From: Desulfobacteraceae bacterium
GTDB taxonomy: Bacteria; Desulfobacterota; Desulfobacteria; Desulfobacterales; ETH-SRB1
Length of the DNA stretch: 64,000 bases
Direction of reading: 5' to 3'
Assembly (NCBI GenBank): GCA_013792055.1
Contig: VMSQ01000314.1
Span: forward strand, 8,876 to 72,875
Positions 1-64,000 of this stretch are shown here, piece after piece (the first letter of the stretch is position 1; every line of letters starts with the position of its first letter). The notes under the pieces are model-generated. The model had not been told where the DNA came from and did not search any database. It was given only the letters and a program-made list of their open reading frames with translations. A program made the translations under genes and the position numbers.

Positions 1-1580
1 CCCTTAAAGTTGCAGAATTCGGCGATGTCGCAATTGTAACTAAAAAAGGAATCATGGATAGCAACACAGCTCAGGCACAGGGCGGCATTGCTTCTGTTTT
101 TGATAAGGTCGATTCATTTGATCTCCATATCCGTGACACTCTTGCAGCAGGAGACGGTCTCTGCAACAAGGAAGTTGTTGAAATGGTAGTAAAAAACGGA
201 CCTGATAGAATTCTGGAATTAATCAATTTGGGTGTACATTTCAACTTAAAGGAAAACAGCTCAAAAAAGAAAACTTTCGACTTTGATCTTGGACGCGAAG
301 GTGGACACTCAAAAAAACGTATAGTTCATGCTCAGGATATGACAGGACTGGAAATAGAAACCGTGCTGGTACGTCACGTCAAAAATCATGAGCACATTAC
401 CCTGTTTGAGGACCATATTGCAATTGATCTTATCACTTGTTCAACTCTTTTAAAAAGCGGCCTGGTAACAACCAACCACGAGGAATCCTGCTGTGGAGCA
501 TATATTCTTGAAAGAGCTACAAAACAAGTCAAAACCTTTCGTTCTAAAATAACTCTGCTCGCCACCGGTGGCGCCGGCAAGGTATATCTTTACACAAGCA
601 ATCCCGACATTGCGACCGGAGATGGAATCGCAATGGGGTATAGAGCGGGTGCCACATTAGCCAACCTTGAGTTTGTCCAGTTTCATCCAACCTGTCTTTA
701 CCATCCTGAAGCTAAAAACTTTCTTATTTCAGAAGCTGTCAGGGGTGAAGGAGGAATTCTTGTTGACTCTGCCGGAAATCCTTTCATGGAAAAATATGAT
801 CCCCAAAAAGACCTGGCCTGCCGTGACGTTGTTGCCAGAGCTATAGATGCGGAACTAAAAAAAAGCGGAGATGATTCGGTATTTCTCGATATATCTGATA
901 AAGATTCTGAATTTATTAAAAATCGTTTTCCTAATCTTTATGAAAAATGTCTGAGTTTTGGCATAGATATGACAACCGAACCTATTCCTGTTGTTCCGGC
1001 GGCTCATTATATGTGCGGTGGTGTAAAAACAGATACTTACGGCAGGACAAATATCCTCAACCTTTACGCTATCGGGGAAACAGCTTGCACAGGGCTCCAC
1101 GGGGCTAATAGACTGGCAAGCAATTCTCTGATAGAAGCGCTGGTCTATGCCCACATGGCAGCAAAACATGCAGTAAAAGACCTTGAAACATTAGATTTCA
1201 AATCCACACCCGATGTTCCTCAATGGGATGAATCCGGCACAACCGACAGCGATGAAGGCATTATGGTTTCACATAACTGGGATGAAATAAGACGGTCTAT
1301 GTGGAACTATGTGGGAATAGTCAGATCGAATAAACGTCTTGAAAGAGCAAAAAGAAGGATAGAAAACATTCAAAACGAAATTCATGATTATTACTGGAAT
1401 TTCAAAATTGCCGGAGATCTTATTGAACTCCGGAATATTGCTACGGTCGCTGAATTGATTATTAAATGCGCCATGCTCAGAAAGGAAAGCCGCGGACTTC
1501 ACTACAATATAGAATATCCTTATCATGACGACAAATTATGGAAAAAAGATACTATTATCAGAAGAATTTTTGAAGGATAA
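1..1580 (+). CDS. nadB: L-aspartate oxidase, 5' end off-window
   Basis: Track ORF 54..1580. The frame stays open upstream to nt 3 (LKVAEFGDVAIVTKKG precedes the first Met) and the N-terminal GxGxxG FAD fold is missing, so the gene starts left of the window. Flavoprotein motifs AQGGIA, RGEGG, AAHYMCGG and HGANRLASNSL are typical of the NadB/succinate dehydrogenase flavoprotein family. Confidence 0.85.
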   Translation, partial: LKVAEFGDVAIVTKKGIMDSNTAQAQGGIASVFDKVDSFDLHIRDTLAAGDGLCNKEVVEMVVKNGPDRILELINLGVHFNLKENSSKKKTFDFDLGREGGHSKKRIVHAQDMTGLEIETVLVRHVKNHEHITLFEDHIAIDLITCSTLLKSGLVTTNHEESCCGAYILERATKQVKTFRSKITLLATGGAGKVYLYTSNPDIATGDGIAMGYRAGATLANLEFVQFHPTCLYHPEAKNFLISEAVRGEGGILVDSAGNPFMEKYDPQKDLACRDVVARAIDAELKKSGDDSVFLDISDKDSEFIKNRFPNLYEKCLSFGIDMTTEPIPVVPAAHYMCGGVKTDTYGRTNILNLYAIGETACTGLHGANRLASNSLIEALVYAHMAAKHAVKDLETLDFKSTPDVPQWDESGTTDSDEGIMVSHNWDEIRRSMWNYVGIVRSNKRLERAKRRIENIQNEIHDYYWNFKIAGDLIELRNIATVAELIIKCAMLRKESRGLHYNIEYPYHDDKLWKKDTIIRRIFEG

Positions 1581-1702
1581 AGTTAATAATTTCCTTGCAT
1601 GAAAATAGCTACTAAGATATTAGAAGCGGCTTACCGATTCACGGTTATTATGATAGCTTCTCGATCAGACAGCAGGTAGAAAATTCTATAGAGGAAAATG
1701 CA

Positions 1703-1990
1703 ATGATACACAAAATTAAGCGACTCATTTTATTAGCCATTTTGGTATCTGCTGGGTATTTCCTGTTATCAAATCATATAATTTATTTTGGCAATGGTAT
1801 TAAGTTATTAAAAAAATCAAAACCCACTTCAGCTTATACGTTTGTTAGTATTGTGGATAAAAGAGCTGAGGATATTCTAAAAATTGAAGATTTACGAAAT
1901 GATGGTATTGGAGATCTGCTTGTAGAGATTGGCAAACTAAACAATGAAGAAAAAGAACGATTGGAATATATTATTACGAGATCGCCATGA
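1703..1990 (+). CDS. hypothetical small membrane-anchored protein
   Basis: 95-aa ORF with one N-terminal hydrophobic helix (LILLAILVSAGYFLL). No family recognised. Confidence 0.4.
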   Translation: MIHKIKRLILLAILVSAGYFLLSNHIIYFGNGIKLLKKSKPTSAYTFVSIVDKRAEDILKIEDLRNDGIGDLLVEIGKLNNEEKERLEYIITRSP

Positions 1991-2150
1991 TCGGCAAAAA
2001 CATTTTTACAATTCCATACCGGCATTTTGCTGAGTTCTAAAGCCCTCCATCAAATAACTATATAAATAATTTCGGCGTATAAGAATCCAGCTACTCTTTT
2101 TGCAAACAAAAAAAGGACTAAACAGCCCTGGGTAAACCTTCATTATTTAT

Positions 2151-2226
2151 TGGTGGAGCTGAGGGGGCTCGAACCCCTGACCTCATGACTGCCAGTCATG
2201 CGCTCTCCCAGCTGAGCTACAGCCCC
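2151..2226 (-). tRNA. tRNA-Ala (anticodon GGC)
   Basis: The reverse complement reads GGGGCTGTAGCTCAGCTGGGAGAGCGCATGACTGGCAGTCATGAGGTCAGGGGTTCGAGCCCCCTCAGCTCCACCA. It folds as a cloverleaf with a 7-bp acceptor stem carrying the G3:U70 alanine identity pair, anticodon loop CTGGCAG, a T-arm AGGGG/CCCCT around TTCGAGC, and an encoded CCA. Confidence 0.95.
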
Positions 2227-2332
2227 AATATAAGTGGGGCAAGTAACAAAAAGCCTTAAATGTGTCAATATTTATTTCGTATGGTTTTTATTGGGTGAGA
2301 ATTTATTTGCAAAATAATCCGGACCAGTTAAC

Positions 2333-2539
2333 ATGAAAACAAACCGAACAAGAATGTTCAAAGAGTTTGATGCGACAGAATTATATTGCCCTCGTTGCAA
2401 GCGCGCAGTCCCTGTCAGGAAACGCCTCCTCCTGATACTTCAGGAAGGTGATAAATATGAATATCTATGTGCATTCTGTTCCGAGTCTGTTGGGACAAAA
2501 ATGGATAAAAACGAAAAACCATCTACAATAATTATTTAA
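2333..2539 (+). CDS. small zinc-ribbon protein (hypothetical)
   Basis: 68-aa ORF with two CxxC pairs (CPRC ... CAFC). No family recognised. Confidence 0.45.
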   Translation: MKTNRTRMFKEFDATELYCPRCKRAVPVRKRLLLILQEGDKYEYLCAFCSESVGTKMDKNEKPSTIII

Positions 2540-2540
2540 A

Positions 2541-2619
2541 ACCTAAGTTGAGCGATTTTTTGCGAAGAAATGTGCCAAGATCTTGATGCAGGTCGAGTAA
2601 AAAATCGCTCAATTTAGGT
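2541..2619. repeat. long imperfect palindrome between the zinc-ribbon gene and ppiD
   Basis: The arms ACCTAAGTTGAGCGATTTTTT (2541-2561) and AAAAAATCGCTCAATTTAGGT (2599-2619) are reverse complements with 1 mismatch. A near-identical half-site AAAAAACCGCTCAACTTAGGT occurs at about 55288-55308. Confidence 0.6.
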
Positions 2620-2635
2620 AAAAGGGTTAAAAATA

Positions 2636-4531
2636 ATGCTCAGATTTCTACGACAAAGTGCCACTAGCTGGCTAATCAAAATAATATTAGGTGCAATTGT
2701 TGTTGTATTTGTTTTCTGGGGTGTTGGAAGTTTTCGCTCACAACGGAAAGACAGAGTAGCATTGGTCAATGGTGAAACTATTAGTTCAGAAGAATATATG
2801 GAAGCATACAACAACATTATTGAACAATTACGTCAGCGATTAGGCAATAATTTAAATGACGATATGATAAAAATGCTTAATGTAAAAAGCCAGGCTCTAA
2901 ATATGCTGATAGATAAGAAACTGATGCTTCAGGAAGCAACAAAGTTTAATTTAAGGGTCACAGACAATGAGCTTGCAGATGCAATAAGACAAATAGAAGC
3001 ATTTCAGACAGATGGTAAATTTGACAGCCAAATTTACAAGAATACCTTAACTCGTAACAGGCTAACTCCCGAAGAGTTCGAACTCATTCAGAAAGAGGCA
3101 ATGATTACTGAAAAAATAAGATCATTCATATTAGGCAATGTTAAAGTTTCTGAGCAGGAAGCAATTGAATGGTTCAAATGGGAGAATACATCAGTCAACG
3201 TTGATTTTGTACTTTTTGAGCCCGACAGATATGACGATATTAATCCGACTATAGATGAAATAGGTTCTTTTTTTGAAGATAAAAAGGAATCTTATAAAAC
3301 TGATGCAATGGTTAAAGTCCGTTTCCTGCGCTTCGACCCTGATGCATATAAGTCAATGGTTGAAATAACTGATGAAGATATTCATGACCATTATGAAAAC
3401 AATATAGAAAATTTTAAAACTGAAAAAACCATAGAAGCACGACATATACTGATAAAACTCGACCCGATGTCCGATCCTGAAACAGTCGAAAAGAAAAGGA
3501 AATCAGCTCTTGATATACTTAAACTGGCCAGGGAGGGTATGGATTTTGCTGAACTTGCCAAACAGTATTCTGAATGCCCAAGCAAGGTCGAGGGTGGCTA
3601 TCTGGGAGAATTCAATAAGAATGCCATGGTAAAACCCTTTGCTGAAAAGGCTTTTCAAATGAAAGCCGGTGAAATAAGCGAACCCGTCAGGACCCGGCAT
3701 GGGTGGCATATTATCAAGGTCGAAAAGATAAATGAAGAAACTGTTATTTCACTTAAAGCTGCAGAAGATAAAATACGGAATAAACTTATAGAAGAAAGAA
3801 CAAAAAATCTGGCCTATGAAGAGGCTGAAGCAGTTTATGATGCTTCTTTTGAAGGAAATGATTTAATAAAAAATGCAGAGGCCCGAAACATTAATATAGT
3901 TACTACTGATTTTTTTACAAAAATTGATGGCCCGGAAACAGGAATGAAAAATAGCTCGGCATTTGCATCATATGCATTTAATCTGTCACTTATGGAAATC
4001 GGTAAGATACAGGACTTTGAAGATGGATATTACATTGTCCAGCCTATCGAAAAAATACCTGAAAAAATACCTGACCTAAAGGATGTTGAAGAAAAAGTCA
4101 GGATTGATTTAATAAGACAAATGCAGGACGAGAAAGCAAATAAATATGCTAATGAACTTCTGGTTGCTTTAAGAGATAACAAGTCTTTTGATGCAGAATG
4201 CAAGAAGCTTAATTTGGATGTAGCTACCACCGGCTTTTTTAAGCGGAATAGTTCTATACCGTACATTGGATTTGAGCAGGAAATCTCGCAGGCGGCATTC
4301 AAGCTTTCAAATGAAAATATGCTCCCGGAAGCCCCGATAGAAGGGGAAAAAGGATATTATATTATCAGATTCAGGGATAGAAAAGAGTCCGAACTAAACG
4401 GCTTTGAAGAAGGAAAAGAAAAGATAAAAGACAAATTGCTTAAACAAAAGATGCTTAGAACTTTTGATGCATGGCTTTCAACCATACGGAATAAAAGCAT
4501 TATATCAATCGAAAAAGGTTTTGGAGAGTAA
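2636..4531 (+). CDS. ppiD: periplasmic chaperone / peptidyl-prolyl isomerase PpiD-like
   Basis: 631 aa. It has an N-terminal membrane anchor (LIKIILGAIVVVFVFWGV), a SurA-N-like region and a parvulin rotamase block (ARHILIK ... GGYLGEF ... TRHGWHIIKV). The size and architecture fit PpiD. Confidence 0.8.
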   Translation: MLRFLRQSATSWLIKIILGAIVVVFVFWGVGSFRSQRKDRVALVNGETISSEEYMEAYNNIIEQLRQRLGNNLNDDMIKMLNVKSQALNMLIDKKLMLQEATKFNLRVTDNELADAIRQIEAFQTDGKFDSQIYKNTLTRNRLTPEEFELIQKEAMITEKIRSFILGNVKVSEQEAIEWFKWENTSVNVDFVLFEPDRYDDINPTIDEIGSFFEDKKESYKTDAMVKVRFLRFDPDAYKSMVEITDEDIHDHYENNIENFKTEKTIEARHILIKLDPMSDPETVEKKRKSALDILKLAREGMDFAELAKQYSECPSKVEGGYLGEFNKNAMVKPFAEKAFQMKAGEISEPVRTRHGWHIIKVEKINEETVISLKAAEDKIRNKLIEERTKNLAYEEAEAVYDASFEGNDLIKNAEARNINIVTTDFFTKIDGPETGMKNSSAFASYAFNLSLMEIGKIQDFEDGYYIVQPIEKIPEKIPDLKDVEEKVRIDLIRQMQDEKANKYANELLVALRDNKSFDAECKKLNLDVATTGFFKRNSSIPYIGFEQEISQAAFKLSNENMLPEAPIEGEKGYYIIRFRDRKESELNGFEEGKEKIKDKLLKQKMLRTFDAWLSTIRNKSIISIEKGFGE

Positions 4532-4543
4532 TTCTATAATAAT

Positions 4544-4729
4544 GAGACCTTTGAAAAATGTTCAATTTTGTTCAAGTTCAAGGAAGGTGAAAATTTTAAC
4601 CGGAGGAATATATTGAATATTTCGAGGATAGCGCTAAAGCTTCACTCCGTGCAAAATTTGAGCCTGACGCTGGCACGAAGTGAAGCTTTAGCGCTATTTG
4701 GGCAAAAGGGGGCGTTTTTCAAAGGTCTC
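4544..4729 (+). repeat. structured intergenic repeat, copy A (with nested extra palindrome)
   Basis: Terminal inverted repeats GAGACCTTTGAAAAA / TTTTTCAAAGGTCTC. The core TTCAAGTTCAAGGAAGGTGAAAATTTTAA...TATTTCGAGG...AAAATTTGAGCCTGACGC is shared with 7154-7300 and 10590-10732. It also carries a perfect 19-bp inverted repeat ATAGCGCTAAAGCTTCACT / AGTGAAGCTTTAGCGCTAT that the other copies lack. Confidence 0.85.
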
Positions 4730-4741
4730 ATAGTTTGGAAT

Positions 4742-5410
4742 CTATCTTGCTATCATAGCTCTCATCATATCACCAGCATTTTCAGCATGATCTGCAATGG
4801 ATCCAATTATTTCAGCCAATCTAACCATATGAAATATTGTAACGGGATCAATATTCATATTAAGTATCTTCGCTTTTATCATTGCTTCAACTTTATCTGC
4901 TTCATGCTCCTGCCGGCGAAGATTTCGGATAATATCCTTGACCAGTGTTCTTTGTTTTTCTGAAAAATTTTTAAAATACTTTCTCGCCTCTGATACCATA
5001 TCGCTCAATTCTTCGATAGGATCAATATTCGCATCTACAAGAAGGAAAAAATCCTTATGAAGTTTTTCCGGAATACCTGGTTCGCTCCTAAATGATAACC
5101 AGTCCAGAGCATCCTCTACTGCATCAAGAACGGCATCTTGTTCTCTCAAGTATCTGAATATCTGAAACTTATCTACCGGCATCAAAGTGCCTTTCGGGAG
5201 ATGCCCTCTGATACGACGTTTAATGACATCTGCCTCTCTTTCCATTCGAATAACATCCTGCCTGAATTCTTCAAAAGTTCCGCATTTGTGTGCAATATGG
5301 CACTCTATAGCCTGCTGAAAAGCCCATGCACATTCTTTTACCTTTTCCGCATGTTCCTGCAATCCATCAAATGGAGATGCTATAAACATAGACATAAATG
5401 GTATTCGCAT
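4742..5410 (-). CDS. DUF47 / TIGR00153-type PhoU-like phosphate transport regulator
   Basis: 222-aa helical protein immediately downstream of, and co-directional with, a PiT transporter gene (11-nt gap). This pairing is conserved for DUF47 proteins. The sequence style (FDGLQEHAEKVKECA...) fits the family. Confidence 0.7.
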   Translation of the reverse strand: MRIPFMSMFIASPFDGLQEHAEKVKECAWAFQQAIECHIAHKCGTFEEFRQDVIRMEREADVIKRRIRGHLPKGTLMPVDKFQIFRYLREQDAVLDAVEDALDWLSFRSEPGIPEKLHKDFFLLVDANIDPIEELSDMVSEARKYFKNFSEKQRTLVKDIIRNLRRQEHEADKVEAMIKAKILNMNIDPVTIFHMVRLAEIIGSIADHAENAGDMMRAMIAR

Positions 5411-5421
5411 AGCTCTATCCT

Positions 5422-6648
5422 TTATAAAATGAGTTGAAGTACTTTAAAAATTGCCATACTGGTTAAAGCTGAAGCAGGTACGGTTAAAACCCAGTATAAC
5501 ATAATTTTAAAGACTATTCTAAAATTAACTGCTTCAATACCTCCTGCAAGCCCAACACCAAGCACACCGCCTACTGCTGCATGGGTAGTAGAAACCGGAA
5601 GTCCCATTTTTGATGCAACCAGCACCGTTGTTGCAGCAGCAAATTCAACAGCAAAACCTCGGGTATTGCTTAACGTAGTAATTTTTGTACCAATGGTTTC
5701 CATTACACGATGGCCGGCCATTGCTATGCCGCAGGCGATGCCTATTCCGCCAAAACAAAGGAGAAAAACCGGAACCGGCACGGTGGCTCCAACATTTCCT
5801 GTTTTTACAATAAAATATATTAATGCAAGAGGTCCTATTGCATTGGCCACATCATTTGCGCCCTGCGATAGGGCAACATAGCAGCATGTTCCAACCTGGA
5901 TACGCTTAAAAATATCTTCTGCGGTACTTGTCGATTTTTTCTTAATGTAACGGGATAAAAGATTTTTGCATACTATACCCAAAAAAATTGAAAGAACCAA
6001 CGAAATAGCTAATGCTGCCGGAGTTTCAATGGAAAGATTTTTGCCAAGAGGAGTCTTAAAAAGAAATGACAAAATAACAACGAAAAGAGTAATTCCTACA
6101 AAAAAAGGTGATAAATTAAGGGCTCTACTAAATTGGTTTTTCTTGGAAAGTATTAATTTAACAATGATCTTAAAAATTATAAATGCTATGACAATACTGA
6201 AAAAAGGAGAAATTATCCAGCTCAATACCACAGCTCCAAGTTTATCCCATTTGATTACTGAAAAACCGCCTGCCATTATTCCAAAACCAATCATAGAGCC
6301 GACAATCGAATGAGTTGTTGAAACCGGCAGAGATTTCCATGTTGCAAAACTGATCCACAAGCCTGCTGCCAGCATAGCCGATAGCGCTCCAATCAAAGCC
6401 ACATGAGGATCTGAAAGAATTTCGGTTGAAACAATACCGTTACGAATCGTATCTGTAACATGCGAACCAATAAATGTTGCACCAAGTATATTCAATATCC
6501 CGGCAATAAATACTGCCTGACGTATTGTTATAGCTTTGGCTCCCACAGCAGGCGCCATAGAGTTGGCCACATCATTTGCACCTATATTCCAGGCCATATA
6601 AAAACCAAAGATATAGCCGGCAACAAGTATAAAAGACTCTGAAATCAT
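5422..6648 (-). CDS. pit: inorganic phosphate transporter, PiT family
   Basis: 408-aa polytopic membrane protein with the duplicated PiT signature GANDVAN (NIGANDVANSMAP and SQGANDVANAIGP). Confidence 0.9.
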   Translation of the reverse strand: MISESFILVAGYIFGFYMAWNIGANDVANSMAPAVGAKAITIRQAVFIAGILNILGATFIGSHVTDTIRNGIVSTEILSDPHVALIGALSAMLAAGLWISFATWKSLPVSTTHSIVGSMIGFGIMAGGFSVIKWDKLGAVVLSWIISPFFSIVIAFIIFKIIVKLILSKKNQFSRALNLSPFFVGITLFVVILSFLFKTPLGKNLSIETPAALAISLVLSIFLGIVCKNLLSRYIKKKSTSTAEDIFKRIQVGTCCYVALSQGANDVANAIGPLALIYFIVKTGNVGATVPVPVFLLCFGGIGIACGIAMAGHRVMETIGTKITTLSNTRGFAVEFAAATTVLVASKMGLPVSTTHAAVGGVLGVGLAGGIEAVNFRIVFKIMLYWVLTVPASALTSMAIFKVLQLIL

Positions 6649-6690
6649 AGTAAATTCTTAGGGAATTACATAAATATAGTAAAATGATTT

Positions 6691-6749
6691 TTGAACCGCA
6701 ATAGCGAGCGCATTCCCCGTAGCCAAGCTACAGGGAATCTTAAATTTTA
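6691..6749. repeat. 32-nt repeat plus hairpin (second copy at 56021)
   Basis: TTGAACCGCAATAGCGAGCGCATTCCCCGTAG is identical to 56021-56052. Here it continues into the hairpin ATTCCCCGTAG-ccaag-CTACAGGGAAT. Confidence 0.75.
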
Positions 6750-6986
6750 TTACAGTAGTATATCGCAAGGTGCATGAATAACAATTCCAAAATGGGACAT
6801 ATCACTACGTAAATATCAAATCAATTTAAAAAAATAGCATTATTTACCATAGGATTATAAAGAAGAATATTGAATTCCGATTAAAAAATATTTTTTCTTT
6901 TTTAACTAACAGATTTTGTTGACTTTTAAAAAAGCATATATTACTACTCTCAAGAAAATATAAGCTTTAAAGAGACTTATTGGACA

Positions 6987-7356
6987 ATAAAGACTTCACC
7001 TGCCAAGAAAAAATTAAGCAAAAAGAAAAAAACAGCTATTGACGCTGTTCTTGAAGTCGTTAAAAAAAAGCAAACAAGGAGCAACAATTGCAACGCTGAA
7101 AGGAAAAACCGGTTTTGATTCCAGACAGCTCAGCAACGCTCTTTATAAACTATATAGTGCCTGAACGAAAACTAGAAAATTTTTTCAAGTTCAAGGAAGA
7201 CGCAAATTTTAACCACAGGAATACATGGAGTATTTCGAGGATTAAAATTTAAGCCTGACGCAGAAATTGGGAAAATTAGCAGTTTTTGTTCAGGCACTAT
7301 CTAAGAGAGATATGATTGCATCTAAAACACGTGGCGTTTATATGATGAAGAAATAA
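6987..7356 (+). pseudogene. disrupted small lysine-rich, winged-helix-like ORF
   Basis: The conceptual product is KTSPAKKKLSKKKKTAIDAVLEVVKK / SKQGATIATLKGKTGFDSRQLSNALYKL / SKRDMIASKTRGVYMMKK*. To read through it needs (i) a 1-nt frame change in an A8 run (7062-7069) and (ii) removal of repeat copy B (7154-7300). There is no canonical start codon in frame (ATA at 6987). A terminator follows. Confidence 0.5.
7154..7300 (+). repeat. structured intergenic repeat, copy B (inserted in the small ORF)
   Basis: Same core as copies A and C, but the terminal inverted repeats are ATAGTGCCTGAACGAAAAC / GTTTTTGTTCAGGCACTAT. These differ in sequence from the A/C termini yet still pair with each other. 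Confidence 0.85.
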
Positions 7357-7396
7357 CGATTCAACTACGTGTTAGACTAGTTTCTTGAAGCAGTTG

Positions 7397-7451
7397 CAAA
7401 AAGTCTTCAGAGAGCCTATAGTGTTAATATAGGTGCGCTGGAGACTTTTTT
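7397..7451 (+). terminator. hairpin plus T-run terminator after the disrupted small ORF
   Basis: AAAAAGTCTTCAGAGAGCCTATA-gtgttaa-TATAGGTGCGCTGGAGACTTTTTT. The stem is long and imperfect and is followed by T6. Confidence 0.5.
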
Positions 7452-7594
7452 CTTTAATAATCATTCATTAAACTTCTTTATATGGTTTCTATGCCCATCT
7501 CTGTTTTACTTTTTTTCATGAAATTTTTGACACCTAATTATTAAAAATATATTCGACGGTTTTGAATTTTGCTAAGTAAGTACGAAAGGATTAA

Positions 7595-8029
7595 ATGATG
7601 TCAACTGACATTCAGACTCTCAAATCATTAGATCTTTTTGCCGATCTAAATTTTGGCGAGCTGGAAAAGATCGCCTCATTAATGCACATGATGAAAGTCA
7701 CAGAAGGAGAAGTCTTAACACGAAAGGGCGAGCCGGCCCGTACTTTTTTCATTGTTTTGTCAGGCAATTTTATGCTTTCATTTAAAAAGGACCGCTCGTT
7801 CACCTTGCACAATAAAGGTAATATTATTGGCTGGTCAACGGTTGTTACCCCTTTCCAGTATAGAGGCACAGCAATAGCACTTACGGACGGTCTGGTGCTG
7901 TCGATGCCGGGCCAGGAGTTTTTGCGTCTTATTCAAAGTGATTCAACGCTTGGTGACAAAATCATGCGAAAAATCAACAAAATAGTATCAGAAAGAATGC
8001 CTTATACAACAGGGACTTGGAAAGATTAA
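7595..8029 (+). CDS. cyclic nucleotide-binding domain protein
   Basis: 144 aa consisting only of a cNMP-binding beta-barrel-like domain (LFADLNFGELEKIA ... GEPARTFFIVLSG ...). No DNA-binding domain is attached. Confidence 0.65.
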   Translation: MMSTDIQTLKSLDLFADLNFGELEKIASLMHMMKVTEGEVLTRKGEPARTFFIVLSGNFMLSFKKDRSFTLHNKGNIIGWSTVVTPFQYRGTAIALTDGLVLSMPGQEFLRLIQSDSTLGDKIMRKINKIVSERMPYTTGTWKD

Positions 8030-8184
8030 TAAATTTTATCATTTCTATCTATTGCTTGATCAAACAGTTACGTCAATGTTATAAGTTCTGATGTTTTCAG
8101 CGTAATGATTGTAATTGTATAGATTTTACTTTAATAGGTTTCTTAATATTATAAATATAATGCTTATTATCCAGGGAGGCATAA

Positions 8185-8616
8185 TTGTTCGGCTTTGAAG
8201 CAATAATAGCCCATAACGGCTGGGGCATTTCTCTTGTTGGAATATCAATAGTCTTTACAGGTCTTATACTTCTAGCTCTTGCAGTTGCCCAGATTCACAA
8301 GATAATTGAACTGTGGGATAAAAGGCATCGCTTTAAAAAACCACGACAAAAAAAAGAGAAAAAGGAAGCGACGGTCCCGGATCTGACTGTATCTCAAGAC
8401 GTTCAAAGGGCTTCACGTCAGTTCAAGCTTTTGATTGAATGGATTGGCGAACCATTTCCGCTTCCAAAACTTCTAGATCTTTCGGAAAAATGCGGGCTTT
8501 CACGCCCACATTCAACTATTAATGAATTAGTTAAGTGCGAATTAATCATACCAGATGGAAACGGTTATTTTATATGGAACAAAGAGAAATTTAGGGATTT
8601 AGGAAAAAAGGAGTAG
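8185..8616 (+). CDS. OadG-like small subunit of a Na+-translocating decarboxylase (tentative)
   Basis: TTG start behind GGGAGG. The N-terminal single TM helix (GISLVGISIVFTGLILLALAVA) resembles OadG/GcdD-type gamma subunits, and the gene lies directly upstream of the beta subunit gene. The C-terminal ~90 aa are unassigned. Confidence 0.45.
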   Translation: MFGFEAIIAHNGWGISLVGISIVFTGLILLALAVAQIHKIIELWDKRHRFKKPRQKKEKKEATVPDLTVSQDVQRASRQFKLLIEWIGEPFPLPKLLDLSEKCGLSRPHSTINELVKCELIIPDGNGYFIWNKEKFRDLGKKE

Positions 8617-8626
8617 TGCTTAATCA

Positions 8627-9757
8627 ATGAATGATCTGTTAATACAGTTTTTATCTAATACCGGCTTTGCGTTAGCTGACTACCGTCATATAATAATGAT
8701 TCTGGTTGGTATAATAATTATTTATCTTGGAGTAGCAAAACAGTATGAGCCGCTTTTGCTTGTACCGATAGGCTTTGGTATGTTGATTGGGAATATCCCG
8801 GTATTTAAGGATTTTGGTCTTGGAATCTATGAAAGCGGAAGCTTTTTGAACTATATATATTATGGCGTAACGCATGATATCTATCCCCCATTGATTTTTT
8901 TAGGTATTGGTGCATTAACTGACTTTTCCGCGATGCTGGCGCGACCTGTATTAATGCTTTTAGGGGCCGCTGCTCAGATCGGTATTTTTGCTACTTTTTT
9001 GGGGGCGCTTGCAATAGGATTCCCCCCAAATGAAGCTGCATCCATCGGCATTATCGGAGGCGCCGACGGACCTACTGCGATTTTTCTTACTGTCATGCTT
9101 GCTCCAAGACTATTAGGACCCATTGCTGTAGCGGCATATTCCTATATGGCCCTGGTGCCGGTAATCCAGCCTCCTATTATGAGACTTCTTACAACTCGTA
9201 AAGAACGGCTCATTAGGATGGAAGAGCCCCGTGAGGTATCAAAGACAGAAAAAATTATTTTCCCCATTGTCGGCTTTTTGCTTTGCTGTTTTTTGGCTCC
9301 TGCCGCATTGCCTTTGCTTGGAATGCTGTTTTTTGGAAACCTCCTAAAGGAATGCGCTGTTGTAGAACGTCTTGCTAAAACCGCTAGAACGTCTTTGATT
9401 GATATTGTAACTATATTATTGGGCGTAACAGTTGGCGCAAGCACCCAGGCCGACGTATTTTTGACTCCTCAATCTATCGGCATTTTTGCGCTGGGTGCAT
9501 TTTCTTTTGCTATTGCAACAGCATCCGGAGTTATATTCGCAAAATTCATGAATCTCTTTATGCGAAAAAAAATCAATCCTCTTATAGGCGCCGCAGGAGT
9601 ATCGGCTGTTCCAAATTCTGCAAGGGTTGTTCAGATGGTTGGACAACGAGAGGACCCAACAAACTTTCTCCTTATGCATGCTATGGCGCCTAACATTTCC
9701 GGTGTTATAGGTTCAGCAATTGCAGCAGGAATTTTATGGGGCTTTATGAGTTCTTGA
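8627..9757 (+). CDS. sodium ion-translocating decarboxylase, beta subunit (OadB/GcdB/MmdB family)
   Basis: 376-aa polytopic membrane protein with the family-typical size and blocks (PIGFGMLIGNIP, IGIIGGADGPTAIF, GAAGVSAVPNSARV). Confidence 0.85.
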   Translation: MNDLLIQFLSNTGFALADYRHIIMILVGIIIIYLGVAKQYEPLLLVPIGFGMLIGNIPVFKDFGLGIYESGSFLNYIYYGVTHDIYPPLIFLGIGALTDFSAMLARPVLMLLGAAAQIGIFATFLGALAIGFPPNEAASIGIIGGADGPTAIFLTVMLAPRLLGPIAVAAYSYMALVPVIQPPIMRLLTTRKERLIRMEEPREVSKTEKIIFPIVGFLLCCFLAPAALPLLGMLFFGNLLKECAVVERLAKTARTSLIDIVTILLGVTVGASTQADVFLTPQSIGIFALGAFSFAIATASGVIFAKFMNLFMRKKINPLIGAAGVSAVPNSARVVQMVGQREDPTNFLLMHAMAPNISGVIGSAIAAGILWGFMSS

Positions 9758-9861
9758 AATTGGTTGACAAAATTTTTTAAAGTTTTTATTTTTTGCATTA
9801 ATTAAAAATATTCAATTTCTGTCATTATATAAAAAAGTCTAAGAAGGTCGGAGGAAATATT

Positions 9862-10563
9862 ATGCTAGTTAAAGGATGGCTATCAAGTCAGGTGATTTCA
9901 GTTGACGAGGAAACTTCTATGATGAAGGCTTATGTCCTGATGAAAGAAAACAATATCCGTCGTCTTCCTGTAGTCCAAAAAGGAAAATTGGTAGGAATCG
10001 TTACTGATACTGATTTAAAAGAAGCCTGTCCATCAACGGCAACTACCTTAGATATATATGAAATAAATTATCTTTTATCAGAAATTAAAGTTAAGGAATC
10101 AATGTCAAAGGACGTAATCTACGTCAAACCCGATGAAACCGTCGAATTTGCAGCGATCTTGATGCTCGAAAACAAAATTTCAGGGCTCCCAGTAGTAAAT
10201 GATCAGGGCAATCTGATAGGAGTTATAACTCAAACAGATATATTCAAAGCGCTGATACATATTTCAGGAGCTTACATTGGCCATATTCAGCTTGCCCTTT
10301 GCCTGGAAGATAGGCCAGGATCGATTAAAGAGGTGGCCGATGTAATTCGAAGTTTTGGCGGTCGCATGGTTAGTATTTTAACCAGTTATGGCCTCGCAGA
10401 TGAAGGTTACAGGAATGTTTACATTCGCATTAAGCCTTTGGAACGAGAAAAACTATCTCAAATGGTCGACATACTGGAAGACAGATTTACAGTGCTTTAT
10501 ACTGCCAAAGAATCACTTGAAGAGGAAAAAGACAGAAGATTTCTCAAAAAATCAAGACTATAA
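9862..10563 (+). CDS. CBS-pair plus ACT-like domain protein
   Basis: 233 aa. Two CBS motifs (IRRLPVV..GKLVGIVTDTD and ISGLPVV..GNLIGVITQTD) are followed by a C-terminal ACT-like region. Paralogous in architecture to 49335..49946. Confidence 0.75.
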   Translation: MLVKGWLSSQVISVDEETSMMKAYVLMKENNIRRLPVVQKGKLVGIVTDTDLKEACPSTATTLDIYEINYLLSEIKVKESMSKDVIYVKPDETVEFAAILMLENKISGLPVVNDQGNLIGVITQTDIFKALIHISGAYIGHIQLALCLEDRPGSIKEVADVIRSFGGRMVSILTSYGLADEGYRNVYIRIKPLEREKLSQMVDILEDRFTVLYTAKESLEEEKDRRFLKKSRL

Positions 10564-10589
10564 GTAGCCATTCACATGGTTCAGGGTTA

Positions 10590-10732
10590 GAGACCTTTTG
10601 AAAAATGTTCAATTTTGTTCAAGTTCAAGGAAGGCGAAAATTTTAAATGCAGGAATACCTTGAGTATTTCGAGGCTTAAAATTTGAGCCTGACGCCAAAA
10701 TTGGGCAAAAGGGGGCGTTTTGCAAAGGTCTC
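10590..10732 (+). repeat. structured intergenic repeat, copy C
   Basis: GAGACCTTTTGAAAAATG...core...CGTTTTGCAAAGGTCTC. It is flanked on both sides by inverted GGTTCAC-type heptamer motifs (10571-10589 and 10733-10757). Confidence 0.85.
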
Positions 10733-10843
10733 GGTCGGTCGGCTTTTAACCGTGAACCTAAGCAGTTACGAAGCCTTCTACCTTTTTATAAAATTTCTTT
10801 CCTATTACCACATGCCTAAAGCCGGCTGTGCGCTGATTTATTC

Positions 10844-11029
10844 TCATTTCTCGGCATTGCCCCATTCTTCATCAGACGATTGACTTACAAACCATATCTG
10901 GCATGACGTCCTGAATTTACAATACATTTCGGGATCACGGCATACAAAACACTTCTCGCACAAATATATATTATGCTTAGAACATATAATTTCTGTTTCT
11001 CGGTCAGGATGATTTATACATTTCCCCAT
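10844..11029 (-). CDS. small Cys/His-rich protein, B-box-like zinc finger
   Basis: 61 aa, CINHPDRETEIICSKHNIYLCEKCFVC, giving the spacing C-x2-H-x8-C-x7-C-x2-C. Confidence 0.5.
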   Translation of the reverse strand: MGKCINHPDRETEIICSKHNIYLCEKCFVCRDPEMYCKFRTSCQIWFVSQSSDEEWGNAEK

Positions 11030-11141
11030 ATCTGTCTCTATTTATATATTTGATATTGGTTTAACTTTGCTTTAAAAATAAATATGTTTTATGTTTAATA
11101 TTACTTTTTTATATTAATCTACTATAACAAAGACTCATATT

Positions 11142-12371
11142 ATGAAAGAGTTTTTCAAAGTAACTGATTTAGAGCATACGCTCAAGTATTCTGCCGTCTT
11201 TCCCAATGTTGGTACCGAATTTATCACTCTGCATGAAGCGTTAGGCAGAATTCTCGCTGATGACATTGTCTCTGACATTAACCTGCCTGATTTTGCGCGT
11301 TCCACTATGGATGGCTATGCAGTTAAAGCTTCATCCACCTTTGGCGCAACCGAAGAAAGTCCAGCATATCTGACAGTCAAAGGTACAGTTGAGATGGGAA
11401 AACCTGCTGCCTTTTCAATAAAGTCCGGCGAAGTTGCCAGGATTTCTACAGGAGGAATGTTGCCCGATGGTTCAGACAGCGTTATTATGGTTGAATATAC
11501 GGAAGTCATAGATAAAAAAAATATAGAAATATACAGAAGCGTTGCACCAGGCCAGCATGTATTGCAAATAGGAGAAGATCTTAAAGAAGGAAATAATGTA
11601 CTCTTGTGCGGCCAGAAACTCAGGCCTCAGGAAATAGGATTGCTTGCCGCTTTAGGCAAAGATTCAGTAAAAGTATATAAAAAACCGGTTATTGGTATTA
11701 TTTCTACTGGAGATGAAATAATACCAATAAATAATATGCCTGACAAAGGCCGGATACGTGATATAAATACCTATACTCTATCAAGCCTGGTACAAAAAGC
11801 AGGTGGAATACCTGTTACTTATGGAATCGTCGGAGACGATTTTGACGCTCTTTTAGAGAAGTGTTCTATCGCAATTGCCCATTCAGATATGGTTTTAATT
11901 TCAGGAGGCAGTTCCGTTGGAACACGGGATTTGACAGTAGAAGTACTTTCCTCTTTGCCGGACTCAGATATTATGGTCCATGGAATTTCCATAAGCCCAG
12001 GCAAGCCGACGATTCTGGCCAGGGCCGGAGATAAAGCTATCTGGGGTTTGCCAGGCCATGTTTTATCAGCCATGATAGTATTTGGAATTGTCATCCGGCC
12101 ATTTATTGAAAAAATAAGCGGCCTTTCCCCGCAGTATAAGAAGGAATTAAGAATACCTGCACTGCTTAGCAGAAACATATCATCCGCTCAGGGACGTATA
12201 GATTATATCCGTGTCAGGCTGATAGAAAAAAACGGTATTGAGTGGGCTGAACCGGTTCTTGGCAAGTCAGGGCTCATAAGCAACCTGACAAAAGCTGACG
12301 GCCTTATCGAAATAGGAATAAATACGGAGGGACTGGATAAAGGCTCAAAGGTTTGGGTTATTCCGGTATAG
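11142..12371 (+). CDS. moeA: molybdopterin molybdotransferase MoeA
   Basis: 409 aa. MoeA blocks are present: STMDGYAV, ISTGGMLP, the GGSSVG...D MoCF-binding domain, ISISPGKP, and a C-terminal beta-barrel. Confidence 0.9.
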   Translation: MKEFFKVTDLEHTLKYSAVFPNVGTEFITLHEALGRILADDIVSDINLPDFARSTMDGYAVKASSTFGATEESPAYLTVKGTVEMGKPAAFSIKSGEVARISTGGMLPDGSDSVIMVEYTEVIDKKNIEIYRSVAPGQHVLQIGEDLKEGNNVLLCGQKLRPQEIGLLAALGKDSVKVYKKPVIGIISTGDEIIPINNMPDKGRIRDINTYTLSSLVQKAGGIPVTYGIVGDDFDALLEKCSIAIAHSDMVLISGGSSVGTRDLTVEVLSSLPDSDIMVHGISISPGKPTILARAGDKAIWGLPGHVLSAMIVFGIVIRPFIEKISGLSPQYKKELRIPALLSRNISSAQGRIDYIRVRLIEKNGIEWAEPVLGKSGLISNLTKADGLIEIGINTEGLDKGSKVWVIPV

Positions 12372-12374
12372 AAA

Positions 12375-14312
12375 ATGAACAACAATCGCAATATATATTT
12401 AAAGATGAAAACCCTGAAAGAGGCACGTAAAATCCTTTTTGATCTTTTTTCTGCAGATAAAGTTCTTCCAACTGAATTTGTTCAGGCCCCTGATTCAGTA
12501 GGAAGAGTGCTCGCAGGAGCGGTAACGGCAAAGGTTTCATCGCCTCATTTTCACTCATGCGCTATGGATGGGATTGCGGTCAAGGCTGAAGACACATTTG
12601 GCGCAAACGAATCAAGTCCAGTGAAACTCACTGTTGGGGGAAACGCATTTTTTGTCAATACCGGAAATGCACTTCCTGAAAATACAAATGCCGTTATTAT
12701 GGTTGAATATATAAATACTATAGATGAAAACTGTCTGGAAATCGAAGCACCGGCATACCCCTGGCAAAACGTCCGCAAGATGGGGGAAGATATAGTAGCA
12801 ACAGAACTGTTGTTCCCCCAAAACCATGTTATTACCCCCTATTGTCTCGGGGCGCTGTTATCCGGAGGTATATTTTCAGTTCCGGTAAAGAAAAAACCAA
12901 AAGTGCTTATTATTCCGACAGGATCAGAAATTGTTAACTGGCGAAATGCTGTAATTGAAGATATTAAGCCGGGTCAGGCTCTTGAAACAAATTCGTTTGT
13001 TCTTGGCAAACTTATTGAATCCTGCGGCGGTTCTTTTATAAGGCATGAGATAATCAAAGATGATATGGAAAAAATAAAGGCTGCTGTTTATGATGCTGTG
13101 AATAGCGACTTTGATATTGTCCTTATTATAGGAGGATCATCCGCCGGATCAGAAGATTATGCAAAAAGCGTAATCAACGATCTGGGGGAAGTACATGTTC
13201 ATGGTGTAACAATAATGCCCGGAAAACCGGTAATAATAGGCTCAATAAATAACAAGCCTGTATTCGGCATGCCTGGATATCAGGTGTCATCAATCGTGGC
13301 ATTTGAACAATTTGTTAAACCTTTGATTTGCAGGATGCTCGAACAGCCTGACAATGAACGAAAAAAAATAAAAGTAGAACTTACACGAAAAATTGCCTCA
13401 AAGCTTGGAGTAGAAGAATTCCTGCGCGTAAAGTTAGGTATTGTCGGCGACAGGATTGTGGCGACTCCTTTGCCGAGAGGTGCCGGCTGCATAACCACCT
13501 TAACTAAGGCGGATGGAATTATTCGAATCCCAAACCATATAGAAGGATTAAACAATTATGAAAATGTCGATGCAGAACTTCTACGTCCTTTGTCTTTTAT
13601 AAAAAATACAATTGTCGCTGTTGGAAGTCATGACAACTCACTTGACATCCTGTCTGATCAGATAAGGTCAAAACACGGCGACATCACACTTTCTTCAAGC
13701 AACGTCGGCAGCATGGGCGGATTGATGGCGATAAAAAAGGGAGTATGTCATCTGGCTGGATCCCACCTTCTAAATGCTGAAGACGGATCTTATAACATAT
13801 CATACATAAAAAAATATTTGCCCGACATCAGCATAAGGCTTGTCAATCTTGTATTCAGGGATCAGGGCTTGATTATACCTCATGGCAATCCAAAGAACAT
13901 AAAAGGTATAGAAGACATTGTACGAGACGATATTGTGTTCATAAACAGGCAAGCTGGATCAGGAACAAGAATTCTTCTTGATTACAGATTGGGACAGCTC
14001 GGCATTGAACCCCGAACAATAAGAGGATATGAAAATGAAGAGTATACACACATGTCTGTGGCAGTAGCAGTACTTAGCGGGGCAGCAGATTTCGGTCTGG
14101 GAATTTATGCTGCGGCAAAAGCACTTAATCTGGATTTTATTCCCGTTGTTACAGAACAGTATGACCTTGTAATCCCAAAAGAACATTTTGAGTCAAAAAA
14201 TATCCGGATTTTGCTTGAAACCATAAACGCTACAAAATTTAAAAAGCGAGTTGAAGCTTTAGGTGGATATCATACTGAACGGACAGGCGAAATTGTTGCG
14301 ACCTTGGACTAA
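12375..14312 (+). CDS. MoeA paralogue fused to a C-terminal periplasmic-binding-protein-like domain
   Basis: 645 aa. The first ~400 aa are MoeA-like (CAMDGIAV, IIGGSSAGSEDY, VTIMPGKP). The C-terminal ~240 aa (VGSHDNSLD...INRQAGSGTR...) resemble PBP/molybdate-binding-type domains. Confidence 0.75.
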   Translation: MNNNRNIYLKMKTLKEARKILFDLFSADKVLPTEFVQAPDSVGRVLAGAVTAKVSSPHFHSCAMDGIAVKAEDTFGANESSPVKLTVGGNAFFVNTGNALPENTNAVIMVEYINTIDENCLEIEAPAYPWQNVRKMGEDIVATELLFPQNHVITPYCLGALLSGGIFSVPVKKKPKVLIIPTGSEIVNWRNAVIEDIKPGQALETNSFVLGKLIESCGGSFIRHEIIKDDMEKIKAAVYDAVNSDFDIVLIIGGSSAGSEDYAKSVINDLGEVHVHGVTIMPGKPVIIGSINNKPVFGMPGYQVSSIVAFEQFVKPLICRMLEQPDNERKKIKVELTRKIASKLGVEEFLRVKLGIVGDRIVATPLPRGAGCITTLTKADGIIRIPNHIEGLNNYENVDAELLRPLSFIKNTIVAVGSHDNSLDILSDQIRSKHGDITLSSSNVGSMGGLMAIKKGVCHLAGSHLLNAEDGSYNISYIKKYLPDISIRLVNLVFRDQGLIIPHGNPKNIKGIEDIVRDDIVFINRQAGSGTRILLDYRLGQLGIEPRTIRGYENEEYTHMSVAVAVLSGAADFGLGIYAAAKALNLDFIPVVTEQYDLVIPKEHFESKNIRILLETINATKFKKRVEALGGYHTERTGEIVATLD

Positions 14313-14726
14313 ATGAAATACGAGACAATAGACCACACAGCCGATTTCGGCATTCGCATTTTTGGAGCTGACGCAAAAGACCTTTTTGCTAACGCCGCAT
14401 TTGCATTATTTGACCTCATTACAGATATCGATGCCTTAAAAGGCTTAAATGAATATAAAGTCCATATAACCGGAGATGACTGGCCTGATACTATGGTAAA
14501 CTGGCTGAGAGAACTCTTATATCTCTGGACATGCAAAGAAATGCTTGTTAAGGCAACAGATATTTTTTACTTAACAGAACATGAAGTTACAGCAAGAGTT
14601 AACTTCGACCTTTTCGATCCTGACCTTCACAAAATCAAAAATGAGATAAAGGCGGTAACATACCACCAGATTCAGGTTGAAAAGGGACCATTGGGATGGG
14701 AATCAAAGATAATATTTGATGTTTAG
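14313..14726 (+). CDS. archease
   Basis: 137 aa starting YETIDHTADFGIRIFG and containing the KAVTYHQ block. It lies immediately upstream of rtcB, the conserved partnership. Confidence 0.9.
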   Translation: MKYETIDHTADFGIRIFGADAKDLFANAAFALFDLITDIDALKGLNEYKVHITGDDWPDTMVNWLRELLYLWTCKEMLVKATDIFYLTEHEVTARVNFDLFDPDLHKIKNEIKAVTYHQIQVEKGPLGWESKIIFDV

Positions 14727-14734
14727 GGGTTATT

Positions 14735-16174
14735 ATGACCATTGAATTAAAAAAGATAGATGAATACCGTTGGGAGCTTCCTAAAAGCGGCGCCATGCGC
14801 GTGCCTGGCATTATATATTCAAGCGCTTCAATGCTTAAAGATAGCAAGCAGGAAGAAGCGTTAAAGCAGGTTGCAAACGTGGCAACGCTTCCCGGCATTT
14901 TAAAGGCATCGTTAGCAATGCCCGATATGCACTGGGGCTATGGTTTTCCTATAGGCGGTGTCGCAGCATTTGACTGGGAGAACGGCATAATCTCACCAGG
15001 CGGAGTAGGATATGATATCAACTGCGGTGTTCGTCTGGCAGCGACTTCCCTTGTTGAAAAGGACGTCAGGCCCAGGCTTGAAGAGCTTATAAATGCGCTT
15101 TACCAAAATATTCCCTCTGGAGTAGGTTCAACAGGTTTTATTAAACTTTCAATCGCAGAAGAAAAAAAAGTTCTTAAAGAAGGAAGCAGATGGGCTGTAA
15201 GGCATGGCTTTGGAGAAGATTCAGATATTGAGCATACAGAAGATAAAGGATGCATGCAAAATGCCGACCCTGAAACTGTAAGTCAAAGGGCGCTGGAAAG
15301 AGGACTAAAGCAGCTTGGCACTTTAGGCTCAGGGAATCATTTTCTTGAAATAGGCGTAGTTGAAAAGATCTTTGATAAAGTTTCCGCTCAGGCATTCGGT
15401 CTCTTTGAAAATCAGGTTACATTGTTGCTTCATTCAGGTTCAAGGGGATTTGGATACCAGGTTTGTGATGACTTTCTCGCATTCATGACAAAACATGTCA
15501 AAAAACTAGGATTTGATCTGCCGGACCGACAGCTTGCCTGCGCTATGATTCAGTCAAAAGAAGGTTTGCGCTATTACAATGCAATGGCCTGTGCTGCAAA
15601 CTATGCATGGGCTAACAGGCAGATTATGCTGCACTTATCCCGTGAGGTTTTTTCAAAAGTTTTTGGTCTGGGGCCAAGAGAGCTTGGCATGAATCTGGTT
15701 TATGATGTATGCCATAACATAGCAAGAAAAGAATATCATATTGTGAATGGGGAAAAACGACCGGTATGCGTGCACAGAAAAGGCGCTACTCGATCCTTTC
15801 CCGCCGGACACGAGGGTCTCTGCGAAAAATACCGCAAAATAGGGCAGCCGATACTTATTCCAGGTGATATGGGAACTGCTTCTTATGTGCTTGTTGGGAC
15901 CGAAAAGGCAATGGAAGAAACCTTTGGGTCAACCTGTCATGGCGCCGGCCGGGTTTTAAGCAGACGGGCCGCTCAAAAAGCCAGTAAAGGCAGAGCTATA
16001 AACCGAGAACTTGAAGATAAAGGTATTCTGGTCAGATGGACCGGCAGATCTACTCTGGCTGAAGAAATGCCCGAAGCTTATAAGGACATTTCCCAGGTAA
16101 TTGAGGTAGTTCATGGGGCAGGGATTTCAAAAAAGGTGGCAAAGTTAAGGCCGATGGCTGTTCTAAAAGGATAA
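14735..16174 (+). CDS. rtcB: RNA 3'-phosphate ligase RtcB
   Basis: 479 aa with RtcB signature blocks (GVGYDINCGVR, GSGNHFLE, GSRGFG, HRKGAT, CHGAGR). Confidence 0.95.
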   Translation: MTIELKKIDEYRWELPKSGAMRVPGIIYSSASMLKDSKQEEALKQVANVATLPGILKASLAMPDMHWGYGFPIGGVAAFDWENGIISPGGVGYDINCGVRLAATSLVEKDVRPRLEELINALYQNIPSGVGSTGFIKLSIAEEKKVLKEGSRWAVRHGFGEDSDIEHTEDKGCMQNADPETVSQRALERGLKQLGTLGSGNHFLEIGVVEKIFDKVSAQAFGLFENQVTLLLHSGSRGFGYQVCDDFLAFMTKHVKKLGFDLPDRQLACAMIQSKEGLRYYNAMACAANYAWANRQIMLHLSREVFSKVFGLGPRELGMNLVYDVCHNIARKEYHIVNGEKRPVCVHRKGATRSFPAGHEGLCEKYRKIGQPILIPGDMGTASYVLVGTEKAMEETFGSTCHGAGRVLSRRAAQKASKGRAINRELEDKGILVRWTGRSTLAEEMPEAYKDISQVIEVVHGAGISKKVAKLRPMAVLKG

Positions 16175-16179
16175 ATAAC

Positions 16180-16227
16180 GGTTCACAGTTCAAGGGTTCA
16201 AGGTTAAAAGCCGACTAACCGTGAACC
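16180..16227. repeat. GGTTCAC-heptamer hairpin after rtcB
   Basis: GGTTCACAGTTCAAGGGTTCAAGGTTAAAAGCCGACTAACCGTGAACC. The ends GGTTCAC/GTGAACC pair. The motif family recurs at 10571-10589, 10733-10757, 37860-37898 and 61381-61406. Confidence 0.65.
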
Positions 16228-16237
16228 TAATACAGGA

Positions 16238-16906
16238 GTGTTAATCAGATATATGTTTTCAATGGAATCTTTCCAGCAAGAATATGAAACCGATACTGTA
16301 GATGTTGCAATAAGGAATCGCAAATTCAGCTTCCTTGTTCCCAAATCACTTGATAGATTTGTTGATCCTGAAAATGTTTTCAATGATTTCCCTTTATGGG
16401 CTAAAATCTGGGAGCCTTCTGTTATTCTGGCGGATTATCTTGCTTCAATGCCTGTAAATCCCGAAAAGAGCTTTCTTGAAATAGGCAGCGGTCTTGGTTT
16501 AGTAGGTATAGTTGCCTCTTCATTCGGCCATAAGGTAACGATGACGGAATACAAGCATGATGCCCTGAATTTTGCGAAAGCCAATGCTCATATAAACGAT
16601 TGCTCAAACCTGAAAATCATGGAACTTGACTGGAACAGACCTGAATTAGAAGGTACTTTCGACAAAATAATAGGGTCAGAGGTAATATATAAGGAACAGA
16701 GCTTTTATCCCATTTTAAGGCTTTTTCAAACCTATCTGAAAGAAGACGGAGAAATAGTGCTGGCAGAAAGGCCCAGGAGGTCAAGTATAGAATTTTTCAG
16801 GCAAATGAGCGAACGCTTTAACGTAAGAGCCCAAAAAAAAATCATCCGCAACGGTTCTGATGAGATCCGTGTAATGATGTGCAGAATGACATTTAAGCGT
16901 ATGTAA
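16238..16906 (+). CDS. class I SAM-dependent methyltransferase (Methyltransf_16-like)
   Basis: 222 aa with the SAM motif I LEIGSGLGLVGI and a downstream acidic motif (VTMTEY). The start codon is uncertain because several Met lie near the N-terminus. Confidence 0.65.
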   Translation: MLIRYMFSMESFQQEYETDTVDVAIRNRKFSFLVPKSLDRFVDPENVFNDFPLWAKIWEPSVILADYLASMPVNPEKSFLEIGSGLGLVGIVASSFGHKVTMTEYKHDALNFAKANAHINDCSNLKIMELDWNRPELEGTFDKIIGSEVIYKEQSFYPILRLFQTYLKEDGEIVLAERPRRSSIEFFRQMSERFNVRAQKKIIRNGSDEIRVMMCRMTFKRM

Positions 16907-16967
16907 AAACAGAAAGTGAATTTAGCTCAGCTTCGCTCTGCAATTGGAATAATGGAATGTTGGAATA

Positions 16968-17801
16968 ATGGAATCACTACAATCTGTAATGTTGGGTATA
17001 ATTCAGGGATTAACTGAGTTTTTGCCTGTCAGCAGTTCCGGGCACCTGGTTTTGCTGCAAAATTTATTCGGCATCACGGAACCGGAGCTGTTATTCGATA
17101 TAAGTCTTCATGTTGGAAGTTTAATGGCTATATTCATAGTTTTTTACCAGGAAATTCGAAACATACTTCAAGCTCTGTTACATCTTCCAGCTTTAATTAA
17201 ATCGTCAGGAAACTTTAAATCGCTTTTTGCTGATAATGAAGAAATAAGAATTTCTGCTTTGATACTTGTCGGAAGTATCCCTACAGCCATTTTAGGAATC
17301 TTATTCCACAAAATTGTCGATCAAATCTTTGGATCCGTATGGATAGTAGGAGTAATGCTTTTAGTAACCGGCACGCTCCTTTGGTTTACCAGGCAGATGA
17401 GTGTTGAAGGACGTCCTCTAATAAAAGTAAGCATTAGAGATGTCCTTATAATTGGGCTGATGCAGGGCATAGCTATAATGCCAGGAATATCACGATCCGG
17501 ATCTACTATATCCATAGCTCTCTTTCTCGGGATAAACCGGGAAATTGCAGGTCGTTATTCTTTTCTTTTATCAATTCCTGCAATACTGGGCGCAATGATA
17601 CTTGGTCTTGATTCAACCATTATCCAAACGAATATCCCCGTAAAAATAATATTGCTGGGGACCCTTACTGCAGGAATTGTTGGTTATATAGCCTTGAAAA
17701 TTTTGCTTCGCCTGGTTAAACAGGGACGACTGTACTATTTTGCACCTTATTGCTGGTTACTTGGGGCTGCAACGCTAATCTGGAGCTTATATAGGCTTTA
17801 A
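16968..17801 (+). CDS. uppP: undecaprenyl-diphosphate phosphatase
   Basis: 277-aa membrane protein with the UppP/BacA motifs LTEFLPVSSSGH and PGISRSGSTI. Confidence 0.92.
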   Translation: MESLQSVMLGIIQGLTEFLPVSSSGHLVLLQNLFGITEPELLFDISLHVGSLMAIFIVFYQEIRNILQALLHLPALIKSSGNFKSLFADNEEIRISALILVGSIPTAILGILFHKIVDQIFGSVWIVGVMLLVTGTLLWFTRQMSVEGRPLIKVSIRDVLIIGLMQGIAIMPGISRSGSTISIALFLGINREIAGRYSFLLSIPAILGAMILGLDSTIIQTNIPVKIILLGTLTAGIVGYIALKILLRLVKQGRLYYFAPYCWLLGAATLIWSLYRL

Positions 17802-17891
17802 GATAAAGATTTTGGGTGCGTTATCGGTCGTCGACGTACGACAAGTACGCCTTCCTCCTTCTAGCCTTCCCAAAATCATTATCTTAAAGCC
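17794..17891. repeat. 98-bp palindromic element spanning the uppP stop codon
   Basis: The 23-nt arms GGCTTTAAGATAAAGATTTTGGG and CCCAAAATCATTATCTTAAAGCC are reverse complements with 1 mismatch, separated by ~52 nt that contain a further GTCGACGTACGAC palindrome. The uppP TAA lies in the left arm. Confidence 0.65.
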
Positions 17892-17908
17892 TATAGAAAG
17901 GAAAATTT

Positions 17909-19258
17909 ATGAATCCGAATATTTTTAGAGAATACGATATCAGAGGAATTGCCGGTAAGGACATGACAGAAGACGATGTGATACAAATAGGAAAAGGCGT
18001 CGGCACTTATCTGTTACAGCATGGTTCTTCAAAGCTAACTGTTGGACGTGACTGCAGGAAAACCTCCGATCTGTATGCTGAAAAAATAACCGAGGGGCTT
18101 TTGTCAACCGGCTGCGATGTAATAAATATTGGAGTTTGTCCAACACCTGTCCTTTATTTTTCAATCATCCATCTCAAGCAGGAAGGCGGCGTTATGGTCA
18201 CTGCAAGCCATAATCCTCCAGAATATAACGGTTTTAAGCTATGTATTGGGTTAGATTCTATTCACGGCAAGGATATCCAGAAAATACTTAATATAATTAA
18301 TGAAAAAACATTTGCCAACGGAAAGGGAGTATTATCATCCGCTGATGTTGTCACTCCTTACAAGGAATTTATCGATCAAAATATCTCTATATCCAAACCG
18401 CTGAAGATAGGCGTTGATGCAGGGAACGGCACAGCCGGGGTAGTCGCAGTGCCAATCCTGAAAAGCCTTAACTGTGAAGTTCATGACATATATTGCGATA
18501 TGGATGGAACTTTCCCGAACCACGAAGCCGATCCGACAGTAGAGGCAAATATGAAAGACCTTATTTCTCTTGTACGGGAAAAGGGGCTGGATTTAGGCGT
18601 AGGTTATGATGGTGACGGTGACCGGATCGGCGTTATTGATGAAAAAGGAAACATTGTCTTTGGGGATCGGCTCATGATTATATTTTCAAGGGAAATCCTT
18701 TCCAGAAAACCTGGTGCCACTTTCATTTCAGAGGTAAAGTGTTCAAAAACAATGTATGATGACATAGAAAAAAACGGCGGCCGCGCTATAATGTGGAAAA
18801 CCGGTCATTCTTTAATCAAAAAGAAAATGAAGGAAGAAAAAGCTGAACTGGCCGGCGAAATGAGCGGCCATATGTTTTTTGCCGACCGCTATCTTGGCTT
18901 TGACGATGCTATTTATGCATCCTGCAGACTTCTTGAAATATTAGCCGATACAGGAAAGACAATAGCTGATCTTTTATCCGACGTTCCAAAGACATATTCC
19001 ACGCCGGAAATACGCGTCGAATGCCCGGATAACAAAAAGTTTGCAGTAGTAAAAAAAGTGACGGAATATTTTAGAAAGCGATATAAAGTCATAGATATAG
19101 ATGGTGTGCGGGTCCTGTTTGATGATGGATGGGGCCTTGTGCGGGCATCAAACACCCAGCCTGTTCTTGTACTCCGTTTCGAAGCCATGTCTGAGAAAAG
19201 GCTCACAGAAATCAGGAATCTTATCGAATCCGTTCTGGATAAAATACAAAAAGAGTAA
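17909..19258 (+). CDS. phosphomannomutase/phosphoglucomutase
   Basis: 449 aa with the alpha-D-phosphohexomutase motifs TASHNPPEYNGFK (active-site Ser), GVGYDGDGDR (Mg site) and GEMSGH. Confidence 0.9.
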   Translation: MNPNIFREYDIRGIAGKDMTEDDVIQIGKGVGTYLLQHGSSKLTVGRDCRKTSDLYAEKITEGLLSTGCDVINIGVCPTPVLYFSIIHLKQEGGVMVTASHNPPEYNGFKLCIGLDSIHGKDIQKILNIINEKTFANGKGVLSSADVVTPYKEFIDQNISISKPLKIGVDAGNGTAGVVAVPILKSLNCEVHDIYCDMDGTFPNHEADPTVEANMKDLISLVREKGLDLGVGYDGDGDRIGVIDEKGNIVFGDRLMIIFSREILSRKPGATFISEVKCSKTMYDDIEKNGGRAIMWKTGHSLIKKKMKEEKAELAGEMSGHMFFADRYLGFDDAIYASCRLLEILADTGKTIADLLSDVPKTYSTPEIRVECPDNKKFAVVKKVTEYFRKRYKVIDIDGVRVLFDDGWGLVRASNTQPVLVLRFEAMSEKRLTEIRNLIESVLDKIQKE

Positions 19259-19261
19259 AGA

Positions 19262-20440
19262 TTGACAACTTCGGATAAGAAAATTTTTGCCGTCCTGTTC
19301 TTCTCAATTTTTGTTTCAGTCACAGGAGTCGGCATAGTAGTCCCTCTTCTTCCTGTCTATGCTTATGAACTTGGCGCAAGCGGTTTGTACATTGGACTGG
19401 TATTCGGAGCATTTTCCCTTTCAAGGACATTTTTCCTCCCATATTTCGGCCGGCTCTCAGACAAAAAAGGCCGCAAACCATTAATTGTTGCGGGCCTTTT
19501 AGCTTATGCCCTGATTTCTATAGGCTTTATCTTTTCAAAAAATGTCGAAACACTTATTATAATGCGATTTATTCAGGGCATATCATCTGCCATGCTGATA
19601 CCGGTTATTCAGGCATATGTAGGCGATATAACGCCTGAAGGCAGTGAAGGCCTGAGCATGGGAATGTTCAATATGTCTATGTTTTTCGGCCTGAGCGTCG
19701 GGCCTTTAGCAGGAGGTATGATAAATGAACATTTCAGTCTTAATACATCATTCCTGTGTATGGGCATTCTTGCTTTTTTAAGTTTTTCTTTATGCCTTTT
19801 TCTGCTTCCGCCAACAAAGTCTGAACGAGCTGTCTCACAAAAAAAAGAGGTTGCATCATGGAAAAAGCTATTAAGAGACAAAGATTTGGCAGGTCTTTTC
19901 TTCTTCAGATTCGCATATGCGGCATGTATAGGTGTAATATGGGGTTTCTTGCCTGTTCTGGCGGATTCGGAATTTCATCTTTCCAGCTCTTATATCGGAA
20001 TTCTTGTAATGCTGGGAGTCTTTATCAGCGGTGTAATGCAGACGCCCATGGGCTACATGGCCGATAGATTCAACAAAAGAATTATGATCTTAATTGGAGG
20101 ATTTATAATAGCTTATGCAATTTCATTGTTTAACTGGGCAGACAGCTTTGGGGATTTGTTTATAGCCAATGTACTTATTGGAATCGGAGGCGGTATTGCA
20201 ATGCCTGCGCTGATGGCGATAGCTGTATTAAAAGGAAATACGACGAAAGCCATGGGATCTGTGATGGGCATTATTACAATGGCTCACAGCTCCGGGATGC
20301 TTACAGGCTCTCTTGCCGCAGGATTGATGATGGATATGTTTCAGCTCAGACATGCTTTTTCTTTTGGGTCGCTGATAATGATCCTCGGAACCGGACTCTT
20401 CTTTTTTTATACGTATCACAGGAAGGAAAAAACTGCTTAA
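19262..20440 (+). CDS. MFS transporter
   Basis: 392 aa with about 12 hydrophobic segments and the MFS loop motif GRLSDKKGRKP. TTG start 3 nt after the preceding stop. Its last ~85-125 nt recur twice downstream. Confidence 0.85.
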   Translation: MTTSDKKIFAVLFFSIFVSVTGVGIVVPLLPVYAYELGASGLYIGLVFGAFSLSRTFFLPYFGRLSDKKGRKPLIVAGLLAYALISIGFIFSKNVETLIIMRFIQGISSAMLIPVIQAYVGDITPEGSEGLSMGMFNMSMFFGLSVGPLAGGMINEHFSLNTSFLCMGILAFLSFSLCLFLLPPTKSERAVSQKKEVASWKKLLRDKDLAGLFFFRFAYAACIGVIWGFLPVLADSEFHLSSSYIGILVMLGVFISGVMQTPMGYMADRFNKRIMILIGGFIIAYAISLFNWADSFGDLFIANVLIGIGGGIAMPALMAIAVLKGNTTKAMGSVMGIITMAHSSGMLTGSLAAGLMMDMFQLRHAFSFGSLIMILGTGLFFFYTYHRKEKTA

Positions 20441-20486
20441 AACCGAATAGCATACGCAATTGATGCCCCCCTCTACCGTCCCTGAG

Positions 20487-21359
20487 CTAATAATTAGATT
20501 CTTTTTTCTTGTCTAAAATACCTGTTTTAAGATTTTGTAAAAATTTTAAGGCTTTTTCATAATTCTTATCAGGCAGATATTCTGCTACTTTAATTATAAG
20601 GCTGTCATTTCTATCTGGATCAGTATTGTTCGTCAAAATATCTAAAACAGCTTTCTTTGTTTTTGAACTCATCATTTCGGCCATATCACGGCCCAGCAAT
20701 CTTGCACCCGCATATTCAAAATCAAAATCCTCTGTTTCCATTAAATCAGAATGCGAATTAAATAATCTTTCCTCATTTCCTGCCTGCGAATAATATTTCA
20801 ACAGGGTGGCAATATCAACAGCATCCTTTGTAGGAAATTCATTATGTCTATCATTCCATGCAAAAAGTTTTAGAACAGCCATTCCTGCAAGTGAAACAAA
20901 CCGGACATCAAGTCCGTCTGCCAAATGCACATTGATTGCGCCCTTCCATGCATCCAAAAAACCCATTACATTCATTTCAATAGAGTATTCAGGAGGCCAG
21001 CGAATTATTCCTTCTGATGTTTCCACTGATCCAAAGGGAATTATATCTACTGGATAACTGCCTTTAAATTTTAACCGGTATACTGGTTTTTTGTCTGAGT
21101 AAAAATTACCGGTTGATAAAAGGCTGTCTTTCATTTTTTGATAGTGTTTCCAGTCTGTTACTATGATACCAATATCGATATCCATGGTTTTAAGACCTGT
21201 TGACAAACCATATAGCTGACCAAGAATCAAATCGCGCACAACAGCACCCACCACAAAAAAATCGATATCCATCTTCTTTGCTACATTCTTTATAGCTTTA
21301 AGACAGTCAACAATCAGCGGGTCAGTATTTTTCGATAAGTCTATCGATGTACTGGTCAT
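20487..21359 (-). CDS. nucleotidyltransferase-fold protein, AbiEii-like toxin candidate
   Basis: The track ORF extends to 21416. The Met at 21359 (MTSTSIDL) gives a short overlap with the upstream gene. Pol-beta NTase-like signature FFVVGAVVRDLILG...TMDIDIGI. Positioned directly downstream of an AbiEi-like gene. Confidence 0.6.
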   Translation of the reverse strand: MTSTSIDLSKNTDPLIVDCLKAIKNVAKKMDIDFFVVGAVVRDLILGQLYGLSTGLKTMDIDIGIIVTDWKHYQKMKDSLLSTGNFYSDKKPVYRLKFKGSYPVDIIPFGSVETSEGIIRWPPEYSIEMNVMGFLDAWKGAINVHLADGLDVRFVSLAGMAVLKLFAWNDRHNEFPTKDAVDIATLLKYYSQAGNEERLFNSHSDLMETEDFDFEYAGARLLGRDMAEMMSSKTKKAVLDILTNNTDPDRNDSLIIKVAEYLPDKNYEKALKFLQNLKTGILDKKKESNY

Positions 21360-22377
21360 AAATAATCCTTGCGGTTTCAATATTCCTGTCATCTGCTGTT
21401 GCGATAAGGTCTGCATATATTAATAGCGGAGGCACGAGTGTTTTGTAATTCCATGGATAATCAAAATTCCAGAACTTTTGAAATATTTCTATTTTCCCTT
21501 GCGGATCTTTTTTTAGATGATTCACTATAAGGAATTCATTGATTTCCTCAGGGCCATATATTGTTATTGTCTCAGGTTTTAAGTAATCTGTTAAACGGGC
21601 TGCTGCCGGCTCACCTCCGAGAAAAAACTGGTTTTTCCCCAGGTCAGCTTTTTCCAACCATTCTTCTCTGGTTGCGTTATAGCGTCCTATATATAATTTG
21701 GGCCTCAGTTCTCTTGCATATGCGTTAATCCATGTATCAAGCAGCTTATCAGTATTGGTCAGTTTTCGACCATGCTTTCCTTTGTCCACCAAAAAATTTA
21801 GCTTTCTCAAATCATACATTACCCAGCCGACAGTTCCGAGCGCTACATTTGCAGCTTTTGCGATATCACGATACGGAGCTTTCACAAGTTCAGGCAAACA
21901 AAGCAAAGCAAATACAACCTTAAGTCCTGTGGGCCGAAATGCGCGAACAATTGTTTCAGCGGCAGGAATTTCTTTCCTTTTCTGGCCGATAATATAAACA
22001 AAAAATGGTGGTTCATTGATATATGCATTTCCTGCAGTATCAATAAATGCAATATTAAGCTCTTTCAGTTTCTCGGCCATTGGAGGTGTCACATGCCGGG
22101 TAACCAGTATCCCAGGCTTTCCAAAACGGCGTATCTGCTCGACAACATGCCCGATTGTAGCTTTTGTGATAAATCCTTTTATTTCAGCATAAAAGTTTTT
22201 AAGCTTAACTTCAGGCGCATCGATCTGCAATACAGCATTAGGATGTATTTTTTCTGCAGGTCCAACCTCCAGAATTGTAATACAAAAGCCTGTTGTTTCC
22301 TCAAATGCCAGCTTTGCCGTATTAAGGATCTCACGTTCCTTTACAGCCGGATTATTTATGTTTTTTTGTGTTTTCAT
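21322..22377 (-). CDS. AbiEi-family (type IV TA) antitoxin-like transcriptional regulator
   Basis: 351 aa. The central winged-helix region (YRDIAKAANVALGTVGWVMYDL) and the C-terminal block PPLLIYADLIATADDRNIETARIIY are typical of AbiEi_3-type antitoxins. It overlaps the downstream NTase gene. Confidence 0.6.
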   Translation of the reverse strand: MKTQKNINNPAVKEREILNTAKLAFEETTGFCITILEVGPAEKIHPNAVLQIDAPEVKLKNFYAEIKGFITKATIGHVVEQIRRFGKPGILVTRHVTPPMAEKLKELNIAFIDTAGNAYINEPPFFVYIIGQKRKEIPAAETIVRAFRPTGLKVVFALLCLPELVKAPYRDIAKAANVALGTVGWVMYDLRKLNFLVDKGKHGRKLTNTDKLLDTWINAYARELRPKLYIGRYNATREEWLEKADLGKNQFFLGGEPAAARLTDYLKPETITIYGPEEINEFLIVNHLKKDPQGKIEIFQKFWNFDYPWNYKTLVPPLLIYADLIATADDRNIETARIIYDQYIDRLIEKY

Positions 22378-22634
22378 TGCCTTAATGTCTGTTCATTTTT
22401 TTGTACTGTACACTAATAATGAACAAATGTAAATAGTGAACATCATCGCATCCATTATAGTAGGCAGTCCTTAATTATATAGAGGATATTTTTCTGAATA
22501 GCGACTTATTACTGGAAGAGGTATGGTTTTGAATAGAGTTGGAATCACATGTCTTGCATTGTTTTGACTACGGCGGTACAGCCAATTGAGAAGAAACGCA
22601 TAAAGTCATGACCGTTTCTGAACGTCCCGCAAGA

Positions 22635-22719
22635 ACGCTGATAATGATCCTTGGGACCGGGCTCTTCTTTTTTTATACGTATCACATGAAGGAAAAAACT
22701 GCTTAAAACCGAACAGCAT
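22635..22719 (+). repeat. copy 2 of the MFS gene 3' end
   Basis: CGCTGATAATGATCCTTGGGACCGGGCTCTTCTTTTTTTATACGTATCACATGAAGGAAAAAACTGCTTAAAACCGAACAGCAT aligns with 20369-20453 with a few substitutions. The match includes the stop codon and 14 nt beyond it. Confidence 0.85.
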
Positions 22720-22746
22720 CACCAATAAAATTAGTAAGTTAAATAG

Positions 22747-22995
22747 TTATGAGCATCCACTTCTACCTTCATCCATCTCCTCAGTAAAGCCTTCTTCAGC
22801 CATTTCTTGTTCAAATTTTGGATCTAGTTTTGCGCATTCCTGTGCCAATCGACTTCTTTCAATCCGCGCCAGTTTTTCCGCAACTGCTTCTTGAATAGCC
22901 CTGCTGCGGTTTGTAAACCTTTTTGCCTTGACCAAAGAATCTAAACGATACAATAAGTTTTGATCAATTGTGATTGCAATTTTTGATGCAGCCAT
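22747..22995 (-). CDS. ribbon-helix-helix (CopG/MazE-type) antitoxin, no adjacent toxin
   Basis: The likely start is [22 protein letters not shown] (Met 21 of the track ORF). RHH signature ...[13 protein letters not shown]... plus an acidic C-terminal tail. There is no ORF between its stop and MFS-end copy 2. Confidence 0.7.
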
Positions 22996-23254
22996 AATTT
23001 CACCTCCGATATTACATTGTGTCACACCAAAGATAATTGCAAGAATAAGGTCCATTTTAGGGCGGAGGTTAACACCGCTCTTCAGCGGGCGCTGGCTGTA
23101 TTAAATAGCACACACACGGATCGGATAAAATAGTCATTTCTGGATGTTCACAAGTCGGCTTAACCTTACATATTATATCCCAAATATATTTTTTATGTAA
23201 AAAAGTGTAAAAATATCTTTACAAACAGTCAAATGCCTGGTATGAATATATTAA

Positions 23255-23276
23255 ATATCATATAAAATGATATAAT
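23255..23276 (+). promoter_or_regulatory. palindromic operator overlapping a TATAAT box upstream of the XRE-ImmA gene
   Basis: Perfect palindrome ATATCAT-ataaa-ATGATAT. TATAAT (23271-23276) overlaps the right half-site, about 25 nt upstream of the AAAGGAG RBS and the ATG at 23302. Confidence 0.4.
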
Positions 23277-23301
23277 CATATAATAAATTAAAGGAGTTAT
23301 C

Positions 23302-24405
23302 ATGGAGTGGTTAGGGGAAAAATTTAAAGATTTAATAAAGGAGAATAATTCTTCAATAGTCAAATTAGCTAAAAAGACAGGCGTATCCAGGCAAACAGTA
23401 ACTGACTGGATTAATGGTCAAATCCCCAAAGGCAACCATTTAATTAATCTTTGCAAAATTTTCAAGGTAAACCCCGATTTTTTCTTTTCAAAAGATTTTG
23501 ACAATTCAATATCTGTTCCTGTCCACCGCACAAGAAGGACGGCTAAGGTTACATCGGCAATGCAAAAAGATGCGTTTGAAATGGCCAGAACATATGAAGT
23601 CCTTTTTAAAAATGATGCGAATTCAAGTGTTCTTCCTGTTGTAAGAGTTCATAATCGCACTGATGAAATTGCAAAAAAAATTGCAGAGGAGTTGCGAAAA
23701 AGAGCTGGCCTTAGTCAGGATATCCCTCCTGATTATGAACATACTTTTTCTCTTTTGGCATACCTTGGAATCAAGGTCATATTCCGGTATTTTCCTGAAA
23801 AAATTAAAGCATATGCTTTTTATACAAAGATTCATGGGCATAGAATAGTATTTGTTAACAACAGCACAAATATTATTGATCTGATTTTTCCAGTTTTACA
23901 TGAATCTGTACATGCAATACGAGATGAAATCCAAATTAATAACGGTTTTGATACTGAAGAAGAAAATTTCTGTGACAAAGTTGCAAGTTATATTCAATTC
24001 TCTGATGAATATGTTCATAAGGTATATAATGTCATCAATAGCTTATCTGCAGGTGTCCAGGTAAACAAACTCAAAACTTATGGGAAAACAAACAGTCATG
24101 CTTTATTTGGAATTGCAAAAAGGATCAAAGCCATTGATCCAGATTTTGATCTGAAAATAGGAGGCGCTGATTCTAATTTAAAAAAGGGGTTTCCCTCTAT
24201 TGGTGATATTTTATTTCTGAGTAATGATCCCAGAGATTATGTTGCAAAAATTTCAGCGCTAAGCCCTCTTTTTACAAGTATCATCCTTAACCAGATTGAC
24301 AGTATTACTATCAGTAAACTCGGAGAAATGCTTGGGATTGAAAGTGTGCTGGACGCAAAAGCAGTTAAAGATGAACTTATTAAATTAAAAAGCGCGGCTC
24401 CCTGA
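23302..24405 (+). CDS. XRE-family HTH fused to an ImmA/IrrE-type zinc metallopeptidase domain (COG2856-like)
   Basis: N-terminal HTH (IVKLAKKTGVSRQTVTDWINGQ) and a central HExxH motif (VLHESVHAIRDE). Confidence 0.75.
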   Translation: MEWLGEKFKDLIKENNSSIVKLAKKTGVSRQTVTDWINGQIPKGNHLINLCKIFKVNPDFFFSKDFDNSISVPVHRTRRTAKVTSAMQKDAFEMARTYEVLFKNDANSSVLPVVRVHNRTDEIAKKIAEELRKRAGLSQDIPPDYEHTFSLLAYLGIKVIFRYFPEKIKAYAFYTKIHGHRIVFVNNSTNIIDLIFPVLHESVHAIRDEIQINNGFDTEEENFCDKVASYIQFSDEYVHKVYNVINSLSAGVQVNKLKTYGKTNSHALFGIAKRIKAIDPDFDLKIGGADSNLKKGFPSIGDILFLSNDPRDYVAKISALSPLFTSIILNQIDSITISKLGEMLGIESVLDAKAVKDELIKLKSAAP

Positions 24406-24406
24406 T

Positions 24407-24982
24407 ATGTATATTCTCTGTGATACTTGTAGTGTATTGATGCTGATAAGAATAGCTCCGGATATGTTTCGTGATGATCGCTATGGGTGTGTGACCATCC
24501 AGGAGGTATTTCAGGAATTCTTTCGTACTCAGAAATTTAAAACCAAGTATCCCTGGAGAACAAAATATAAAAGCAAAATCAAGGCATTAATAAAATCAAA
24601 GGTAGAAACAGGTGATTTTAATCTATATCTGGAGGCAATACGAAATATTATCGAGACTGGTAAAATTAATGGAAGAACCAAAAAGTTTTTCAGTTTGAGT
24701 TATGTTGATCAACAAATAGCTGCATGTTCCATTGCTCACGGTTTTAAACTGACAACTGTCGACGATGATCTAAATGACTTTATAATCCAGGAGTTTTCAG
24801 GGAAAACGATTTCTCCATTGGGGATAGTTAATGACTGGATTAAAAAAGGGCTTATTAAATGGGACGATGACCTTCAATCTGTTTTAGAAGATTGGGATAA
24901 ATGCAATGAACATCCACAGCCTAAAAAAGAAATCAAAAGATTTGAAAAACTTTCAGGTTATACATATGCAGGCCCCAAATGA
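24407..24982 (+). CDS. PIN-like nuclease domain protein (toxin/effector candidate)
   Basis: 191 aa, starting 1 nt after the ImmA gene stop. It has an N-terminal acidic residue in YILCDTCSVL and a C-terminal block SYVDQQIAACSIAHGFKLTTVDDDL typical of PIN/DUF4411-like domains, which pair with COG2856 proteins. Confidence 0.5.
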   Translation: MYILCDTCSVLMLIRIAPDMFRDDRYGCVTIQEVFQEFFRTQKFKTKYPWRTKYKSKIKALIKSKVETGDFNLYLEAIRNIIETGKINGRTKKFFSLSYVDQQIAACSIAHGFKLTTVDDDLNDFIIQEFSGKTISPLGIVNDWIKKGLIKWDDDLQSVLEDWDKCNEHPQPKKEIKRFEKLSGYTYAGPK

Positions 24983-25042
24983 GCCTTTATTGAGATAAAT
25001 GATATGATTTTAAGAGGATACAGTTACAAAGAGTTTTGCATT

Positions 25043-25074
25043 AAAAAAGGAGCATTTGCAGATGCTCCTTTTTT
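25043..25074. terminator. bidirectional rho-independent terminator
   Basis: AAAAAAGGAGCAT-ttgcag-ATGCTCCTTTTTT. The GC-containing stem is flanked by an A-run and a T-run, 60 nt after the PIN-like gene. Confidence 0.65.
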
Positions 25075-25210
25075 AAAACTGCAGCGATCCAATTGTACTT
25101 TGATTCGGGAACACGAAAGAAAAAGGTAAGCTATATTTCTCCTTTTTCCAGGAAACTGTAATACCCTTTGTGATTAAATATAATATGATTCAGAAGATTA
25201 ATGCCGAGGG

Positions 25211-25338
25211 TCTCTCCGCCGGATTGATGATGGATATGTTTCAGCTCAGGTATGCCTTCTCTTTCGGGGCGCTGATAATGATCCTTGGAACCGGACTATT
25301 CTTTTTTTATACGTATCACAGGAAGGAAAAACCGCTCA
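25211..25338 (+). repeat. copy 3 of the MFS gene 3' end (longest, most diverged)
   Basis: Aligns with 20313-20436. In the MFS frame it encodes AGLMMDMFQLRYAFSFGALIMILGTGLFFFYTYHRKEKPLNDT*, against the native AGLMMDMFQLRHAFSFGSLIMILGTGLFFFYTYHRKEKTA*. Most nucleotide differences fall at third codon positions. Confidence 0.85.
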
Positions 25339-25389
25339 ATGATACATAAGATTTGATAATAACTTATTGAAATATTCCAAGCATCTAAT

Positions 25390-25818
25390 TTATTTAGCAG
25401 GCGGCTTGACAAGAACTTGACTATGTACAACGTAAATGGGTTCGCCATGGCTGTCGAAACTTTTGGTTTTATTGACGACTGTAATTGCCGGTTTTATTTT
25501 CAAGGTGTTGCCATCCTTTAATTTGTATTCATTCCAGCTTTCTTTAATAGCTTCGAAATCTAAATCTTTTTTTTCAAAGTCACTATAAGTTCCCTCTGTT
25601 GGAGGGGGAGTTGGATCACCTCTTAGTTCTCTCGGTGACTCAACACCAACAACATTTGCCGTGTTGAGCGAATAATTTTTAGGATCATTTTTATTTGGCA
25701 TCACTTTGACCAACACAAGTTTAAATTTAATTAAAGATCCGTTTTCCAACTTATAAAGATTCCAAGGCTCGCCAACAGTCTCAAAATCGACATAATCAAA
25801 GTCCAGATTTTTGTTCAT
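25390..25818 (-). CDS. hypothetical protein with an internal tandem duplication
   Basis: 142 aa with two related ~55-aa halves (DFDYVDFETVGEPWNLYKLENGSLIKFKL... and DLDFEAIKESWNEYKLKDGNTLKIKP...). It starts 31 nt downstream of hicB on the same strand. No family recognised. Confidence 0.45.
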   Translation of the reverse strand: MNKNLDFDYVDFETVGEPWNLYKLENGSLIKFKLVLVKVMPNKNDPKNYSLNTANVVGVESPRELRGDPTPPPTEGTYSDFEKKDLDFEAIKESWNEYKLKDGNTLKIKPAITVVNKTKSFDSHGEPIYVVHSQVLVKPPAK

Positions 25819-25849
25819 AACTTCTCTCCTTATTTATTTTTACCCTTTT

Positions 25850-26443
25850 CTATGCTGTGTAACATATTTCTTTTTCTTCTTTTTCTTTATTAACCGTTTT
25901 TCCGCTTAGGGATACTTTATGCACAGTTGGGAACCATTCAAAACCTACAAAAGGATCCTGTGGCTGACCTACTCCGGTACTAACTGCCTTGCTATATTCG
26001 GGAGTAACTGGCAATTCAAGAATCTTCTGACCAAGATACTTTATGAGCCTCTCCAAGTCGTCTATTCTTAATGCAAAAAGATCGTGTTCAAGATATTTTT
26101 CCAAGGCAGATCTTATGAATTGGTTAAGGCTAAGGCCATCTCTACTTGCTTTTATAGTCAACTGCTTATGTAATTTTGCCGGAATTCTTAAGAGAAATTT
26201 ACCACTGAACTTGTTTTCAGTTACAGGTTCGGGAATTTCTAAGTTCCGAGCTAAACTAACTTCTATCCAGCTGATTTTTGCATCTTCTAACTTTTTTAAA
26301 GCTTCATCTAGTTCTTCCGCGTATGAGCTGCAACCCGGTAAATCAGGTATTTCTGTCACATACTTTATTTTATCGTCATAATCTGTGAACTTATCGATAG
26401 TAATTGGATAGTTCAAATTTAAATAATAATCCAATTTTTTCAT
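25850..26443 (-). CDS. hicB: HicB-family antitoxin
   Basis: 197 aa. The N-terminal HicB fold block is YVTEIPDLPGCSSYAEELDEALKKLEDAKISWIE...EIPEP, followed by the DNA-binding block SGKFLLRIPAKLHKQLTIKASRDGLSLNQFIRSAL. An extra ~60-aa C-terminal tail is present. Confidence 0.8.
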   Translation of the reverse strand: MKKLDYYLNLNYPITIDKFTDYDDKIKYVTEIPDLPGCSSYAEELDEALKKLEDAKISWIEVSLARNLEIPEPVTENKFSGKFLLRIPAKLHKQLTIKASRDGLSLNQFIRSALEKYLEHDLFALRIDDLERLIKYLGQKILELPVTPEYSKAVSTGVGQPQDPFVGFEWFPTVHKVSLSGKTVNKEKEEKEICYTA

Positions 26444-26722
26444 CTAGTTATCCTCCCAATATTCGTCAAGCTCGCCTAATCTTATTAAAGCACGGATTGC
26501 TTTTTTCCTATCTTCTTTTGACACAAATTTATCACCTTTTCCATGCGGCTCATCGGCTATGAATCTCTCATCTTCCCTAATGAATGCCCGACAAGAACCT
26601 CTTTTATTTTCCATCTCAAATTTATATTCTTTAGTTAAAATATATTTATAAGATTTCCATGACAAGGGTATGGAAAAGTCTCTAAAATTGGTGATAATGT
26701 CCTTTTTCTTTGTTTTTGACAA
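26444..26722 (-). CDS. hicA: HicA-like toxin (divergent)
   Basis: 92 aa whose stop abuts the hicB start. HicA-like core ...NKRGSCRAFIRED..FIADEPHGKGDKFVSKEDRKKAIRALIRLG. By eye, GSC sits where HicA proteins usually have GSH. Confidence 0.6.
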   Translation of the reverse strand: MSKTKKKDIITNFRDFSIPLSWKSYKYILTKEYKFEMENKRGSCRAFIREDERFIADEPHGKGDKFVSKEDRKKAIRALIRLGELDEYWEDN

Positions 26723-26848
26723 AATGTGATATCATCCTTAGTATCATTCGTAAATTGATACCTATCTCAAATGATTTATATTTGTCAAGAATTTTTTGAG
26801 GTTAGCAAAATTCGATATATATTCAGACGATTCGATTCAGAAAAGACC

Positions 26849-27454
26849 TTATTCCTGATCTTCATTATGGCGATCGGCGGTGTCATTTGCTATGTCTAAT
26901 GTTTCAATTTTATCAGAATCGATAGGCGTGGTGTGGCCCGTATAATTTTCTGTTTCAGGGCTGCTATGTTTGACTGGTGTAGCTTTGAAGTACATACTTT
27001 TTTCAGAGGCGCTAGGTTTGTCTGGTGAAGGGGTGATGTATATATTTGCATTGATTGATTGCTTTTGTGATTGTAAACGTAACGAAATTTCAAGGTTTTT
27101 ATTGTCTGATCGACATTTATCTAATTCATTTTCTATCAATTTTATTATTTTTAAACGTATCCTGTGTTTTCTGAAGAATGGCCAAATTATAGATAAAATA
27201 ATAAAAATAATAAAAAATAAGATGCATATTAAAAAATCATCCCTATAAGAAAAGGCCTGCTTAATTATTTTTTGGAAGTTATTTGCTAATGGTGGGTCAA
27301 TAAGATTTAAAGAATCCACAATATTTGGAAGATTTAAAAAAATGGAATAAAAAATAGCTAGAATTACAAATAAAGGTAAATCTTTTTTCCAAGAAAACTT
27401 CTCTTCGTCCTTTAATTTGTCAATTTCGGTTTTTTTAGAATTCATAATCTTCAA
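26849..27454 (-). CDS. hypothetical membrane protein
   Basis: 201 aa with two hydrophobic helices (LPLFVILAIFYSIFLNL and LICILFFIIFIILSIIWPFF), then a coiled/low-complexity C-terminus. No family recognised. Confidence 0.5.
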   Translation of the reverse strand: MKIMNSKKTEIDKLKDEEKFSWKKDLPLFVILAIFYSIFLNLPNIVDSLNLIDPPLANNFQKIIKQAFSYRDDFLICILFFIIFIILSIIWPFFRKHRIRLKIIKLIENELDKCRSDNKNLEISLRLQSQKQSINANIYITPSPDKPSASEKSMYFKATPVKHSSPETENYTGHTTPIDSDKIETLDIANDTADRHNEDQE

Positions 27455-27753
27455 TTATTGTAATGGTTGATCTTAAATAAGCACATTTTTTGTCTTGATT
27501 ACTGGGAAAGGCTCACCGCTATTTTACTAATTCTTGCTTATCTAAATGACAAATATGTTATCCAAACAGTCCAGCTTGCTTAAGTGGCATAACGTCCGTG
27601 AAATTGTGACATTTGATATGAGTACGTTAATCTGTTCTGAAAAAGTTTAGTATTGAAATGTCAATATTTCACGGATGTCCAAAGTTACCCACTGTAAAGA
27701 TGACGCCTGTGTCGATGATTTTTTAGAAAACGCGGAACACTTTGTTACGTCTT

Positions 27754-30700
27754 TTACATAAACCCTTCACTACAAACAATTTTTGGAATTTCATAATTTT
27801 CATTATCCAGGCTGCGTCGATCCAGCCATTCTTTGATATTGTGCTGATGGTAAATCCGTACAAGAGACTTTAATAAATTTTCACCAATTACTCCATTCCG
27901 GCGTAAAAGGTTTAATTCTTTATTAATAGCAGTTGTTATGGGGCCACGAAATGCTTTTTCCAAAATATTGATTTGTCCTTTAACATCCTCATCTTCTGCA
28001 CTGCCAAATAATATTCGCAATTCCCGAAGGACATATCTTTGGCTTACTGTCAGTGAAAGAGTGTGTTTTCGCTCTGCCTGACGATGCTTGACTTCTTCTG
28101 TAAATATCCTTTTTGCTCGCATGACGGACTTATTATACCCTGCTGGAACTTTTGTACCTTTCTGGGTTGGGCCACATTTAATTGTTCCAAGAATATGTGG
28201 AATCTCCCTTGAAATTTCTTTTCCGTTTTCTTCCATTAGAAACAACTGTTGATACCGTCCTGCCTGACAGAATACATAAAGTCTTTTTTGATTGGAAGGG
28301 CAGGCTGTACGGATACCGTCACGCAGATTGGCAATCCGTTCATATTCTCCGGGATTGTCCCTTTTTAGCTGTCTTAAAATTTCTTCTGCTTCATTTAAGT
28401 CTAAATAGTACTCTTTATCGTCATCAAACAAGCTTAATTGTCTGTCGCCCTTCTTATCATAGATAGCATACATTTCTTCTGGATTTATTCTTTCCGAACT
28501 ATCGAGTATGGTAGCGTCTTCTCCAATAGTATCGTGAATTTCCTGGATTCGGTTTTGAAGTTTTTGTCGCAAGTTCAAATTTTTTTCAATTCCTGTTTCC
28601 GGCAAAAAATTAAATCCGTAAATTACATCGTTTTTGCTGCCGATTCGATCAATTCTGCCAAACCGCTGAATCAACTTAACTGGATTCCAGTGAAGATCAT
28701 AATTTATAATTTTGTCACAATCCTGAAGATTTAACCCTTCGGCAAGTACATCAGTTGAAACAAGTGTGTTTAATTCAACTTCACCTTTCTGAAATTTATA
28801 TTCAGGATTACTTTTAGGAGAAAATCTGCCTACAATTCGAGCCTTACTCTTATCACCACTGTATATTACATCGACATCTTTTCGCTTGCCACCAGGGTTT
28901 AAGTTTTCATGAATATATCGTGCTGTGTCAGCATATTGAGTAAAAATTAAACACTTTCCTACTTTTAAAAGATCAGTTTCCAGTTCTTTTATTAATGTCT
29001 GAAGCTTAGCATCCTTTTCGGGTGTTATAGGTTCGACCAAAGCAAGCATTTGCTTCAATAATTGGATATCATGTTCAATGTGTTCCTTTAAGATTTCAAT
29101 TTCAAAATCATCTACATTATATTTTCCAGAAACCTTCCTTAGTGCATCCATCAGATCTTGTTCTTCTGCTTGATTTGGTTCATATAAAATAGCCCGCGCG
29201 TCATCCCCTGCCGGAACAAAACCCTGAGCCAATGCTTCTCTGAAGCGCTGGTGCAAAATAAGTAGTCTTCTAACAGTTTCTTTAAAAGCATATACACTTG
29301 ATTCAAAACGTTTAAACAAAAGAACACGAATTAAGCCGCGCAAATTAATCCCAGCGTGTTTCAAACTGCTGTAAGGTTCTTTTCTTTTCATTTCTTTTTT
29401 AACATAATGCCATAGTCCATAACGCGCATAGGTTAATTCTTCTTCTATTGTCTTTTTTGGTTTTCCTTTTCTGGATTTACCAAGATAATTTCTCAATTCT
29501 TGATATAGGCCCTGATAAGTGTCTTCAATACTGTATTCAATGGCTTTTAACACACGATTGGGAAAAAACTGATGCTTTCCTCCAACAAGCACATATGCAC
29601 GTTTGTGCCCATTTTCGTACTGCCAGAATTTTGATGGATCAATTGGCTGGTGAGTCTTTGAGTCAAAACCATACCATCTCAGGATATGATTGCGGGTTCG
29701 TCGAATAAGAATATTTGATAACAAATCTGGAAGTTTTTTCTCGCCCTTTTCAATAAGCTTAAAATAGCTTTTCAAGTCCGGAGGATCAACAGGCAGGTCT
29801 GTTTTGTCATCCTGATGAAAAAGTTTTATTTGATAATAAACATCCCATGCGCTTTTGTTGCGAGGCGTTCCAGTTAAAAAACAGCAGCGTTTGCCGGCTA
29901 CTGCAAGAAAATTTTGAACCACTTTGTATCTTTGTGTGTCCTGATGTCTTAAGTTGTGGCTTTCATCAATCAAAACAAAATTTCTGTCCTTGTACTTAAC
30001 ATCATCCAAAAGGAATGAATAAGAACCATTTTCTCCTTCTTTAAGATATCCCATAGATAATACACGCGCATTAAGCTGATATAATTCATTATAACGCTCC
30101 CACATATCGACCAGTGCCGGTGGACATATAATAAGTGATCTCGCATGTTCCGTCCGTTCAAAATGCTTAATAATCGCAGAGCCTATATAACTTTTACCAA
30201 GCCCTACAACGTCAGCCACAAAAGCTCCGCCATAGTCACGTATCATTTGGACTGTTTGTTTTACAGCAGCCCTTTGAAAATCAGCCAGACGATTGGTAAT
30301 TTCATCATCCCACAAAACTTCATTTTCTTCTCCGCCTTCCAGCCTGTCATTAACCAAAGTATATAAAGTTTTCATATAAATATCATAAGGACGAACTTCA
30401 GCAACCGCCCAGGACTGCCTGATCTCATCCATCAGAGATGCATCAAAATCTTTTGACTCATCCCATAGCTGGTTAAACCATTTTGCCAGTTCAGCATGAT
30501 TGTCGTTTCCTTGCACAACAACATTAAGCTCTGTATTATGAGATATTCCGGAAAGAGAAAGGTTGCTTGAGCCGACAATCCCGATTCCCTTTTCATACCT
30601 TCCATCATCTTGATAATTAAAAATATATGCCTTGGCATGTAAACGTCCTTTAGTATAAACACGAACTTTAAGACGCTTTTCTTCAATCATTTTAACTATA

Positions 30701-31086
30701 GTCTTGAGTAAAGTCTCGCCATCATCTGTCTGATCCATCAGTTCAACAGAACCCCGTATATTATCCGCAGTTTCAGATGACATCCTTTTAGTTTCGGCAC
30801 GTTTGGGATATGCTTGGGCTTCAGCGGCATCTGCAACGAGTTCCAGTCGCCTGTAACCTTCTGCAAGCTGTTCCAGGGTTTCCCTATTTGTGGTATTGCC
30901 GATAAGCAAACGCAACTCTTTTACTTTTGATAAATTGTCAGCTATGCCGGTAAAACCGGATAGAAAAAAATAGCCGACTGCAAATTTGGCAGATTCAGAA
31001 GATGAGAGAATTTGATTAATATGATCAACAAGCTTTTCATTTCTGTTGTCGATGATGTCATGGGTGGGCATTTGGGTTCCCTTCAT
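27754..31086 (-). CDS. PLD-family nuclease domain fused to an SNF2/SF2 helicase
   Basis: 1110 aa. The N-terminus has a single HKD motif (GRLHAKAYIF...GIVGSSNLS). Helicase motifs follow: VVGLGKSYIG (I), VLIDESHNLR (II, DExH), FLTGTPRNK (III), and the C-terminal lobe STDVLAEGLNLQD...NYDLHWNP..LIQRFGRIDRIGS (V/VI). Confidence 0.85.
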   Translation of the reverse strand: MKGTQMPTHDIIDNRNEKLVDHINQILSSSESAKFAVGYFFLSGFTGIADNLSKVKELRLLIGNTTNRETLEQLAEGYRRLELVADAAEAQAYPKRAETKRMSSETADNIRGSVELMDQTDDGETLLKTIVKMIEEKRLKVRVYTKGRLHAKAYIFNYQDDGRYEKGIGIVGSSNLSLSGISHNTELNVVVQGNDNHAELAKWFNQLWDESKDFDASLMDEIRQSWAVAEVRPYDIYMKTLYTLVNDRLEGGEENEVLWDDEITNRLADFQRAAVKQTVQMIRDYGGAFVADVVGLGKSYIGSAIIKHFERTEHARSLIICPPALVDMWERYNELYQLNARVLSMGYLKEGENGSYSFLLDDVKYKDRNFVLIDESHNLRHQDTQRYKVVQNFLAVAGKRCCFLTGTPRNKSAWDVYYQIKLFHQDDKTDLPVDPPDLKSYFKLIEKGEKKLPDLLSNILIRRTRNHILRWYGFDSKTHQPIDPSKFWQYENGHKRAYVLVGGKHQFFPNRVLKAIEYSIEDTYQGLYQELRNYLGKSRKGKPKKTIEEELTYARYGLWHYVKKEMKRKEPYSSLKHAGINLRGLIRVLLFKRFESSVYAFKETVRRLLILHQRFREALAQGFVPAGDDARAILYEPNQAEEQDLMDALRKVSGKYNVDDFEIEILKEHIEHDIQLLKQMLALVEPITPEKDAKLQTLIKELETDLLKVGKCLIFTQYADTARYIHENLNPGGKRKDVDVIYSGDKSKARIVGRFSPKSNPEYKFQKGEVELNTLVSTDVLAEGLNLQDCDKIINYDLHWNPVKLIQRFGRIDRIGSKNDVIYGFNFLPETGIEKNLNLRQKLQNRIQEIHDTIGEDATILDSSERINPEEMYAIYDKKGDRQLSLFDDDKEYYLDLNEAEEILRQLKRDNPGEYERIANLRDGIRTACPSNQKRLYVFCQAGRYQQLFLMEENGKEISREIPHILGTIKCGPTQKGTKVPAGYNKSVMRAKRIFTEEVKHRQAERKHTLSLTVSQRYVLRELRILFGSAEDEDVKGQINILEKAFRGPITTAINKELNLLRRNGVIGENLLKSLVRIYHQHNIKEWLDRRSLDNENYEIPKIVCSEGFM

Positions 31087-31099
31087 GTTTTTTTAATTT

Positions 31100-34000
31100 T
31101 CATCTTTTTAAGCTAATTGCTTTTTTAAGTCTCGTGTTTACCATATCGATGACCGCTTCATATACGGCTTCTCGTTCACCCTGAGTTAAGCCTATAGCAT
31201 CGAATACCACATCATCTAAGCGCTTTCTATCCGCCAAGGGGCAAATTTTGGTTTTACTTGTTCCAGTTGACTTGATACCGAACTCCGTCCACACATCGTG
31301 AACAATTCGATTTTTCATTGCCTTATATGCATGGTCGAGATCTCGCCTTTCCACCACAGGAATTTTCATTGTAAGGAAGTCCGCCATGAAAAAATCAAGT
31401 ACACCCTGACCAAGACTCTTATTCCCAAGCGTTTCTAAGAATAGAGCGACCAGAGTAGAGTTTAAGTACGCAATAAGTTGGACATCTTTCTCTCGTTTTG
31501 GATGAAGCCTGTAAAATCTCAATGAAATGTATAAATTTGGATTGAAGTGAACAAGAAATGTATCATTGAAGCTTCGTGGAACAAGGATTTTCGCTCCTGA
31601 AATCATCTGTCTTGTGGGCTTAAACCAAGGGCGCTGATGTTTAGTCACAGATCGCCGATGATAGCCTTGCTGCTCGCCCCATTTTATATACTTTTTTACC
31701 AGATGGCTTGGATTCCCTTTGACCACGAGACAGTGGGCATCATAGCCATTGATTTCAATGCGTTTATTCTTCCTAGTATAATCCTTGACTAAAGGTACGA
31801 GATACTTTTCTTCGATTTCGCCTTCAAATGGTTTCCCATTGGGTGTCGTGGTGTGGTCATTAACAACGAAAAACAACCCCTTCTTAACTATCTTAACTTT
31901 ATTAAGAATAAAGAAGCCATCCGCACCACCTGTATTCAGATACCGTTCACCATCAAAGTAATAGTTCAACTTTTTGATCAAAGATTTTCCTTTTTCCAAA
32001 ATAGTCCAGTAAATATCAGGCGCTCGCAAATATTTACCTCCCCATTTATTGCCGATATATTTTGCTACTTTTATCAAAGGAGCTTGCTTCGGCTTTTTTA
32101 CTCGAACTTTTTGACTTTCCTCTTTAGAGTCTTCATCCACATGAATTTCGCATCCATCCTCAAGAAGTTGTTTCTGTATTATTGGATTAACACGATATTC
32201 AGGCGTGGTTTTCCGTTTTCTTGCTGTTTCAATTTCTTCAAAAATAACCGGTGATATAATATGCTCAAAAGGCTCTTTAAACATCACAAACCTTGCAGTT
32301 TCTTCCAGCCTTGTTTCTTTTTTCATATCGGGTGACGAAAAAAGCACAATAATCGTATTTACATCAGCAGAGGCAAATGAACGCTTTGCCTGGTTATCAA
32401 TTACCATTTTTATGTGGCAGTGTTTAAGAAGGAATTCCTGCAGGCGTTTTCCATAACCAACATCAAGCCAGGAATTGGATGTGATAAAGCAGAATGAACC
32501 CTTTGGATTTAAAAGCGAAAGACCATGTAAATAAAAATATATATAAAGGTCGCTCCTGGCATCAATTTTATTTGCGGCAGTATCTTTTGAGGCATTATAC
32601 TCAAAGAAACGAGGAAAGGCCTGATATATAGACCTTGCCAGTTTGGCTTTGTATTCTTTTTTGTTTGAAGTTGTAACCTCTTCATCGGAAAGCAGGGAAT
32701 CTGAAATATTTTCCTGTCTTACATATGGAGGATTTCCAATAACAATATCAAAGCCTGAATTTATACCACCAAAAATTTCAACAAATGCAATGTCCCAGAC
32801 AAATGGAACATCTTTCACGTCTTTTAAGGCTGATCGTGCTTGTTTTATGCGTTCCATATCTTGCTGTAAAATTAAAATATCTTTTTGTTTATCAGAGGAT
32901 TTCAGGCCAAGTTCAGCCTGATATGGTTTTGGTTCTGAGAATCCCGCAAAGTCAGGTTGTATATATTTCTTTCCAATAGACATTTCCTGTGCTCTTTGGA
33001 TTTTTTTTATTTCTTGTTCAATGTTATGTTGAAGGGTTCCCAAAATATCGCGGAAAATCCGCAGTTCCTCATGCATGGCCTCATCGGTTGATCGGAACTG
33101 ACAGGATGGGTCATTATTATAGAATTTAAATTTTCCTGTTTTAAGTTTTGTAAGTCGGTTTATTATTGTCGAAGAAATATTTTGTGAACTTTGAATATGT
33201 CCAAGATTAATGCCGCCGACTTCTTGAACAAGGCTGTCCCCGCAGCGAATTTTGAAAGAAAAATGCGGCAATAAAGGTTCTTTTCTTATATGGAGATCTG
33301 CGGTAGGAATTTCCGCATCTATGATGAGTGCAAGCCAAAGCCTAAGCTCTGCTACATGGCAGGCCCAAGCCATGACATCTACACCATAAAGGCTTTCCCT
33401 GATAATTCTTTTTTTCCGGTCATAAGGTGTCTCAGTTGATTTAAGTTGTTTTGCAGCCCTGTCCTGAAGGTCATCCAGAATATACAGCATTCCAACTAAA
33501 AAAGAACCAGATCCACATGCAGGATCTAAAACAGTAATTTTACTCAAACTGTCATTAAATTCTTTCCATAAGTTGGCATCTGCCAAAGCTTTATCGGCAA
33601 GAGTTTTTTCATCCAGTTCAAACGCAAAAACAACCTCATATATAAGATCTTTGTATTTTTTGCCTACATGATTTGTAAGATTATCTACAAGCGATAGACG
33701 GCACATAAGATCAATTTCAGTTCTTGGCGTGTAAAAAATACCGGCATCGCCGCGTTCATCAACTTCATCTGAAACATTGACTAAGCTCTCATATACTTTT
33801 CCAATCATTTCCGGATCAACCGCAACTTCCTTATCAAGAGGGCTATCTTCAGAAATAGTGAAATTATATTTCTCCATAAAAGCAAATAGTTGTTCAAAGC
33901 GTACGTCAGTAATTTTTGCTGGTTTTTGATCCAGATCATTTTTCTGAAACAGTCCACCGTTAAGATAAGGGGCTGTTGCCAAAGCTCTCTTTATTTCTTT

Positions 34001-34843
34001 TGGGAAATGGCGGTGTCCACCATGAAATTTATTATTAAAGGCTTCAAAAAATAGCACTGAAAGCCATTGTTCAAAAAACGTATCTTCAGGCTGTTCTGTT
34101 TTTTGGTAACTTTCCCAGAAAGATCTGAGGAACTCGCTGTCTTCACCCAACCATCCTTTTCGCTGGATAAAGTACAGAAACATAACTCTATTTAAAAACT
34201 GAAGAGCGTAGTCATGCGCCCATACTTTATCTTTGCTTTGGCTTTTCAAATTGTTCTGAAGATCTTTAAAAACAGTTTTATATTCATCAAAGAATTGTTT
34301 TGTGACGGCTTCAACATCAAAGGCATGATCGTGAACTTGCTGTATTGCTAAAGGAGACTGACCGAATAAATCCTTTTCAGCGCGCTCGAGGTCTAACATT
34401 TCTATACGTTCTGTAGCTGTTCGCAGCCGTTCCCCATGCCCAATTGTAATTCTTCTAAACAAGCGACGTTTTTCTGTTTTTTCATCATATTTAACGTTTA
34501 TAAAATGCCATCTGTCCTGTGCCTCATTTGAGAATATGAATAACGAATAAGGATGATCATTCAGAAGCTTTGAAACAACAGGTCGTTCCTGAGTAATAAA
34601 AAGACGATCCGATGACAAACGCGAATAAATAATATGAAACTCATCGCCCTGCCCACCGGAAGCAAACAGAACAGGATCTTCCGCTAAGACCTCAGTTGCT
34701 GTTTTAGGCCAACCCCTTCTGGAAAGAGATTCATTAACACGATCATAGTTCAATTCTGTCCAGAACAATTCTTTAAGGGGTTCAATGCCTTTAAAATTAT
34801 TTAGAATTTCAAATATTGTTTTTTTGTATTCAATGTCTGCCAT
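31100..34843 (-). CDS. Eco57I/PglX-like gamma-class N6-adenine DNA methyltransferase with large N- and C-terminal extensions
   Basis: 1247 aa. SAM motif I is VLDPACGSGSFLVG and catalytic motif IV is VIGNPPYVRQE. The ~450-aa C-terminal region is presumably for target recognition. The ~160-aa N-terminal domain (ELFWTELNYDRVN...FIFSNEAQDRWHFINVKY) is of unknown role. A 13-nt gap separates it from the helicase gene. Confidence 0.85.
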   Translation of the reverse strand: MADIEYKKTIFEILNNFKGIEPLKELFWTELNYDRVNESLSRRGWPKTATEVLAEDPVLFASGGQGDEFHIIYSRLSSDRLFITQERPVVSKLLNDHPYSLFIFSNEAQDRWHFINVKYDEKTEKRRLFRRITIGHGERLRTATERIEMLDLERAEKDLFGQSPLAIQQVHDHAFDVEAVTKQFFDEYKTVFKDLQNNLKSQSKDKVWAHDYALQFLNRVMFLYFIQRKGWLGEDSEFLRSFWESYQKTEQPEDTFFEQWLSVLFFEAFNNKFHGGHRHFPKEIKRALATAPYLNGGLFQKNDLDQKPAKITDVRFEQLFAFMEKYNFTISEDSPLDKEVAVDPEMIGKVYESLVNVSDEVDERGDAGIFYTPRTEIDLMCRLSLVDNLTNHVGKKYKDLIYEVVFAFELDEKTLADKALADANLWKEFNDSLSKITVLDPACGSGSFLVGMLYILDDLQDRAAKQLKSTETPYDRKKRIIRESLYGVDVMAWACHVAELRLWLALIIDAEIPTADLHIRKEPLLPHFSFKIRCGDSLVQEVGGINLGHIQSSQNISSTIINRLTKLKTGKFKFYNNDPSCQFRSTDEAMHEELRIFRDILGTLQHNIEQEIKKIQRAQEMSIGKKYIQPDFAGFSEPKPYQAELGLKSSDKQKDILILQQDMERIKQARSALKDVKDVPFVWDIAFVEIFGGINSGFDIVIGNPPYVRQENISDSLLSDEEVTTSNKKEYKAKLARSIYQAFPRFFEYNASKDTAANKIDARSDLYIYFYLHGLSLLNPKGSFCFITSNSWLDVGYGKRLQEFLLKHCHIKMVIDNQAKRSFASADVNTIIVLFSSPDMKKETRLEETARFVMFKEPFEHIISPVIFEEIETARKRKTTPEYRVNPIIQKQLLEDGCEIHVDEDSKEESQKVRVKKPKQAPLIKVAKYIGNKWGGKYLRAPDIYWTILEKGKSLIKKLNYYFDGERYLNTGGADGFFILNKVKIVKKGLFFVVNDHTTTPNGKPFEGEIEEKYLVPLVKDYTRKNKRIEINGYDAHCLVVKGNPSHLVKKYIKWGEQQGYHRRSVTKHQRPWFKPTRQMISGAKILVPRSFNDTFLVHFNPNLYISLRFYRLHPKREKDVQLIAYLNSTLVALFLETLGNKSLGQGVLDFFMADFLTMKIPVVERRDLDHAYKAMKNRIVHDVWTEFGIKSTGTSKTKICPLADRKRLDDVVFDAIGLTQGEREAVYEAVIDMVNTRLKKAISLKR

Positions 34844-35067
34844 CTATTGCTCTCCCAGTTAGGAGGTGGAAGAAAAGAGCTAAATTTTAGTTTAATATCT
34901 TGAAAACATGTAACTGGTCAAGAATATTCATTTTATCATCTTGGGGGATTTCCGGGATGTTTACTAATTATACTAACTATCCTTTTGTCTATCCTGTCGG
35001 CTCAGGAGGCAAAGGGGGAAGAAAAACATCTTGTAAATTTAAAATCGGATCTTATGGATGTCCCCTT

Positions 35068-35814
35068 CTACCCCATGCAATACTGCTGAGGGACATAAAT
35101 ATAGCCAGATTCCGCTGTGCCGAATGTTGTACTTTTAATCCCAAGTCTATACAACGCGGCGATATAAAGACATAAAATAGAATCCAGAGCATCCTCATTG
35201 TTTTTCAATTGTTTGCCCCTTAATGAATCAATATATTTATCATCAATATTAGGGACATCAATTTCAAAACAAAGCCTAAATATCTCACTTCCAGATAGAG
35301 CTTTTAGAAAATTTGCTAATCGCTTTTGACCTTCTTTTTTATCTAACACCTTGCCTTTTTTATATGGCAAACGTTTTTCCAAACCAAATATTTCGATTAT
35401 AGCTGGGTGTGGATAGCATTCTATTTGCCACTTTTCGCTCCCTAAGTGTGAAAAGCCTTCCTGCTCTAATTTACGGGACAACTCGACGCTCTTAGCATTT
35501 GGGTACAAAGTTTTGTTCGAAGTATGAGCTGATGCCCATCTTGAACCATATAATTTGCTAAGGTTTCTTTCGCAAAGCCTTTGTCCTGATTGATTCTTTA
35601 TTATTAAAGGAGCATCTATTGCAATGCCACATAAATCTGAAGCTCCAAGGAGTACCTCCAGTACTTTCGCAATGCCATACAAAGCAGGATATATTTCAGT
35701 AACTCTAACTACGTCATCAGAGATTTTGCCTATACAAACACCTGAAGGGTTTTTTTGGCTTCTCCAAGCTAAATCGACGCCTGCAATTCTCATAATCGAC
35801 TCTTTTATAGGCAT
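35068..35814 (-). CDS. DUF429-family protein (predicted RNase H-fold nuclease)
   Basis: 248 aa. N-terminal IAGVDLAW, central ECYPHPAIIEIFGL...LPYKKG and C-terminal EDALDSILCLYIAAL match the DUF429 pattern as I recall it. Confidence 0.6.
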   Translation of the reverse strand: MPIKESIMRIAGVDLAWRSQKNPSGVCIGKISDDVVRVTEIYPALYGIAKVLEVLLGASDLCGIAIDAPLIIKNQSGQRLCERNLSKLYGSRWASAHTSNKTLYPNAKSVELSRKLEQEGFSHLGSEKWQIECYPHPAIIEIFGLEKRLPYKKGKVLDKKEGQKRLANFLKALSGSEIFRLCFEIDVPNIDDKYIDSLRGKQLKNNEDALDSILCLYIAALYRLGIKSTTFGTAESGYIYVPQQYCMG

Positions 35815-35936
35815 GTAACTGCGAGTTCAGCGGACCGCGTCTTTATGCGGGTCCGCTGGAACGAAAGTTAGAAGAAGATGTCCAATGGCAAGACCTGTCC
35901 ATGCCTGACCATGTCTTAAAGTACACCTATATGAGC

Positions 35937-37277
35937 CTAACTAATATTGATATAGTTTGACGACATAAATTCATTGAATGATTTCCCAGAGCATGTTGCA
36001 TTAGGATTCATAAGGGCGTACATTTGGTCTGACTTATCCTTTGGAGTGAAGCCCATTCGAGGGATGTATAGAAGTATTCCAGTGAGCCATTGATAATGTG
36101 GATTTGGCCAGATCCGTTCTTGCACCATTCTTAGCAATTCTGGAGAGGTCAATTCATGATGAGCAATCTTGCATACAACGATTTGTGTATCATCACTCCG
36201 AAGTTGTTCTCGTTTTCTATCCAGTGTATTACGAATGGATTTTACAATCATTTCGGTCAGTTCGGTGGCATCTTCCGCTTGAATGATGGCCTCCAAAGCG
36301 ATGGCTGATTGCTTTCGAGCAGAGACCCATGAAAAATTTCTATTCTCTTCCCTTATCCAGAGGCCCAAGCCTTTTGGCCCGTCAAAGGTGGCGTATCTAT
36401 CATTTGGAAAATGGACAGTATCGGGGTCAGGATGCTTGCTAAGATCACATTGGATGTGAGGTGGCTCATGCCAAGTAGCAATTATCTGCTTTTCGTTAAA
36501 AGTAATAGACGTTTCTCCTGTCGTTGTTGCCTTAACGTTTGGTAATACTGTAGATTTAATGAAGGTTTTAGCTTGAGACCACTTAAAATTAAGAGGCAAA
36601 CTGAAAACGAGGATACGGCGTAAGGGATGTTTAAACATACTCCGTTCTATGTAATTAAAGGCCTGCTCGATGTTATTTTTCCAGAGGATAAGCGGCTGAA
36701 AGTAGAAGACGGTAATTTCAACCAAGATGCGGCCACACGGTAATTGAAAAGAGAAGTCAGGGGTTTTGGGACGATTATATGATTTCAAGTCTTTCTGTGG
36801 TACTAATGGGTCAAGCTCGATTGGCTTCGTTTTCTGGGCAAAGAATGAGAGAACGCGAAACTCCGTAAGCAAATTTTCGAAATCTGTCTTCCCATTTGTT
36901 CTAAGCAATTGGATGACTTTGTCTTCGAAGATCGCACGTGATCGAACAGTTATTGCCTGCTCAATAAGAGCCAAATGAGATGATAGGTCTATCAGAAATG
37001 TGACAGGACTTTGCCCATCACTATTCCAGGCAAATCGGAGTTGCCCTTTAGGTTTTCCAAGCCACGTTGGATCAAGTAAAGAAATTAATCCCTTGAGGTA
37101 ATTGCGTGCTCCTCTCAAGTTCTCTTGAGTTAGGATTGTTCCTGAGAGATCGGCGTTACTGTCAAGAAATGGCATTGCTGAGATACCTCGATTTTCAATA
37201 CCGCATTTTCGGCGACGGCGCGTACTAATTGAATGAGTGTCTGGTCGCGCTTCATACCGGGGGTAGGTCAGGGGCAT
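35937..37277 (-). CDS. hypothetical protein (no family recognised)
   Basis: 446-aa track ORF. The internal Met at 37175 (MPFLDSNADL) may be the true start. It contains a segment KTPDFSFQLPCGRILVEITVF that vaguely recalls a PD-(D/E)xK core, but this is unproven. Confidence 0.5.
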   Translation of the reverse strand: MPLTYPRYEARPDTHSISTRRRRKCGIENRGISAMPFLDSNADLSGTILTQENLRGARNYLKGLISLLDPTWLGKPKGQLRFAWNSDGQSPVTFLIDLSSHLALIEQAITVRSRAIFEDKVIQLLRTNGKTDFENLLTEFRVLSFFAQKTKPIELDPLVPQKDLKSYNRPKTPDFSFQLPCGRILVEITVFYFQPLILWKNNIEQAFNYIERSMFKHPLRRILVFSLPLNFKWSQAKTFIKSTVLPNVKATTTGETSITFNEKQIIATWHEPPHIQCDLSKHPDPDTVHFPNDRYATFDGPKGLGLWIREENRNFSWVSARKQSAIALEAIIQAEDATELTEMIVKSIRNTLDRKREQLRSDDTQIVVCKIAHHELTSPELLRMVQERIWPNPHYQWLTGILLYIPRMGFTPKDKSDQMYALMNPNATCSGKSFNEFMSSNYINIS

Positions 37278-37366
37278 TACAGCCCCTTTCCCCCCTAAGA
37301 ACCATGCATTATTATGATAAACTTTATCTAATCAGTTATATTGAAGTTATACTAAGATTTATAATT

Positions 37367-37590
37367 TCAATACTCAGAGGGGTCACCCATTTCCCCATAC
37401 AGGCGCGTCTCAATCTGGATGGCGAGAATATTGCGACTCAACCCGTTCTTGATGGTTTTGCGGGCATACCACAAACGGACCTCGGGGTTCCTTGTTCTTC
37501 TCCAGTAAGGCCAGATTGCGATACCAGGTGATTTGTGCAAGCACCTCTTGCACAATTGCCTTATCCGGCCAGGATTCGGATTAAGTTACC
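37367..37590 (-). pseudogene. remnant of a DUF1016/YhcG-family (PDDEXK nuclease) gene, frameshifted and truncated
   Basis: One frame reads DKAIVQEVLAQITWYRNLALLEKNKEP. After a frame change it continues EVRLWYARKTIKNGLSRNILAIQIETRLYGE. This matches the conserved ...LPWGHN..LL.K.KDP.ERLWYA...IENGWSRNVL..QIES.LYER block of YhcG proteins. The N-terminus and the nuclease domain are absent. Confidence 0.6.
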
Positions 37591-37685
37591 ATTTTACTTA
37601 AGGATTTAAGTTGCTTTTTTATCATGAATGGAGGCTAAAGTAAAGTTGAAAGCCTGAACCAACTGTTTTGGTTAATGAAAAGTCG

Positions 37686-37708
37686 GGGCCACAGATTGTG
37701 GCCCTTTT
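37686..37708. terminator. orphan GC-rich hairpin with flanking A/T runs
   Basis: GAAAAGTCG-GGGCCACA-gat-TGTGGCCC-TTTTG. No intact gene ends here, so it may be a relic of the decayed locus. Confidence 0.45.
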
Positions 37709-37859
37709 GAAATGTCAATAAATTTGGGGATTGGATTTGCTTTTGGGCAGAATTCAGGGAGGTCTTTTACGATTGCCTTGAAAATGAACAACTTAATTCA
37801 CCTTAAGCTTGACCTATAATCGCTGGTTCTGTATATTATACGATAAATGTAACTGCTCA

Positions 37860-37898
37860 GGTTCACGGTTCAATGGTTCACGGTTCAAGGTTAGAGAG
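37860..37898. repeat. tandem GGTTCAC/GGTTCAA heptamer block upstream of lnt
   Basis: GGTTCACGGTTCAATGGTTCACGGTTCAAGGTTAGAGAG. Confidence 0.6.
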
Positions 37899-37903
37899 CG
37901 ATA

Positions 37904-39487
37904 TTGAAAACAACAAGTTTTAACTGGACAAATATCATTTTAGCTGTATTAAGCGGCTTGCTTTTAACCGGTTCTTTCCCGAAAATCGGCATTGACTGGC
38001 TTGCGTGGTTTGCCCTTGTGCCGTTGCTGATTTCCTTAAAAAACAGCTCGTTAGCAAATAGTTTTCGCCTTGGTTTTATTGCAGGTCTTGCACATTATAT
38101 TACCCTTGCATACTGGCTTGTCTATACTATGCAAACTTATGGTAATCTTCCTCTTTATCAATGCGTATCCGTTCTTTTCCTGTTATCCGCTTATCTATCT
38201 CTCTACATAGCTGTCTTTTCGGTTATTTTAATAAGGCTATGTGCAAAACCTGTGAACTGTCTTTTTATAATTCCTTTTTCATGGGTTTCTTTGGAATATA
38301 TTCGCAATTATCTTTTCTCAGGGTTTCCCTGGGGGCTGATTGGATACTCCCAATTTAACAGGTTGCATCTTATACAGCTATCGGATATACTTGGAATATA
38401 TGGGGTGTCTTTTCTGATTGCTCTGGCTAATGCGACAATTTTCCTTGCATTTCTTTATATCACGGGAAGCAAATGGAAAGAGGCAAAGGTTAAAAAACGT
38501 CTTGCCGGAGGATCGATATTTGTTTTTATCCTGATCACAGGCCTTGTTTTCATTTATGGAACATGGCGAATTAAATCAATTGATAATCTAATCTCTGCTG
38601 CAAAGTCTGTAAAAATCACAATTGTTCAGGGAAATATCGAACAGTCAATAAAGTGGGATCCTGCATTTCAAACAGCAACCACAGAAAAATACATCAATTT
38701 ATCTCTTTCAGCCAAAGAGGAAAAACCTGATCTCGTGGTCTGGCCGGAGACAGCAACTCCCTTTTACTTTTTATATGACAGACTGCTGTCAAAAAAGGTT
38801 CAAAATGGAATTCATGATACAAACACGGATTTTCTGATAGGCAGTCCTTCCTTTGCCCGCATGGGAAACATTATAGAATATTACAATAGTGCCTACCTGA
38901 TTAGCCCGGATGGAATGGTATGCGGAAAATATGACAAGGCACACCTTGTTCCATTTGGAGAATATGTTCCTTTTAAAAAATGGCTGCCGTTTATTGGTAA
39001 AATGGTTGAAGCTGTTGGAGATTTCAGCGCTGGGCAGGAAGGAAAAACTATCAAGTGGAATAATTACAACCTGGGGTTGCTGATTTGTTATGAAATCATT
39101 TTTCCTGAGCTTTCCAGAGCCATGACAAAAAATGAAGCGTCATTACTTGTCAACATCACCAATGATGCTTGGTATGGTAAAACAAGCGCTCCCTATCAGC
39201 ACTTTTCCATGGCAATATTCAGAGCGATAGAAAACAGACGATCTCTGGTAAGGGCGGCAAATACAGGCATAAGCGGATTCATAGACCCTGTTGGAAGAGT
39301 TATGGATTCGACATCGCTCTTTCAGGAAAAAGTAATAACTCGATCTATTCCAATAATACATGAGACATCCGCCTATACCAGATTTGGTGATCTATTCGCC
39401 ATTGCATGCCTGGTAGTTATGCTTATATTTTCAATATTGTATAAAGGTAAAGGGGAATGTCTCAATAAGTCCGGGCAAATTACATGA
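37904..39487 (+). CDS. lnt: apolipoprotein N-acyltransferase
   Basis: 527 aa with an N-terminal multi-TM domain and a C-terminal CN-hydrolase domain carrying the catalytic triad context (VVWPE, K in AHLVPFGEY, LICYE). TTG start. Confidence 0.9.
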   Translation: MKTTSFNWTNIILAVLSGLLLTGSFPKIGIDWLAWFALVPLLISLKNSSLANSFRLGFIAGLAHYITLAYWLVYTMQTYGNLPLYQCVSVLFLLSAYLSLYIAVFSVILIRLCAKPVNCLFIIPFSWVSLEYIRNYLFSGFPWGLIGYSQFNRLHLIQLSDILGIYGVSFLIALANATIFLAFLYITGSKWKEAKVKKRLAGGSIFVFILITGLVFIYGTWRIKSIDNLISAAKSVKITIVQGNIEQSIKWDPAFQTATTEKYINLSLSAKEEKPDLVVWPETATPFYFLYDRLLSKKVQNGIHDTNTDFLIGSPSFARMGNIIEYYNSAYLISPDGMVCGKYDKAHLVPFGEYVPFKKWLPFIGKMVEAVGDFSAGQEGKTIKWNNYNLGLLICYEIIFPELSRAMTKNEASLLVNITNDAWYGKTSAPYQHFSMAIFRAIENRRSLVRAANTGISGFIDPVGRVMDSTSLFQEKVITRSIPIIHETSAYTRFGDLFAIACLVVMLIFSILYKGKGECLNKSGQIT

Positions 39488-39793
39488 TACAAGACTCGCC
39501 CACTGATAACAAAATGTAAGAAGATCTGAAACTCGCATATAAGTGAGCCTAAAGAAAAAACAGTGGCCAATCCTTTTAATACGTATTGGTTAAGCGATAG
39601 ATCATATGCTTTAAAGATAAATTTTCTTATGCGCTGTTTTTTCTCAAAGCTCACTAAGATGCTCAAACAGTCAGCTCTTTTACATTTTATCACCAGCGGA
39701 CTCGTCTTTTTTATCTTTAGCCGAACTTTTTGAGAAGTTACGGCAAGGGCAACTTAAATAAAAAACAATGATAAACACATAAAAATCGAAATT

Positions 39794-39826
39794 TTGACGG
39801 CAATGGACTTTTTACAAAGCCGTCAA
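39794..39826. repeat. short hairpin related to the right arm of the 61.1-kb repeat
   Basis: TTGACGGC-aatggactttttacaaa-GCCGTCAA. ATGGACTTTTTACAAAGCCGTC matches ATGGACTTTTTACGAAGCCGTC at 61178-61199. It lies 16 nt upstream of the prfB start. Confidence 0.55.
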
Positions 39827-39842
39827 CAATAAGGAGAAAAAA

Positions 39843-40935
39843 ATGTCTATAGAACTCAAACAAACTATAAAGGAACTTAATCTTAAATTAGACCATCTGA
39901 AGGACTATCTTTGACGTCGAAGAAAAATCAAAAAGACTAAAAGAAATTGAGAACCTGATTGCAAAAGACAGCTTCTGGGATAAACAAGAAGAAACCACAT
40001 CAATTCTAAAAGAACGGGCTCTGCTTACAAGCAAGGTCGAAAGTTTTAACAAGCTTTTTAAAAACCTTGAAGAATGTGAAATGATGCTGGATATGGCCCT
40101 CGATGAATCAGACACAGATACCATCGAAGAAGTTTACCATGAAATCGAAGCAATAGACAAAGAAATCAGCAAACTTTCACTCGAGTTAATGCTTGATGAA
40201 GAAGATGATAAAAAAAATGCTATTGTTTCAATCAATGCAGGCGCAGGCGGAACCGATGCTCAGGACTGGGCTGAAATGCTTTTCAGAATGTATATGAGAT
40301 GGACTGAACGAAAAGGCTTTCAAGCCAAAATAATTGACTTTCAGCCTGGTGATGAAGCTGGGATTAAGAGTGTTACTTTTACCGCAAGCGGAGAATATGC
40401 ATATGGATACCTTAGGGCGGAAAAAGGAGTTCACCGCCTGGTTAGAATCTCTCCATTTAATGCAAGCCACAAAAGGCAGACATCCTTTGCTTCCGTATTT
40501 GTCTATCCGGAAATTGATAAAACAATTGTTATAGATATCGACGATAAAGACTTGCGTATAGATGTATTCAGGGCAAGCGGTGCTGGAGGACAACATGTTA
40601 ATAAAACAAGCAGTGCTGTCCGCATTACACACCTGCCTACAGGGATAGCTGTGCAGTGCCAGCAGGAAAAATCTCAGCACAGAAACAAAGAAATGGCAAT
40701 GAAGGTGCTTAAAGCAAGACTATATCAACAGGAAAAGCTGAAGCAGGATGAAAAAAAACAAAAACTGCATGACAGCAAGGATGATATAGCATGGGGCAGC
40801 CAGATAAGGTCATATGTTCTTCATCCCTATCAGATGGTCAAGGATCACCGGATAAATCTTGAAGTTGGTGACGTCAACAGCGTTCTTGATGGAGCAATAG
40901 ATCCTTTTATAGAAGGCGTGCTTCTTTCACGATAG
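39843..40935 (+). CDS. prfB: peptide chain release factor 2, with programmed +1 frameshift
   Basis: Frame 0 reads MSIELKQTIKELNLKLDHLKDYL and ends at CTT TGA C (TGA 39912-39914), preceded by an SD-like AGGAC. The +1 frame from 39913 continues DVEEKSKRLKEIE... into track ORF 40081..40935, which carries the SPF tripeptide (RISPFNA) and GGQ (GAGGQHVN). Confidence 0.93.
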
Positions 40936-40939
40936 CTTT

Positions 40940-41482
40940 ATGAATCCTATCGATATAATTGATAAATACTACAAAACCGATTCAAAAGCATATGAAATTA
41001 TAATTCAACATAGCAAACAGGTCACAAGAAAAGCTCTTGATGCCGCCAAAAAGGTTCCCCATTTAAATCCAGACCTTGATTTTATAAAAGAAGCTGCGAT
41101 GCTGCACGATATAGGTATTTTTTTGACCAATACCCCTGAATTAGGTTGTAAAGGCAAGTCGCCGTATATTTGCCATGGATATTTGGGCCGTGAAATATTA
41201 GAAAAAATCGGGCTTCCGAGACACGCTCTTGTCTGCGAACGTCACGTAGGCGTTGGCATAACAATCGAAGACATAAAAAACTACGCTCTTCCGTTACCCA
41301 AACGCGATATGCTTCCTGTTTCAATAGAAGAGCAGATAATATGCTTTGCAGACAAGTTCTTTTCTAAAAATCGGGATTCACTAAAAAAAGAAAAATCTGT
41401 TGAAGATATAAAGCAATACCTTAAACCCTACGGACTTGAAAAAGTCAAAAGGTTTCAGTCCTGGGTTGATCTGTTTGGGTGA
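40940..41482 (+). CDS. HD-domain phosphohydrolase
   Basis: 180 aa with the HD motif (AAMLHDIG) and downstream His residues (CHGYLG, ERHVG). Confidence 0.7.
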   Translation: MNPIDIIDKYYKTDSKAYEIIIQHSKQVTRKALDAAKKVPHLNPDLDFIKEAAMLHDIGIFLTNTPELGCKGKSPYICHGYLGREILEKIGLPRHALVCERHVGVGITIEDIKNYALPLPKRDMLPVSIEEQIICFADKFFSKNRDSLKKEKSVEDIKQYLKPYGLEKVKRFQSWVDLFG

Positions 41483-41810
41483 TAACAGATGTAACGGCAT
41501 TATCCTTATTTTTTTGTAATAGTTCAGCTTTTTGAAGATATGCTCGCTTCAGGTATAATCAAATTAAAATCATGAAAAACTCGTGCATAAGATATCATAA
41601 AGAAAGAATTAGCCATAACTATAAAGAAATTGTGGCAATTGAACAAAAAGCCTGGCAACAAATGGGTTTTATAATAGATTCTTTCTTAACGATCTCTAAT
41701 GCACTCAAACAGTTTCCTGTTTTGAATTTGATCATACCTGAAGCTCACACCCTCAGCAGATTTGTTTCATAAGACTAAAATATTACCATTTTTTTAATAG
41801 GAGGTGCGGC

Positions 41811-44800
41811 TTGTCAAGCAAAATTCAGATTACGATTAACGGAAAAGTAACTGCTGTAAAACCCGACACCTCTATCTTACAGGCAGCAGAAGAATCAGGG
41901 ATAAAGATACCAACTCTTTGCTATCAGGAACACCTAAAGCCCCTGGGACGATGTCGTCTATGCGTAGTAGAAATTGAAGGCAAAGATCGTCTTGTAACAT
42001 CCTGTATAGCAAAGGTCAAAGAAGGAATGGTTGTAGATACTGATTCAGAGCGTGTACGGCAGGCCCGTCAAAATAAAATAGAACTAATACTGACAAATCA
42101 CTATGGAGACTGCGTAGCTCCATGTCATCTCGCCTGCCCGGCAAACGTGGATATCCAGGGGTATCTTGCACTGCTTGCCAATGGTCAATATCTGGAAGCA
42201 TTAAAACTAGTTAAGGAACGCTGCCCAATGCCCCTGGTAATCGGAAGGATATGCCCCCATCCATGTGAAACCGAATGCCGGCGCCAAAGAGTTGACGAGC
42301 CTGTTTGTATTAACTTTGCAAAGCGTTTTCTTGGTGATTACGAAAGAACTAATTACAAGAAATTGATTGTATGTCTACCCGAACCTTCCGGCTACCGGGT
42401 CGCTGTTGTTGGAGGAGGGCCTGCCGGGCTCTCCACTGCCTTTTATCTGAGGCAAATGGGCCATGAAGTGACTATATTTGAGGCCATGCCTGAGTTAGGC
42501 GGACAATTGAAGTATGGAATCCCCAGTTACCGTCTTCCCAGGCATATCCTAGAACTTGAGATAGAATCTATACTTCAGCTCGGAATTGATGCAAAAACAA
42601 ACACTTCACTTGGGAAAGACTTTACCTGTGCAAGTCTTCTTTCTGATGGATACAGCGCAGTTTTTTTAGGATTAGGTTGCTGGGGTGCACGTAATTTGCG
42701 TATCCCAGGAGAAGAATTAAGCGATGTTATAGAAGGCACAACTTTTCTAACAGATGTCTCTCTTGGAAAAGATGTAAAGATTGGAAATAAAGTAATAGTT
42801 ATCGGCGGCGGGAATACAGCCATCGATGCTGCCCGTACTGCCCTTAGGCTGGGAGCAAAAAATGTCGCCATATACTATCGTCGATCAAGAGTGGAAATGC
42901 CGGCTCTTGCCGCAGAGGTTGATGCTGCAGAAGAAGAGGGTGTTCAAATAAATATACTTGTTGCTCCTTCACGGCTTATTGGTGAAAACGGCAAGTTAAA
43001 ACAGATGGAATATATAAGTATGACGCTTTGTGAAAAAGATGATAGCGGAAGGTGCAGGCCGGCGCCAATATCCGGTTCAGAAAAAACCGTTGATGTAGAT
43101 ACAGTAATAGCGGCGATCGGACAGGTACCTGAAATGTCTTGTTTGCAGAATGATGAAATCGGCCAAAAGTGCGAAACCACGCGCTGGGGAACAATTGTTG
43201 CGCACCCAGGCACTCTTCAGACAAATGTAGTAGGGGTCTTTACCGGAGGAGACGTCTTTACCGGCCCCAAGACAGTGGTGTCAGCTTTTAGCGCAGGCAG
43301 ACGAGCCGCTCATTCCATTGATCTGTTCCTGCGCAAAAAGCCTGTAAAATCTCCTGAAATGCCTTTTAACATAAGCAAAGGGTCCCTTAATAAAGTGGAT
43401 TCACAAAACTTCGTCGGTGTTGCAAAGAAAGCAAGGGCAACAATGCCGGAACTTCCTGCAGGTGCCCGCCGCAATAACTTTGAAGAAGTGGATTTGGGGT
43501 TTTCAGAAGAAACTGCTGTTCAAGAGGCAAAGAGATGCCTTTCTTGCGGATGTATTGATGCCTTTGAATGCAAATTGAGAGAATATGCCACAGAATATGG
43601 GGTAGATATTTCAAACCTTGAAAGCCGGCAGGAAAAAAAGTTTGAAATAGATGAAACACATCCGCATATAATTGTTGATCCAAACAAATGCATCAACTGC
43701 AGGCGATGCATGCGTAATTGCTCTGAATACCAGTGTTCAGATGCAATCGAGTTAGAACCACTTGAATTTGATCAAAAAGGCAAGATAACATTTTTCGGAC
43801 CTGTAATCAACGACAATTGTGTTTCATGCGGTTTATGCGTAAGCAACTGTCCCACAGGCGCCCTTATTGAAAAAACAAAAAAACGCCCCGGACCTTTCCA
43901 TCTTGAAACCACACCAACCACTTGTTCCGTATGCGGCTGCGGATGCAATTTAATATTAAACTATATTGGCAATGATTTGGTCAAAGTAACATCAGATCTG
44001 AAAAAGGAGCCAAATTACGGCCATCTCTGCATTAATGGAAAGTTCAGATATAAAGATACAAGTGGAAGAAAAAGGCTGGATAAGCCTCTAATCAAGCAAA
44101 AAGGACAATTTATCTCAGTGGAGTGGGACGAAGCTATTTCCCATGTTGTTCAGCGGCTTAAAACGCTTCAAAAAACATATCCCCCTGAATCGTTTGCAGG
44201 AATTGCAACACCAGCATGCACAAATGAAGAAGCATATCTATTTCAGAAATTTTTAAGAGCTGTACTTAAAACTTCAAATATCGACTTTTTCGATAGCCCA
44301 TCTGAAATAAATATTCTCCCTGAATTTACTTCGCTGTTCTCGACTACGGCTGAATATAGAACTATTGAAACCGCAAAACAGATTCTTATCACCTCAGATA
44401 ATCCGGCTGTTCAATATCCAGTAATTGATGCGCTTGTCAGACGCGCTCAAAGAGAAAACAAAGCAACAATTGATTTTGTAGATGGTGCATTGCCTGAAAT
44501 TTCAGATGAAATGCCTACTGTTTTTCTTTATTCAAAGGAAATCTTTAAATGGGATACAAATCAGCTTGAACAACTCCTTTCAATGTCCAAGAAAGGATTT
44601 TTGCATCTTTTTCCACTTATTTTTAAATCCAATGGCCTTGGATTGCTTAATATGGGTGTTTCCCCAAACCTTTTTCCAGGGCAAAAATGGATAAATGATA
44701 TTGAGGAACGCAAAAAATTAGAAACTGCCTGGAAAACAAATCTGCCTGAACAGCCGGGACTATCGATAGACAAAATACTGGAAAAAACTTTTACAGAGGA

Positions 44801-45137
44801 TATTCGTGTAATTTATTTAATGGGCGACATTCCGGAATCTATTGAACATGACGACACAGTAAAAAGGTCTCTTTCTAAGGCTGAACTATTAGTGGTCCAA
44901 TCGCCTTATCATTCACGGTTATTCTCAGACGCAGAAGTAATCTTGCCTCCACTTACAATTGAAGAATCAGAGGGAACCATAACAAATATCGAAGGTAGAA
45001 TAAGTCCGTTATCTGTTCCAGTTTCTATGCGGGGACAAAATAAACATGGAAGAGAAATAATAGCACAGATTTCAACGCTAATGGGTTACCCAATGCCCTT
45101 GAGTAATTTAGATGAAATAAACAAAGAGATTAATTGA
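41811..45137 (+). CDS. multidomain Fe-S flavoprotein: 2Fe-2S ferredoxin + GltD-like NAD(P)H/FAD oxidoreductase + 2x[4Fe-4S] + truncated molybdopterin-oxidoreductase-like domain
   Basis: 1108 aa, TTG start 7 nt after AGGAGG. Domains in order: 2Fe-2S (CYQEH...CRLCVVEIEG), GltD-like Cys cluster (CPHPCETEC), dinucleotide folds VAVVGGGPAGLSTAF and VIGGGNTAIDAART, ferredoxin motifs CINCRRCMRNC and CVSCGLCVSNCP, and a MopB-type N-terminal cluster CSVCGCGCN. Only ~400 aa follow the last cluster. Confidence 0.75.
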   Translation: MSSKIQITINGKVTAVKPDTSILQAAEESGIKIPTLCYQEHLKPLGRCRLCVVEIEGKDRLVTSCIAKVKEGMVVDTDSERVRQARQNKIELILTNHYGDCVAPCHLACPANVDIQGYLALLANGQYLEALKLVKERCPMPLVIGRICPHPCETECRRQRVDEPVCINFAKRFLGDYERTNYKKLIVCLPEPSGYRVAVVGGGPAGLSTAFYLRQMGHEVTIFEAMPELGGQLKYGIPSYRLPRHILELEIESILQLGIDAKTNTSLGKDFTCASLLSDGYSAVFLGLGCWGARNLRIPGEELSDVIEGTTFLTDVSLGKDVKIGNKVIVIGGGNTAIDAARTALRLGAKNVAIYYRRSRVEMPALAAEVDAAEEEGVQINILVAPSRLIGENGKLKQMEYISMTLCEKDDSGRCRPAPISGSEKTVDVDTVIAAIGQVPEMSCLQNDEIGQKCETTRWGTIVAHPGTLQTNVVGVFTGGDVFTGPKTVVSAFSAGRRAAHSIDLFLRKKPVKSPEMPFNISKGSLNKVDSQNFVGVAKKARATMPELPAGARRNNFEEVDLGFSEETAVQEAKRCLSCGCIDAFECKLREYATEYGVDISNLESRQEKKFEIDETHPHIIVDPNKCINCRRCMRNCSEYQCSDAIELEPLEFDQKGKITFFGPVINDNCVSCGLCVSNCPTGALIEKTKKRPGPFHLETTPTTCSVCGCGCNLILNYIGNDLVKVTSDLKKEPNYGHLCINGKFRYKDTSGRKRLDKPLIKQKGQFISVEWDEAISHVVQRLKTLQKTYPPESFAGIATPACTNEEAYLFQKFLRAVLKTSNIDFFDSPSEINILPEFTSLFSTTAEYRTIETAKQILITSDNPAVQYPVIDALVRRAQRENKATIDFVDGALPEISDEMPTVFLYSKEIFKWDTNQLEQLLSMSKKGFLHLFPLIFKSNGLGLLNMGVSPNLFPGQKWINDIEERKKLETAWKTNLPEQPGLSIDKILEKTFTEDIRVIYLMGDIPESIEHDDTVKRSLSKAELLVVQSPYHSRLFSDAEVILPPLTIEESEGTITNIEGRISPLSVPVSMRGQNKHGREIIAQISTLMGYPMPLSNLDEINKEIN

Positions 45138-46127
45138 TCACTGATTTTTTCTGGCCCCTGATCCATGCCCCCCGTGAACCGTTACAAGATGCCGTATTAC
45201 GCTTTTTATAACTCTTGGAAATGAAAAGGAGATATCACTCAATCCATCTGGAAAAAGATATTTTTCAGTCATTACATCTGAAACATCATCTCCCTCGATC
45301 TTAATATCCCTTAACCTACATCCATTAATGCCGCATTTTCTGGCAGTTTTAAGCAACGGCACCCTGTCCGGATTTATATTGAATACATCACAAATAGCCC
45401 TGTCAATGCTTAGGCAGTTTATCCCGGCAAAAAGCAGGCCGGTATGTCTTACAGGCCCGCCACAAGGGCCTGTCTTTTCCATAATATCTATGGCATCTAC
45501 AACGGTAAAACATGGCTGGACATGCTCGTAAATGCCAAGAATCATTAATGAAAATTTTTCGTGGCTGCCCCGGGCTTTAAAATGTCTCCATGCCTTAACC
45601 TTTCCGGCAACCAGCCCAAAAACATTTTTAACCGCTCCTGAAAAAAGCATCTGTTGGTGAGCCTTAAATTTTGGAATGTTAATTATTTTATCAAAATCTC
45701 TGACTGTATCTGTTATTCGCACTTTGCTGTGATATGGATATGATCTGTTTCCCCTGAAACATACGATTGGGATATTGTCTTTTTTAAGCAAAGGCAGCAA
45801 CCCGCAGGCAGCAGCAACCTGACTGACCCTCCCGAATGCAGGGCTGTCTCCAACCGCCGGCAGTCCGCCGGCAGTCTTAACAATATCCGCCACAGATTTT
45901 ACAACAAAGGGATGCGTTATGACCCCTGACCTTGCAGAAGCTTTTAATAGCAGATTTGGTTTTAACAAGATATTTTCGCCCTTATTTACAAGTGATTCAA
46001 TTCCGCCAAAATATGAAAATGCTCTATTAATATTATAATCAAGATTCTTTGTATCATAATTCGGACATCTTAATATAACCACCTTAAACTTATCGTTATT
46101 ATTTTCGAGCACCATAATTTCCTTCAA
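45138..46127 (-). CDS. DUF362 domain protein
   Basis: 329 aa with the DUF362-like pattern (VVILRC.NYD..., ILLKPNLL, HPFVVKSVADIVKTAGG, DSPAFG). Convergent with the previous gene, with abutting stops (TGA|TCA). Confidence 0.65.
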   Translation of the reverse strand: MKEIMVLENNNDKFKVVILRCPNYDTKNLDYNINRAFSYFGGIESLVNKGENILLKPNLLLKASARSGVITHPFVVKSVADIVKTAGGLPAVGDSPAFGRVSQVAAACGLLPLLKKDNIPIVCFRGNRSYPYHSKVRITDTVRDFDKIINIPKFKAHQQMLFSGAVKNVFGLVAGKVKAWRHFKARGSHEKFSLMILGIYEHVQPCFTVVDAIDIMEKTGPCGGPVRHTGLLFAGINCLSIDRAICDVFNINPDRVPLLKTARKCGINGCRLRDIKIEGDDVSDVMTEKYLFPDGLSDISFSFPRVIKSVIRHLVTVHGGHGSGARKNQ

Positions 46128-46362
46128 AAATCTGTCGATTAATTTTTTTCCTCTGCGACCTCTGCGGCTGGGCGGTGAATATAGCCCACTTTAAACATGC
46201 ATAGCACTCAGCCTAAACGCTCAGGTTGCAACATTTCTGCAATTAAAGCATAAGCTTATAATATTAGCAAATATTGAAAATTTATCCCGGCCTTCTTACC
46301 AAAGTTGATATTTCAAGCCCTTAATGCTACACGACATTGATTTAGAGCAATACGGAGTTAAA

Positions 46363-47166
46363 ATGAAATTATTTGACAGCCACTGCCATCTTGATGACCG
46401 CGCATATGACAAAGATATCGATGATGTAATAAAATGCGCAAATGAAGCTGGTGTTTCTGCAATTATGATAGTTGGAACAAACAAGGATTCTTCCACTAAA
46501 GCTGTTGCACTGGCAAAATCTTATAGTGGTTTGTATGCCTCTGTAGGTATTCATCCACACGATGCAAAAGACTGTTCAGAACAAGTTCTTTTATACCTGA
46601 TTAAACTTACCAAAAGCAAAAAAGTCCGGGCATGGGGAGAAATCGGCCTTGACTTTAACCGAATGTATTCTCCAAGAAAAGATCAGGAAAAATGGTTTGT
46701 CAGGCAGCTTGAAATCGCCGGGAAATTAGATCTTCCAGTTATTTTTCATGAAAGGGACAGCAAAGGAAGGCTTCTTGAAATCCTCAAAGAAAAACATTGC
46801 AGGGAAAGAAAAGGGGTCATTCACTGTTTCAGCGGGAACAAATCAGAATTATATCAATATATAGAGCTTGGTTTTTACATCGGTATAACCGGAATATTAA
46901 CAATAAAAAGCCGTGGTGCTGAACTCATAAAACTTGCTCCCCTTGTTCCAGCAGATCGCATACTTGTCGAGACAGATGCGCCATACCTTACACCAGCGCC
47001 CGAAAAAAATCGTACTAAACGCAATGAACCGGCATTTGTTAAATCAGTCCTTCTTAAACTGGCAGAAGCAAGAAAAGAAGATCCAGAATATCTTTCTGAT
47101 ATCATATGGAAAAACACCTGCAAATTATATAACCTAAAACCTGCACATAGGCTTGCTCAGTTCTGA
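46363..47166 (+). CDS. tatD: TatD-family metal-dependent hydrolase
   Basis: The start is taken at MKLFDSHCHLDD (Met 14 of track ORF 46324..47166). TatD motifs are present: HxH, GEIGLD, VIFHERD, GVIHCFSG, ETDAPYL. The last ~9 codons are read from the antisense of an integrase remnant. Confidence 0.88.
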   Translation: MKLFDSHCHLDDRAYDKDIDDVIKCANEAGVSAIMIVGTNKDSSTKAVALAKSYSGLYASVGIHPHDAKDCSEQVLLYLIKLTKSKKVRAWGEIGLDFNRMYSPRKDQEKWFVRQLEIAGKLDLPVIFHERDSKGRLLEILKEKHCRERKGVIHCFSGNKSELYQYIELGFYIGITGILTIKSRGAELIKLAPLVPADRILVETDAPYLTPAPEKNRTKRNEPAFVKSVLLKLAEARKEDPEYLSDIIWKNTCKLYNLKPAHRLAQF

Positions 47167-47227
47167 AACTGAGGCGTCTGACCCATGTAGCAAGCCGAAC
47201 CTGATCCAGCAGTTTTGGCTTGACCAT
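47141..47227 (-). pseudogene. N-terminal remnant of an integron-integrase-type tyrosine recombinase
   Basis: MVKPKLLDQVRLATWVRRLSFRTEQAYVQV resembles the IntI N-terminus (...LLDQ.R..IR..HYS.RTEQAYV.W...). Only ~30 codons remain and the catalytic domain is absent. Confidence 0.5.
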
Positions 47228-47643
47228 CCTAAGCTTTATCATGTATATCTCCTGCAAATTATTGTAGATATTTCTTGGTTTGGAAATGTCTGGATATCTC
47301 ACAACAAATATTTTATGAAACACTGTTTAACACCTTCAAAGGCTAAGCTCATAGCTTTGCACTCCGGGTTGGCCGCTCCTTTCACTCACTCTCGCCTGAG
47401 GCTCACCTTCCGCTTCGCTCCGCCTTCAGACAGTTTCTCACGATTCTGACCTTGCATTCGGCTAATACTTTTGCTAATGTATTCAGGACATTAACAGGAT
47501 TCACGTACAGGGAACTTTCAGCCCATAAGTTCTGCCGTACTCTGCAATCTCTTCGAGTCGATCCTTGCAGTTTTGTATTTTTGTTGACATGACCACTTTG
47601 TTTGACTATATAGATATCCTATTAGTCTGGTGGAGGTGAAACC

Positions 47644-47877
47644 ATGAAAATAATGGCTATCAGTAAATTCAAAGCCCATGCTTTGAAAATATTGGATGAA
47701 GTTGCAGAATCCCAAGAAAAAGTGGTCATTACAAAAAGAGGAAAACCGCTTGCTGAAGTAATCCCATACCAGCGCGTAGAGGGTAATTCTAAGCCTGGTA
47801 AACTAGCGGACGCTTTCGTTTTTGAAAAGGACATTGTCTCTCCTCTCGGCGAGGAGATTTGGGATGCCTGTAAATGA
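47644..47877 (+). CDS. Phd/YefM-family antitoxin
   Basis: 77 aa, ISKFKAHALKILDEVAESQEKVVITKRGKPLAEVIP. RBS GGAGGTG. Its stop overlaps the vapC start (ATGA). Confidence 0.85.
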   Translation: MKIMAISKFKAHALKILDEVAESQEKVVITKRGKPLAEVIPYQRVEGNSKPGKLADAFVFEKDIVSPLGEEIWDACK

Positions 47878-48272
47878 AATATCTTCTCGATACTCATACA
47901 TGGATCTGGTGGCACATGCGCCCCGAAAAGCTATCTCGCAAGGTCAAAGCACTTATTGCAGATAGCACTAAGTACGAAGAGTTGCTTTTGTCCGCCATAT
48001 CGCCGTGGGAATTCAGCAAGCTTCTTGAAAAGGGCCGATTAGGTATTTCCTGCAATCCAGAAGTGTGGATCAATTCTGCCCTTGAAATGCCCAAGCTTAG
48101 ACTAGTACCTCTATCACCCGTTATCGCCTATCGCTCGACGATACTCCCTCCTAAATTCCATGATGATCCGGCAGACCAAATAATAGTCGCAACCGCACGT
48201 GCCGAAAACGCAACAATACTGACAAAGGACAGCCGCATCCAAGCTTATAAACACATTAAAGCGCTTTGGTAG
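47874..48272 (+). CDS. vapC: VapC-family PIN-domain toxin
   Basis: 132 aa. YLLDTHTWIWW at the N-terminus, and D..I.ATA and ILTKDSRI near the C-terminus. Confidence 0.85.
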   Translation: MKYLLDTHTWIWWHMRPEKLSRKVKALIADSTKYEELLLSAISPWEFSKLLEKGRLGISCNPEVWINSALEMPKLRLVPLSPVIAYRSTILPPKFHDDPADQIIVATARAENATILTKDSRIQAYKHIKALW

Positions 48273-48308
48273 CAATATGGAGGCTGAGCGGGAAAACTCG
48301 CACGCCAA

Positions 48309-48554
48309 ATGGCATACAAATACAAAATCTTAACAGTTTTTATTTGTGGAATTCTTCTACTTTTCTTTCTAAACGGCTGTGCTCGGACTGCGCCACGAAT
48401 TAATCAGTTAAAGCCCGGTTCAGTTATTCTTGCTTTTGGCGATAGCCTCACTTCAGGAGTAGGCGCCGGCATTGATGAGAGCTATCCTGCCATTCAAAGG
48501 AATCAATATCATGGCAAACACGATAAAACATATCCTGTTCGTTTGTACGGGTAA
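48309..48554 (+). pseudogene. truncated GDSL/SGNH lipoprotein hydrolase
   Basis: Lipoprotein signal (LLLFFLNGC) followed by block I of SGNH hydrolases (VILAFGDSLTSGVG...YPA). Family similarity stops after ~55 aa and the frame runs into the next gene. Confidence 0.55.
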
Positions 48555-48996
48555 TATATGTAGAAGTCCATTTGCTGAAGGCTTACTAAAAAAGCTTGTA
48601 CAAAAAAAGGGAGTTGATGATATTGTTGCCGATTCAGCAGGATTGCTTGCGCTTCCAGGCAATAGTGCCACCGGCCTGGCACAGAAAGTTGCGGCAGAAT
48701 ATGATGTTGATCTGTCCGGCCACATTGCAAAATCTGTTAGAGAAGCTATTGTAGATAGAAGCGATCTTATACTGGTAATGGAAAAAGCCCATGGGGAGAG
48801 TCTTTTGGATGCCTTTCCTGAAGCAGATGGCAAAGTTTTTTTGATCAGGCATTTTGCCGGCTTTGGATCTAGAAATCGAGGGATTGCGGATCCTTATGGG
48901 TTAAATTATGAGGCTTATCGTTTCTGCTTTCTCGATATTCAGGATTGTGTTTCACGTTTGGCAGAATATGTTCTGCAGGGCAAAGGATTTATTTAA
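48511..48996 (+). CDS. low-molecular-weight protein-tyrosine phosphatase
   Basis: The start is taken at MANTIKHILFVCTGNICRSP (Met 14 of the track ORF). CX5R(S) P-loop CTGNICRS and the DPY general-acid motif (IADPYG). Confidence 0.88.
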   Translation: MANTIKHILFVCTGNICRSPFAEGLLKKLVQKKGVDDIVADSAGLLALPGNSATGLAQKVAAEYDVDLSGHIAKSVREAIVDRSDLILVMEKAHGESLLDAFPEADGKVFLIRHFAGFGSRNRGIADPYGLNYEAYRFCFLDIQDCVSRLAEYVLQGKGFI

Positions 48997-49329
48997 ATGG
49001 CTGAAGGAACGCTCTTCGCGGAACTTATTAAAAGTTTAGATCAATTCGACCGCAAACTCATCTTTGTATTAGATGATCTTAGAGAAAAGCAGAATAGAAT
49101 GACTCTTATTACTTCCCGGTTTGAGCTTTGCGGGTCGTTACATATTGAATATAATAGCGATAATGTAAAAAAACTGGATCGGTCATTGCGGCGTTTGTTA
49201 CAAGCCAAGTTGTTCTCAGTAGAGCCTGAATCAGGATTTTCAATTGCTACAAAGACAATTTCGGAGATACACCAGGTAGGGGAAACAGAGAAGCTTATAA
49301 TTTATTTAGGAAGACTTTTTTCAATTTAG
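48997..49329 (+). CDS. hypothetical protein
   Basis: 110-aa ORF starting at the stop of the phosphatase gene (TAAATG). No family recognised. Confidence 0.4.
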   Translation: MAEGTLFAELIKSLDQFDRKLIFVLDDLREKQNRMTLITSRFELCGSLHIEYNSDNVKKLDRSLRRLLQAKLFSVEPESGFSIATKTISEIHQVGETEKLIIYLGRLFSI

Positions 49330-49334
49330 GCATT

Positions 49335-49946
49335 CTAATCCATTGCCATTGCAGCTATAACCTCAAATCCTTCCTTTTTAAGCGCTTTTTTTATAATATC
49401 GGTTTTGCAGGCAAAGAGCCGGAAATAATATATTCTTTTGCTTGCGGGTTGGGCTGTCATGCCTACACTAATTATATCCCCTCCATTATCATTTATAATG
49501 TGCAGCGCTTGTTTGAATGCTCCGGGTTCTTCTCCTATCACTACATCAATACGCGAGCTTGCGGTAAGCATTCCCATCATTTCAATAAAGGTTCTCAGGA
49601 TATCCGTCCCGGTAATTATACCGACCACTTTGCCTTTTTTTACAACCGGCATACCCCCAATTTTGTGCTTATAAATCAGCTTGGCAGCTATTTCGATATC
49701 ATCATCGGGACCAACTGTAATAGGATTCTTTATAATCAAGTCCGAGAGAGTGACTCCTGCAACCATAGAGGGTATAAGTCCTTGTTTCAAATCCGCAAGT
49801 GTAACCAGGCCTGCAAGCAAGTTTTTCTCTGAAACTACAGGCAGGTGCCGGATTGAGTTGATTTTCATCAGTTCAATAGCTTCGCTTACGGAGGCTTTTT
49901 CCGTTATTGTGATAGGATTGGGAATCATTAAAGAATTTATTTTCAT
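49335..49946 (-). CDS. CBS-pair plus ACT-like domain protein (AcuB-like)
   Basis: The start is taken at [11 protein letters not shown]. Two CBS motifs (IRHLPVV..LAGLVTLADL and IGGMPVV..VVGIITGTDI) are followed by a C-terminal ACT-like region. The start overlaps the ahbD stop. Confidence 0.75.
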   Translation of the reverse strand: MKINSLMIPNPITITEKASVSEAIELMKINSIRHLPVVSEKNLLAGLVTLADLKQGLIPSMVAGVTLSDLIIKNPITVGPDDDIEIAAKLIYKHKIGGMPVVKKGKVVGIITGTDILRTFIEMMGMLTASSRIDVVIGEEPGAFKQALHIINDNGGDIISVGMTAQPASKRIYYFRLFACKTDIIKKALKKEGFEVIAAMAMD

Positions 49947-51061
49947 GGGGCTTTCCTTGGTTGATAAATGCAAAGAGGTTCTTCTGCCAGAAAGTCGCCG
50001 GTCGCTTCATAAGCTCTTGCTCTGCAGCCGCCGCAGACTTTTCTGTATTCACATATTCCGCATTTTCCCTTTAATTGACTGAAATCGCGTAAGGCTAAAA
50101 ATACTTCTGAATTGTTCCAGATATCTGCAAATGATGTTTTTTTAACGTCACCGCAGTTTACTTGGAGAAACCCGCAGGGTTGCACAATACCCCTGTGCGA
50201 GATAAAGCAAAATCCTGTTCCTCCAAGACATCCTCTGGTTACTGCATCAAGGCCGTGACTTTTGAAACTGACTGATTTCTCTTCTTTTTTTGCCCTTTGC
50301 CTCAGTATCCTGTAATAATGTGGAGCGCATGTAGCTTTTAATTGCAGAGGCGTCTTTTCCCTTTGATCATAAAACCAGTTAAGGGTATCTTCATATTCTT
50401 CTGATGATATTTCCTGGTCCAGAATATATTTGCCGCGGCCTGTCGGCACTAAAAGAAAAATGTGGTGAGCTACTGCGCCAAGACTAACAGCCAGTTCCTG
50501 AATTTTGGGGATCTGATTTAGATTTGCTTTTGTTATGGTTGTATTTATTTGAAATTCTATTCCAGCATCTTTAGCCAGGCCTATGCCTCGAAGTGCGCCG
50601 TCAAAAGCGCCGTCAACTCCCCTGAAGCTGTCATGGCTTTCTTTTGTGGAACCATCCAGGCTGACACTTATTCTTTTTATGCCTGAGTCTGCCATTTTTC
50701 TGGCGTATTCTGCTGTTATCAGGGTTCCGTTTGGAGCCATAACCATCCTAAGGCCTTTGCCTGTTCCATAACTTGCGATTTCAAAAATATCAGGTCTAAG
50801 CAGAGGTTCTCCGCCTGTAAGTATGATTATTGGCTGTCCGACTTCAGCTATCTGATCAAGAAGCTGCAGGGAGGTTTTTGTGTCAAGTTCGTTACTGTAT
50901 GGACCTTTTGTGGCTGATGCGCGGCAGTGCATACATGAAAGATTGCAGTTTCGGGTGGTTTCCCATGCAACAAGTCGAAGTGTCGATCCTTTGTTTTCAG
51001 CGTGAGGATGAGATTTAGGTGGGGGTGTATGATCGTTGTTCGTCATATAGTTTTTAACCAT
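49943..51061 (-). CDS. ahbD: radical SAM/SPASM haem b synthase AhbD (NirJ2-like)
   Basis: 372 aa with the radical SAM cluster motif CNLSCMHC and a C-terminal SPASM-type Cys cluster ([18 protein letters not shown]). The N-terminal [13 protein letters not shown] pattern and the haem gene context fit AhbD. Confidence 0.6.
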
Positions 51062-52031
51062 TTAACTCTTTAGCGGCATCAACAGCAAAATATGTAAGAA
51101 TCATGTCGGCGCCGGCGCGCTTGATCGATGTTAATGTTTCCATCATTACTTTCTTGCCGTCAATCCACCCCATTTTTTCGGCGGCCTTGATCATTGCATA
51201 CTCGCCGCTGACATTATATGCGGCAACCGGAAGGTTTATTTCGGTTCGTATGCGATATATAATGTCAAGGTACGGAAGTGCGGGCTTGACCATGATTATA
51301 TCAGCGCCTTCTTCTATATCCAGCGTAACTTCCCTGAGAGCTTCAAGCGAATTGGCAGGATCCATCTGATATGTTCTTCTATCGCCGAATTTTGGAGCTG
51401 AGTGCGCAGCGCTTCGGAACGGGCCGTAGTAAGATGAGCAGTACTTGGCTGCATATGACATAATAGGAGTATTGCTGAAGTCGTTCTCATCAAGGGCATT
51501 GCGGATTTCACCAACACGGCCGTCCATCATGTCTGATGGAGCTACCATGTCTGCTCCTGCCTTTGCGTGTGACAATGCTGTCCTGGCAAGAAGATCAAGA
51601 GTTGCATCGTTGTTTATGGTGTGGCCTTCAACAATTCCGCAGTGGCCATGATCCATATACTGGCATAAACATACATCAGTTATTACAACTAAATCCGGCA
51701 TCTTTTTTTTCAGAGCTCTTGTTGCTCTTTGAACGATACCATCATTTGCATAAGCACTTGTTGCAAGAGGATCTTTCTTATCAGGTATTCCAAAAAGCAT
51801 AACAGCAGGTATGCCCAGATTAAACGCTTCTCTGGCTGTTTCAACAAGATTGTCTACGGATAATTGATACTGTCCGGGCATGGACTCGATGGGATTTTTA
51901 ACTTCCTTGCCGCCTATTGCGAAAAGGGGAAGAATAAAGTCATCTGTGGAAAGTGTGGTTTCACGAATCATTCGCCGGAAGGCTTCATTTTGTCTCAAAC
52001 GTCTGGGCCTGTATTCTGGGAATAGCATCAA
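51054..52031 (-). CDS. hemB: porphobilinogen synthase (delta-aminolevulinate dehydratase)
   Basis: 325 aa. N-terminal [18 protein letters not shown], Zn-type Cys cluster [14 protein letters not shown], and the Schiff-base lysine context ([11 protein letters not shown]). Confidence 0.93.
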
Positions 52032-52049
52032 TTCGCTCCTTTGTCAGAC

Positions 52050-52203
52050 CTCGTCGAGTGGTCGAGTGGTTAAGTGGTTGTTATTATATAAACAAATAGA
52101 CTTTGCCTAAAAATTGGACAGGCAGTATTCATTCAAATTCTAACATGCTAAATTGTCCGCAATTGTTCCCCCACTCGACAACTCGACAACTCAACTACTT
52201 GAC
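52050..52203. repeat. inverted blocks of GTCGAGT-type heptamers in the hemB-ahbC spacer
   Basis: Left block CTCGTCGAGTGGTCGAGTGGTTAAGTGGTTG (52050-52080) and right block CCCACTCGACAACTCGACAACTCAACTACTTGACG (52170-52203) are imperfect reverse complements built from ~7-nt units. Confidence 0.55.
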
Positions 52204-52211
52204 GATCTCTT

Positions 52212-53390
52212 TTACGCTATCTCTTCATCTGTCAGATAACATGCAGGATCCGGCGCAAAAGCGTCGCCTGTTATGGCCTCGGCTCTCACCCTGAAGTTTC
52301 CTGCGCAAATATCCAGCCATCGGCATTTAGCACATCTGCCCTTTACATACTTTTTTTTCTCTTTAAGCTTCTTCATTAAAGGTTCTGAGGTGTCTGTCCA
52401 TATTTCGGAAAATGGCCTTTCCCGAACATTTCCGAAACTGTAATATCGCCAGAACTGATCGGCATAAACCTCTCCATCCCAGCTAACGCATCCAATGCCC
52501 CGGCCGGAATTGTTTCCTTCATTCATTTCGAGAAGCTCAAGGACTTCTGCCGCACGTTTTGGATCTTCTTTAAGCAACCTCAGATAGAGGTATGGCCCGT
52601 CAGCATGATTATCAACAGTTAATACTTCTTTTTGCTTTCCTTTATCATGGAGCTTTCTTGTCAGGTCCATTATCAGGTCAACAGCTTTTCTGGTTTCGTC
52701 GTGGGTCAAATCATCTTCTACAAGTTTTGATCCGCGACCGGCATACACAAGGTGATAAAAACATACCCTTGGAATTTCCATATCTTCAAGGAGGTTAAAT
52801 ATATTCTCGATTTCACCGACGTTGAACTTATTGACAGTAAAGCGAAGACCTACTTTTATCCCTGCCTCCTGGCAGTTTTTAATACCTTCCAGCGCTGATC
52901 TGAAAGCGCCCTTAACGCCTCTGAAACGGTCGTTGATTTCTTCCATTCCATCAAGGCTTATGCCGACATATGAAAGACCGATGTCCTTTAGTACACGAGC
53001 CATCTGCTGTGTTATCAAAGTTCCGTTTGTTGATATCACAGCCCGCATGCCTTTTTCAACTGCATATGCTGCAAGTTCGGGAAGATCCTCTCGTATCGTG
53101 GGCTCTCCGCCGGACAATAACAGCACAGGCACTTTGAACCTGGAGAGATCATCTATAAGGTTTTTACCTTCTTCGGTGGTAAGCTCGTTATCGAAAGATT
53201 GGTTCTTTGCATGCGCGTAACAGTGAACGCACTTTAAATTGCAGCGTCTTGTAATATTCCAAACTACAACAGGTCGTTTATCTTTGGAAAACTGAAGCAG
53301 GTGGGAAGGTAATTGTGATGACTCGCGTCCGTATCGAAGAGCATCTGACGGCTCTACCGTTCCACAGTAAAGTTTTGATATTCCAATCAT
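52212..53390 (-). CDS. ahbC: radical SAM 12,18-didecarboxysirohaem deacetylase AhbC (NirJ1-like)
   Basis: 392 aa. N-terminal ISKLYCG...DALRYG...LLQFS..RPVVVWNITRRCNLKCVHCY, a pattern I associate with NirJ1/AhbC, plus a C-terminal Cys cluster (CAKCRWLDICAG). Confidence 0.6.
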   Translation of the reverse strand: MIGISKLYCGTVEPSDALRYGRESSQLPSHLLQFSKDKRPVVVWNITRRCNLKCVHCYAHAKNQSFDNELTTEEGKNLIDDLSRFKVPVLLLSGGEPTIREDLPELAAYAVEKGMRAVISTNGTLITQQMARVLKDIGLSYVGISLDGMEEINDRFRGVKGAFRSALEGIKNCQEAGIKVGLRFTVNKFNVGEIENIFNLLEDMEIPRVCFYHLVYAGRGSKLVEDDLTHDETRKAVDLIMDLTRKLHDKGKQKEVLTVDNHADGPYLYLRLLKEDPKRAAEVLELLEMNEGNNSGRGIGCVSWDGEVYADQFWRYYSFGNVRERPFSEIWTDTSEPLMKKLKEKKKYVKGRCAKCRWLDICAGNFRVRAEAITGDAFAPDPACYLTDEEIA

Positions 53391-53421
53391 TTTTTAAGTT
53401 CTCTTGGTTTGATATAAAATT

Positions 53422-55179
53422 CTAAGTAGGTAATGAATCCTTCAATTCGTCTTTTATTAGCTGGCTAATAAAAGGCTCAGGGGACAGCAGCGCTTCCTTT
53501 GTAATAAAGAAGCGGTTTTTGCCGGTTTTCTCCCGGACAAGTTTTAGGCCGTATTCAAACTCATTAGTTAGCTTTTTATAAAGATTATCGAGTTTAATAT
53601 CGAAATTAATCAATTGCTCGATAATGAAATCAATGGCATTTTCTTCCAGCACAATGTTAATATTACTATTTTTGAAAAAGTATAATTCAATTTTTTTGAT
53701 ATCATCGTAATAGGATTTTATATTTTTTATTACACTTCCTATGTCCATTATATTTTTGCAATAATAAGAAGCAACTATATCAATACGGGATGGTGTAAGA
53801 GTTAGATTGTATTTGTTGCTTAGATTATTCTTATTTGCTGTTACATATTCAATAACATGTTTTTTTTCTTCAATTTCCAGCCTTTCAAAAGTTTCTTCTA
53901 TCTCTTTTTTATTGGATACTGATAATAGTTTTTTAAGATATTTTTTCTGATCTTCTATTTCAGAAGCAATTGCAGGAAATTTTTTGATGCTTGTTGATGG
54001 CAGCTTATTTTCAAACAGAATAAGAGCCTTTTCAATTGCGCTTACCAGGCCTCTGGCGCCGGTATTTTCTTCAAATGCACTTTTTGCCAGGACACGAAGC
54101 ACTTTGTCTTCAAACTTTACATCAATGCCATATGCTGCGAAATCCAGTTTTTTCCCAAGAATTATGGGGTTGTTGGGATTTTTCAGAATTTCGTAAAGGT
54201 CGTCTTCAGTTAAATTGTCAAAAACAGCTTTTACAGGAAGACGCCCTACAAACTCTGTCTCAAATCCGTATTCTATGAGATCTTCAGCCTTAACATGCTT
54301 GAGAATATCAACTTTCTCTTGCGCACTTATTATCTTTGAGCCAAAGCCGATGCTCCGATCTTTTAAGCGTTTTTTAATTATCTCCGTAATATCGCTAAAA
54401 GCACCGCTCATGATAAAGAGGATATTTTTGGTGTTTACAGAACGCTTCTCTCTTTTACCTGTTTTGCGAAATCGTTCAATCTCCTGAATCATTGAAATCG
54501 GGTCATGCGGAACTTTTAAATCGACATCTGTTTCTTCCATGGGTTTAAGCAGAGCGCGCTGCACACCTGTCCGTGACACATCGGCACCAATTATGTTCCG
54601 GCTTGCCGCTATTTTATCAAGTTCGTCAATGTAAACAATGCCATTCTGAGCGAGCTCAATATCGTCGTTTGCTTCCCTAACAAGGTCGCGGATCAGATCT
54701 TCTACATCTCCTCCCACATAGCCTGTTTCGCTGAATTTTGTGGCATCACCCTTTACAAAAGGAACACCGATTTTTTTAGCTATTAGCCTGATCATATATG
54801 TTTTGCCGACACCTGTGGGGCCGATCATAAGGATATTGTTCTTTATGCTGCCCAAGATCTCACTGGTTTTTTCAGGTGAGGCCTTGACGTATTTTATCCG
54901 GTTAAAGTGGGTGCAAATCTTTGTGGCAAGAATTGCTTTGGCTTCATCCTGCTTGACTATATATTGATCAAGATAGGAGACAAGATCTTCGGGTTTTAGA
55001 TCAAAATTAACTTCTTGCTCTTTTTTTGGGGGTGTCTCCGCCTTATCCAGAGGTGCTTCCTGGGGGAAAACTATTGGAGATACGACTTTAACGCTGTTCC
55101 CAAACCTCTTAGACAGAAATTCACCTATTTCTTTTTCAATTTCTCTTGGGTCTGGTATTTTTTCATCATGTTCTTTCAT
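53422..55179 (-). CDS. ClpX/HslU-like AAA+ ATPase lacking the ClpX zinc finger, with a long C-terminal extension
   Basis: 585 aa. ClpX-like blocks are present: LDQYIVKQDEAK, Walker A GPTGVGKT, Walker B IVYIDELDK, FIMSGAF, sensor GARGL. There is no N-terminal C4 zinc finger, and ~190 extra residues follow the AAA+ module. Confidence 0.65.
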   Translation of the reverse strand: MKEHDEKIPDPREIEKEIGEFLSKRFGNSVKVVSPIVFPQEAPLDKAETPPKKEQEVNFDLKPEDLVSYLDQYIVKQDEAKAILATKICTHFNRIKYVKASPEKTSEILGSIKNNILMIGPTGVGKTYMIRLIAKKIGVPFVKGDATKFSETGYVGGDVEDLIRDLVREANDDIELAQNGIVYIDELDKIAASRNIIGADVSRTGVQRALLKPMEETDVDLKVPHDPISMIQEIERFRKTGKREKRSVNTKNILFIMSGAFSDITEIIKKRLKDRSIGFGSKIISAQEKVDILKHVKAEDLIEYGFETEFVGRLPVKAVFDNLTEDDLYEILKNPNNPIILGKKLDFAAYGIDVKFEDKVLRVLAKSAFEENTGARGLVSAIEKALILFENKLPSTSIKKFPAIASEIEDQKKYLKKLLSVSNKKEIEETFERLEIEEKKHVIEYVTANKNNLSNKYNLTLTPSRIDIVASYYCKNIMDIGSVIKNIKSYYDDIKKIELYFFKNSNINIVLEENAIDFIIEQLINFDIKLDNLYKKLTNEFEYGLKLVREKTGKNRFFITKEALLSPEPFISQLIKDELKDSLPT

Positions 55180-55340
55180 AATTTTTAATTATAACCACAT
55201 ATATTATAAAATGCAAGCAAGAGCCCTGAATTAAAAAATCGAATTCGGTAGTTCCTTGACACTCAGCTATTTTTCTGTTAGCGGATTAAAAAACCGCTCA
55301 ACTTAGGTTGAAAAAACTCTTTTAGGAAAAGGTATGTAAA

Positions 55341-55514
55341 ATGGGCTCCATTGACGAACAGATTTTAAAATCAGCCAAGGAAATAATTGTTAAATTTATA
55401 GAGGCTGGGAGGCTTTCTCCGGCCGGCTTCGATGAAACGTTCAAAAATATTTATTACACAATTAAAGAAGCCGTACAAGGTTCGAGAGAAAAATCTGAAG
55501 AACATAATGAATGA
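55341..55514 (+). CDS. small hypothetical protein (57 aa, below the track cut-off)
   Basis: Translated by hand as MGSIDEQILKSAKEIIVKFIEAGRLSPAGFDETFKNIYYTIKEAVQGSREKSEEHNE*. A purine-rich AGGAAAAGG lies upstream. Its stop overlaps the next start (ATGAATGA). Confidence 0.45.
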   Translation: MGSIDEQILKSAKEIIVKFIEAGRLSPAGFDETFKNIYYTIKEAVQGSREKSEEHNE

Positions 55515-56034
55515 AGCTTCTTTAGAAAAAGTTAGTGTTGAAAAAGCAAGTGAAGATCTATTTGACTTTGCAATTGATCGTTCAGATATAAAGCTGATTT
55601 TGCAAAGCTTGCCCGAGGATAAAAAAATTAACCGGGTTTCAGTAGAATATGAAATTCAATTATTAAAAATTTTGGCTGTTGGTTGGAGCATTTCGTTTTT
55701 TCTGGATGAAAGTTCTTTAAGAAAAGAATTATCAGAATCATTTTGGAATGCTCTTCACAGTTTTTCTCAACAGATTTCAGGCATTTCATCTTCATCCACA
55801 GGTAAGGAAATTGATTACTTTAATATCTTAAAAGAGCGATTGGATACATATTTAAAGGCTCTGAATCTTTACACTGACGGTTCTGATCCGCTCGCAGTCA
55901 TTGGCCCAACATTTGCCGAAATTTGCGGTAATGAACAAGATGCACATATTATTTTTTTAGGCTCAAAAGTATTTAACCTTTCTGTCGGCGGTGTAAAAAA
56001 ATATCTCGGGTCTGTCCAAATTGAACCGCAATAG
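55507..56034 (+). CDS. hypothetical protein
   Basis: The start is taken at MNEASLEKVS (Met 26 of track ORF 55432..56034), coupled to the preceding small ORF. The last codons lie inside the 32-nt repeat. No family recognised. Confidence 0.5.
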   Translation: MNEASLEKVSVEKASEDLFDFAIDRSDIKLILQSLPEDKKINRVSVEYEIQLLKILAVGWSISFFLDESSLRKELSESFWNALHSFSQQISGISSSSTGKEIDYFNILKERLDTYLKALNLYTDGSDPLAVIGPTFAEICGNEQDAHIIFLGSKVFNLSVGGVKKYLGSVQIEPQ

Positions 56035-56077
56035 CGAGCGCATTCCCCGTAGATTGCTGCGGGGTTAGCGAGCGAAT
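56021..56077. repeat. second copy of the 32-nt repeat plus hairpin
   Basis: TTGAACCGCAATAGCGAGCGCATTCCCCGTAG is identical to 6691-6722. It is followed by the CCCCGTAG-attg-CTGCGGGG hairpin and a second TAGCGAGCG. Confidence 0.75.
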
Positions 56078-56084
56078 CTAAAAT

Positions 56085-56918
56085 TTAATGCCTGTTCAAG
56101 CTTCCCCTGACATACCCTTCCATGTCCAGAGCTATATGAGAAAATCCTATTTTTTTAAATTTATTAATGATTGTTTTTCTATTAGGTTCATTTAAAAATT
56201 TTTCAATATCATTGATGCTTACTTCTATTCTTGCAACTTCTCCGTGACACCTTACACGACAGGTCTTAAAGCCAAGATCTATTATGGTGTTTTCAGCTAG
56301 TTCTATCATACTTAGTGCTTTTTGAGTCAGGGGAGTTCCATAGGGGATTCTGGTGGCAAAGCATGCCATTGCAGGCTTATCCCATATGGATAAATTCATA
56401 TCTTTTGAAAGCAAGCGGATATCATCTTTTGAAAGTCCTGCATCGATCAATGGGGCAACAATGCCCATTTCTTTTGCGGCCTTAAGTCCGGGCCGGAAAT
56501 CATCAAGGTCATCTAAGTTGGCGCCATGGGAAATATATTTAATGCCCATATCCGAGGCAATTTTTAAAATATCCTCAAAGAGAAGTTTTTTGCATATGTA
56601 GCATCTGTCTTTTTTGTTGGCCATAAAGCCCGAATGATTTATTTCTCTTGATTTAAATAGAATGTGCCTAATTCCAAGGTCTTGGGTAAATTTTTTTGCA
56701 TATTCTGTTTCTCTTGATGGATGTATAGGTGATGTTGCTGATATCGCCACCACATTCTTTTTTAGTATTTTGTAAGCAATGGCAAGTAAAAAGGCGCTGT
56801 CAACTCCACCGGAAAATGCAACCACCAGGGAGTCGAAACCATTTATTATGGAGACAAGTCGTTCTCTTTTACCCTTTAGCCTTAACAGTTTATTATTTTT
56901 CAAAAGAGTCCTCCCCAA
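56085..56918 (-). CDS. larE: PP-loop ATP pyrophosphatase, LarE-like sulfur transferase
   Basis: 277 aa. PP-loop VVAFSGGVDSAFL. The size and the conserved Cys context (DRCYICK) fit the LarE/TIGR00268 family. Confidence 0.65.
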   Translation of the reverse strand: MGRTLLKNNKLLRLKGKRERLVSIINGFDSLVVAFSGGVDSAFLLAIAYKILKKNVVAISATSPIHPSRETEYAKKFTQDLGIRHILFKSREINHSGFMANKKDRCYICKKLLFEDILKIASDMGIKYISHGANLDDLDDFRPGLKAAKEMGIVAPLIDAGLSKDDIRLLSKDMNLSIWDKPAMACFATRIPYGTPLTQKALSMIELAENTIIDLGFKTCRVRCHGEVARIEVSINDIEKFLNEPNRKTIINKFKKIGFSHIALDMEGYVRGSLNRH

Positions 56919-57025
56919 AAGGCGCTAAATTCATAATATTTTCATTTTATATGCTTTTCAAGTGAATATTGACACTTCATGAGACCTTGACAAATTATTA
57001 AGGATATGGGAAGCCTTGAACCGCT

Positions 57026-58561
57026 ATGTTAAAAGAAACTATAAGCAATGAAAAAGAAAAAATCCTATTTGTAGATGATGAGAAAAATATTCTGGAGATA
57101 GCAAGTGAATATTTTCAACATAAAGGATATTATGTGGCTACTGCAAAAAACGGGCTCGAGGCAGTAAAAATTTTAGAGAAAGAGAAAATCGACTGTTGTT
57201 TCACCGATATTAATATGCCTGGAATGGACGGCCTTGAACTCGCTGAACATATAAGAAAAACCGACAATACTATACCTGTAATTATTATGACCGGTTATCC
57301 CTCCTTAGATAATACGATCAGAACTCTTAAAAACGGCGTTGTAGATTTCCTGATCAAGCCTGTCAACCTTAATCAGATGGAGGTTTGTCTCAAGCGCGTT
57401 TTACGTGAACGACAGTTATTTGTAGAAAATATAATTTTAAAAAAGGACGTGGAAGGTAAAAAACAGCTTGAAAGATTAAACAGAGAATTGCTTTATAAAG
57501 TTGAAGAACTAAACATCTTAAACAAAATAATGAGCGATTTTACAATTACCAGCTCAAGCTCCGATGTATTCAAGCGGTTAGTAGATACTACAATAAAGAT
57601 CATGCATGCTGATGAGGCAAGGTTTTATGTAATCAATGAGGCTGTAAAAAGGCCGTTTGAAGTTACTGCTGCCATATCGATCCCTAACAAAGCTAAAAGC
57701 TCTGCCGGCACAGATAACGCCGTCGGAAAGTTGATAATGGAGACCGTGTCAGATGAGATGCCGTTGTTGATTTCCGAAAACAAAGGAGCAAGAGGTTTGC
57801 CTGAAGATGTATTATCATTTATGATAGTACCGCTGGCGATCAGGGAAAAAGTATTCGGCGTTCTGACCGCATCCATAAAAACAACCGGCATTCGTTTTAC
57901 TGAAAAAGATTTATATTATCTATCATTTATGACGAACAAAGCAGCCTATGCTATTGAAAACCTTGCTCTTTATGAGAATATTTACGAAAATCTGTTCTCA
58001 ACTTTATATGCATTTGTAAAAGCTATAGAGGCAAGAGATCCATATACACAGCAGCACTCAAACAGAGTTACAAAAATAGCAATCGCTATCGGGAAAGAGA
58101 TGGGCTGCACTTCAGAAGAATTAGATATTCTCAATTTTGCAGGGCACCTTCACGACATCGGCAAGATCGGAATAAGGGACGCCATCCTTCTTAAACCATC
58201 AACTTATACTGAAGAAGAATTTAAAATTATCAAAGAGCATTCACTTATCGGCGCAAGCATAATAGGACAGCTAGGGTTGCTGGAAAGTGAAAAACAGATA
58301 ATAAAACATCATCATGAGCGCTTTGATGGAACAGGGTATCCCGATGGTTTAAAAGAAAAAGAAATTCCATTGCTTGCACGCATACTTTCTGTTGCCGACG
58401 TTTATGATGCCTTATCCTCTGATAGATCTTACCGAAAAAAGATGGAGAAAAATGAGACAATAAAGATAATTAAAGAAGGAAGAGGCGCCCAATTTGATCC
58501 TGATGTTGTAGATGCTTTTTTTAAACTCTATTATGCAGGAGTCATTGAAAAAATCATATAA
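57026..58561 (+). CDS. response regulator with GAF and HD-GYP (c-di-GMP phosphodiesterase-type) domains
   Basis: 511 aa. REC domain (ILFVDDE...DINMPGMDG...KP), a central GAF-like region, and a C-terminal HD-GYP domain (HSNRV, HLHDIGKI, HHERFDGTGYP). Confidence 0.88.
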   Translation: MLKETISNEKEKILFVDDEKNILEIASEYFQHKGYYVATAKNGLEAVKILEKEKIDCCFTDINMPGMDGLELAEHIRKTDNTIPVIIMTGYPSLDNTIRTLKNGVVDFLIKPVNLNQMEVCLKRVLRERQLFVENIILKKDVEGKKQLERLNRELLYKVEELNILNKIMSDFTITSSSSDVFKRLVDTTIKIMHADEARFYVINEAVKRPFEVTAAISIPNKAKSSAGTDNAVGKLIMETVSDEMPLLISENKGARGLPEDVLSFMIVPLAIREKVFGVLTASIKTTGIRFTEKDLYYLSFMTNKAAYAIENLALYENIYENLFSTLYAFVKAIEARDPYTQQHSNRVTKIAIAIGKEMGCTSEELDILNFAGHLHDIGKIGIRDAILLKPSTYTEEEFKIIKEHSLIGASIIGQLGLLESEKQIIKHHHERFDGTGYPDGLKEKEIPLLARILSVADVYDALSSDRSYRKKMEKNETIKIIKEGRGAQFDPDVVDAFFKLYYAGVIEKII

Positions 58562-58831
58562 TAAATTTTTCATGATAAATACTCATCACAGAGAAAAATA
58601 TTTATATAAATAAAAAAGGTCCGCTATTATCCAGATGTAAACTAATTGTTTCACCAACCTAACTTATTTAAATCTCTCAGTTTACCTGCTAAGTCATACT
58701 TTTGGGCTTCCAATCACTGTAACCTAATAGTTTGCCAACAGTATAAAAAATCCAAACCCAATTATTAAAATCAATGAGCAATTATTAATTATTACAAGCG
58801 ATTAAGATTTTATTTCCACTTACTGATTTTT

Positions 58832-58846
58832 TGGCACCTCTATTGC
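58832..58846 (+). promoter_or_regulatory. sigma-54 (-24/-12) promoter upstream of usp
   Basis: TGGCAC-ctcta-TTGCT is an exact match to the TGGCAC-N5-TTGC(A/T) consensus and spacing, ~100 nt upstream of the usp ATG in an AT-rich leader. Confidence 0.55.
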
Positions 58847-58946
58847 TATTATTTAATAATTGTAAGAATATATTTTATGATATAATAGGATTTTTTAATA
58901 ATTATTACATTACCATATACTAATTATTAACGAAAAGGAGAATAAC

Positions 58947-59399
58947 ATGAAGAAATTTAAAAAGATTTTGTTTCCCGTCGATCTTTCGGAATCATTACCG
59001 AAACTGGTCCCTTATGTACTGACAATGGCAGAAAAGTTTGGAGCTGAAATACATATGGTGTTTATTGCTCGTATTCTTGACCATTTCACAGGTGTTTATG
59101 TCCCTCACACTTCAATAGACGTGTTTGAAAAGGAAGTGGTTGAAGGAGCGAAAAAGCGAATACAGGAATTCAAGGAAGAATATTTTCAGGCTTACCCAGA
59201 CACAAAAGCGGTAGTGTTGACTGGGGACATTTCAGATAAAATCCTGGCTTATATCAAATCAGAAGGATTTGATTTAGTGGTTATGGGTACTCATGGCCGA
59301 TTGGGTTTAGAGAAAATAGTTTTCGGTTCTGTTGCAGAAAGGGTAGCCAAGATGTCTCCTGTTCCTGTGCTTCTTGTGAATCCTCATAAGGTTTCCTAA
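58947..59399 (+). CDS. universal stress protein UspA family
   Basis: 150 aa. KKILFPVDLSE at the N-terminus and the ATP-binding-type motif VMGTHGRLGLEKIVFGSVAERV. Confidence 0.88.
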   Translation: MKKFKKILFPVDLSESLPKLVPYVLTMAEKFGAEIHMVFIARILDHFTGVYVPHTSIDVFEKEVVEGAKKRIQEFKEEYFQAYPDTKAVVLTGDISDKILAYIKSEGFDLVVMGTHGRLGLEKIVFGSVAERVAKMSPVPVLLVNPHKVS

Positions 59400-59437
59400 T
59401 CTATAGTCAGTCAAAATTTTTCGACAGCTTACAGCTG

Positions 59438-59518
59438 GATTTGACCGGTTCGATTGAGCAGAAGACCAGAAATAGAAGATATTGTCCAAAGTTTTTGTGA
59501 TTAAGAACCGGTCAAATC
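59438..59518. repeat. 14-bp perfect inverted repeat with a 53-nt spacer downstream of usp
   Basis: GATTTGACCGGTTC (59438-59451) and GAACCGGTCAAATC (59505-59518). Confidence 0.5.
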
Positions 59519-59781
59519 TGCATAGAAAAAAGATAATTTTTTCTCATCTAATTGAACTTCTTTCTGATACAGTCTCGTAATCAGGCTGTATCAAAATGCA
59601 ATATCAATCATCAAACATTCTATCCTGTTCCTTGCAAGCTTAATTTGCCGGTTTTATCTGGCTTCTAATTAAAAGCCCAGGTATTTATAGTGTTTGTCAG
59701 AATAATGTTCCGATTGTTCATATAAATATATTAGCGGAAAAATATGAGAGAAATCTAATAGAGGCTGTTTTGAAAGCGCCT

Positions 59782-61047
59782 CTAAGGAATGTTTACAAAG
59801 GAAGAAATTTGCTTAAGAGTTTCTTCAACATACCAGTTGACCCTTGCATTGCTTGACAGAACCATATCAAGCTGCCTGGTATGCATTACAAGATGGCCGA
59901 GAATTTTCAATCTATCATCCAAATAATTTCCTTTATGTCCTTCCAGCCATGCAAAAACAAGATCATCTTTTACCTCGACCCAAAAATCAAACTTTTCCAG
60001 AATGATTTTAATTAAGTTGGCCCTTCTTGCCTTTCGAACAGGGTCAGCTCCTCCTCCGTTAAAACTGAAGCAAAGGTAATTCTCCCCAGGCTTTTGGCCA
60101 AAAGAAGCCTCAACAGTGGAAAAATGGAAACCGAATCGTGAGCTTAGATGGCAGAAATTACTGGAAATAATGAAATAATTCCGTACAGCGTAACGAGAGC
60201 GCATACCAGGTACAAGGCTCCTGTCCATTGTCGCTGAAAACATTACTGAAAGAAAACCTTTTGTGTCTATTGGAGGACCTTTCCAGGGCACTGCGGTTAT
60301 CCCCTCCCACAAAGTCAACATAGGGGCAGATTTTATATCTTCAAGTCTTACAGTATCCGCATCAATTCCTTTGTTAAAACAGCCATCCAGATCAACAATC
60401 CACCATTGCATTGGAATATCGATAACCAATCTCCTGGCTATCTTCTCGGTACAAAATGCTTCCTTTTTTCTACAGTCAAAAAATTCACGTGAAGACATTT
60501 CATATGCAAAATATAAAATATCCCGAATGCTCCGACATTCTTTTAAATTAAAATTATGTGAATTTACGTTCAAATTTAATTGAGCAATATATTTAAGTAC
60601 ATTTGCCAATACAATATCGGCAGACTCTGTTTTATCAAAATCTTTCCTTTTGTTGCTGATCTCTGCTGCAGTTGCTTCATCTAAGGTCTCAGAAAATTTA
60701 GCCAGTTCCTTGTTAATTTTTGCCAATAAATTTTCAAGCACACTAATAAGTATTTCATACCGATTATCGCATAAACAATTTAAGCTCTCGATAATTTTGT
60801 ATATATTAGACGATATATTCTTACAATTAGACTCGATGAATGAAACGTCAAAACTTCGGCTTCCCAAATAAGCCTGCTCCATATTATCTATCATATCAAA
60901 TACTTCATAGTGTGACGTTAAAATAGTTTTAAAGTTCACATTTTTTCTTGTAACAGTACGGCAAATATCATCGATAGAGATTTCTTGTTCCAAATTTGAA
61001 TCCCCGTCTTTTTGCCATATATTGAAAATTTTTTTTATTCCAAACAT
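59782..61047 (-). CDS. hypothetical protein
   Basis: 421-aa ORF. The C-terminal half (GFHFSTVEASF...FSFNGGGADPVRKARRANLI...HTRQLDM) faintly recalls C-terminal regions of PEP-utilising/PPDK-like proteins. I cannot support an assignment. Confidence 0.55.
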   Translation of the reverse strand: MFGIKKIFNIWQKDGDSNLEQEISIDDICRTVTRKNVNFKTILTSHYEVFDMIDNMEQAYLGSRSFDVSFIESNCKNISSNIYKIIESLNCLCDNRYEILISVLENLLAKINKELAKFSETLDEATAAEISNKRKDFDKTESADIVLANVLKYIAQLNLNVNSHNFNLKECRSIRDILYFAYEMSSREFFDCRKKEAFCTEKIARRLVIDIPMQWWIVDLDGCFNKGIDADTVRLEDIKSAPMLTLWEGITAVPWKGPPIDTKGFLSVMFSATMDRSLVPGMRSRYAVRNYFIISSNFCHLSSRFGFHFSTVEASFGQKPGENYLCFSFNGGGADPVRKARRANLIKIILEKFDFWVEVKDDLVFAWLEGHKGNYLDDRLKILGHLVMHTRQLDMVLSSNARVNWYVEETLKQISSFVNIP

Positions 61048-61073
61048 GATGAACTCGTAAAAATCAAAATTTA

Positions 61074-61199
61074 GACGGCAAAGTAAAAAGCTTCAGTTTC
61101 AAGGCGCGCAAATACTGAGGAAAGAGACGTACTTATAGCTACGTCGCAATGACGAAGGATGCAGCGCAACACAGAAAATGGACTTTTTACGAAGCCGTC
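61074..61199 (+). repeat. diverged member (copy D) of the structured repeat family
   Basis: The outer stem GACGGCAAAGTAAAAAG / CTTTTTACGAAGCCGTC is a third sequence version. The interior begins CTTCAGTTTCAAGGCGCGCAAATACT (compare TTCAAGTTCAAGGAAGACGCAAATTTT) and ends ...GCAGCGCAACACAGAAAATGG (compare GACGCAGAAATTGGG). Confidence 0.5.
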
Positions 61200-61419
61200 A
61201 AGCATAAACCAATAAATTCCGATGGCATTGGGTACATAATAATTTTCAACAGTATAAATATAATATATTATTGTCAATGAAACTTGCCTGAATTTTAAAC
61301 AAATTGTAATTATCAAATTTATTCCCCGACGTTTCCCTTGCATTATAAGAGTTTTCAATTATAATTTAAATATATCTCGTAACCGTGAACTGTGAACCTG
61401 ACAACCTGGGTAGTTACAA

Positions 61420-62748
61420 ATGGATTTAAAAGACAAACTCAAGCTCAACAAAGCCGCCTTAATTATATCCTGGTTCATAGGCTTTTTGTGTTTTATATTA
61501 ACCCTTATGATAAGCATACAAAAAACTCATGTCAGCACTAACAGCCTGTTCTGGATTCAAGGTACAGGCATTGTTGCCCTAATGATAGGAATGGCTGGGG
61601 CTTTATTTTATGATCAATGGCGTTTCAGCATCCTTCAAAATCAGATTTCATTCCAGGCCAAAGAACTCAAGCGATATGAAGAAAGATACAGAAGCTTGGT
61701 GGAAAGTGCTGAAGATTTTATATTTACAGTTGATGACTCAGGCTATTTCCGATCATTAAACACCTTTACTGCTGCTTTTTTCGGTGGGACCCCTTCCCAA
61801 TTTATTGGTCAGCCTCTGTCAAACCTTTTCTCAAAAGAAGTTGCTGAAAAACAGCTCGGCATTATTAAGCATGTTTTCAGATTCGGCAAAAGCGTTCGTG
61901 ATGACTTTATGGTAACAACAGGAGAACATCAGGTTTTGCTTAACGCCAATTTTATGCCTCATAAAGATGAAAAAGGAAATGTGCAATCCGTTCTTTGTAT
62001 TGCAAAAGATATAACTGAAAGTAAGAAACTTGAAAACCAGCTGGTTAATACCGAAAAACTGGCCTCCATGGGCACCCTGGCTGCAGGGGTTGCACACGAA
62101 ATTAATAATCCGCTGGGTATTATTCTTGGATTCACTGATCTTCTCCTGGAAAAATGTGAAAAAAACAGCCAGAGTTATGAAGATTTAAAAACAATTGAAC
62201 GCCACAGCTTTCACTGCAAGGCAGTAGTAGAAAACCTGCTGAAATTTGCCCGTCATGGGGAAGGCCTTTATGAATACTGTGATATCAATGAGGCTATCAG
62301 AAATATTATGGATGTGGTTAAACACTCATTGGACATGAACGATATTGAACTTCAATTAAATCTTGCGTCTGATCTTCCTGAAGTTAAAGGTGATTTGCGA
62401 CAAATGCAGCAGGTAATACTGAACCTGATCAATAATGCCGCAGCCTCAATGAAAAATGGAGGTATATTGTGGATAAGTTCGGCTATTGATGCTAATAAAG
62501 AAAAGGTAGTTGTAGTTGTCCGCGATAATGGACATGGCATCCCGTCTGAATATATGGATAAAATTTTTGATCCATTTTTTACAACAAAGAGTGAAGGGGA
62601 AGGCACAGGTTTAGGCCTTTCTGTAAGTCACGGAATTATAACTAAATATGAGGGGGCAATTTCCTGTGAGAGTAATACGGCTAACTCCGGTAACAACCCC
62701 AAAGGAACCACTTTTAAAATTACACTCAGGGTTAGGGATAAGGGCTAA
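61420..62748 (+). CDS. PAS-domain sensor histidine kinase
   Basis: 442 aa. Two N-terminal TM helices, a PAS region, the H-box [12 protein letters not shown], and HATPase N/G boxes (LINNAA, DNGHGI, GTGLGLS). Confidence 0.88.
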
Positions 62749-62750
62749 TT

Positions 62751-64000
62751 ATGGATGGAAGAATTTTAATAGTTGACGATGAAAAGGATATGCTCGTCCT
62801 TTTAACAAGGATAGTTACAGAAAAAACTAACTATATAGTTGAAACAGAACAAGATCCTTTGAAGGTGAAAGAACTTCTGAGAAAGCATCAATTTAATGTC
62901 ATAATAACTGATTTAAAAATGCCGAAAATGGATGGGATAGCCATCCTTGATATGGTAAAAAAAATTCAACCCTCTGCTATTGTTGTAATTATGACAGCGT
63001 ATGCCACTATTGAAACCGCCATAGAAGCAACCAGAAAAGGAGCTTTTGACTATATATCCAAGCCGTTCCGTAAAGAACGGATACTTATTACAATTGACAA
63101 GGCCATGGAATGGCTAAAGCTCACACAGGAGAATGTAGCTCTGAGAAAGTCTATCCAGTATAAAAAAGAATCTCTTCCAATTATCGGCTCCAGCTTCGCT
63201 ACCACATCAATTTTAAAAATGATCAACCAGGTGGCCAAAGCAACAGCTACGGTTCTTATAAGCGGAGAAAGCGGTACCGGCAAAGAACTGGCAGCAAAAG
63301 CTATTCATTATAATAGCAACCGTAAAGACAAGCCTTTTATAACGATTAACTGCACTGCGATGCCTGAACAAATAATAGAAAGCGAGCTTTTTGGCCACGT
63401 CAAGGGCTCCTTTACCGGTGCATTGAAAGATAAGAGAGGGATTGTTGAAGAAGCGGACCAGGGCACTCTTTTTTTAGACGAAATAGGAGAGCTGAACATG
63501 GTCATGCAGGCCAAATTGCTTCGACTCCTGCAGGAAGGGGAATACAAGCCGGTGGGAGGTCTAACAACAAAAAAAGCTGATATCCGTTTTGTAGTTGCCA
63601 CCAATCGGGATCTTAAAAAACTCATTGAATTAAAACAATTTCGGGAAGATCTTTACTACAGGCTTAATGTGATCAATATACACCTGCCTCCTTTAAGGGA
63701 TAGAAAAGAAGACATCCCTATTTTAGCATATCATTTTCTTGAAAAATTCAACTCTTTAAACGATAAAAAAATTAGTGATATTGACCCTGAAGCAATGTCA
63801 GCACTAATGTCTAAAAGCTGGCCCGGAAATATCAGGGAGCTTGCAAACTGTATTGAGCGCGGAGCTATCCTCTGCCGATCCGATACAATTAAAATCTCAG
63901 ATATCCTGCCACAAGAACCTACAGAACATACTTCGCCTCTTTTTGATCATACTATTTATACGCTTCCTTTTAGAGAGGCAAAGGGAATCGTTAGAAAGGC
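62751..64000 (+). CDS. sigma-54-dependent response regulator (NtrC family), 3' end off-window
   Basis: Not in the ORF track because no stop falls within the window. Hand translation from the ATG at 62751 gives MDGRILIVDDEKDML...DLKMPKMDG (REC) and then the AAA+ sigma-54 activator blocks ISGESGTGKE, ESELFGHVKGSFTGA, LFLDEIGEL, RLLQEGEY. It starts 2 nt after the kinase stop. Confidence 0.85.
   Translation, partial: MDGRILIVDDEKDMLVLLTRIVTEKTNYIVETEQDPLKVKELLRKHQFNVIITDLKMPKMDGIAILDMVKKIQPSAIVVIMTAYATIETAIEATRKGAFDYISKPFRKERILITIDKAMEWLKLTQENVALRKSIQYKKESLPIIGSSFATTSILKMINQVAKATATVLISGESGTGKELAAKAIHYNSNRKDKPFITINCTAMPEQIIESELFGHVKGSFTGALKDKRGIVEEADQGTLFLDEIGELNMVMQAKLLRLLQEGEYKPVGGLTTKKADIRFVVATNRDLKKLIELKQFREDLYYRLNVINIHLPPLRDRKEDIPILAYHFLEKFNSLNDKKISDIDPEAMSALMSKSWPGNIRELANCIERGAILCRSDTIKISDILPQEPTEHTSPLFDHTIYTLPFREAKGIVRK

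Follow-up and report, generated by a model that had tools for sequence, protein, structure and literature searches.

Three repeats in the window (the whole 64,000-nucleotide stretch of DNA analysed here) are, with a probability that we put at about 0.8, independent insertions of a non-autonomous MITE whose conserved, strand-specific fold is selected on a single-stranded form. The mobility of the family, its end classes and its target-site duplications are matters of direct observation, and the movement was recent, on the timescale of a nucleotide divergence of about 13% between genomes. The initial annotation had described these repeats as something other than an ordinary MITE. What we found was a few end classes, target-site duplications and an empty site for each of the three copies, which together make a MITE; a few terminal-repeat classes with duplications was also the pattern that the same annotation had linked in advance to plain-MITE identity. 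The features of the window are as follows.

4544-4729, + strand: copy A, class C1 MITE, GAGACC...GGTCTC, 186-bp long variant; covariance-model score 80.9 bits
4539-4543: left target-site duplication of copy A, ATAAT, 5 bp
4730-4734: right target-site duplication of copy A, ATAGT, one mismatch to the left ATAAT
4630-4652, + strand: optional left arm of copy A, AGCGCTAAAGCTTCACTCCGTGC, which pairs with 4671-4695
4671-4695, + strand: optional right arm of copy A, TGGCACGAAGTGAAGCTTTAGCGCT, which pairs with 4630-4652
7157-7297, + strand: copy B, class C2 MITE, GTGCCTGAACGAAAAC...GTTTTTGTTCAGGCAC, 141 bp; covariance-model score 148.6 bits
7151-7156: left target-site duplication of copy B, TATATA, 6 bp
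7298-7303: right target-site duplication of copy B, TATCTA
10590-10732, + strand: copy C, class C1 MITE, 143 bp; covariance-model score 158.7 bits
10585-10589 and 10733-10737: degraded target-site duplication of copy C, GGTTA on the left and GGTCG on the right; weak by itself because just 3 of 5 bases match, the insertion being shown by the empty site
10618-10707, + strand: conserved core of copy C, comprising helix P2, loop GUUCAAGGAA, helix P3, the GCAGG/CGAGG loop, the apical hairpin and loop UGACGCAGAA
61074-61199, + strand: tentative distant relative, a hairpin with ends GACGGCAAAGTAAAAAG...CTTTTTACGAAGCCGTC and motifs UCAAGG-CGCGC...GCGC-AACACAG

The core motifs TTCAAGTTCAAGGAAG, AGGAATAYNTNGARTATTTCGAGG and AAAATTTRAGCCTGACGC have three matches apiece in the 64-kb window, on the + strand only, which bears out the earlier claim of three copies with a common core in one orientation. 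For two longer core patterns, 0-0.14 matches are expected from shuffled sequence. Copies A and C end in GAGACCTTT(T)GAAAAA / TTTT(T/G)CAAAGGTCTC and copy B in (ATA)GTGCCTGAACGAAAAC / GTTTTTGTTCAGGCAC(TAT), so that the ends of copy B do differ from those of the other two and are self-complementary, as had been noted. The initial annotation was right about this complementarity but had counted ATA/TAT as part of the repeat of copy B, whereas these bases belong to the 6-bp duplication TATATA/TATCTA that flanks the element. The compensatory pair change in the apical stem was confirmed as C-G to U-A, with GAATAC/GTATTT in copies B and C and GAATAT/ATATTT in copy A.

Each of the three copies is predicted to fold into one long interrupted hairpin. 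The RNA fold energies were -85.1 kcal/mol for copy A (z = -11.7 versus shuffles), -56.5 kcal/mol for copy B (z = -11.1 versus shuffles) and -52.7 kcal/mol for copy C (z = -6.0 versus shuffles), the last against -30.8 kcal/mol on the - strand. P3 of copy C is formed by GGCGAAAAUUUUAA / UUAAAAUUUGAGCC with tandem G.A, and its apical hairpin by GGAAUAC/GUAUUUC. Copy A has two extra complementary arms, which flank AAAATTTGAGCCTGACGC. The left arm stands without the right arm in loci L034, L038, L087 and L098, the right arm without the left in L007, L013, L021, L037, L095 and L100, and further genomes have neither. A mini-hairpin, TCCGCCTGAGGCGGA, was named alongside these optional arms. In the predicted fold of copy A, P3 is lost owing to the extra arms, and therefore the canonical fold is not obligatory.

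All three copies are intergenic and lie in ordinary bacterial surroundings of about 39% GC. The neighbouring genes encode a PpiD-like chaperone, a PhoU-like protein, a PHO4 transporter, oxaloacetate decarboxylase subunits (including beta), a CBS-domain protein and MoeA. Copy C sits inside the loop of a different hairpin repeat. The hairpin at 61074-61199 scored 18.4 bits with the covariance model (E = 0.014-0.027) and shares the overall fold (z = -4.1); a clear target duplication was sought in its flanks and not found. We tentatively regard it as a possible distant relative of the family, a weak assignment.

Scanning metagenomes with the CBS-domain protein encoded nearby yielded relatives that are collinear with the window at about 87% nucleotide identity, and these were compared with it by BLAST and at the junctions. 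Copy A is missing in L124, L126, L128 and L132, where the flanks are contiguous; the empty site in L124 reads TCTATAATAAT followed directly by AATTTG. Copy B, whose filled site is AAAC-TATATA-[GTG...CAC]-TATCTA-AGAG, is missing in L124 and L132, with the empty sites AAAC-TATCCA-AGAG and AAAC-TATCAA-AGAG, respectively. Copy C is missing in L126, where GGGTTA runs directly into CTCGGCTTTT. The comparison of presence, absence and target sites that had been proposed as a check thus returned all three copies as missing from collinear relatives, with duplications at the filled sites. Conversely, the window has an empty site where L124 carries a separate insertion, flanked by a perfect TAAGA duplication, and L125 carries the same insertion as L124 together with a second, inverted copy.

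We scanned one genome per GTDB species with a pattern made of the two conserved loop sequences, GTTCAAGGAAG and, after a gap of 46-76 nt, AGCCTGACGC, which matched at least 117 DNA stretches. After chance matches in unrelated coding sequence were removed, 110 of the 117 stretches listed were true family loci, and the family comprised at least 112 true copies in at least about 64 species-representative assemblies. The invariance of GTTCAAGGAAG and AGCCTGACGC in the 112 copies is partly an artefact of collection, because both were fixed in the search pattern. Among the matches listed, nearly all hosts are labelled Desulfobacterales, Desulfobacteraceae, Syntrophaceae, Thermodesulfobacteriota or Deltaproteobacteria, and a few single matches fall in bins labelled otherwise. 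Desulfonema is an example of a cultured carrier. Many genomes have several copies, and more than one end class can occur within one genome; some copies lie at contig ends or run off them. The elements are mostly intergenic, 90 of the 112 listed copies being clear of predicted ORFs. The basic unit is 141-143 bp, reaches about 200 bp with inserts and has a GC content of 35-46%. No ORF is conserved across classes in an alignment of 75 copies, and a 13-codon ATG ORF was rejected as a product, being confined to class C1. BLAST with copies C and B found no match in PLSDB plasmids or GenBank phages, and a pattern scan of IMG/VR gave four matches, all by chance in coding sequence. The Rfam search that had been suggested as a check matched the element with none of 4227 models: over 4400-10900, nothing relevant appeared at E <= 10, and the gathering score gave a tRNA only. 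A published description of the family was not found in the literature on MITEs in Desulfobacter or sulfate reducers.

The ends of the listed copies fall into three main classes.

Class C1: left end GAGACCTTTGAAAAA (GAGACCTTTG...), right end TTTTGCAAAGGTCTC; 64 listed copies
Class C2: left end GTGCCCGAACGAAAACT (GTGCCCGAACGAAAAC...), right end AGTTTTCGTTCAGGCAC; 17 listed copies
Class C3: left end GTGTCCGTCCAGAAAT, right end ATTTCTGGATGGGCAC; 16 listed copies

For the remaining 15 of the 112 listed copies no class could be assigned, and rarer classes exist. Class C1 is flanked by a 5-bp duplication, perfect in 27 of 64 listed copies and with one mismatch in 15 more, against 0.7 for shuffled partners; the duplicated 5-mers are AT-rich and have no consensus. 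In class C2 a 6-bp duplication (before GTG and after CAC) was perfect in 6 of 16 listed copies against 1.5 for shuffled partners, and in class C3 a 6-bp duplication was perfect in 8 of 15 listed copies against 1.1. Duplications of the C2 and C3 elements (GTGYCC...GGRCAC) are biased to TANNTA, but TCACTA, GAGGTA and TTGTTA also occur, and therefore the 6-bp duplication is genuine. A preference for insertion into hairpin or palindromic targets was seen as a weak trend only (reconstructed target sites -7.6 versus -7.05 +/- 0.26 for mismatched flank pairs). The elements are thus shorter than 500 bp, non-coding, AT-rich and intergenic, with terminal inverted repeats, target-site duplications, dispersed polymorphic copies and stable predicted stem-loops. 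The cognate insertion sequence apart, they agree with the defining features that a recent review gives for prokaryotic MITEs, among them AT-richness, a mostly intergenic position and transcripts with predicted stable stem-loops (PMC10969869).

A comparison of the class consensuses revealed a mosaic build. In the outer 22 nt, C1 is 41-50% identical to C2 or C3, and C2 is 62-68% identical to C3. P2, by contrast, is 80% identical between classes and the core 93-95% (columns fixed by the pattern left out), whereas within a class the core is 85-91% and the ends are 82-90% identical. The element therefore inverts the usual MITE pattern, its interior being near-identical between classes and its transposase-recognised ends not. 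All classes begin GnGnCC and are of equal length, and therefore the ends may be distant homologues. Even so, a single recent core that was joined to differing ends accounts for the contrast better than uniform divergence would, and the earlier impression of 'exchanged' outer stems holds in so far as a near-identical core stands between dissimilar ends across classes. At one site where an insertion is shared, by L124 and L125, the two elements are identical at 162 of 164 positions (98.8%; a single pair), while the spacers around them are 70% and 79% identical. For the genes alongside, identity is about 89-90%, and at third codon positions of the adjacent gene it is 78.5%. The contrast would fit constraint after insertion, but gene conversion or repeated insertion could also account for the identity of this pair.

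Covariation in the core was analysed with an alignment of 75 standard-length copies, for which RNAalifold predicts P2, P3 and the apical hairpin; a hand-completed structure of 30 pairs was scored by five measures against 500 shuffles. The core helices (P2, P3 and the apical stem) are paired in 97.2% of cells, and ten pairs have changes on both sides. We counted 86 covarying cells against 19.6 +/- 3.4 in the shuffles, and 0 of 500 shuffles reached any of the five measures, a figure that is not a probability because the copies are related and the cells are copies rather than independent events. Sliding the 3' partner to other registers left at most 58% of cells paired. A covariance model, which the initial annotation had called for, was built from the 75-copy alignment and found relatives at the same loci without dependence on the pattern.

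Relatives with other ends lie at L065:279-419 (GACTCTGTTGATTTA...) and L110:1333-1474 (GAAGCCATCTCAAAA...), those with altered helices at L100:2458-2607, L104:706-829 and L113:3872-4012, and P2 is wholly different in a subfamily formed by L012:1879 and L124:6815. In these relatives P3 is entirely different but still complementary (AAAAUUUUAA/UUAAAAUUU; AAAAAAAUAA/UUAUUUUUU; GGAUCAA/UUGAUGC; GCGAAAGC/GCUUUCGC; AUGCAG/CUGCAU). The overall fold of the divergent relatives is unchanged. So are the unpaired motifs, with YCAAGG lying 5', RACGCAG lying 3', and GCAGG and YCGAGG placed about the apical stem. Three conserved (A/C/G)AGG(A) motifs are spaced by about 22 nt. An alignment that included distant relatives mixed both strands and was left out of the counts. 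Some copies have small GC-rich hairpins inserted at varied positions, and therefore hairpin 'replacements' are not all compensatory evolution. The proposal of a selected secondary structure is thus supported for the interior, on covariation, helix replacement with the loops kept, strand asymmetry and mosaicism. It fails for the outermost 20 nt or so: complementarity there is an ordinary trait of terminal inverted repeats, because both ends must fit one transposase, and is therefore no evidence for RNA structure.

Several known elements were considered by eye and rejected. A hammerhead or other ribozyme does not fit, with CUGACGC and GAAA in the wrong order and no Rfam match, and for a classical K-turn the tandem G.A is present but the 3-nt bulge is absent. 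A CsrA sponge is speculative at most, since distant relatives have GGC in place of the GGA motifs. The TGGCACG arm as a sigma-54 promoter has no -12 element, and an IHF site was likewise rejected.

The fold is strand-specific. Among the matches listed, the + strand gave the more stable RNA fold in 79 of 79 copies, with mean energies on + and - of -57.5 and -36.8 kcal/mol in C1, -52.3 and -45.6 in C2, and -60.1 and -41.6 in C3. DNA parameters pointed in the same direction (-27 to -31 kcal/mol on + versus -20 to -26 on -), and the + strand was also the more stable in 8 of 8 lineages represented by a consensus or a single sequence, divergent ones included. The core-helix cells contain 267 G-U against 20 A-C, and among departures from the Watson-Crick majority there are 71 G-U against 20 A-C. 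A strand-blind DNA process predicts equal numbers of G-U and A-C, so these counts speak against such a process, although the G-U pairs are largely inherited from few founder sequences.

This asymmetry bears most directly on the view that the repeats are plain, functionless MITEs, long imperfect palindromes in which pairing is kept by DNA-level processes (the matching of both ends to one transposase, and intrastrand template switching). The likeness of the cores would then reflect recent ancestry and recombination between MITE families, and the G-U excess a founder effect. We consider this unlikely but worth serious attention, for the duplications, empty sites and end classes are all as it predicts. 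Inside any one class the core is conserved no more strongly than the ends, neither a promoter nor a terminator was detected in the element, no strong orientation bias favours the folding strand, there is no link to GC skew, copy A tolerates an insertion that breaks the fold, and the small GC-rich hairpins sit at varied places. Such a view is harder to reconcile with a + strand that is the more stable in 79 of 79 listed copies and in all eight lineages, whose outer stems are unrelated, and with G-U deviations at 71 to 20 where a strand-blind process predicts 1 to 1. The conserved loops also weigh against it; palindrome correction cannot maintain them, because they are asymmetric and unpaired. 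The identity of 98.8% at the shared site, against 70-79% in the flanks, is a further difficulty.

The same covariation, conserved loops and strand-specific fold, along with the three (A/C/G)AGG(A) motifs at their spacing of about 22 nt, could be those of a stand-alone sRNA gene family with its own transcription signals, repeat-like through its many paralogues. The initial annotation had listed a small RNA among its options; as a stand-alone gene this is largely refuted by the empty sites, and we consider it improbable. Its copies would not be expected to be polymorphic insertions with duplications and without conserved neighbours, to show no promoter or terminator inside the element, to match no Rfam family even at E = 10, or to lie antisense to their neighbours in about half of the listed cases. 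Scarcely any likelihood is left to a hairpin recognised as single-stranded DNA by a transposase or recombinase (HUH, IS200/IS605-like PATE, REP/RAYT or integron attC-like). The greater stability of the + hairpin with DNA parameters is in its favour, as are the position of copy C in the loop of another hairpin repeat and the slightly better folding of target sites (-7.6 versus -7.05 +/- 0.26). Terminal inverted repeats with 5/6-bp duplications are, however, the hallmark of DDE-type integration, and IS200/IS605, REP and attC elements are not known to have them. The true inverted ends and the variable 5/6-bp duplications of the family rule out the HUH/IS200-type system that had been suggested earlier; the GTAG/CGTC head and the R/L boxes are absent, and there is no association with local GC skew.

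Transposases encoded elsewhere, probably of the DDE type, presumably act in trans on the ends of this MITE. In 1.5 Mb of fetched loci we found no autonomous element whose ends match, and searches for a partner by orphan ends and by inverted GnGnCC ends 0.7-3.5 kb apart were negative. Half-element nhmmer profiles returned truncated copies only. The loci of the genome scan and the window, about 0.8 Mb, contain no multicopy transposase-like ORF among ORFs of at least 250 aa; when 495 ORFs were clustered all against all, the sole multi-locus cluster consisted of sigma-54 activators, which were rejected as partner genes since they are not transposases. Some ISNCY groups (ISDol1 from Desulfococcus, ISLbi1) and IS1634 make duplications of 5-7 bp; nothing relevant was found in the literature on ISDol1.

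Several small repeats of other bacteria resemble the family. Correia elements (CREE/NEMIS) of Neisseria are MITEs about 100-160 bp long that have inverted ends, a target-site duplication and many intergenic copies, and their transcripts form long hairpins that affect neighbouring mRNAs. The present family is likewise a small, hairpin-forming MITE with inverted ends, duplications and many intergenic copies, but it has no sequence similarity to Correia, whose duplication is TA and which occupies one genus, whereas here there are 5/6-bp duplications, several end classes on one core and a spread over at least about 64 species of Desulfobacterota. ERIC/IRU elements of Enterobacteria and Vibrio are imperfect palindromes of about 127 bp with size variants from internal insertions at fixed positions; they are transcribed, and the effect of the hairpin on mRNA depends on orientation. 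Our elements share with ERIC the imperfect palindrome and the size variants from internal insertions, and differ in sequence, in hosts and in the single end set that ERIC has. We know of no description for ERIC of a strand-specific G-U excess with a core shared across end classes. ERIC/IRU elements have been reviewed (PMC3184786). BOX, RUP and SPRITE of Streptococcus pneumoniae and QMITE1/2 of Coxiella are modular, small, mobile non-coding repeats whose transcripts have very stable predicted stem-loops (PMC10969869). Like them the present family is small, non-coding, mobile and built of modules, but sequences, hosts and presumed transposases are other, and BOX is made of tandem modules A-Bn-C where we found nested helices around a conserved core. 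REP/BIME elements (RAYT-associated) have a palindrome of 20-40 nt with a GTAG or CGTC head (PMC3733652), and were rejected, the present elements being at least 141 bp with ends that start GAGACC or GTGYCC.

Structured RNAs in Rfam have helices with compensatory changes and conserved loops as ours do, but the present copies are mobile and without conserved synteny. An IS200/IS605 PATE or HUH substrate, which has no inverted repeats or duplications and a fixed tetra- or pentanucleotide target, does not agree with inverted ends and variable 5/6-bp duplications. An integron attC site (RYYYAAC...GTTRRRY, cassette arrays, no duplication) was also rejected: GTTCAAG misfits GTTRRRY, housekeeping genes lie between the copies, and duplications are present. 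Tn3-derived TIMEs are non-autonomous and make a 5-bp duplication, as class C1 alone does. Tn3-family inverted repeats are about 38 bp long and start GGGG; no end of the family starts so (C1 begins GAGACC), and a TIME was rejected. The C2 end AGTG..GAACGAAAACT has a 15-nt resemblance to the inner Tn3 repeat at a different position, which we take to be probably coincidental. The family is a new MITE family, and its uncommon trait is the structured core common to several end classes; in its working it would be most like the RNA-hairpin MITEs of the Correia, ERIC and BOX kind.

We propose that the core of about 90-110 nt is a cargo which, on the + strand only, would zip together with the ends into a long interrupted hairpin, in the order P1 (the ends), P2, the purine-rich loop GUUCAAGGAA opposite UGACGCAGAA, P3, the GCAGG/CGAGG loop and the apical stem-loop. 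The same core has become linked to three or more end types, and probably to no fewer than five, giving the look of exchanged outer stems, and integration duplicates 5 bp in the GAGACC class or 6 bp, preferably TANNTA, in the GTGYCC classes. The fold may then be kept by selection on a single-stranded form, most likely RNA made by read-through from neighbouring genes. By analogy with Correia and ERIC, such RNA could serve as a signal, dependent on orientation, for processing, for stability or for the binding of proteins at the purine-rich loops, and an action at the RNA level is the most likely one; the alternative single-stranded form would be the + DNA strand during transposition or replication. 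As neither a partner transposase nor a promoter was found, the role of the fold is an inference. No sigma-70-like promoter or intrinsic terminator was detected inside the copies, apart from one hybrid outward promoter-like site, which draws on TTGAAC in the left end of copy A on the - strand. Among the matches listed, copies between co-directional neighbours were sense in 12 cases and antisense in 30 (10 versus 22 with stricter ORFs, p = 0.05). Orientation thus does not favour transcription of the strongly folding strand, and it fits mild counter-selection of a strong hairpin in transcripts as well as anything. Orientation showed no association with local GC skew or with the overall coding strand (47 of 90).

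A stronger form of this proposal, which we offer as speculative and somewhat doubtful, is that the core is a functional structured nucleic acid, likeliest RNA, carried as cargo and serving through its (A/C/G)AGG(A) loops as a protein-binding platform (e.g., a decoy that captures an RNA-binding regulator or a nuclease), and that on repeated occasions it picked up ends from different transposon families. If true, several transposases, unrelated or diverged, would have spread one RNA module through Desulfobacterota, with purifying selection preserving it once inserted.

For Desulfobacterales and Syntrophales, lineages represented mostly by metagenome bins, these results define an abundant MITE superfamily whose ends and duplication lengths are known. 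The elements can serve as insertion-polymorphism markers for close strains, and their recognition will aid annotation, in which 141-bp hairpins might otherwise be mistaken for sRNAs or terminators. If the selection acts on RNA, the family would be a clear example, from bacteria, of a structured RNA that spreads as transposon cargo.

Copy C (10590-10732) interrupts a member of a second, shorter hairpin repeat family of the window, which is based on the motif GGTTCAC(A/G)GGTTA...TTAACCGTGAACC. A search with this pattern returned 11 matches against 0.8 expected, including the following sites.

Window 10570-10589 with 10746-10758: GGTTCAC-type hairpin repeat, arms on either side of copy C
Window ~1636, 16180-16227, 37860-37894 and 61379-61398: further sites of the GGTTCAC-type hairpin repeat

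The loop of one such hairpin is the insertion point of copy C, and the hairpin is unbroken at the empty site of L126, a collinear relative without this copy. The repeat resembles a REP or a terminator. Rfam and ARAGORN were also run on the window and gave no match besides one tRNA gene.

Window 2151-2226, - strand: tRNA-Ala (GGC), Rfam / ARAGORN

A further hairpin lies towards the right end of the window.

Window 61074-61199: hairpin element, 126 bp, with ends GACGGCAAAGTAAAAAG...CTTTTTACGAAGCCGTC unlike those of the main MITE family

Its overall fold matches that of the main family, with which it also shares the loop motifs UCAAGG and AACACAG. It scored 18.4 bits (E ~0.02) against the covariance model of that family; a target duplication was looked for and none was seen. 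The element may be a distant member of the family.

Some copies from other genomes carry small insertions. One small GC-rich hairpin, TCC(G/A)CCTGAGGCGGAT, was found at differing positions in two copies, where it stands in place of the apical stem (L098:6695-6860) or is inserted within the 5' strand of core helix P3 (L062:1069-1220). Different short GC-rich hairpins were noticed in further copies (L086, L016, L093/L066 and L040). Such hairpins may represent a tiny insertion of their own, either mobile or templated. One derivative had its entire core deleted.

L049:798-842: core-less derivative, 45 bp, only both ends of class C1 and ~10 nt inside each (GTGACCTTTGAAAAATGTTCAATGGGGATGTTTTGCAATTGTGAC)

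The class C2 ends (e.g. window 7156-7176), AGTG(CCT)GAACGAAAACT, are similar to AGTGGAACGAAAACT, a stretch from the inner portion of the 38-bp inverted repeat of Tn3; CTGACGC of the MITE core is also present in that repeat. The shared motifs are not arranged in the same way in the two, and the likeness is therefore probably a coincidence.

An outward-facing promoter-like site (9/12 matches, 18-nt spacer) was found in copy A only. Hybrid promoters of this kind are known to be created by insertion sequences.

Window 4536-4565, - strand: promoter-like site, TTGAAC in the left end of copy A and TATTAT in flanking DNA

At no fewer than five loci, a C2 or C3 copy lies, in either orientation, directly at or within ~100 nt of the end of a gene for a sigma-54-dependent activator (AAA+ enhancer-binding protein).

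L056:3060-4415: activator gene
L069:710-2590: activator gene
L090:4038-5498: activator gene
L094:3585-4982: activator gene
L106:2678-3769: activator gene

Such an adjacency was also listed for L014 and L104. The proximity of C2 and C3 copies to activator genes probably results from the abundance of these genes together with the TANNTA/TAG target preference.

Follow-up and report, generated by a model that had tools for sequence, protein, structure and literature searches.

The window analysed here, the whole 64-kb stretch of DNA from an uncultured relative of sulfate reducers, contains an intact MFS transporter gene of 392 aa (19262-20440, forward strand; Pfam MFS_1, E 7.6e-63), which closes a core-gene block, RtcB-MT16-BacA-PGM-MFS, whose synteny is kept down to 57% identity. 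The right-hand core flank is lnt (37904-39487; Pfam LNT_N and CN_hydrolase), preceded on the same forward strand by the rest of the native MFS-lnt intergenic sequence (37801-37903), which is matched by one related locus (L097) and by the end of another (L002). A repeat search and a blastn comparison of the MFS gene against the whole window returned exactly three significant copies of the MFS 3' end, in direct orientation as the sequence-only reading had claimed, and no fourth at a significant level. Copy 1 (20305-20453, forward) is the real gene end and serves as reference. Copy 2 (22636-22719, forward) is a partial end of 84 nt with 94.0% identity to 20370-20453 (E 9.3e-32); it starts 17-18 nt ahead of the anchor GGAACCGG and contains the stop codon and 13 nt past it. 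Copy 3 (25207-25351, forward) includes a 127-nt match (25207-25331; 90.6% identity to 20305-20431; blastn E 8.7e-45). The core common to all copies spans approximately 20370-20431 (63 nt). Within 20318-20431, copy 3 differs from copy 1 by seven synonymous and two replacement changes (H to Y and S to A), a recount that agrees with the earlier tally, and copy 2 differs from copy 1 by three synonymous changes and one replacement (R to M). All three replacements occur in full-length MFS alleles of relatives, and the partial copies carry allele states known from functional MFS genes. The copies themselves showed no hairpin (z +1.3 to +2.0, shuffled controls having more single-strand structure) and no dif-like core or 11-6-11 dif-like site, and the shared core no inverted-repeat architecture.

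Although MFS homologs are 88-98% identical, their C-termini are strongly variable. The native tail, seen at empty sites, is of type I (..AAAATTGCTCAATGATACATAAGAACATCC). The intact gene in the window instead ends in a type II tail (20432-20478, forward; ..AAACTGCTTAAAACCGAATAGCATACGCAATTGATGCCCCCCTCTACCG), which comparison of relatives identifies as a non-native 3' end and flank and which is found before AbiE, MazEF, HigBA, RHH-only and Abi_alpha cassettes in different genomes. On this comparison, the last codons and 3' flank of the intact MFS gene are imported, and copy 3, which begins at about -80 and carries a type I tail, is the displaced native gene end with native intergenic sequence still attached. 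Copy 2 is followed by a type II tail and then by a 25-nt insert (22729-22753).

The first interval between copies holds cassette A (20482-22609, reverse strand), in which Pfam supports the AbiEi half of the AbiEi/AbiEii-like pair noted earlier (gene 21322-22377; AbiEi_2, E 2e-38), the AbiEii-like gene (20487-21416) giving a weak match below the Pfam cut-off (5.5e-4). A 26-nt filler (22610-22635, forward) lies between cassette A and copy 2, and its last 12 nt (GTCCCGCAAGAA) adjoin this copy in L093 too, in a different setting. Beyond copy 2, cassette M' (22747-23055, reverse) consists of an RHH (MazE-like) antitoxin gene (Pfam RHH_1). Its MazF partner is absent in the window and present in L005 and L087, where PemK/MazF adjoins an RHH gene 96-100% identical to that of the window. 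There follows, at 23078-23105 (forward), a truncated hairpin left arm joined to the vestige of a mostly deleted fourth copy (GGCGCTGGCT then GTATTAAA), the vestige proper being GGCGCTGGCTGTATTAAA (23088-23105). This vestige is recognisable only through comparison with L005, which at the same point runs on into a 246-nt MFS copy; the MFS alleles of L004 and L089 read ATGGCGCTGGCTGTATTAAAAGG there, and approximately 300 nt are deleted directly after the vestige. Cassette X (23106-25206, forward; Pfam and PADLOC) comprises a leader, the gene of an RmrA-like XRE-HTH/M78 protein (23302-24405; weak M78 match, RmrA of RosmerTA at 1e-10), the gene of a 191-aa partner (24407-24982) for which no family, PDB or usable structure match was found, and a right flank. 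In seven related loci (L006, L007, L012, L013, L016, L084 and L092) it stands directly after the native type I tail. The copies had been read as bounding two gene sets, the second made up of an RHH antitoxin with XRE-ImmA and PIN-like genes. The RHH gene and the XRE HTH with its weak M78 match are supported, and the PIN-like assignment comes from motifs judged by eye only; the set itself consists of two cassettes, one MazE-only and one RmrA-like/191-aa, with the copy between them deleted. Past copy 3, a 12.4-kb variable defence segment (25352-37800, reverse; Pfam and PADLOC), missing in L002 and L097, forms a third variable unit. It opens with a 142-aa ORF, HicB, a 92-aa ORF and a 201-aa ORF, and continues with an HKD+SNF2 helicase (27754-31086), a type IIG-like methylase (31100-34843), DUF429/PDC-S44 (35068-35814) and a 446-aa protein without a family (35937-37277); its GC content is 0.31-0.39 over most of its length, against 0.40-0.45 in the upstream core genes. 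Seven window ORFs in all (191, 142, 92, 201, 446, 200 and 421 aa) received no family assignment.

All comparison data are metagenome contigs, comprising about 25 related loci with sequence 3' of MFS, and chimeric assembly or binning might be thought to have produced both the repeats and the cassette order. Many of the related contigs break off in a copy or at its edge (L005, L010, L012, L085, L088 and L089), L008 carries an implausible inverted cassette, and L089 was binned to an archaeon. However, two contigs of NCBI MAGs and one ENA contig show the three-copy layout with 99.8-99.99% identity, cassette boundaries agree to the nucleotide between different assemblies, and assemblers are able to resolve the copies because these diverge by 6-10%. 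An artefact is therefore highly improbable; reproduced in three independent assemblies, the layout is real.

The related loci support the earlier proposal of serial insertion at the MFS 3' end by incoming DNA that brings along a gene end of its own. There is an empty site in L097 (MFS-lnt-prfB-HD, with identical flanks on both sides), and an intermediate in L002, where copy 3 runs directly into the native MFS-lnt intergenic sequence upstream of lnt. At least 10 different contents were found downstream of MFS across the set, including AbiE, HigBA, MazEF, RosmerTA-like, Fic/Lamassu, Abi_alpha, GmrSD and type IIG restriction-modification genes, so that relatives carry many alternative cassette sets rather than one identical arrangement; wherever arrays occur, the cassettes are parted by gene-end copies. 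HigBA cassettes 97-99% identical, with a copy boundary near -78 in both, are followed by MazEF in L005 and by cassette X in L092, and cassettes thus assort independently. The AbiE block of 2.1 kb also occurs, 92-93% identical, at a second locus beside Peptidase_M28-cspA-polA (L100-L106), an unrelated hotspot with different flanks. Starting at +4 and extending over about 1.3 kb of AbiE, L004 matches the window at 100% identity (20588-21487 likewise at 100%), whereas its flanking core genes are 93-98.7% identical. L002 and the window agree at 99.9% identity along 7.4 kb, apart from clustered SNPs between +12 and +46 of copy 3, beside the 12.4-kb indel. At +27 to +40, the core haplotype goes with the array and not with the cassette. 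The MFS-lnt interval is probably a hotspot that takes up toxin-antitoxin and anti-phage genes by horizontal transfer.

Both parents were identified for only two or three junctions, and two copy boundaries fall on microhomologies between identifiable parent sequences. At the RHH flank, one parent is represented by L093, which reads CAGCGGGCGCTGGCT followed by TTTGCGC in the loop of an intact hairpin (-17.5 kcal/mol, z -4.65, 0/200 shuffles), and the other by the MFS allele of L004 and L089, GATGGCGCTGGCT followed by GTATTAAAAGG; the product, CAGCGGGCGCTGGCT joined to GTATTAAA in both L005 and the window, has a perfect 10-nt overlap. At the cassette X flank, the parents are GAGGGCCTCTCCGGCCGC in L092 and AGGCTCTCTTGCCGCCGGATTG in MFS, and the window reads GAGGGTCTCTCCG joined to CCGGATTG, the left boundary of copy 3 lying at a microhomology with the sequence after cassette X in L012 and L092. 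Outside these junctions, the left boundaries lie at -18 for AbiE, at about -78 to -91 for HigBA and at -123 for RadC-ended cassettes; that of the MazE cassette lies at -190 in both L005 and the window. The changeover from native to type II sequence comes no earlier than +50 in L088 and L094 and no earlier than +44 in L092 copy 1 and L084 copy 2; after HigBA it comes no later than +5 (L005 versus L092).

These data can be weighed against site-specific tandem accretion, in which integrase-less elements, either decayed or moved in trans by a recombinase from another part of the genome, would target an att site in the MFS 3' end, each unit's attP being a mimic of the gene end as in cis-mobilizable elements (CIMEs), pseudo-SCC elements and degenerate tycheposons. 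Direct repeats of the target end flank every unit, the imported tail restores the gene, all copies share one 63-nt core, and the conserved type II tail (about 50-80 nt) before five cassette types would also fit a shared element end for a recombinase. Tandem accretion at 3' gene ends has precedents in ICESt1/CIME at fda (PMC5704250), in the ssrA islands of Dehalococcoides (PMC3146451) and in stacked tycheposons, where partial-tRNA repeats separate units and degenerate remnants (10.1101/2020.12.28.424599). A single crossover site at +4/+5 would fit three breakpoint comparisons, and a point that was fixed at first could have been obscured by later gene conversion. However, no integrase or recombinase domain was detected by Pfam in window ORFs of at least 120 aa not shadowed by a larger annotated gene (NCBIfam was used for the 442-aa ORF at 61420-62748, and the upstream core genes have Pfam assignments), as the sequence-only reading had also found; no such domain, tyrosine or serine, was present among the genes inspected 3' of MFS in the approximately 25 related loci, and searches of viral, phage and plasmid collections did not find the MFS-end site. 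Further, left boundaries are cassette-specific, one of the two at microhomologies lies inside a hairpin intact elsewhere, the switch points are spread, and the core shows neither an inverted-repeat architecture nor a hairpin nor a dif-like motif. Accretion of this kind is therefore unlikely. A purely local origin is less likely again: here, in-situ tandem duplications of the MFS 3' end and its neighbour would arise by unequal exchange at microhomologies, with one duplicate then replaced or decayed and no unit of cassette and gene end moving between genomes. Microhomology junctions would be the expected remains of short-junction duplications, and array-specific core haplotypes are expected if copies stem from the array's own gene. 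However, HigBA has the same copy boundary in L005 and L092 despite different core haplotypes and neighbours, the MazE boundary is shared by two arrays, the AbiE tract is 100% identical across lineages with 2-7% core-gene divergence, and the partial copies hold alleles foreign to the resident gene; transfer between genomes is therefore required, and the L004 and HigBA comparisons already suggest that the cassette-plus-copy units have a different history from the core genes MFS and PGM.

The evidence favours gene-end-anchored homologous recombination, combined with microhomology-mediated illegitimate joins, over att-type integration. Of the two mechanisms offered earlier, homologous recombination is thus kept and extended; att-type integration is not favoured, because no integrase was found, the boundaries are cassette-specific and lie at microhomologies, and the crossover points are scattered. 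The model that we consider probable is an integrase-free hotspot in which illegitimate joins create partial gene-end duplicates that then act as anchors for RecA-type cassette insertion and exchange. First, as two junctions show, a microhomology-mediated join links DNA just past a cassette to a point in the last 80-190 nt of MFS, possibly via a looped-out circle, unequal sister-chromatid exchange or a one-sided join of incoming DNA, to yield a unit of cassette and partial gene end. As the architecture and haplotype mosaics suggest, this unit may recombine with the resident MFS end in a Campbell-like insertion, leaving MFS intact with an imported tail and the earlier gene end shifted downstream as a partial copy. 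Comparison of arrays shows that multiple copies then act as portable homology anchors, through which cassettes can be swapped, added and lost between strains, and that the copies themselves undergo gene conversion. Circular intermediates, RecA dependence and the cell-to-cell route are parts of the model that we infer. Toxin-antitoxin and abortive-infection cargo may be enriched because addiction modules would resist loss via direct-repeat recombination. For the window, read outward from lnt, the native end would be copy 3, with cassette X inserted first, MazEF next and AbiE newest; mazF and the gene-end copy that trailed MazEF would have been lost later by deletion, and the 12.4-kb segment would be a separate insertion just past the native tail.

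Several known systems resemble parts of this array. SCCmec and pseudo-SCC at rlmH are cases of tandem accretion at a gene end; as in these and in ICE/CIME elements and tycheposons, direct repeats of the target gene end surround each unit, the newest unit adjoins the intact gene with the displaced native end on the far side, and integrase-less units are known inside such arrays. Unlike them, no member of the MFS-lnt arrays compared has an integrase, the long repeats (85-250 nt) have left ends at microhomologies that differ from cassette to cassette, the crossover point is not constant, and the units are very small (0.7-2.5 kb), each holding a single toxin-antitoxin or Abi module. Integron arrays and integrase-less attC clusters (CALINs) likewise hold small, independently assorting, toxin-antitoxin-rich cassettes, mostly promoter-less or self-contained, between repeated recombination sequences; a nearby integrase can be absent, and toxin-antitoxin cassettes stabilise chromosomal super-integrons. 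However, the repeat here is a coding-sequence fragment and not attC, with less single-strand structure than shuffled controls, and IntI and attI are lacking. Xer-dependent modules, such as the pdif modules of Acinetobacter plasmids and IMEX elements, are small, lack their own recombinase, often carry toxin-antitoxin genes and have a repeated boundary site served by host enzymes, although such an 11-6-11 site is absent from the MFS-end copies. Homology-facilitated illegitimate recombination, Campbell-type insertion-duplication and transformation merodiploids have reportedly been described; in these, as here, a homologous anchor and a microhomology join at the other end duplicate the anchor around foreign DNA, but as single laboratory events, whereas in natural populations the products at this locus appear to be fixed, reused and stacked. 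Integrase-free defence hotspots between core genes (PMC5635113), including the core defence hotspots of Pseudomonas aeruginosa (PMC10250203), share variable defence and toxin-antitoxin cargo amid conserved core genes without integrase or transposase genes, recombination mosaics in a flanking core gene, and empty and occupied alleles in the population; hotspots without mobile-element genes show elevated homologous recombination in flanking core genes (PMC5635113). The repeat-partitioned layout was not found in the cited literature on such hotspots. Unlike in those, the MFS 3' end is duplicated several times within the island and therefore provides anchors between individual cassettes and not only at the island edges, and the junctions reveal the origin of the duplicates in microhomology joins.

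The presence of three direct copies of the MFS transporter 3' end, as described in the sequence-only reading, was confirmed by a repeat search and by sensitive blastn of the MFS gene against the whole window. The gene itself (19262-20440, + strand; Pfam MFS_1, E 7.6e-63) ends in copy 1 (20305-20453), and two partial direct duplicates lie downstream: copy 2 at 22636-22719, which matches 20370-20453 at 94.0% identity across 84 nt (E 9e-32) and spans the stop codon and 13 nt past it, and copy 3 at 25207-25331, which matches 20305-20431 at 90.6% identity across 127 nt (E 9e-45). Neither search gave another significant copy in the 64 kb. An assembly artefact is ruled out, as the layout recurs at 99.8-99.99% identity in three contigs, two from NCBI MAGs and one from ENA. 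The repeated segment is in-frame MFS coding sequence; the earlier count for copy 3, seven synonymous and two replacement differences (H to Y, S to A), was right, and copy 2 differs from copy 1 at three synonymous sites and one replacement (R to M). All three replacements are allele states of full-length MFS proteins in relatives, which means that the partial copies come from working MFS gene ends in other lineages. Where compared, the MFS genes are all full length, and repeats containing the MFS 3' end flank each unit in the window and in three related loci on other metagenome contigs (L005, L084 and L092). Copy 3 also lies within a 59-aa ORF with a GTG start (25170-25349), in which 10 unrelated N-terminal residues are fused ahead of the MFS part and whose predicted product is the transporter's last transmembrane helix.

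By the source names of the related records, the host belongs to an uncultured Desulfobacterales/Thermodesulfobacteriota lineage. The gene order RtcB-methyltransferase-BacA-PGM-MFS is kept down to MFS homologs of 57% identity, and the sequence downstream of MFS differs almost everywhere. At the empty site of L097 (a related locus of 90-93% DNA identity), MFS is followed after 247 nt by lnt-prfB-HD and a 1108-aa oxidoreductase, which also border the island in the window; in other species the empty sites read MFS-rluA-carD-pth (L086, L096) or MFS-convergent birA (L090, L091). Because L097 and other relatives have empty sites, the 17.4 kb at 20441-37903 represents inserted material, most of which has a GC content of 0.31-0.39 as against 0.40-0.45 in the upstream core genes. 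At least 10 different cargos occur in the approximately 25 related loci, so that the accessory content between conserved core genes is highly variable, empty alleles included, and the serial insertion proposed from the sequence survives this comparison of layouts (L001-L097). Outside the island, a PIN-domain gene at 47874-48272 (Pfam PIN, 3.5e-16) is unrelated to the arrays and is presumably part of a VapBC-type pair. The prfB (RF2) ORF begins at 40081, homology to L097 extends from approximately 39849 (window 39849-40935) and the L097 gene call is longer (304 aa), a discrepancy consistent with the usual programmed +1 frameshift.

The annotated island genes are all defence or toxin-antitoxin genes by Pfam and PADLOC. 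In the window these comprise AbiEi/AbiEii, an RHH antitoxin, HicB, a DUF429 protein (PADLOC candidate PDC-S44), an XRE-HTH/M78 protein matching RmrA of RosmerTA with a 191-aa partner without known family (cassette X), and an HKD+SNF2 helicase with a type IIG-like methylase. The 191-aa "PIN-like" protein, whose single-sequence AlphaFold model was too poor to use (mean pLDDT 39.5), and a 446-aa protein returned no family and no PDB relative in profile and PDB searches. Downstream of MFS, relatives carry HigBA, MazEF, a different XRE protein with an Eco57I-like enzyme, RadC fragments, Fic with Lamassu LmuB, Abi_alpha and DUF4062, GmrSD and a Schlafen/AlbA_2 protein. The window shares with L001 and L003 the order MFS, AbiE, copy, MazE-only plus X, copy, 12.4 kb, lnt, and L002 is the same minus the 12.4 kb (25352-37800), copy 3 running straight into the sequence upstream of lnt. 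That 12.4-kb segment replaces approximately 5 nt (ACATC) of native intergenic sequence with no flanking duplication, and contains HicB, the HKD(PLD)+SNF2 helicase (PADLOC C3a139, 4e-86), the methylase (1247 aa), DUF429 (PDC-S44, 1.5e-70) and the 446-aa protein without detectable family; the helicase-methylase pair may constitute an uncharacterised restriction-like system. Other arrays are MFS, HigBA, copy, MazEF, copy (L005); MFS, HigBA, copy, X (L092); MFS, MazEF (L087); MFS, X and an unrelated gene (L006, L007, L013, L016); MFS, Abi_alpha (L094); MFS, Fic-Lamassu (L095); and, in L084, MFS, XRE with a type IIG enzyme through to RadC, copy, small ORFs through to RadC, copy, Fic-Lamassu. The second gene set delimited by the sequence-only reading (RHH antitoxin plus XRE-ImmA and PIN-like genes) is resolved by comparison with L005 into two cassettes. 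In L008, part of cassette X lies inverted upstream of a truncated PGM (1664-2705) in addition to its normal place (4752-5287), which is probably a chimeric assembly at the repeat and not biology.

The AbiE block (20482-22609) recurs, 92-93% identical and without common flanks, at a second hotspot adjoining Peptidase_M28-cspA-polA in related MAGs (L100, 5422-7597; L102, 7724-9896), and one contig with the polA-adjacent block comes from the MAG that also contains L092. L102-L106 have an ISAZ013-family DDE transposase approximately 390 nt away from the block. The window's own block has GTCCCTG on its left and GTCCCGC on its right, a possible 6-nt direct repeat, GTCCC(T/G), that may be a short duplication. 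A search of viral contigs for a relative of AbiEi found none. A 2.4-kb contig (L089, JAZDJX010000007.1), 96% identical to window 20185-22613 (MFS end plus AbiE), terminates at the exact start point of copy 2; it is binned in a 'Candidatus Aenigmatarchaeota' MAG, almost certainly in error.

With +1 placed at GGAACCGG (20387), alignment delimits a core of approximately -18 to +45 common to all copies at all loci, after which the tails split into two kinds. The type I tail (..AAAATTGCTCAATGATACATAAGAACATCC..) is native, being present at every empty site and in more distant species, and in L002 and L097 it runs into the MFS-lnt intergenic sequence that is kept in the window at 37801-37903. The type II tail (..AAACTGCTTAAAACCGAATAGCATACACAATTGA.., with or without a 25-nt insert, then CGCCCCCTTCTACCG) is non-native, and it precedes, in conserved form, all five of the AbiE, MazEF, HigBA, RHH-only and Abi_alpha cassettes. 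A run of A at approximately +41 to +46 (window ~20427-20432, with equivalents in copies 2 and 3) varies among alleles and copies from 5 to 7 residues, and its length just before the stop shifts the frame of the last codons (..KEKTA, ..KEKIAQ, ..KEKLLNDT, ..KEKPLKTE). Many alternative MFS C-termini exist because the run length varies and the tail type differs, and the extreme C-terminus of the transporter is in effect unconstrained. The left boundaries of the partial copies are specific to the preceding cassette: -18 after AbiE, approximately -80 after cassette X, approximately -190 after MazE, approximately -78 after HigBA (equal in L005 and L092) and -123 after the two RadC-ended cassettes of L084, the HigBA and X boundaries lying no more than ~10-15 nt apart. 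A fourth copy, complete in L005, is retained in the window as its first 18 nt (23088-23105, GGCGCTGGCTGTATTAAA), where a deletion of approximately 300 nt fuses this remnant to the leader of cassette X and mazF is gone too.

A repeat family of approximately 141-147 nt, resembling miniature inverted-repeat transposable elements (MITEs) and flanked by 5-6 nt duplications, is also scattered through these loci (window 7157-7297, 10590-10732 and, partial, 4544-4629; L006 6395-6535; L009 10348-10488; L097 ~6093-6234). A copy sits inside the native MFS tail in seven loci (L006, L007, L008, L010, L013, L016 and L085), and another lies between MFS and lnt in L097. Members have a conserved interior and one of two mutually complementary terminus pairs, GTGCCYGAACGAAAAC..GTTTTCGTTCAGGCAC or GAGACCTTTGAAAAA..TTTTTCAAAGGTCTC, and this exchange of termini with the core kept resembles compensatory change within a long stem. 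The family has no Rfam match, and tRNA-Ala was the sole Rfam match in the whole window.

Two of the copy boundaries, those of MazE and cassette X, could be reconstructed with both parents. A strong hairpin, CTCTTCAGCGGGCGC-TGGCTTTT-GCGCTCCGCTGGAAGAG (-17.5 kcal/mol, z -4.65, 0/200 shuffles), stands intact after the RHH gene of L093; L005 and the window exit this hairpin inside its loop, right after GGCGCTGGCT, into the MFS codons GTATTAAAAGG, and the MFS alleles of L004 and L089 read ATGGCGCTGGCTGTATTAAAAGG. The MazE/copy join therefore lies in a perfect 10-nt microhomology (GGCGCTGGCT). Cassette X continues in L012 and L092 into ..GAGGGCCTCTCCGGCCGCTTTCAGCC.., the window reads ..GAGGGTCTCTCCG/CCGGATTGATG at the X/copy 3 junction and MFS reads ..AGGCTCTCTTGCCGCCGGATTGATG, giving an exact overlap of 3-4 nt within approximately 15 nt of imperfect similarity; the tail/AbiE junction has a CTG overlap. 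The MazE and X junctions are signatures of illegitimate recombination rather than of an attachment-site core. For cassette X, both a donor-like state (MFS-tail I-X-flank; L012, L092) and a recipient-like state (MFS-tail I-lnt; L097, L002) are observed, and the X/copy 3 structure of the window corresponds to the predicted product.

Homologous exchange has left its own traces in the flanking core gene, in the form of a 100%-identical tract, a SNP cluster and mosaic, array-specific haplotypes. In PGM and MFS, L004 and the window differ by 1.3-7%; from +4 of the gene end through approximately 1.3 kb of AbiE the two are identical, after which identity returns to 95-97%. Across 7.4 kb, L002 and the window agree at 99.9% identity, the exception being copy 3, where SNPs cluster at +12 to +46 beside the 12.4-kb indel. 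Within an array, every copy carries one haplotype at +27 to +40, and other arrays have a different one even with the same cassette. The HigBA cassette with its attached copy (-78 to +5) is 96-99% identical between L005 and L092 and diverges right after +5, towards the following sequence, and the native haplotype gives way to the type II tail no earlier than +50 in L088 and L094 and no earlier than +44 in L092 copy 1 and L084 copy 2. Such scattered crossovers, conversion and mosaicism are what general recombination on repeats of 85-250 nt would be expected to produce.

It has to be considered whether a site-specific enzyme could have built these arrays instead. The absence of an integrase or recombinase from the window, already remarked on in the sequence-only reading, was borne out by Pfam, NCBIfam and PADLOC searches of the window ORFs, and no tyrosine or serine recombinase was found among the genes examined downstream of MFS in approximately 25 related loci. 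As these are contig-level data, a recombinase encoded elsewhere could in principle act on the arrays, which we regard as unlikely. A fixed crossover at +4/+5, as such an enzyme might leave, fits three comparisons, but L084 copy 2, L088, L092 copy 1 and L094 switch at +44/+50 or later; the switch points range from +5 or earlier (HigBA, L005 versus L092) to +44/+50 or later in a small sample, and subsequent gene conversion could have obscured an originally fixed position. The left boundary of a copy as the crossover of a different site-specific integrase was rejected for HigBA in L092, whose intact gene carries from -78 to approximately +40 the host haplotype and not that found upstream of HigBA in L005. 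It is also conceivable, though we consider it very improbable, that the duplicated MFS end and its conserved 50-80-nt type II tail serve as a dedicated landing pad, an integron-like platform on which single toxin-antitoxin or defence modules would be captured and shuffled by a recombinase elsewhere or by a selected RecA-dependent circle-insertion cycle; if true, Desulfobacterales would possess a gene-cassette system of a new class, one lacking an integrase in cis. Searches of viral contigs with the core and the type II tail, and of plasmids and phages with the copy, returned no match. An attC-like hairpin was rejected, since the copies fold worse than shuffled sequence on both strands (z +1.3 to +2.0), as was an integron or CALIN, the head of the array holding no IntI/attI and the upstream genes being PGM, BacA, methyltransferase and RtcB. 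For Xer modules, defined by a 28-bp dif-like site of two 11-bp arms around a 6-bp spacer, a weak test gave no ATAA-N6-TTAT core inside any copy, and inspection of the aligned copies showed no such site either.

Serial insertion at the gene end is accordingly supported, and of its two proposed forms homologous recombination is favoured over att-type integration by the junctions, the scattered crossovers and the lack of an integrase. Comparison of the loci shows that a cassette-plus-copy unit recurs in different arrays and that the native end is displaced downstream. The following model may be proposed. A microhomology join attaches a partial MFS end to the far side of a cassette, as the junctions show. 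One homologous crossover of the Campbell type between the resulting unit and the resident gene end would then insert the unit, either from a circle or by exchange between sister chromosomes. Adjacent copies and tails could then anchor later exchanges, and the toxin-antitoxin and Abi cargo may persist by resisting loss through repeat recombination. Under this model the locus would be classed as a defence hotspot in which duplicated core-gene ends, produced by illegitimate joins, separate the cassettes and act as recombination anchors.

For defence islands without mobile-element genes, the usual account of how systems are acquired and rearranged, double crossover in the flanking core genes, covers replacement but not stacking. 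The MFS locus keeps nucleotide-level footprints of what may be a route needing housekeeping recombination only, in which a cassette gains a piece of the neighbouring core gene through a microhomology join, the piece allows homologous insertion in any related genome, and each insertion adds an anchor. Public metagenomes contain empty, intermediate and multiply occupied alleles side by side, which makes the model testable, and partial direct copies of a core-gene end inside an island without an integrase are suggested as the signature to search for elsewhere. Unlike integrons and Xer modules (pdif/IMEX), the arrays display no attC or IntI/attI nor, on the weak test above, a dif-like site. In having direct repeats of the target gene end around each unit they resemble the tandem accretion of integrative elements and CIMEs at gene 3' ends (PMC5704250) and tycheposons, and they differ from integrative element/CIME accretion in that the window and approximately 25 loci yielded no integrase. 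Short-microhomology junctions between foreign DNA and recipient, beside a homologous anchor, are found here as in homology-facilitated illegitimate recombination and Campbell-type insertion-duplication. In its variable content, empty alleles and flanking-gene recombination, the locus resembles the mobile-element-free hotspots of Oliveira et al. (2017; PMC5635113).
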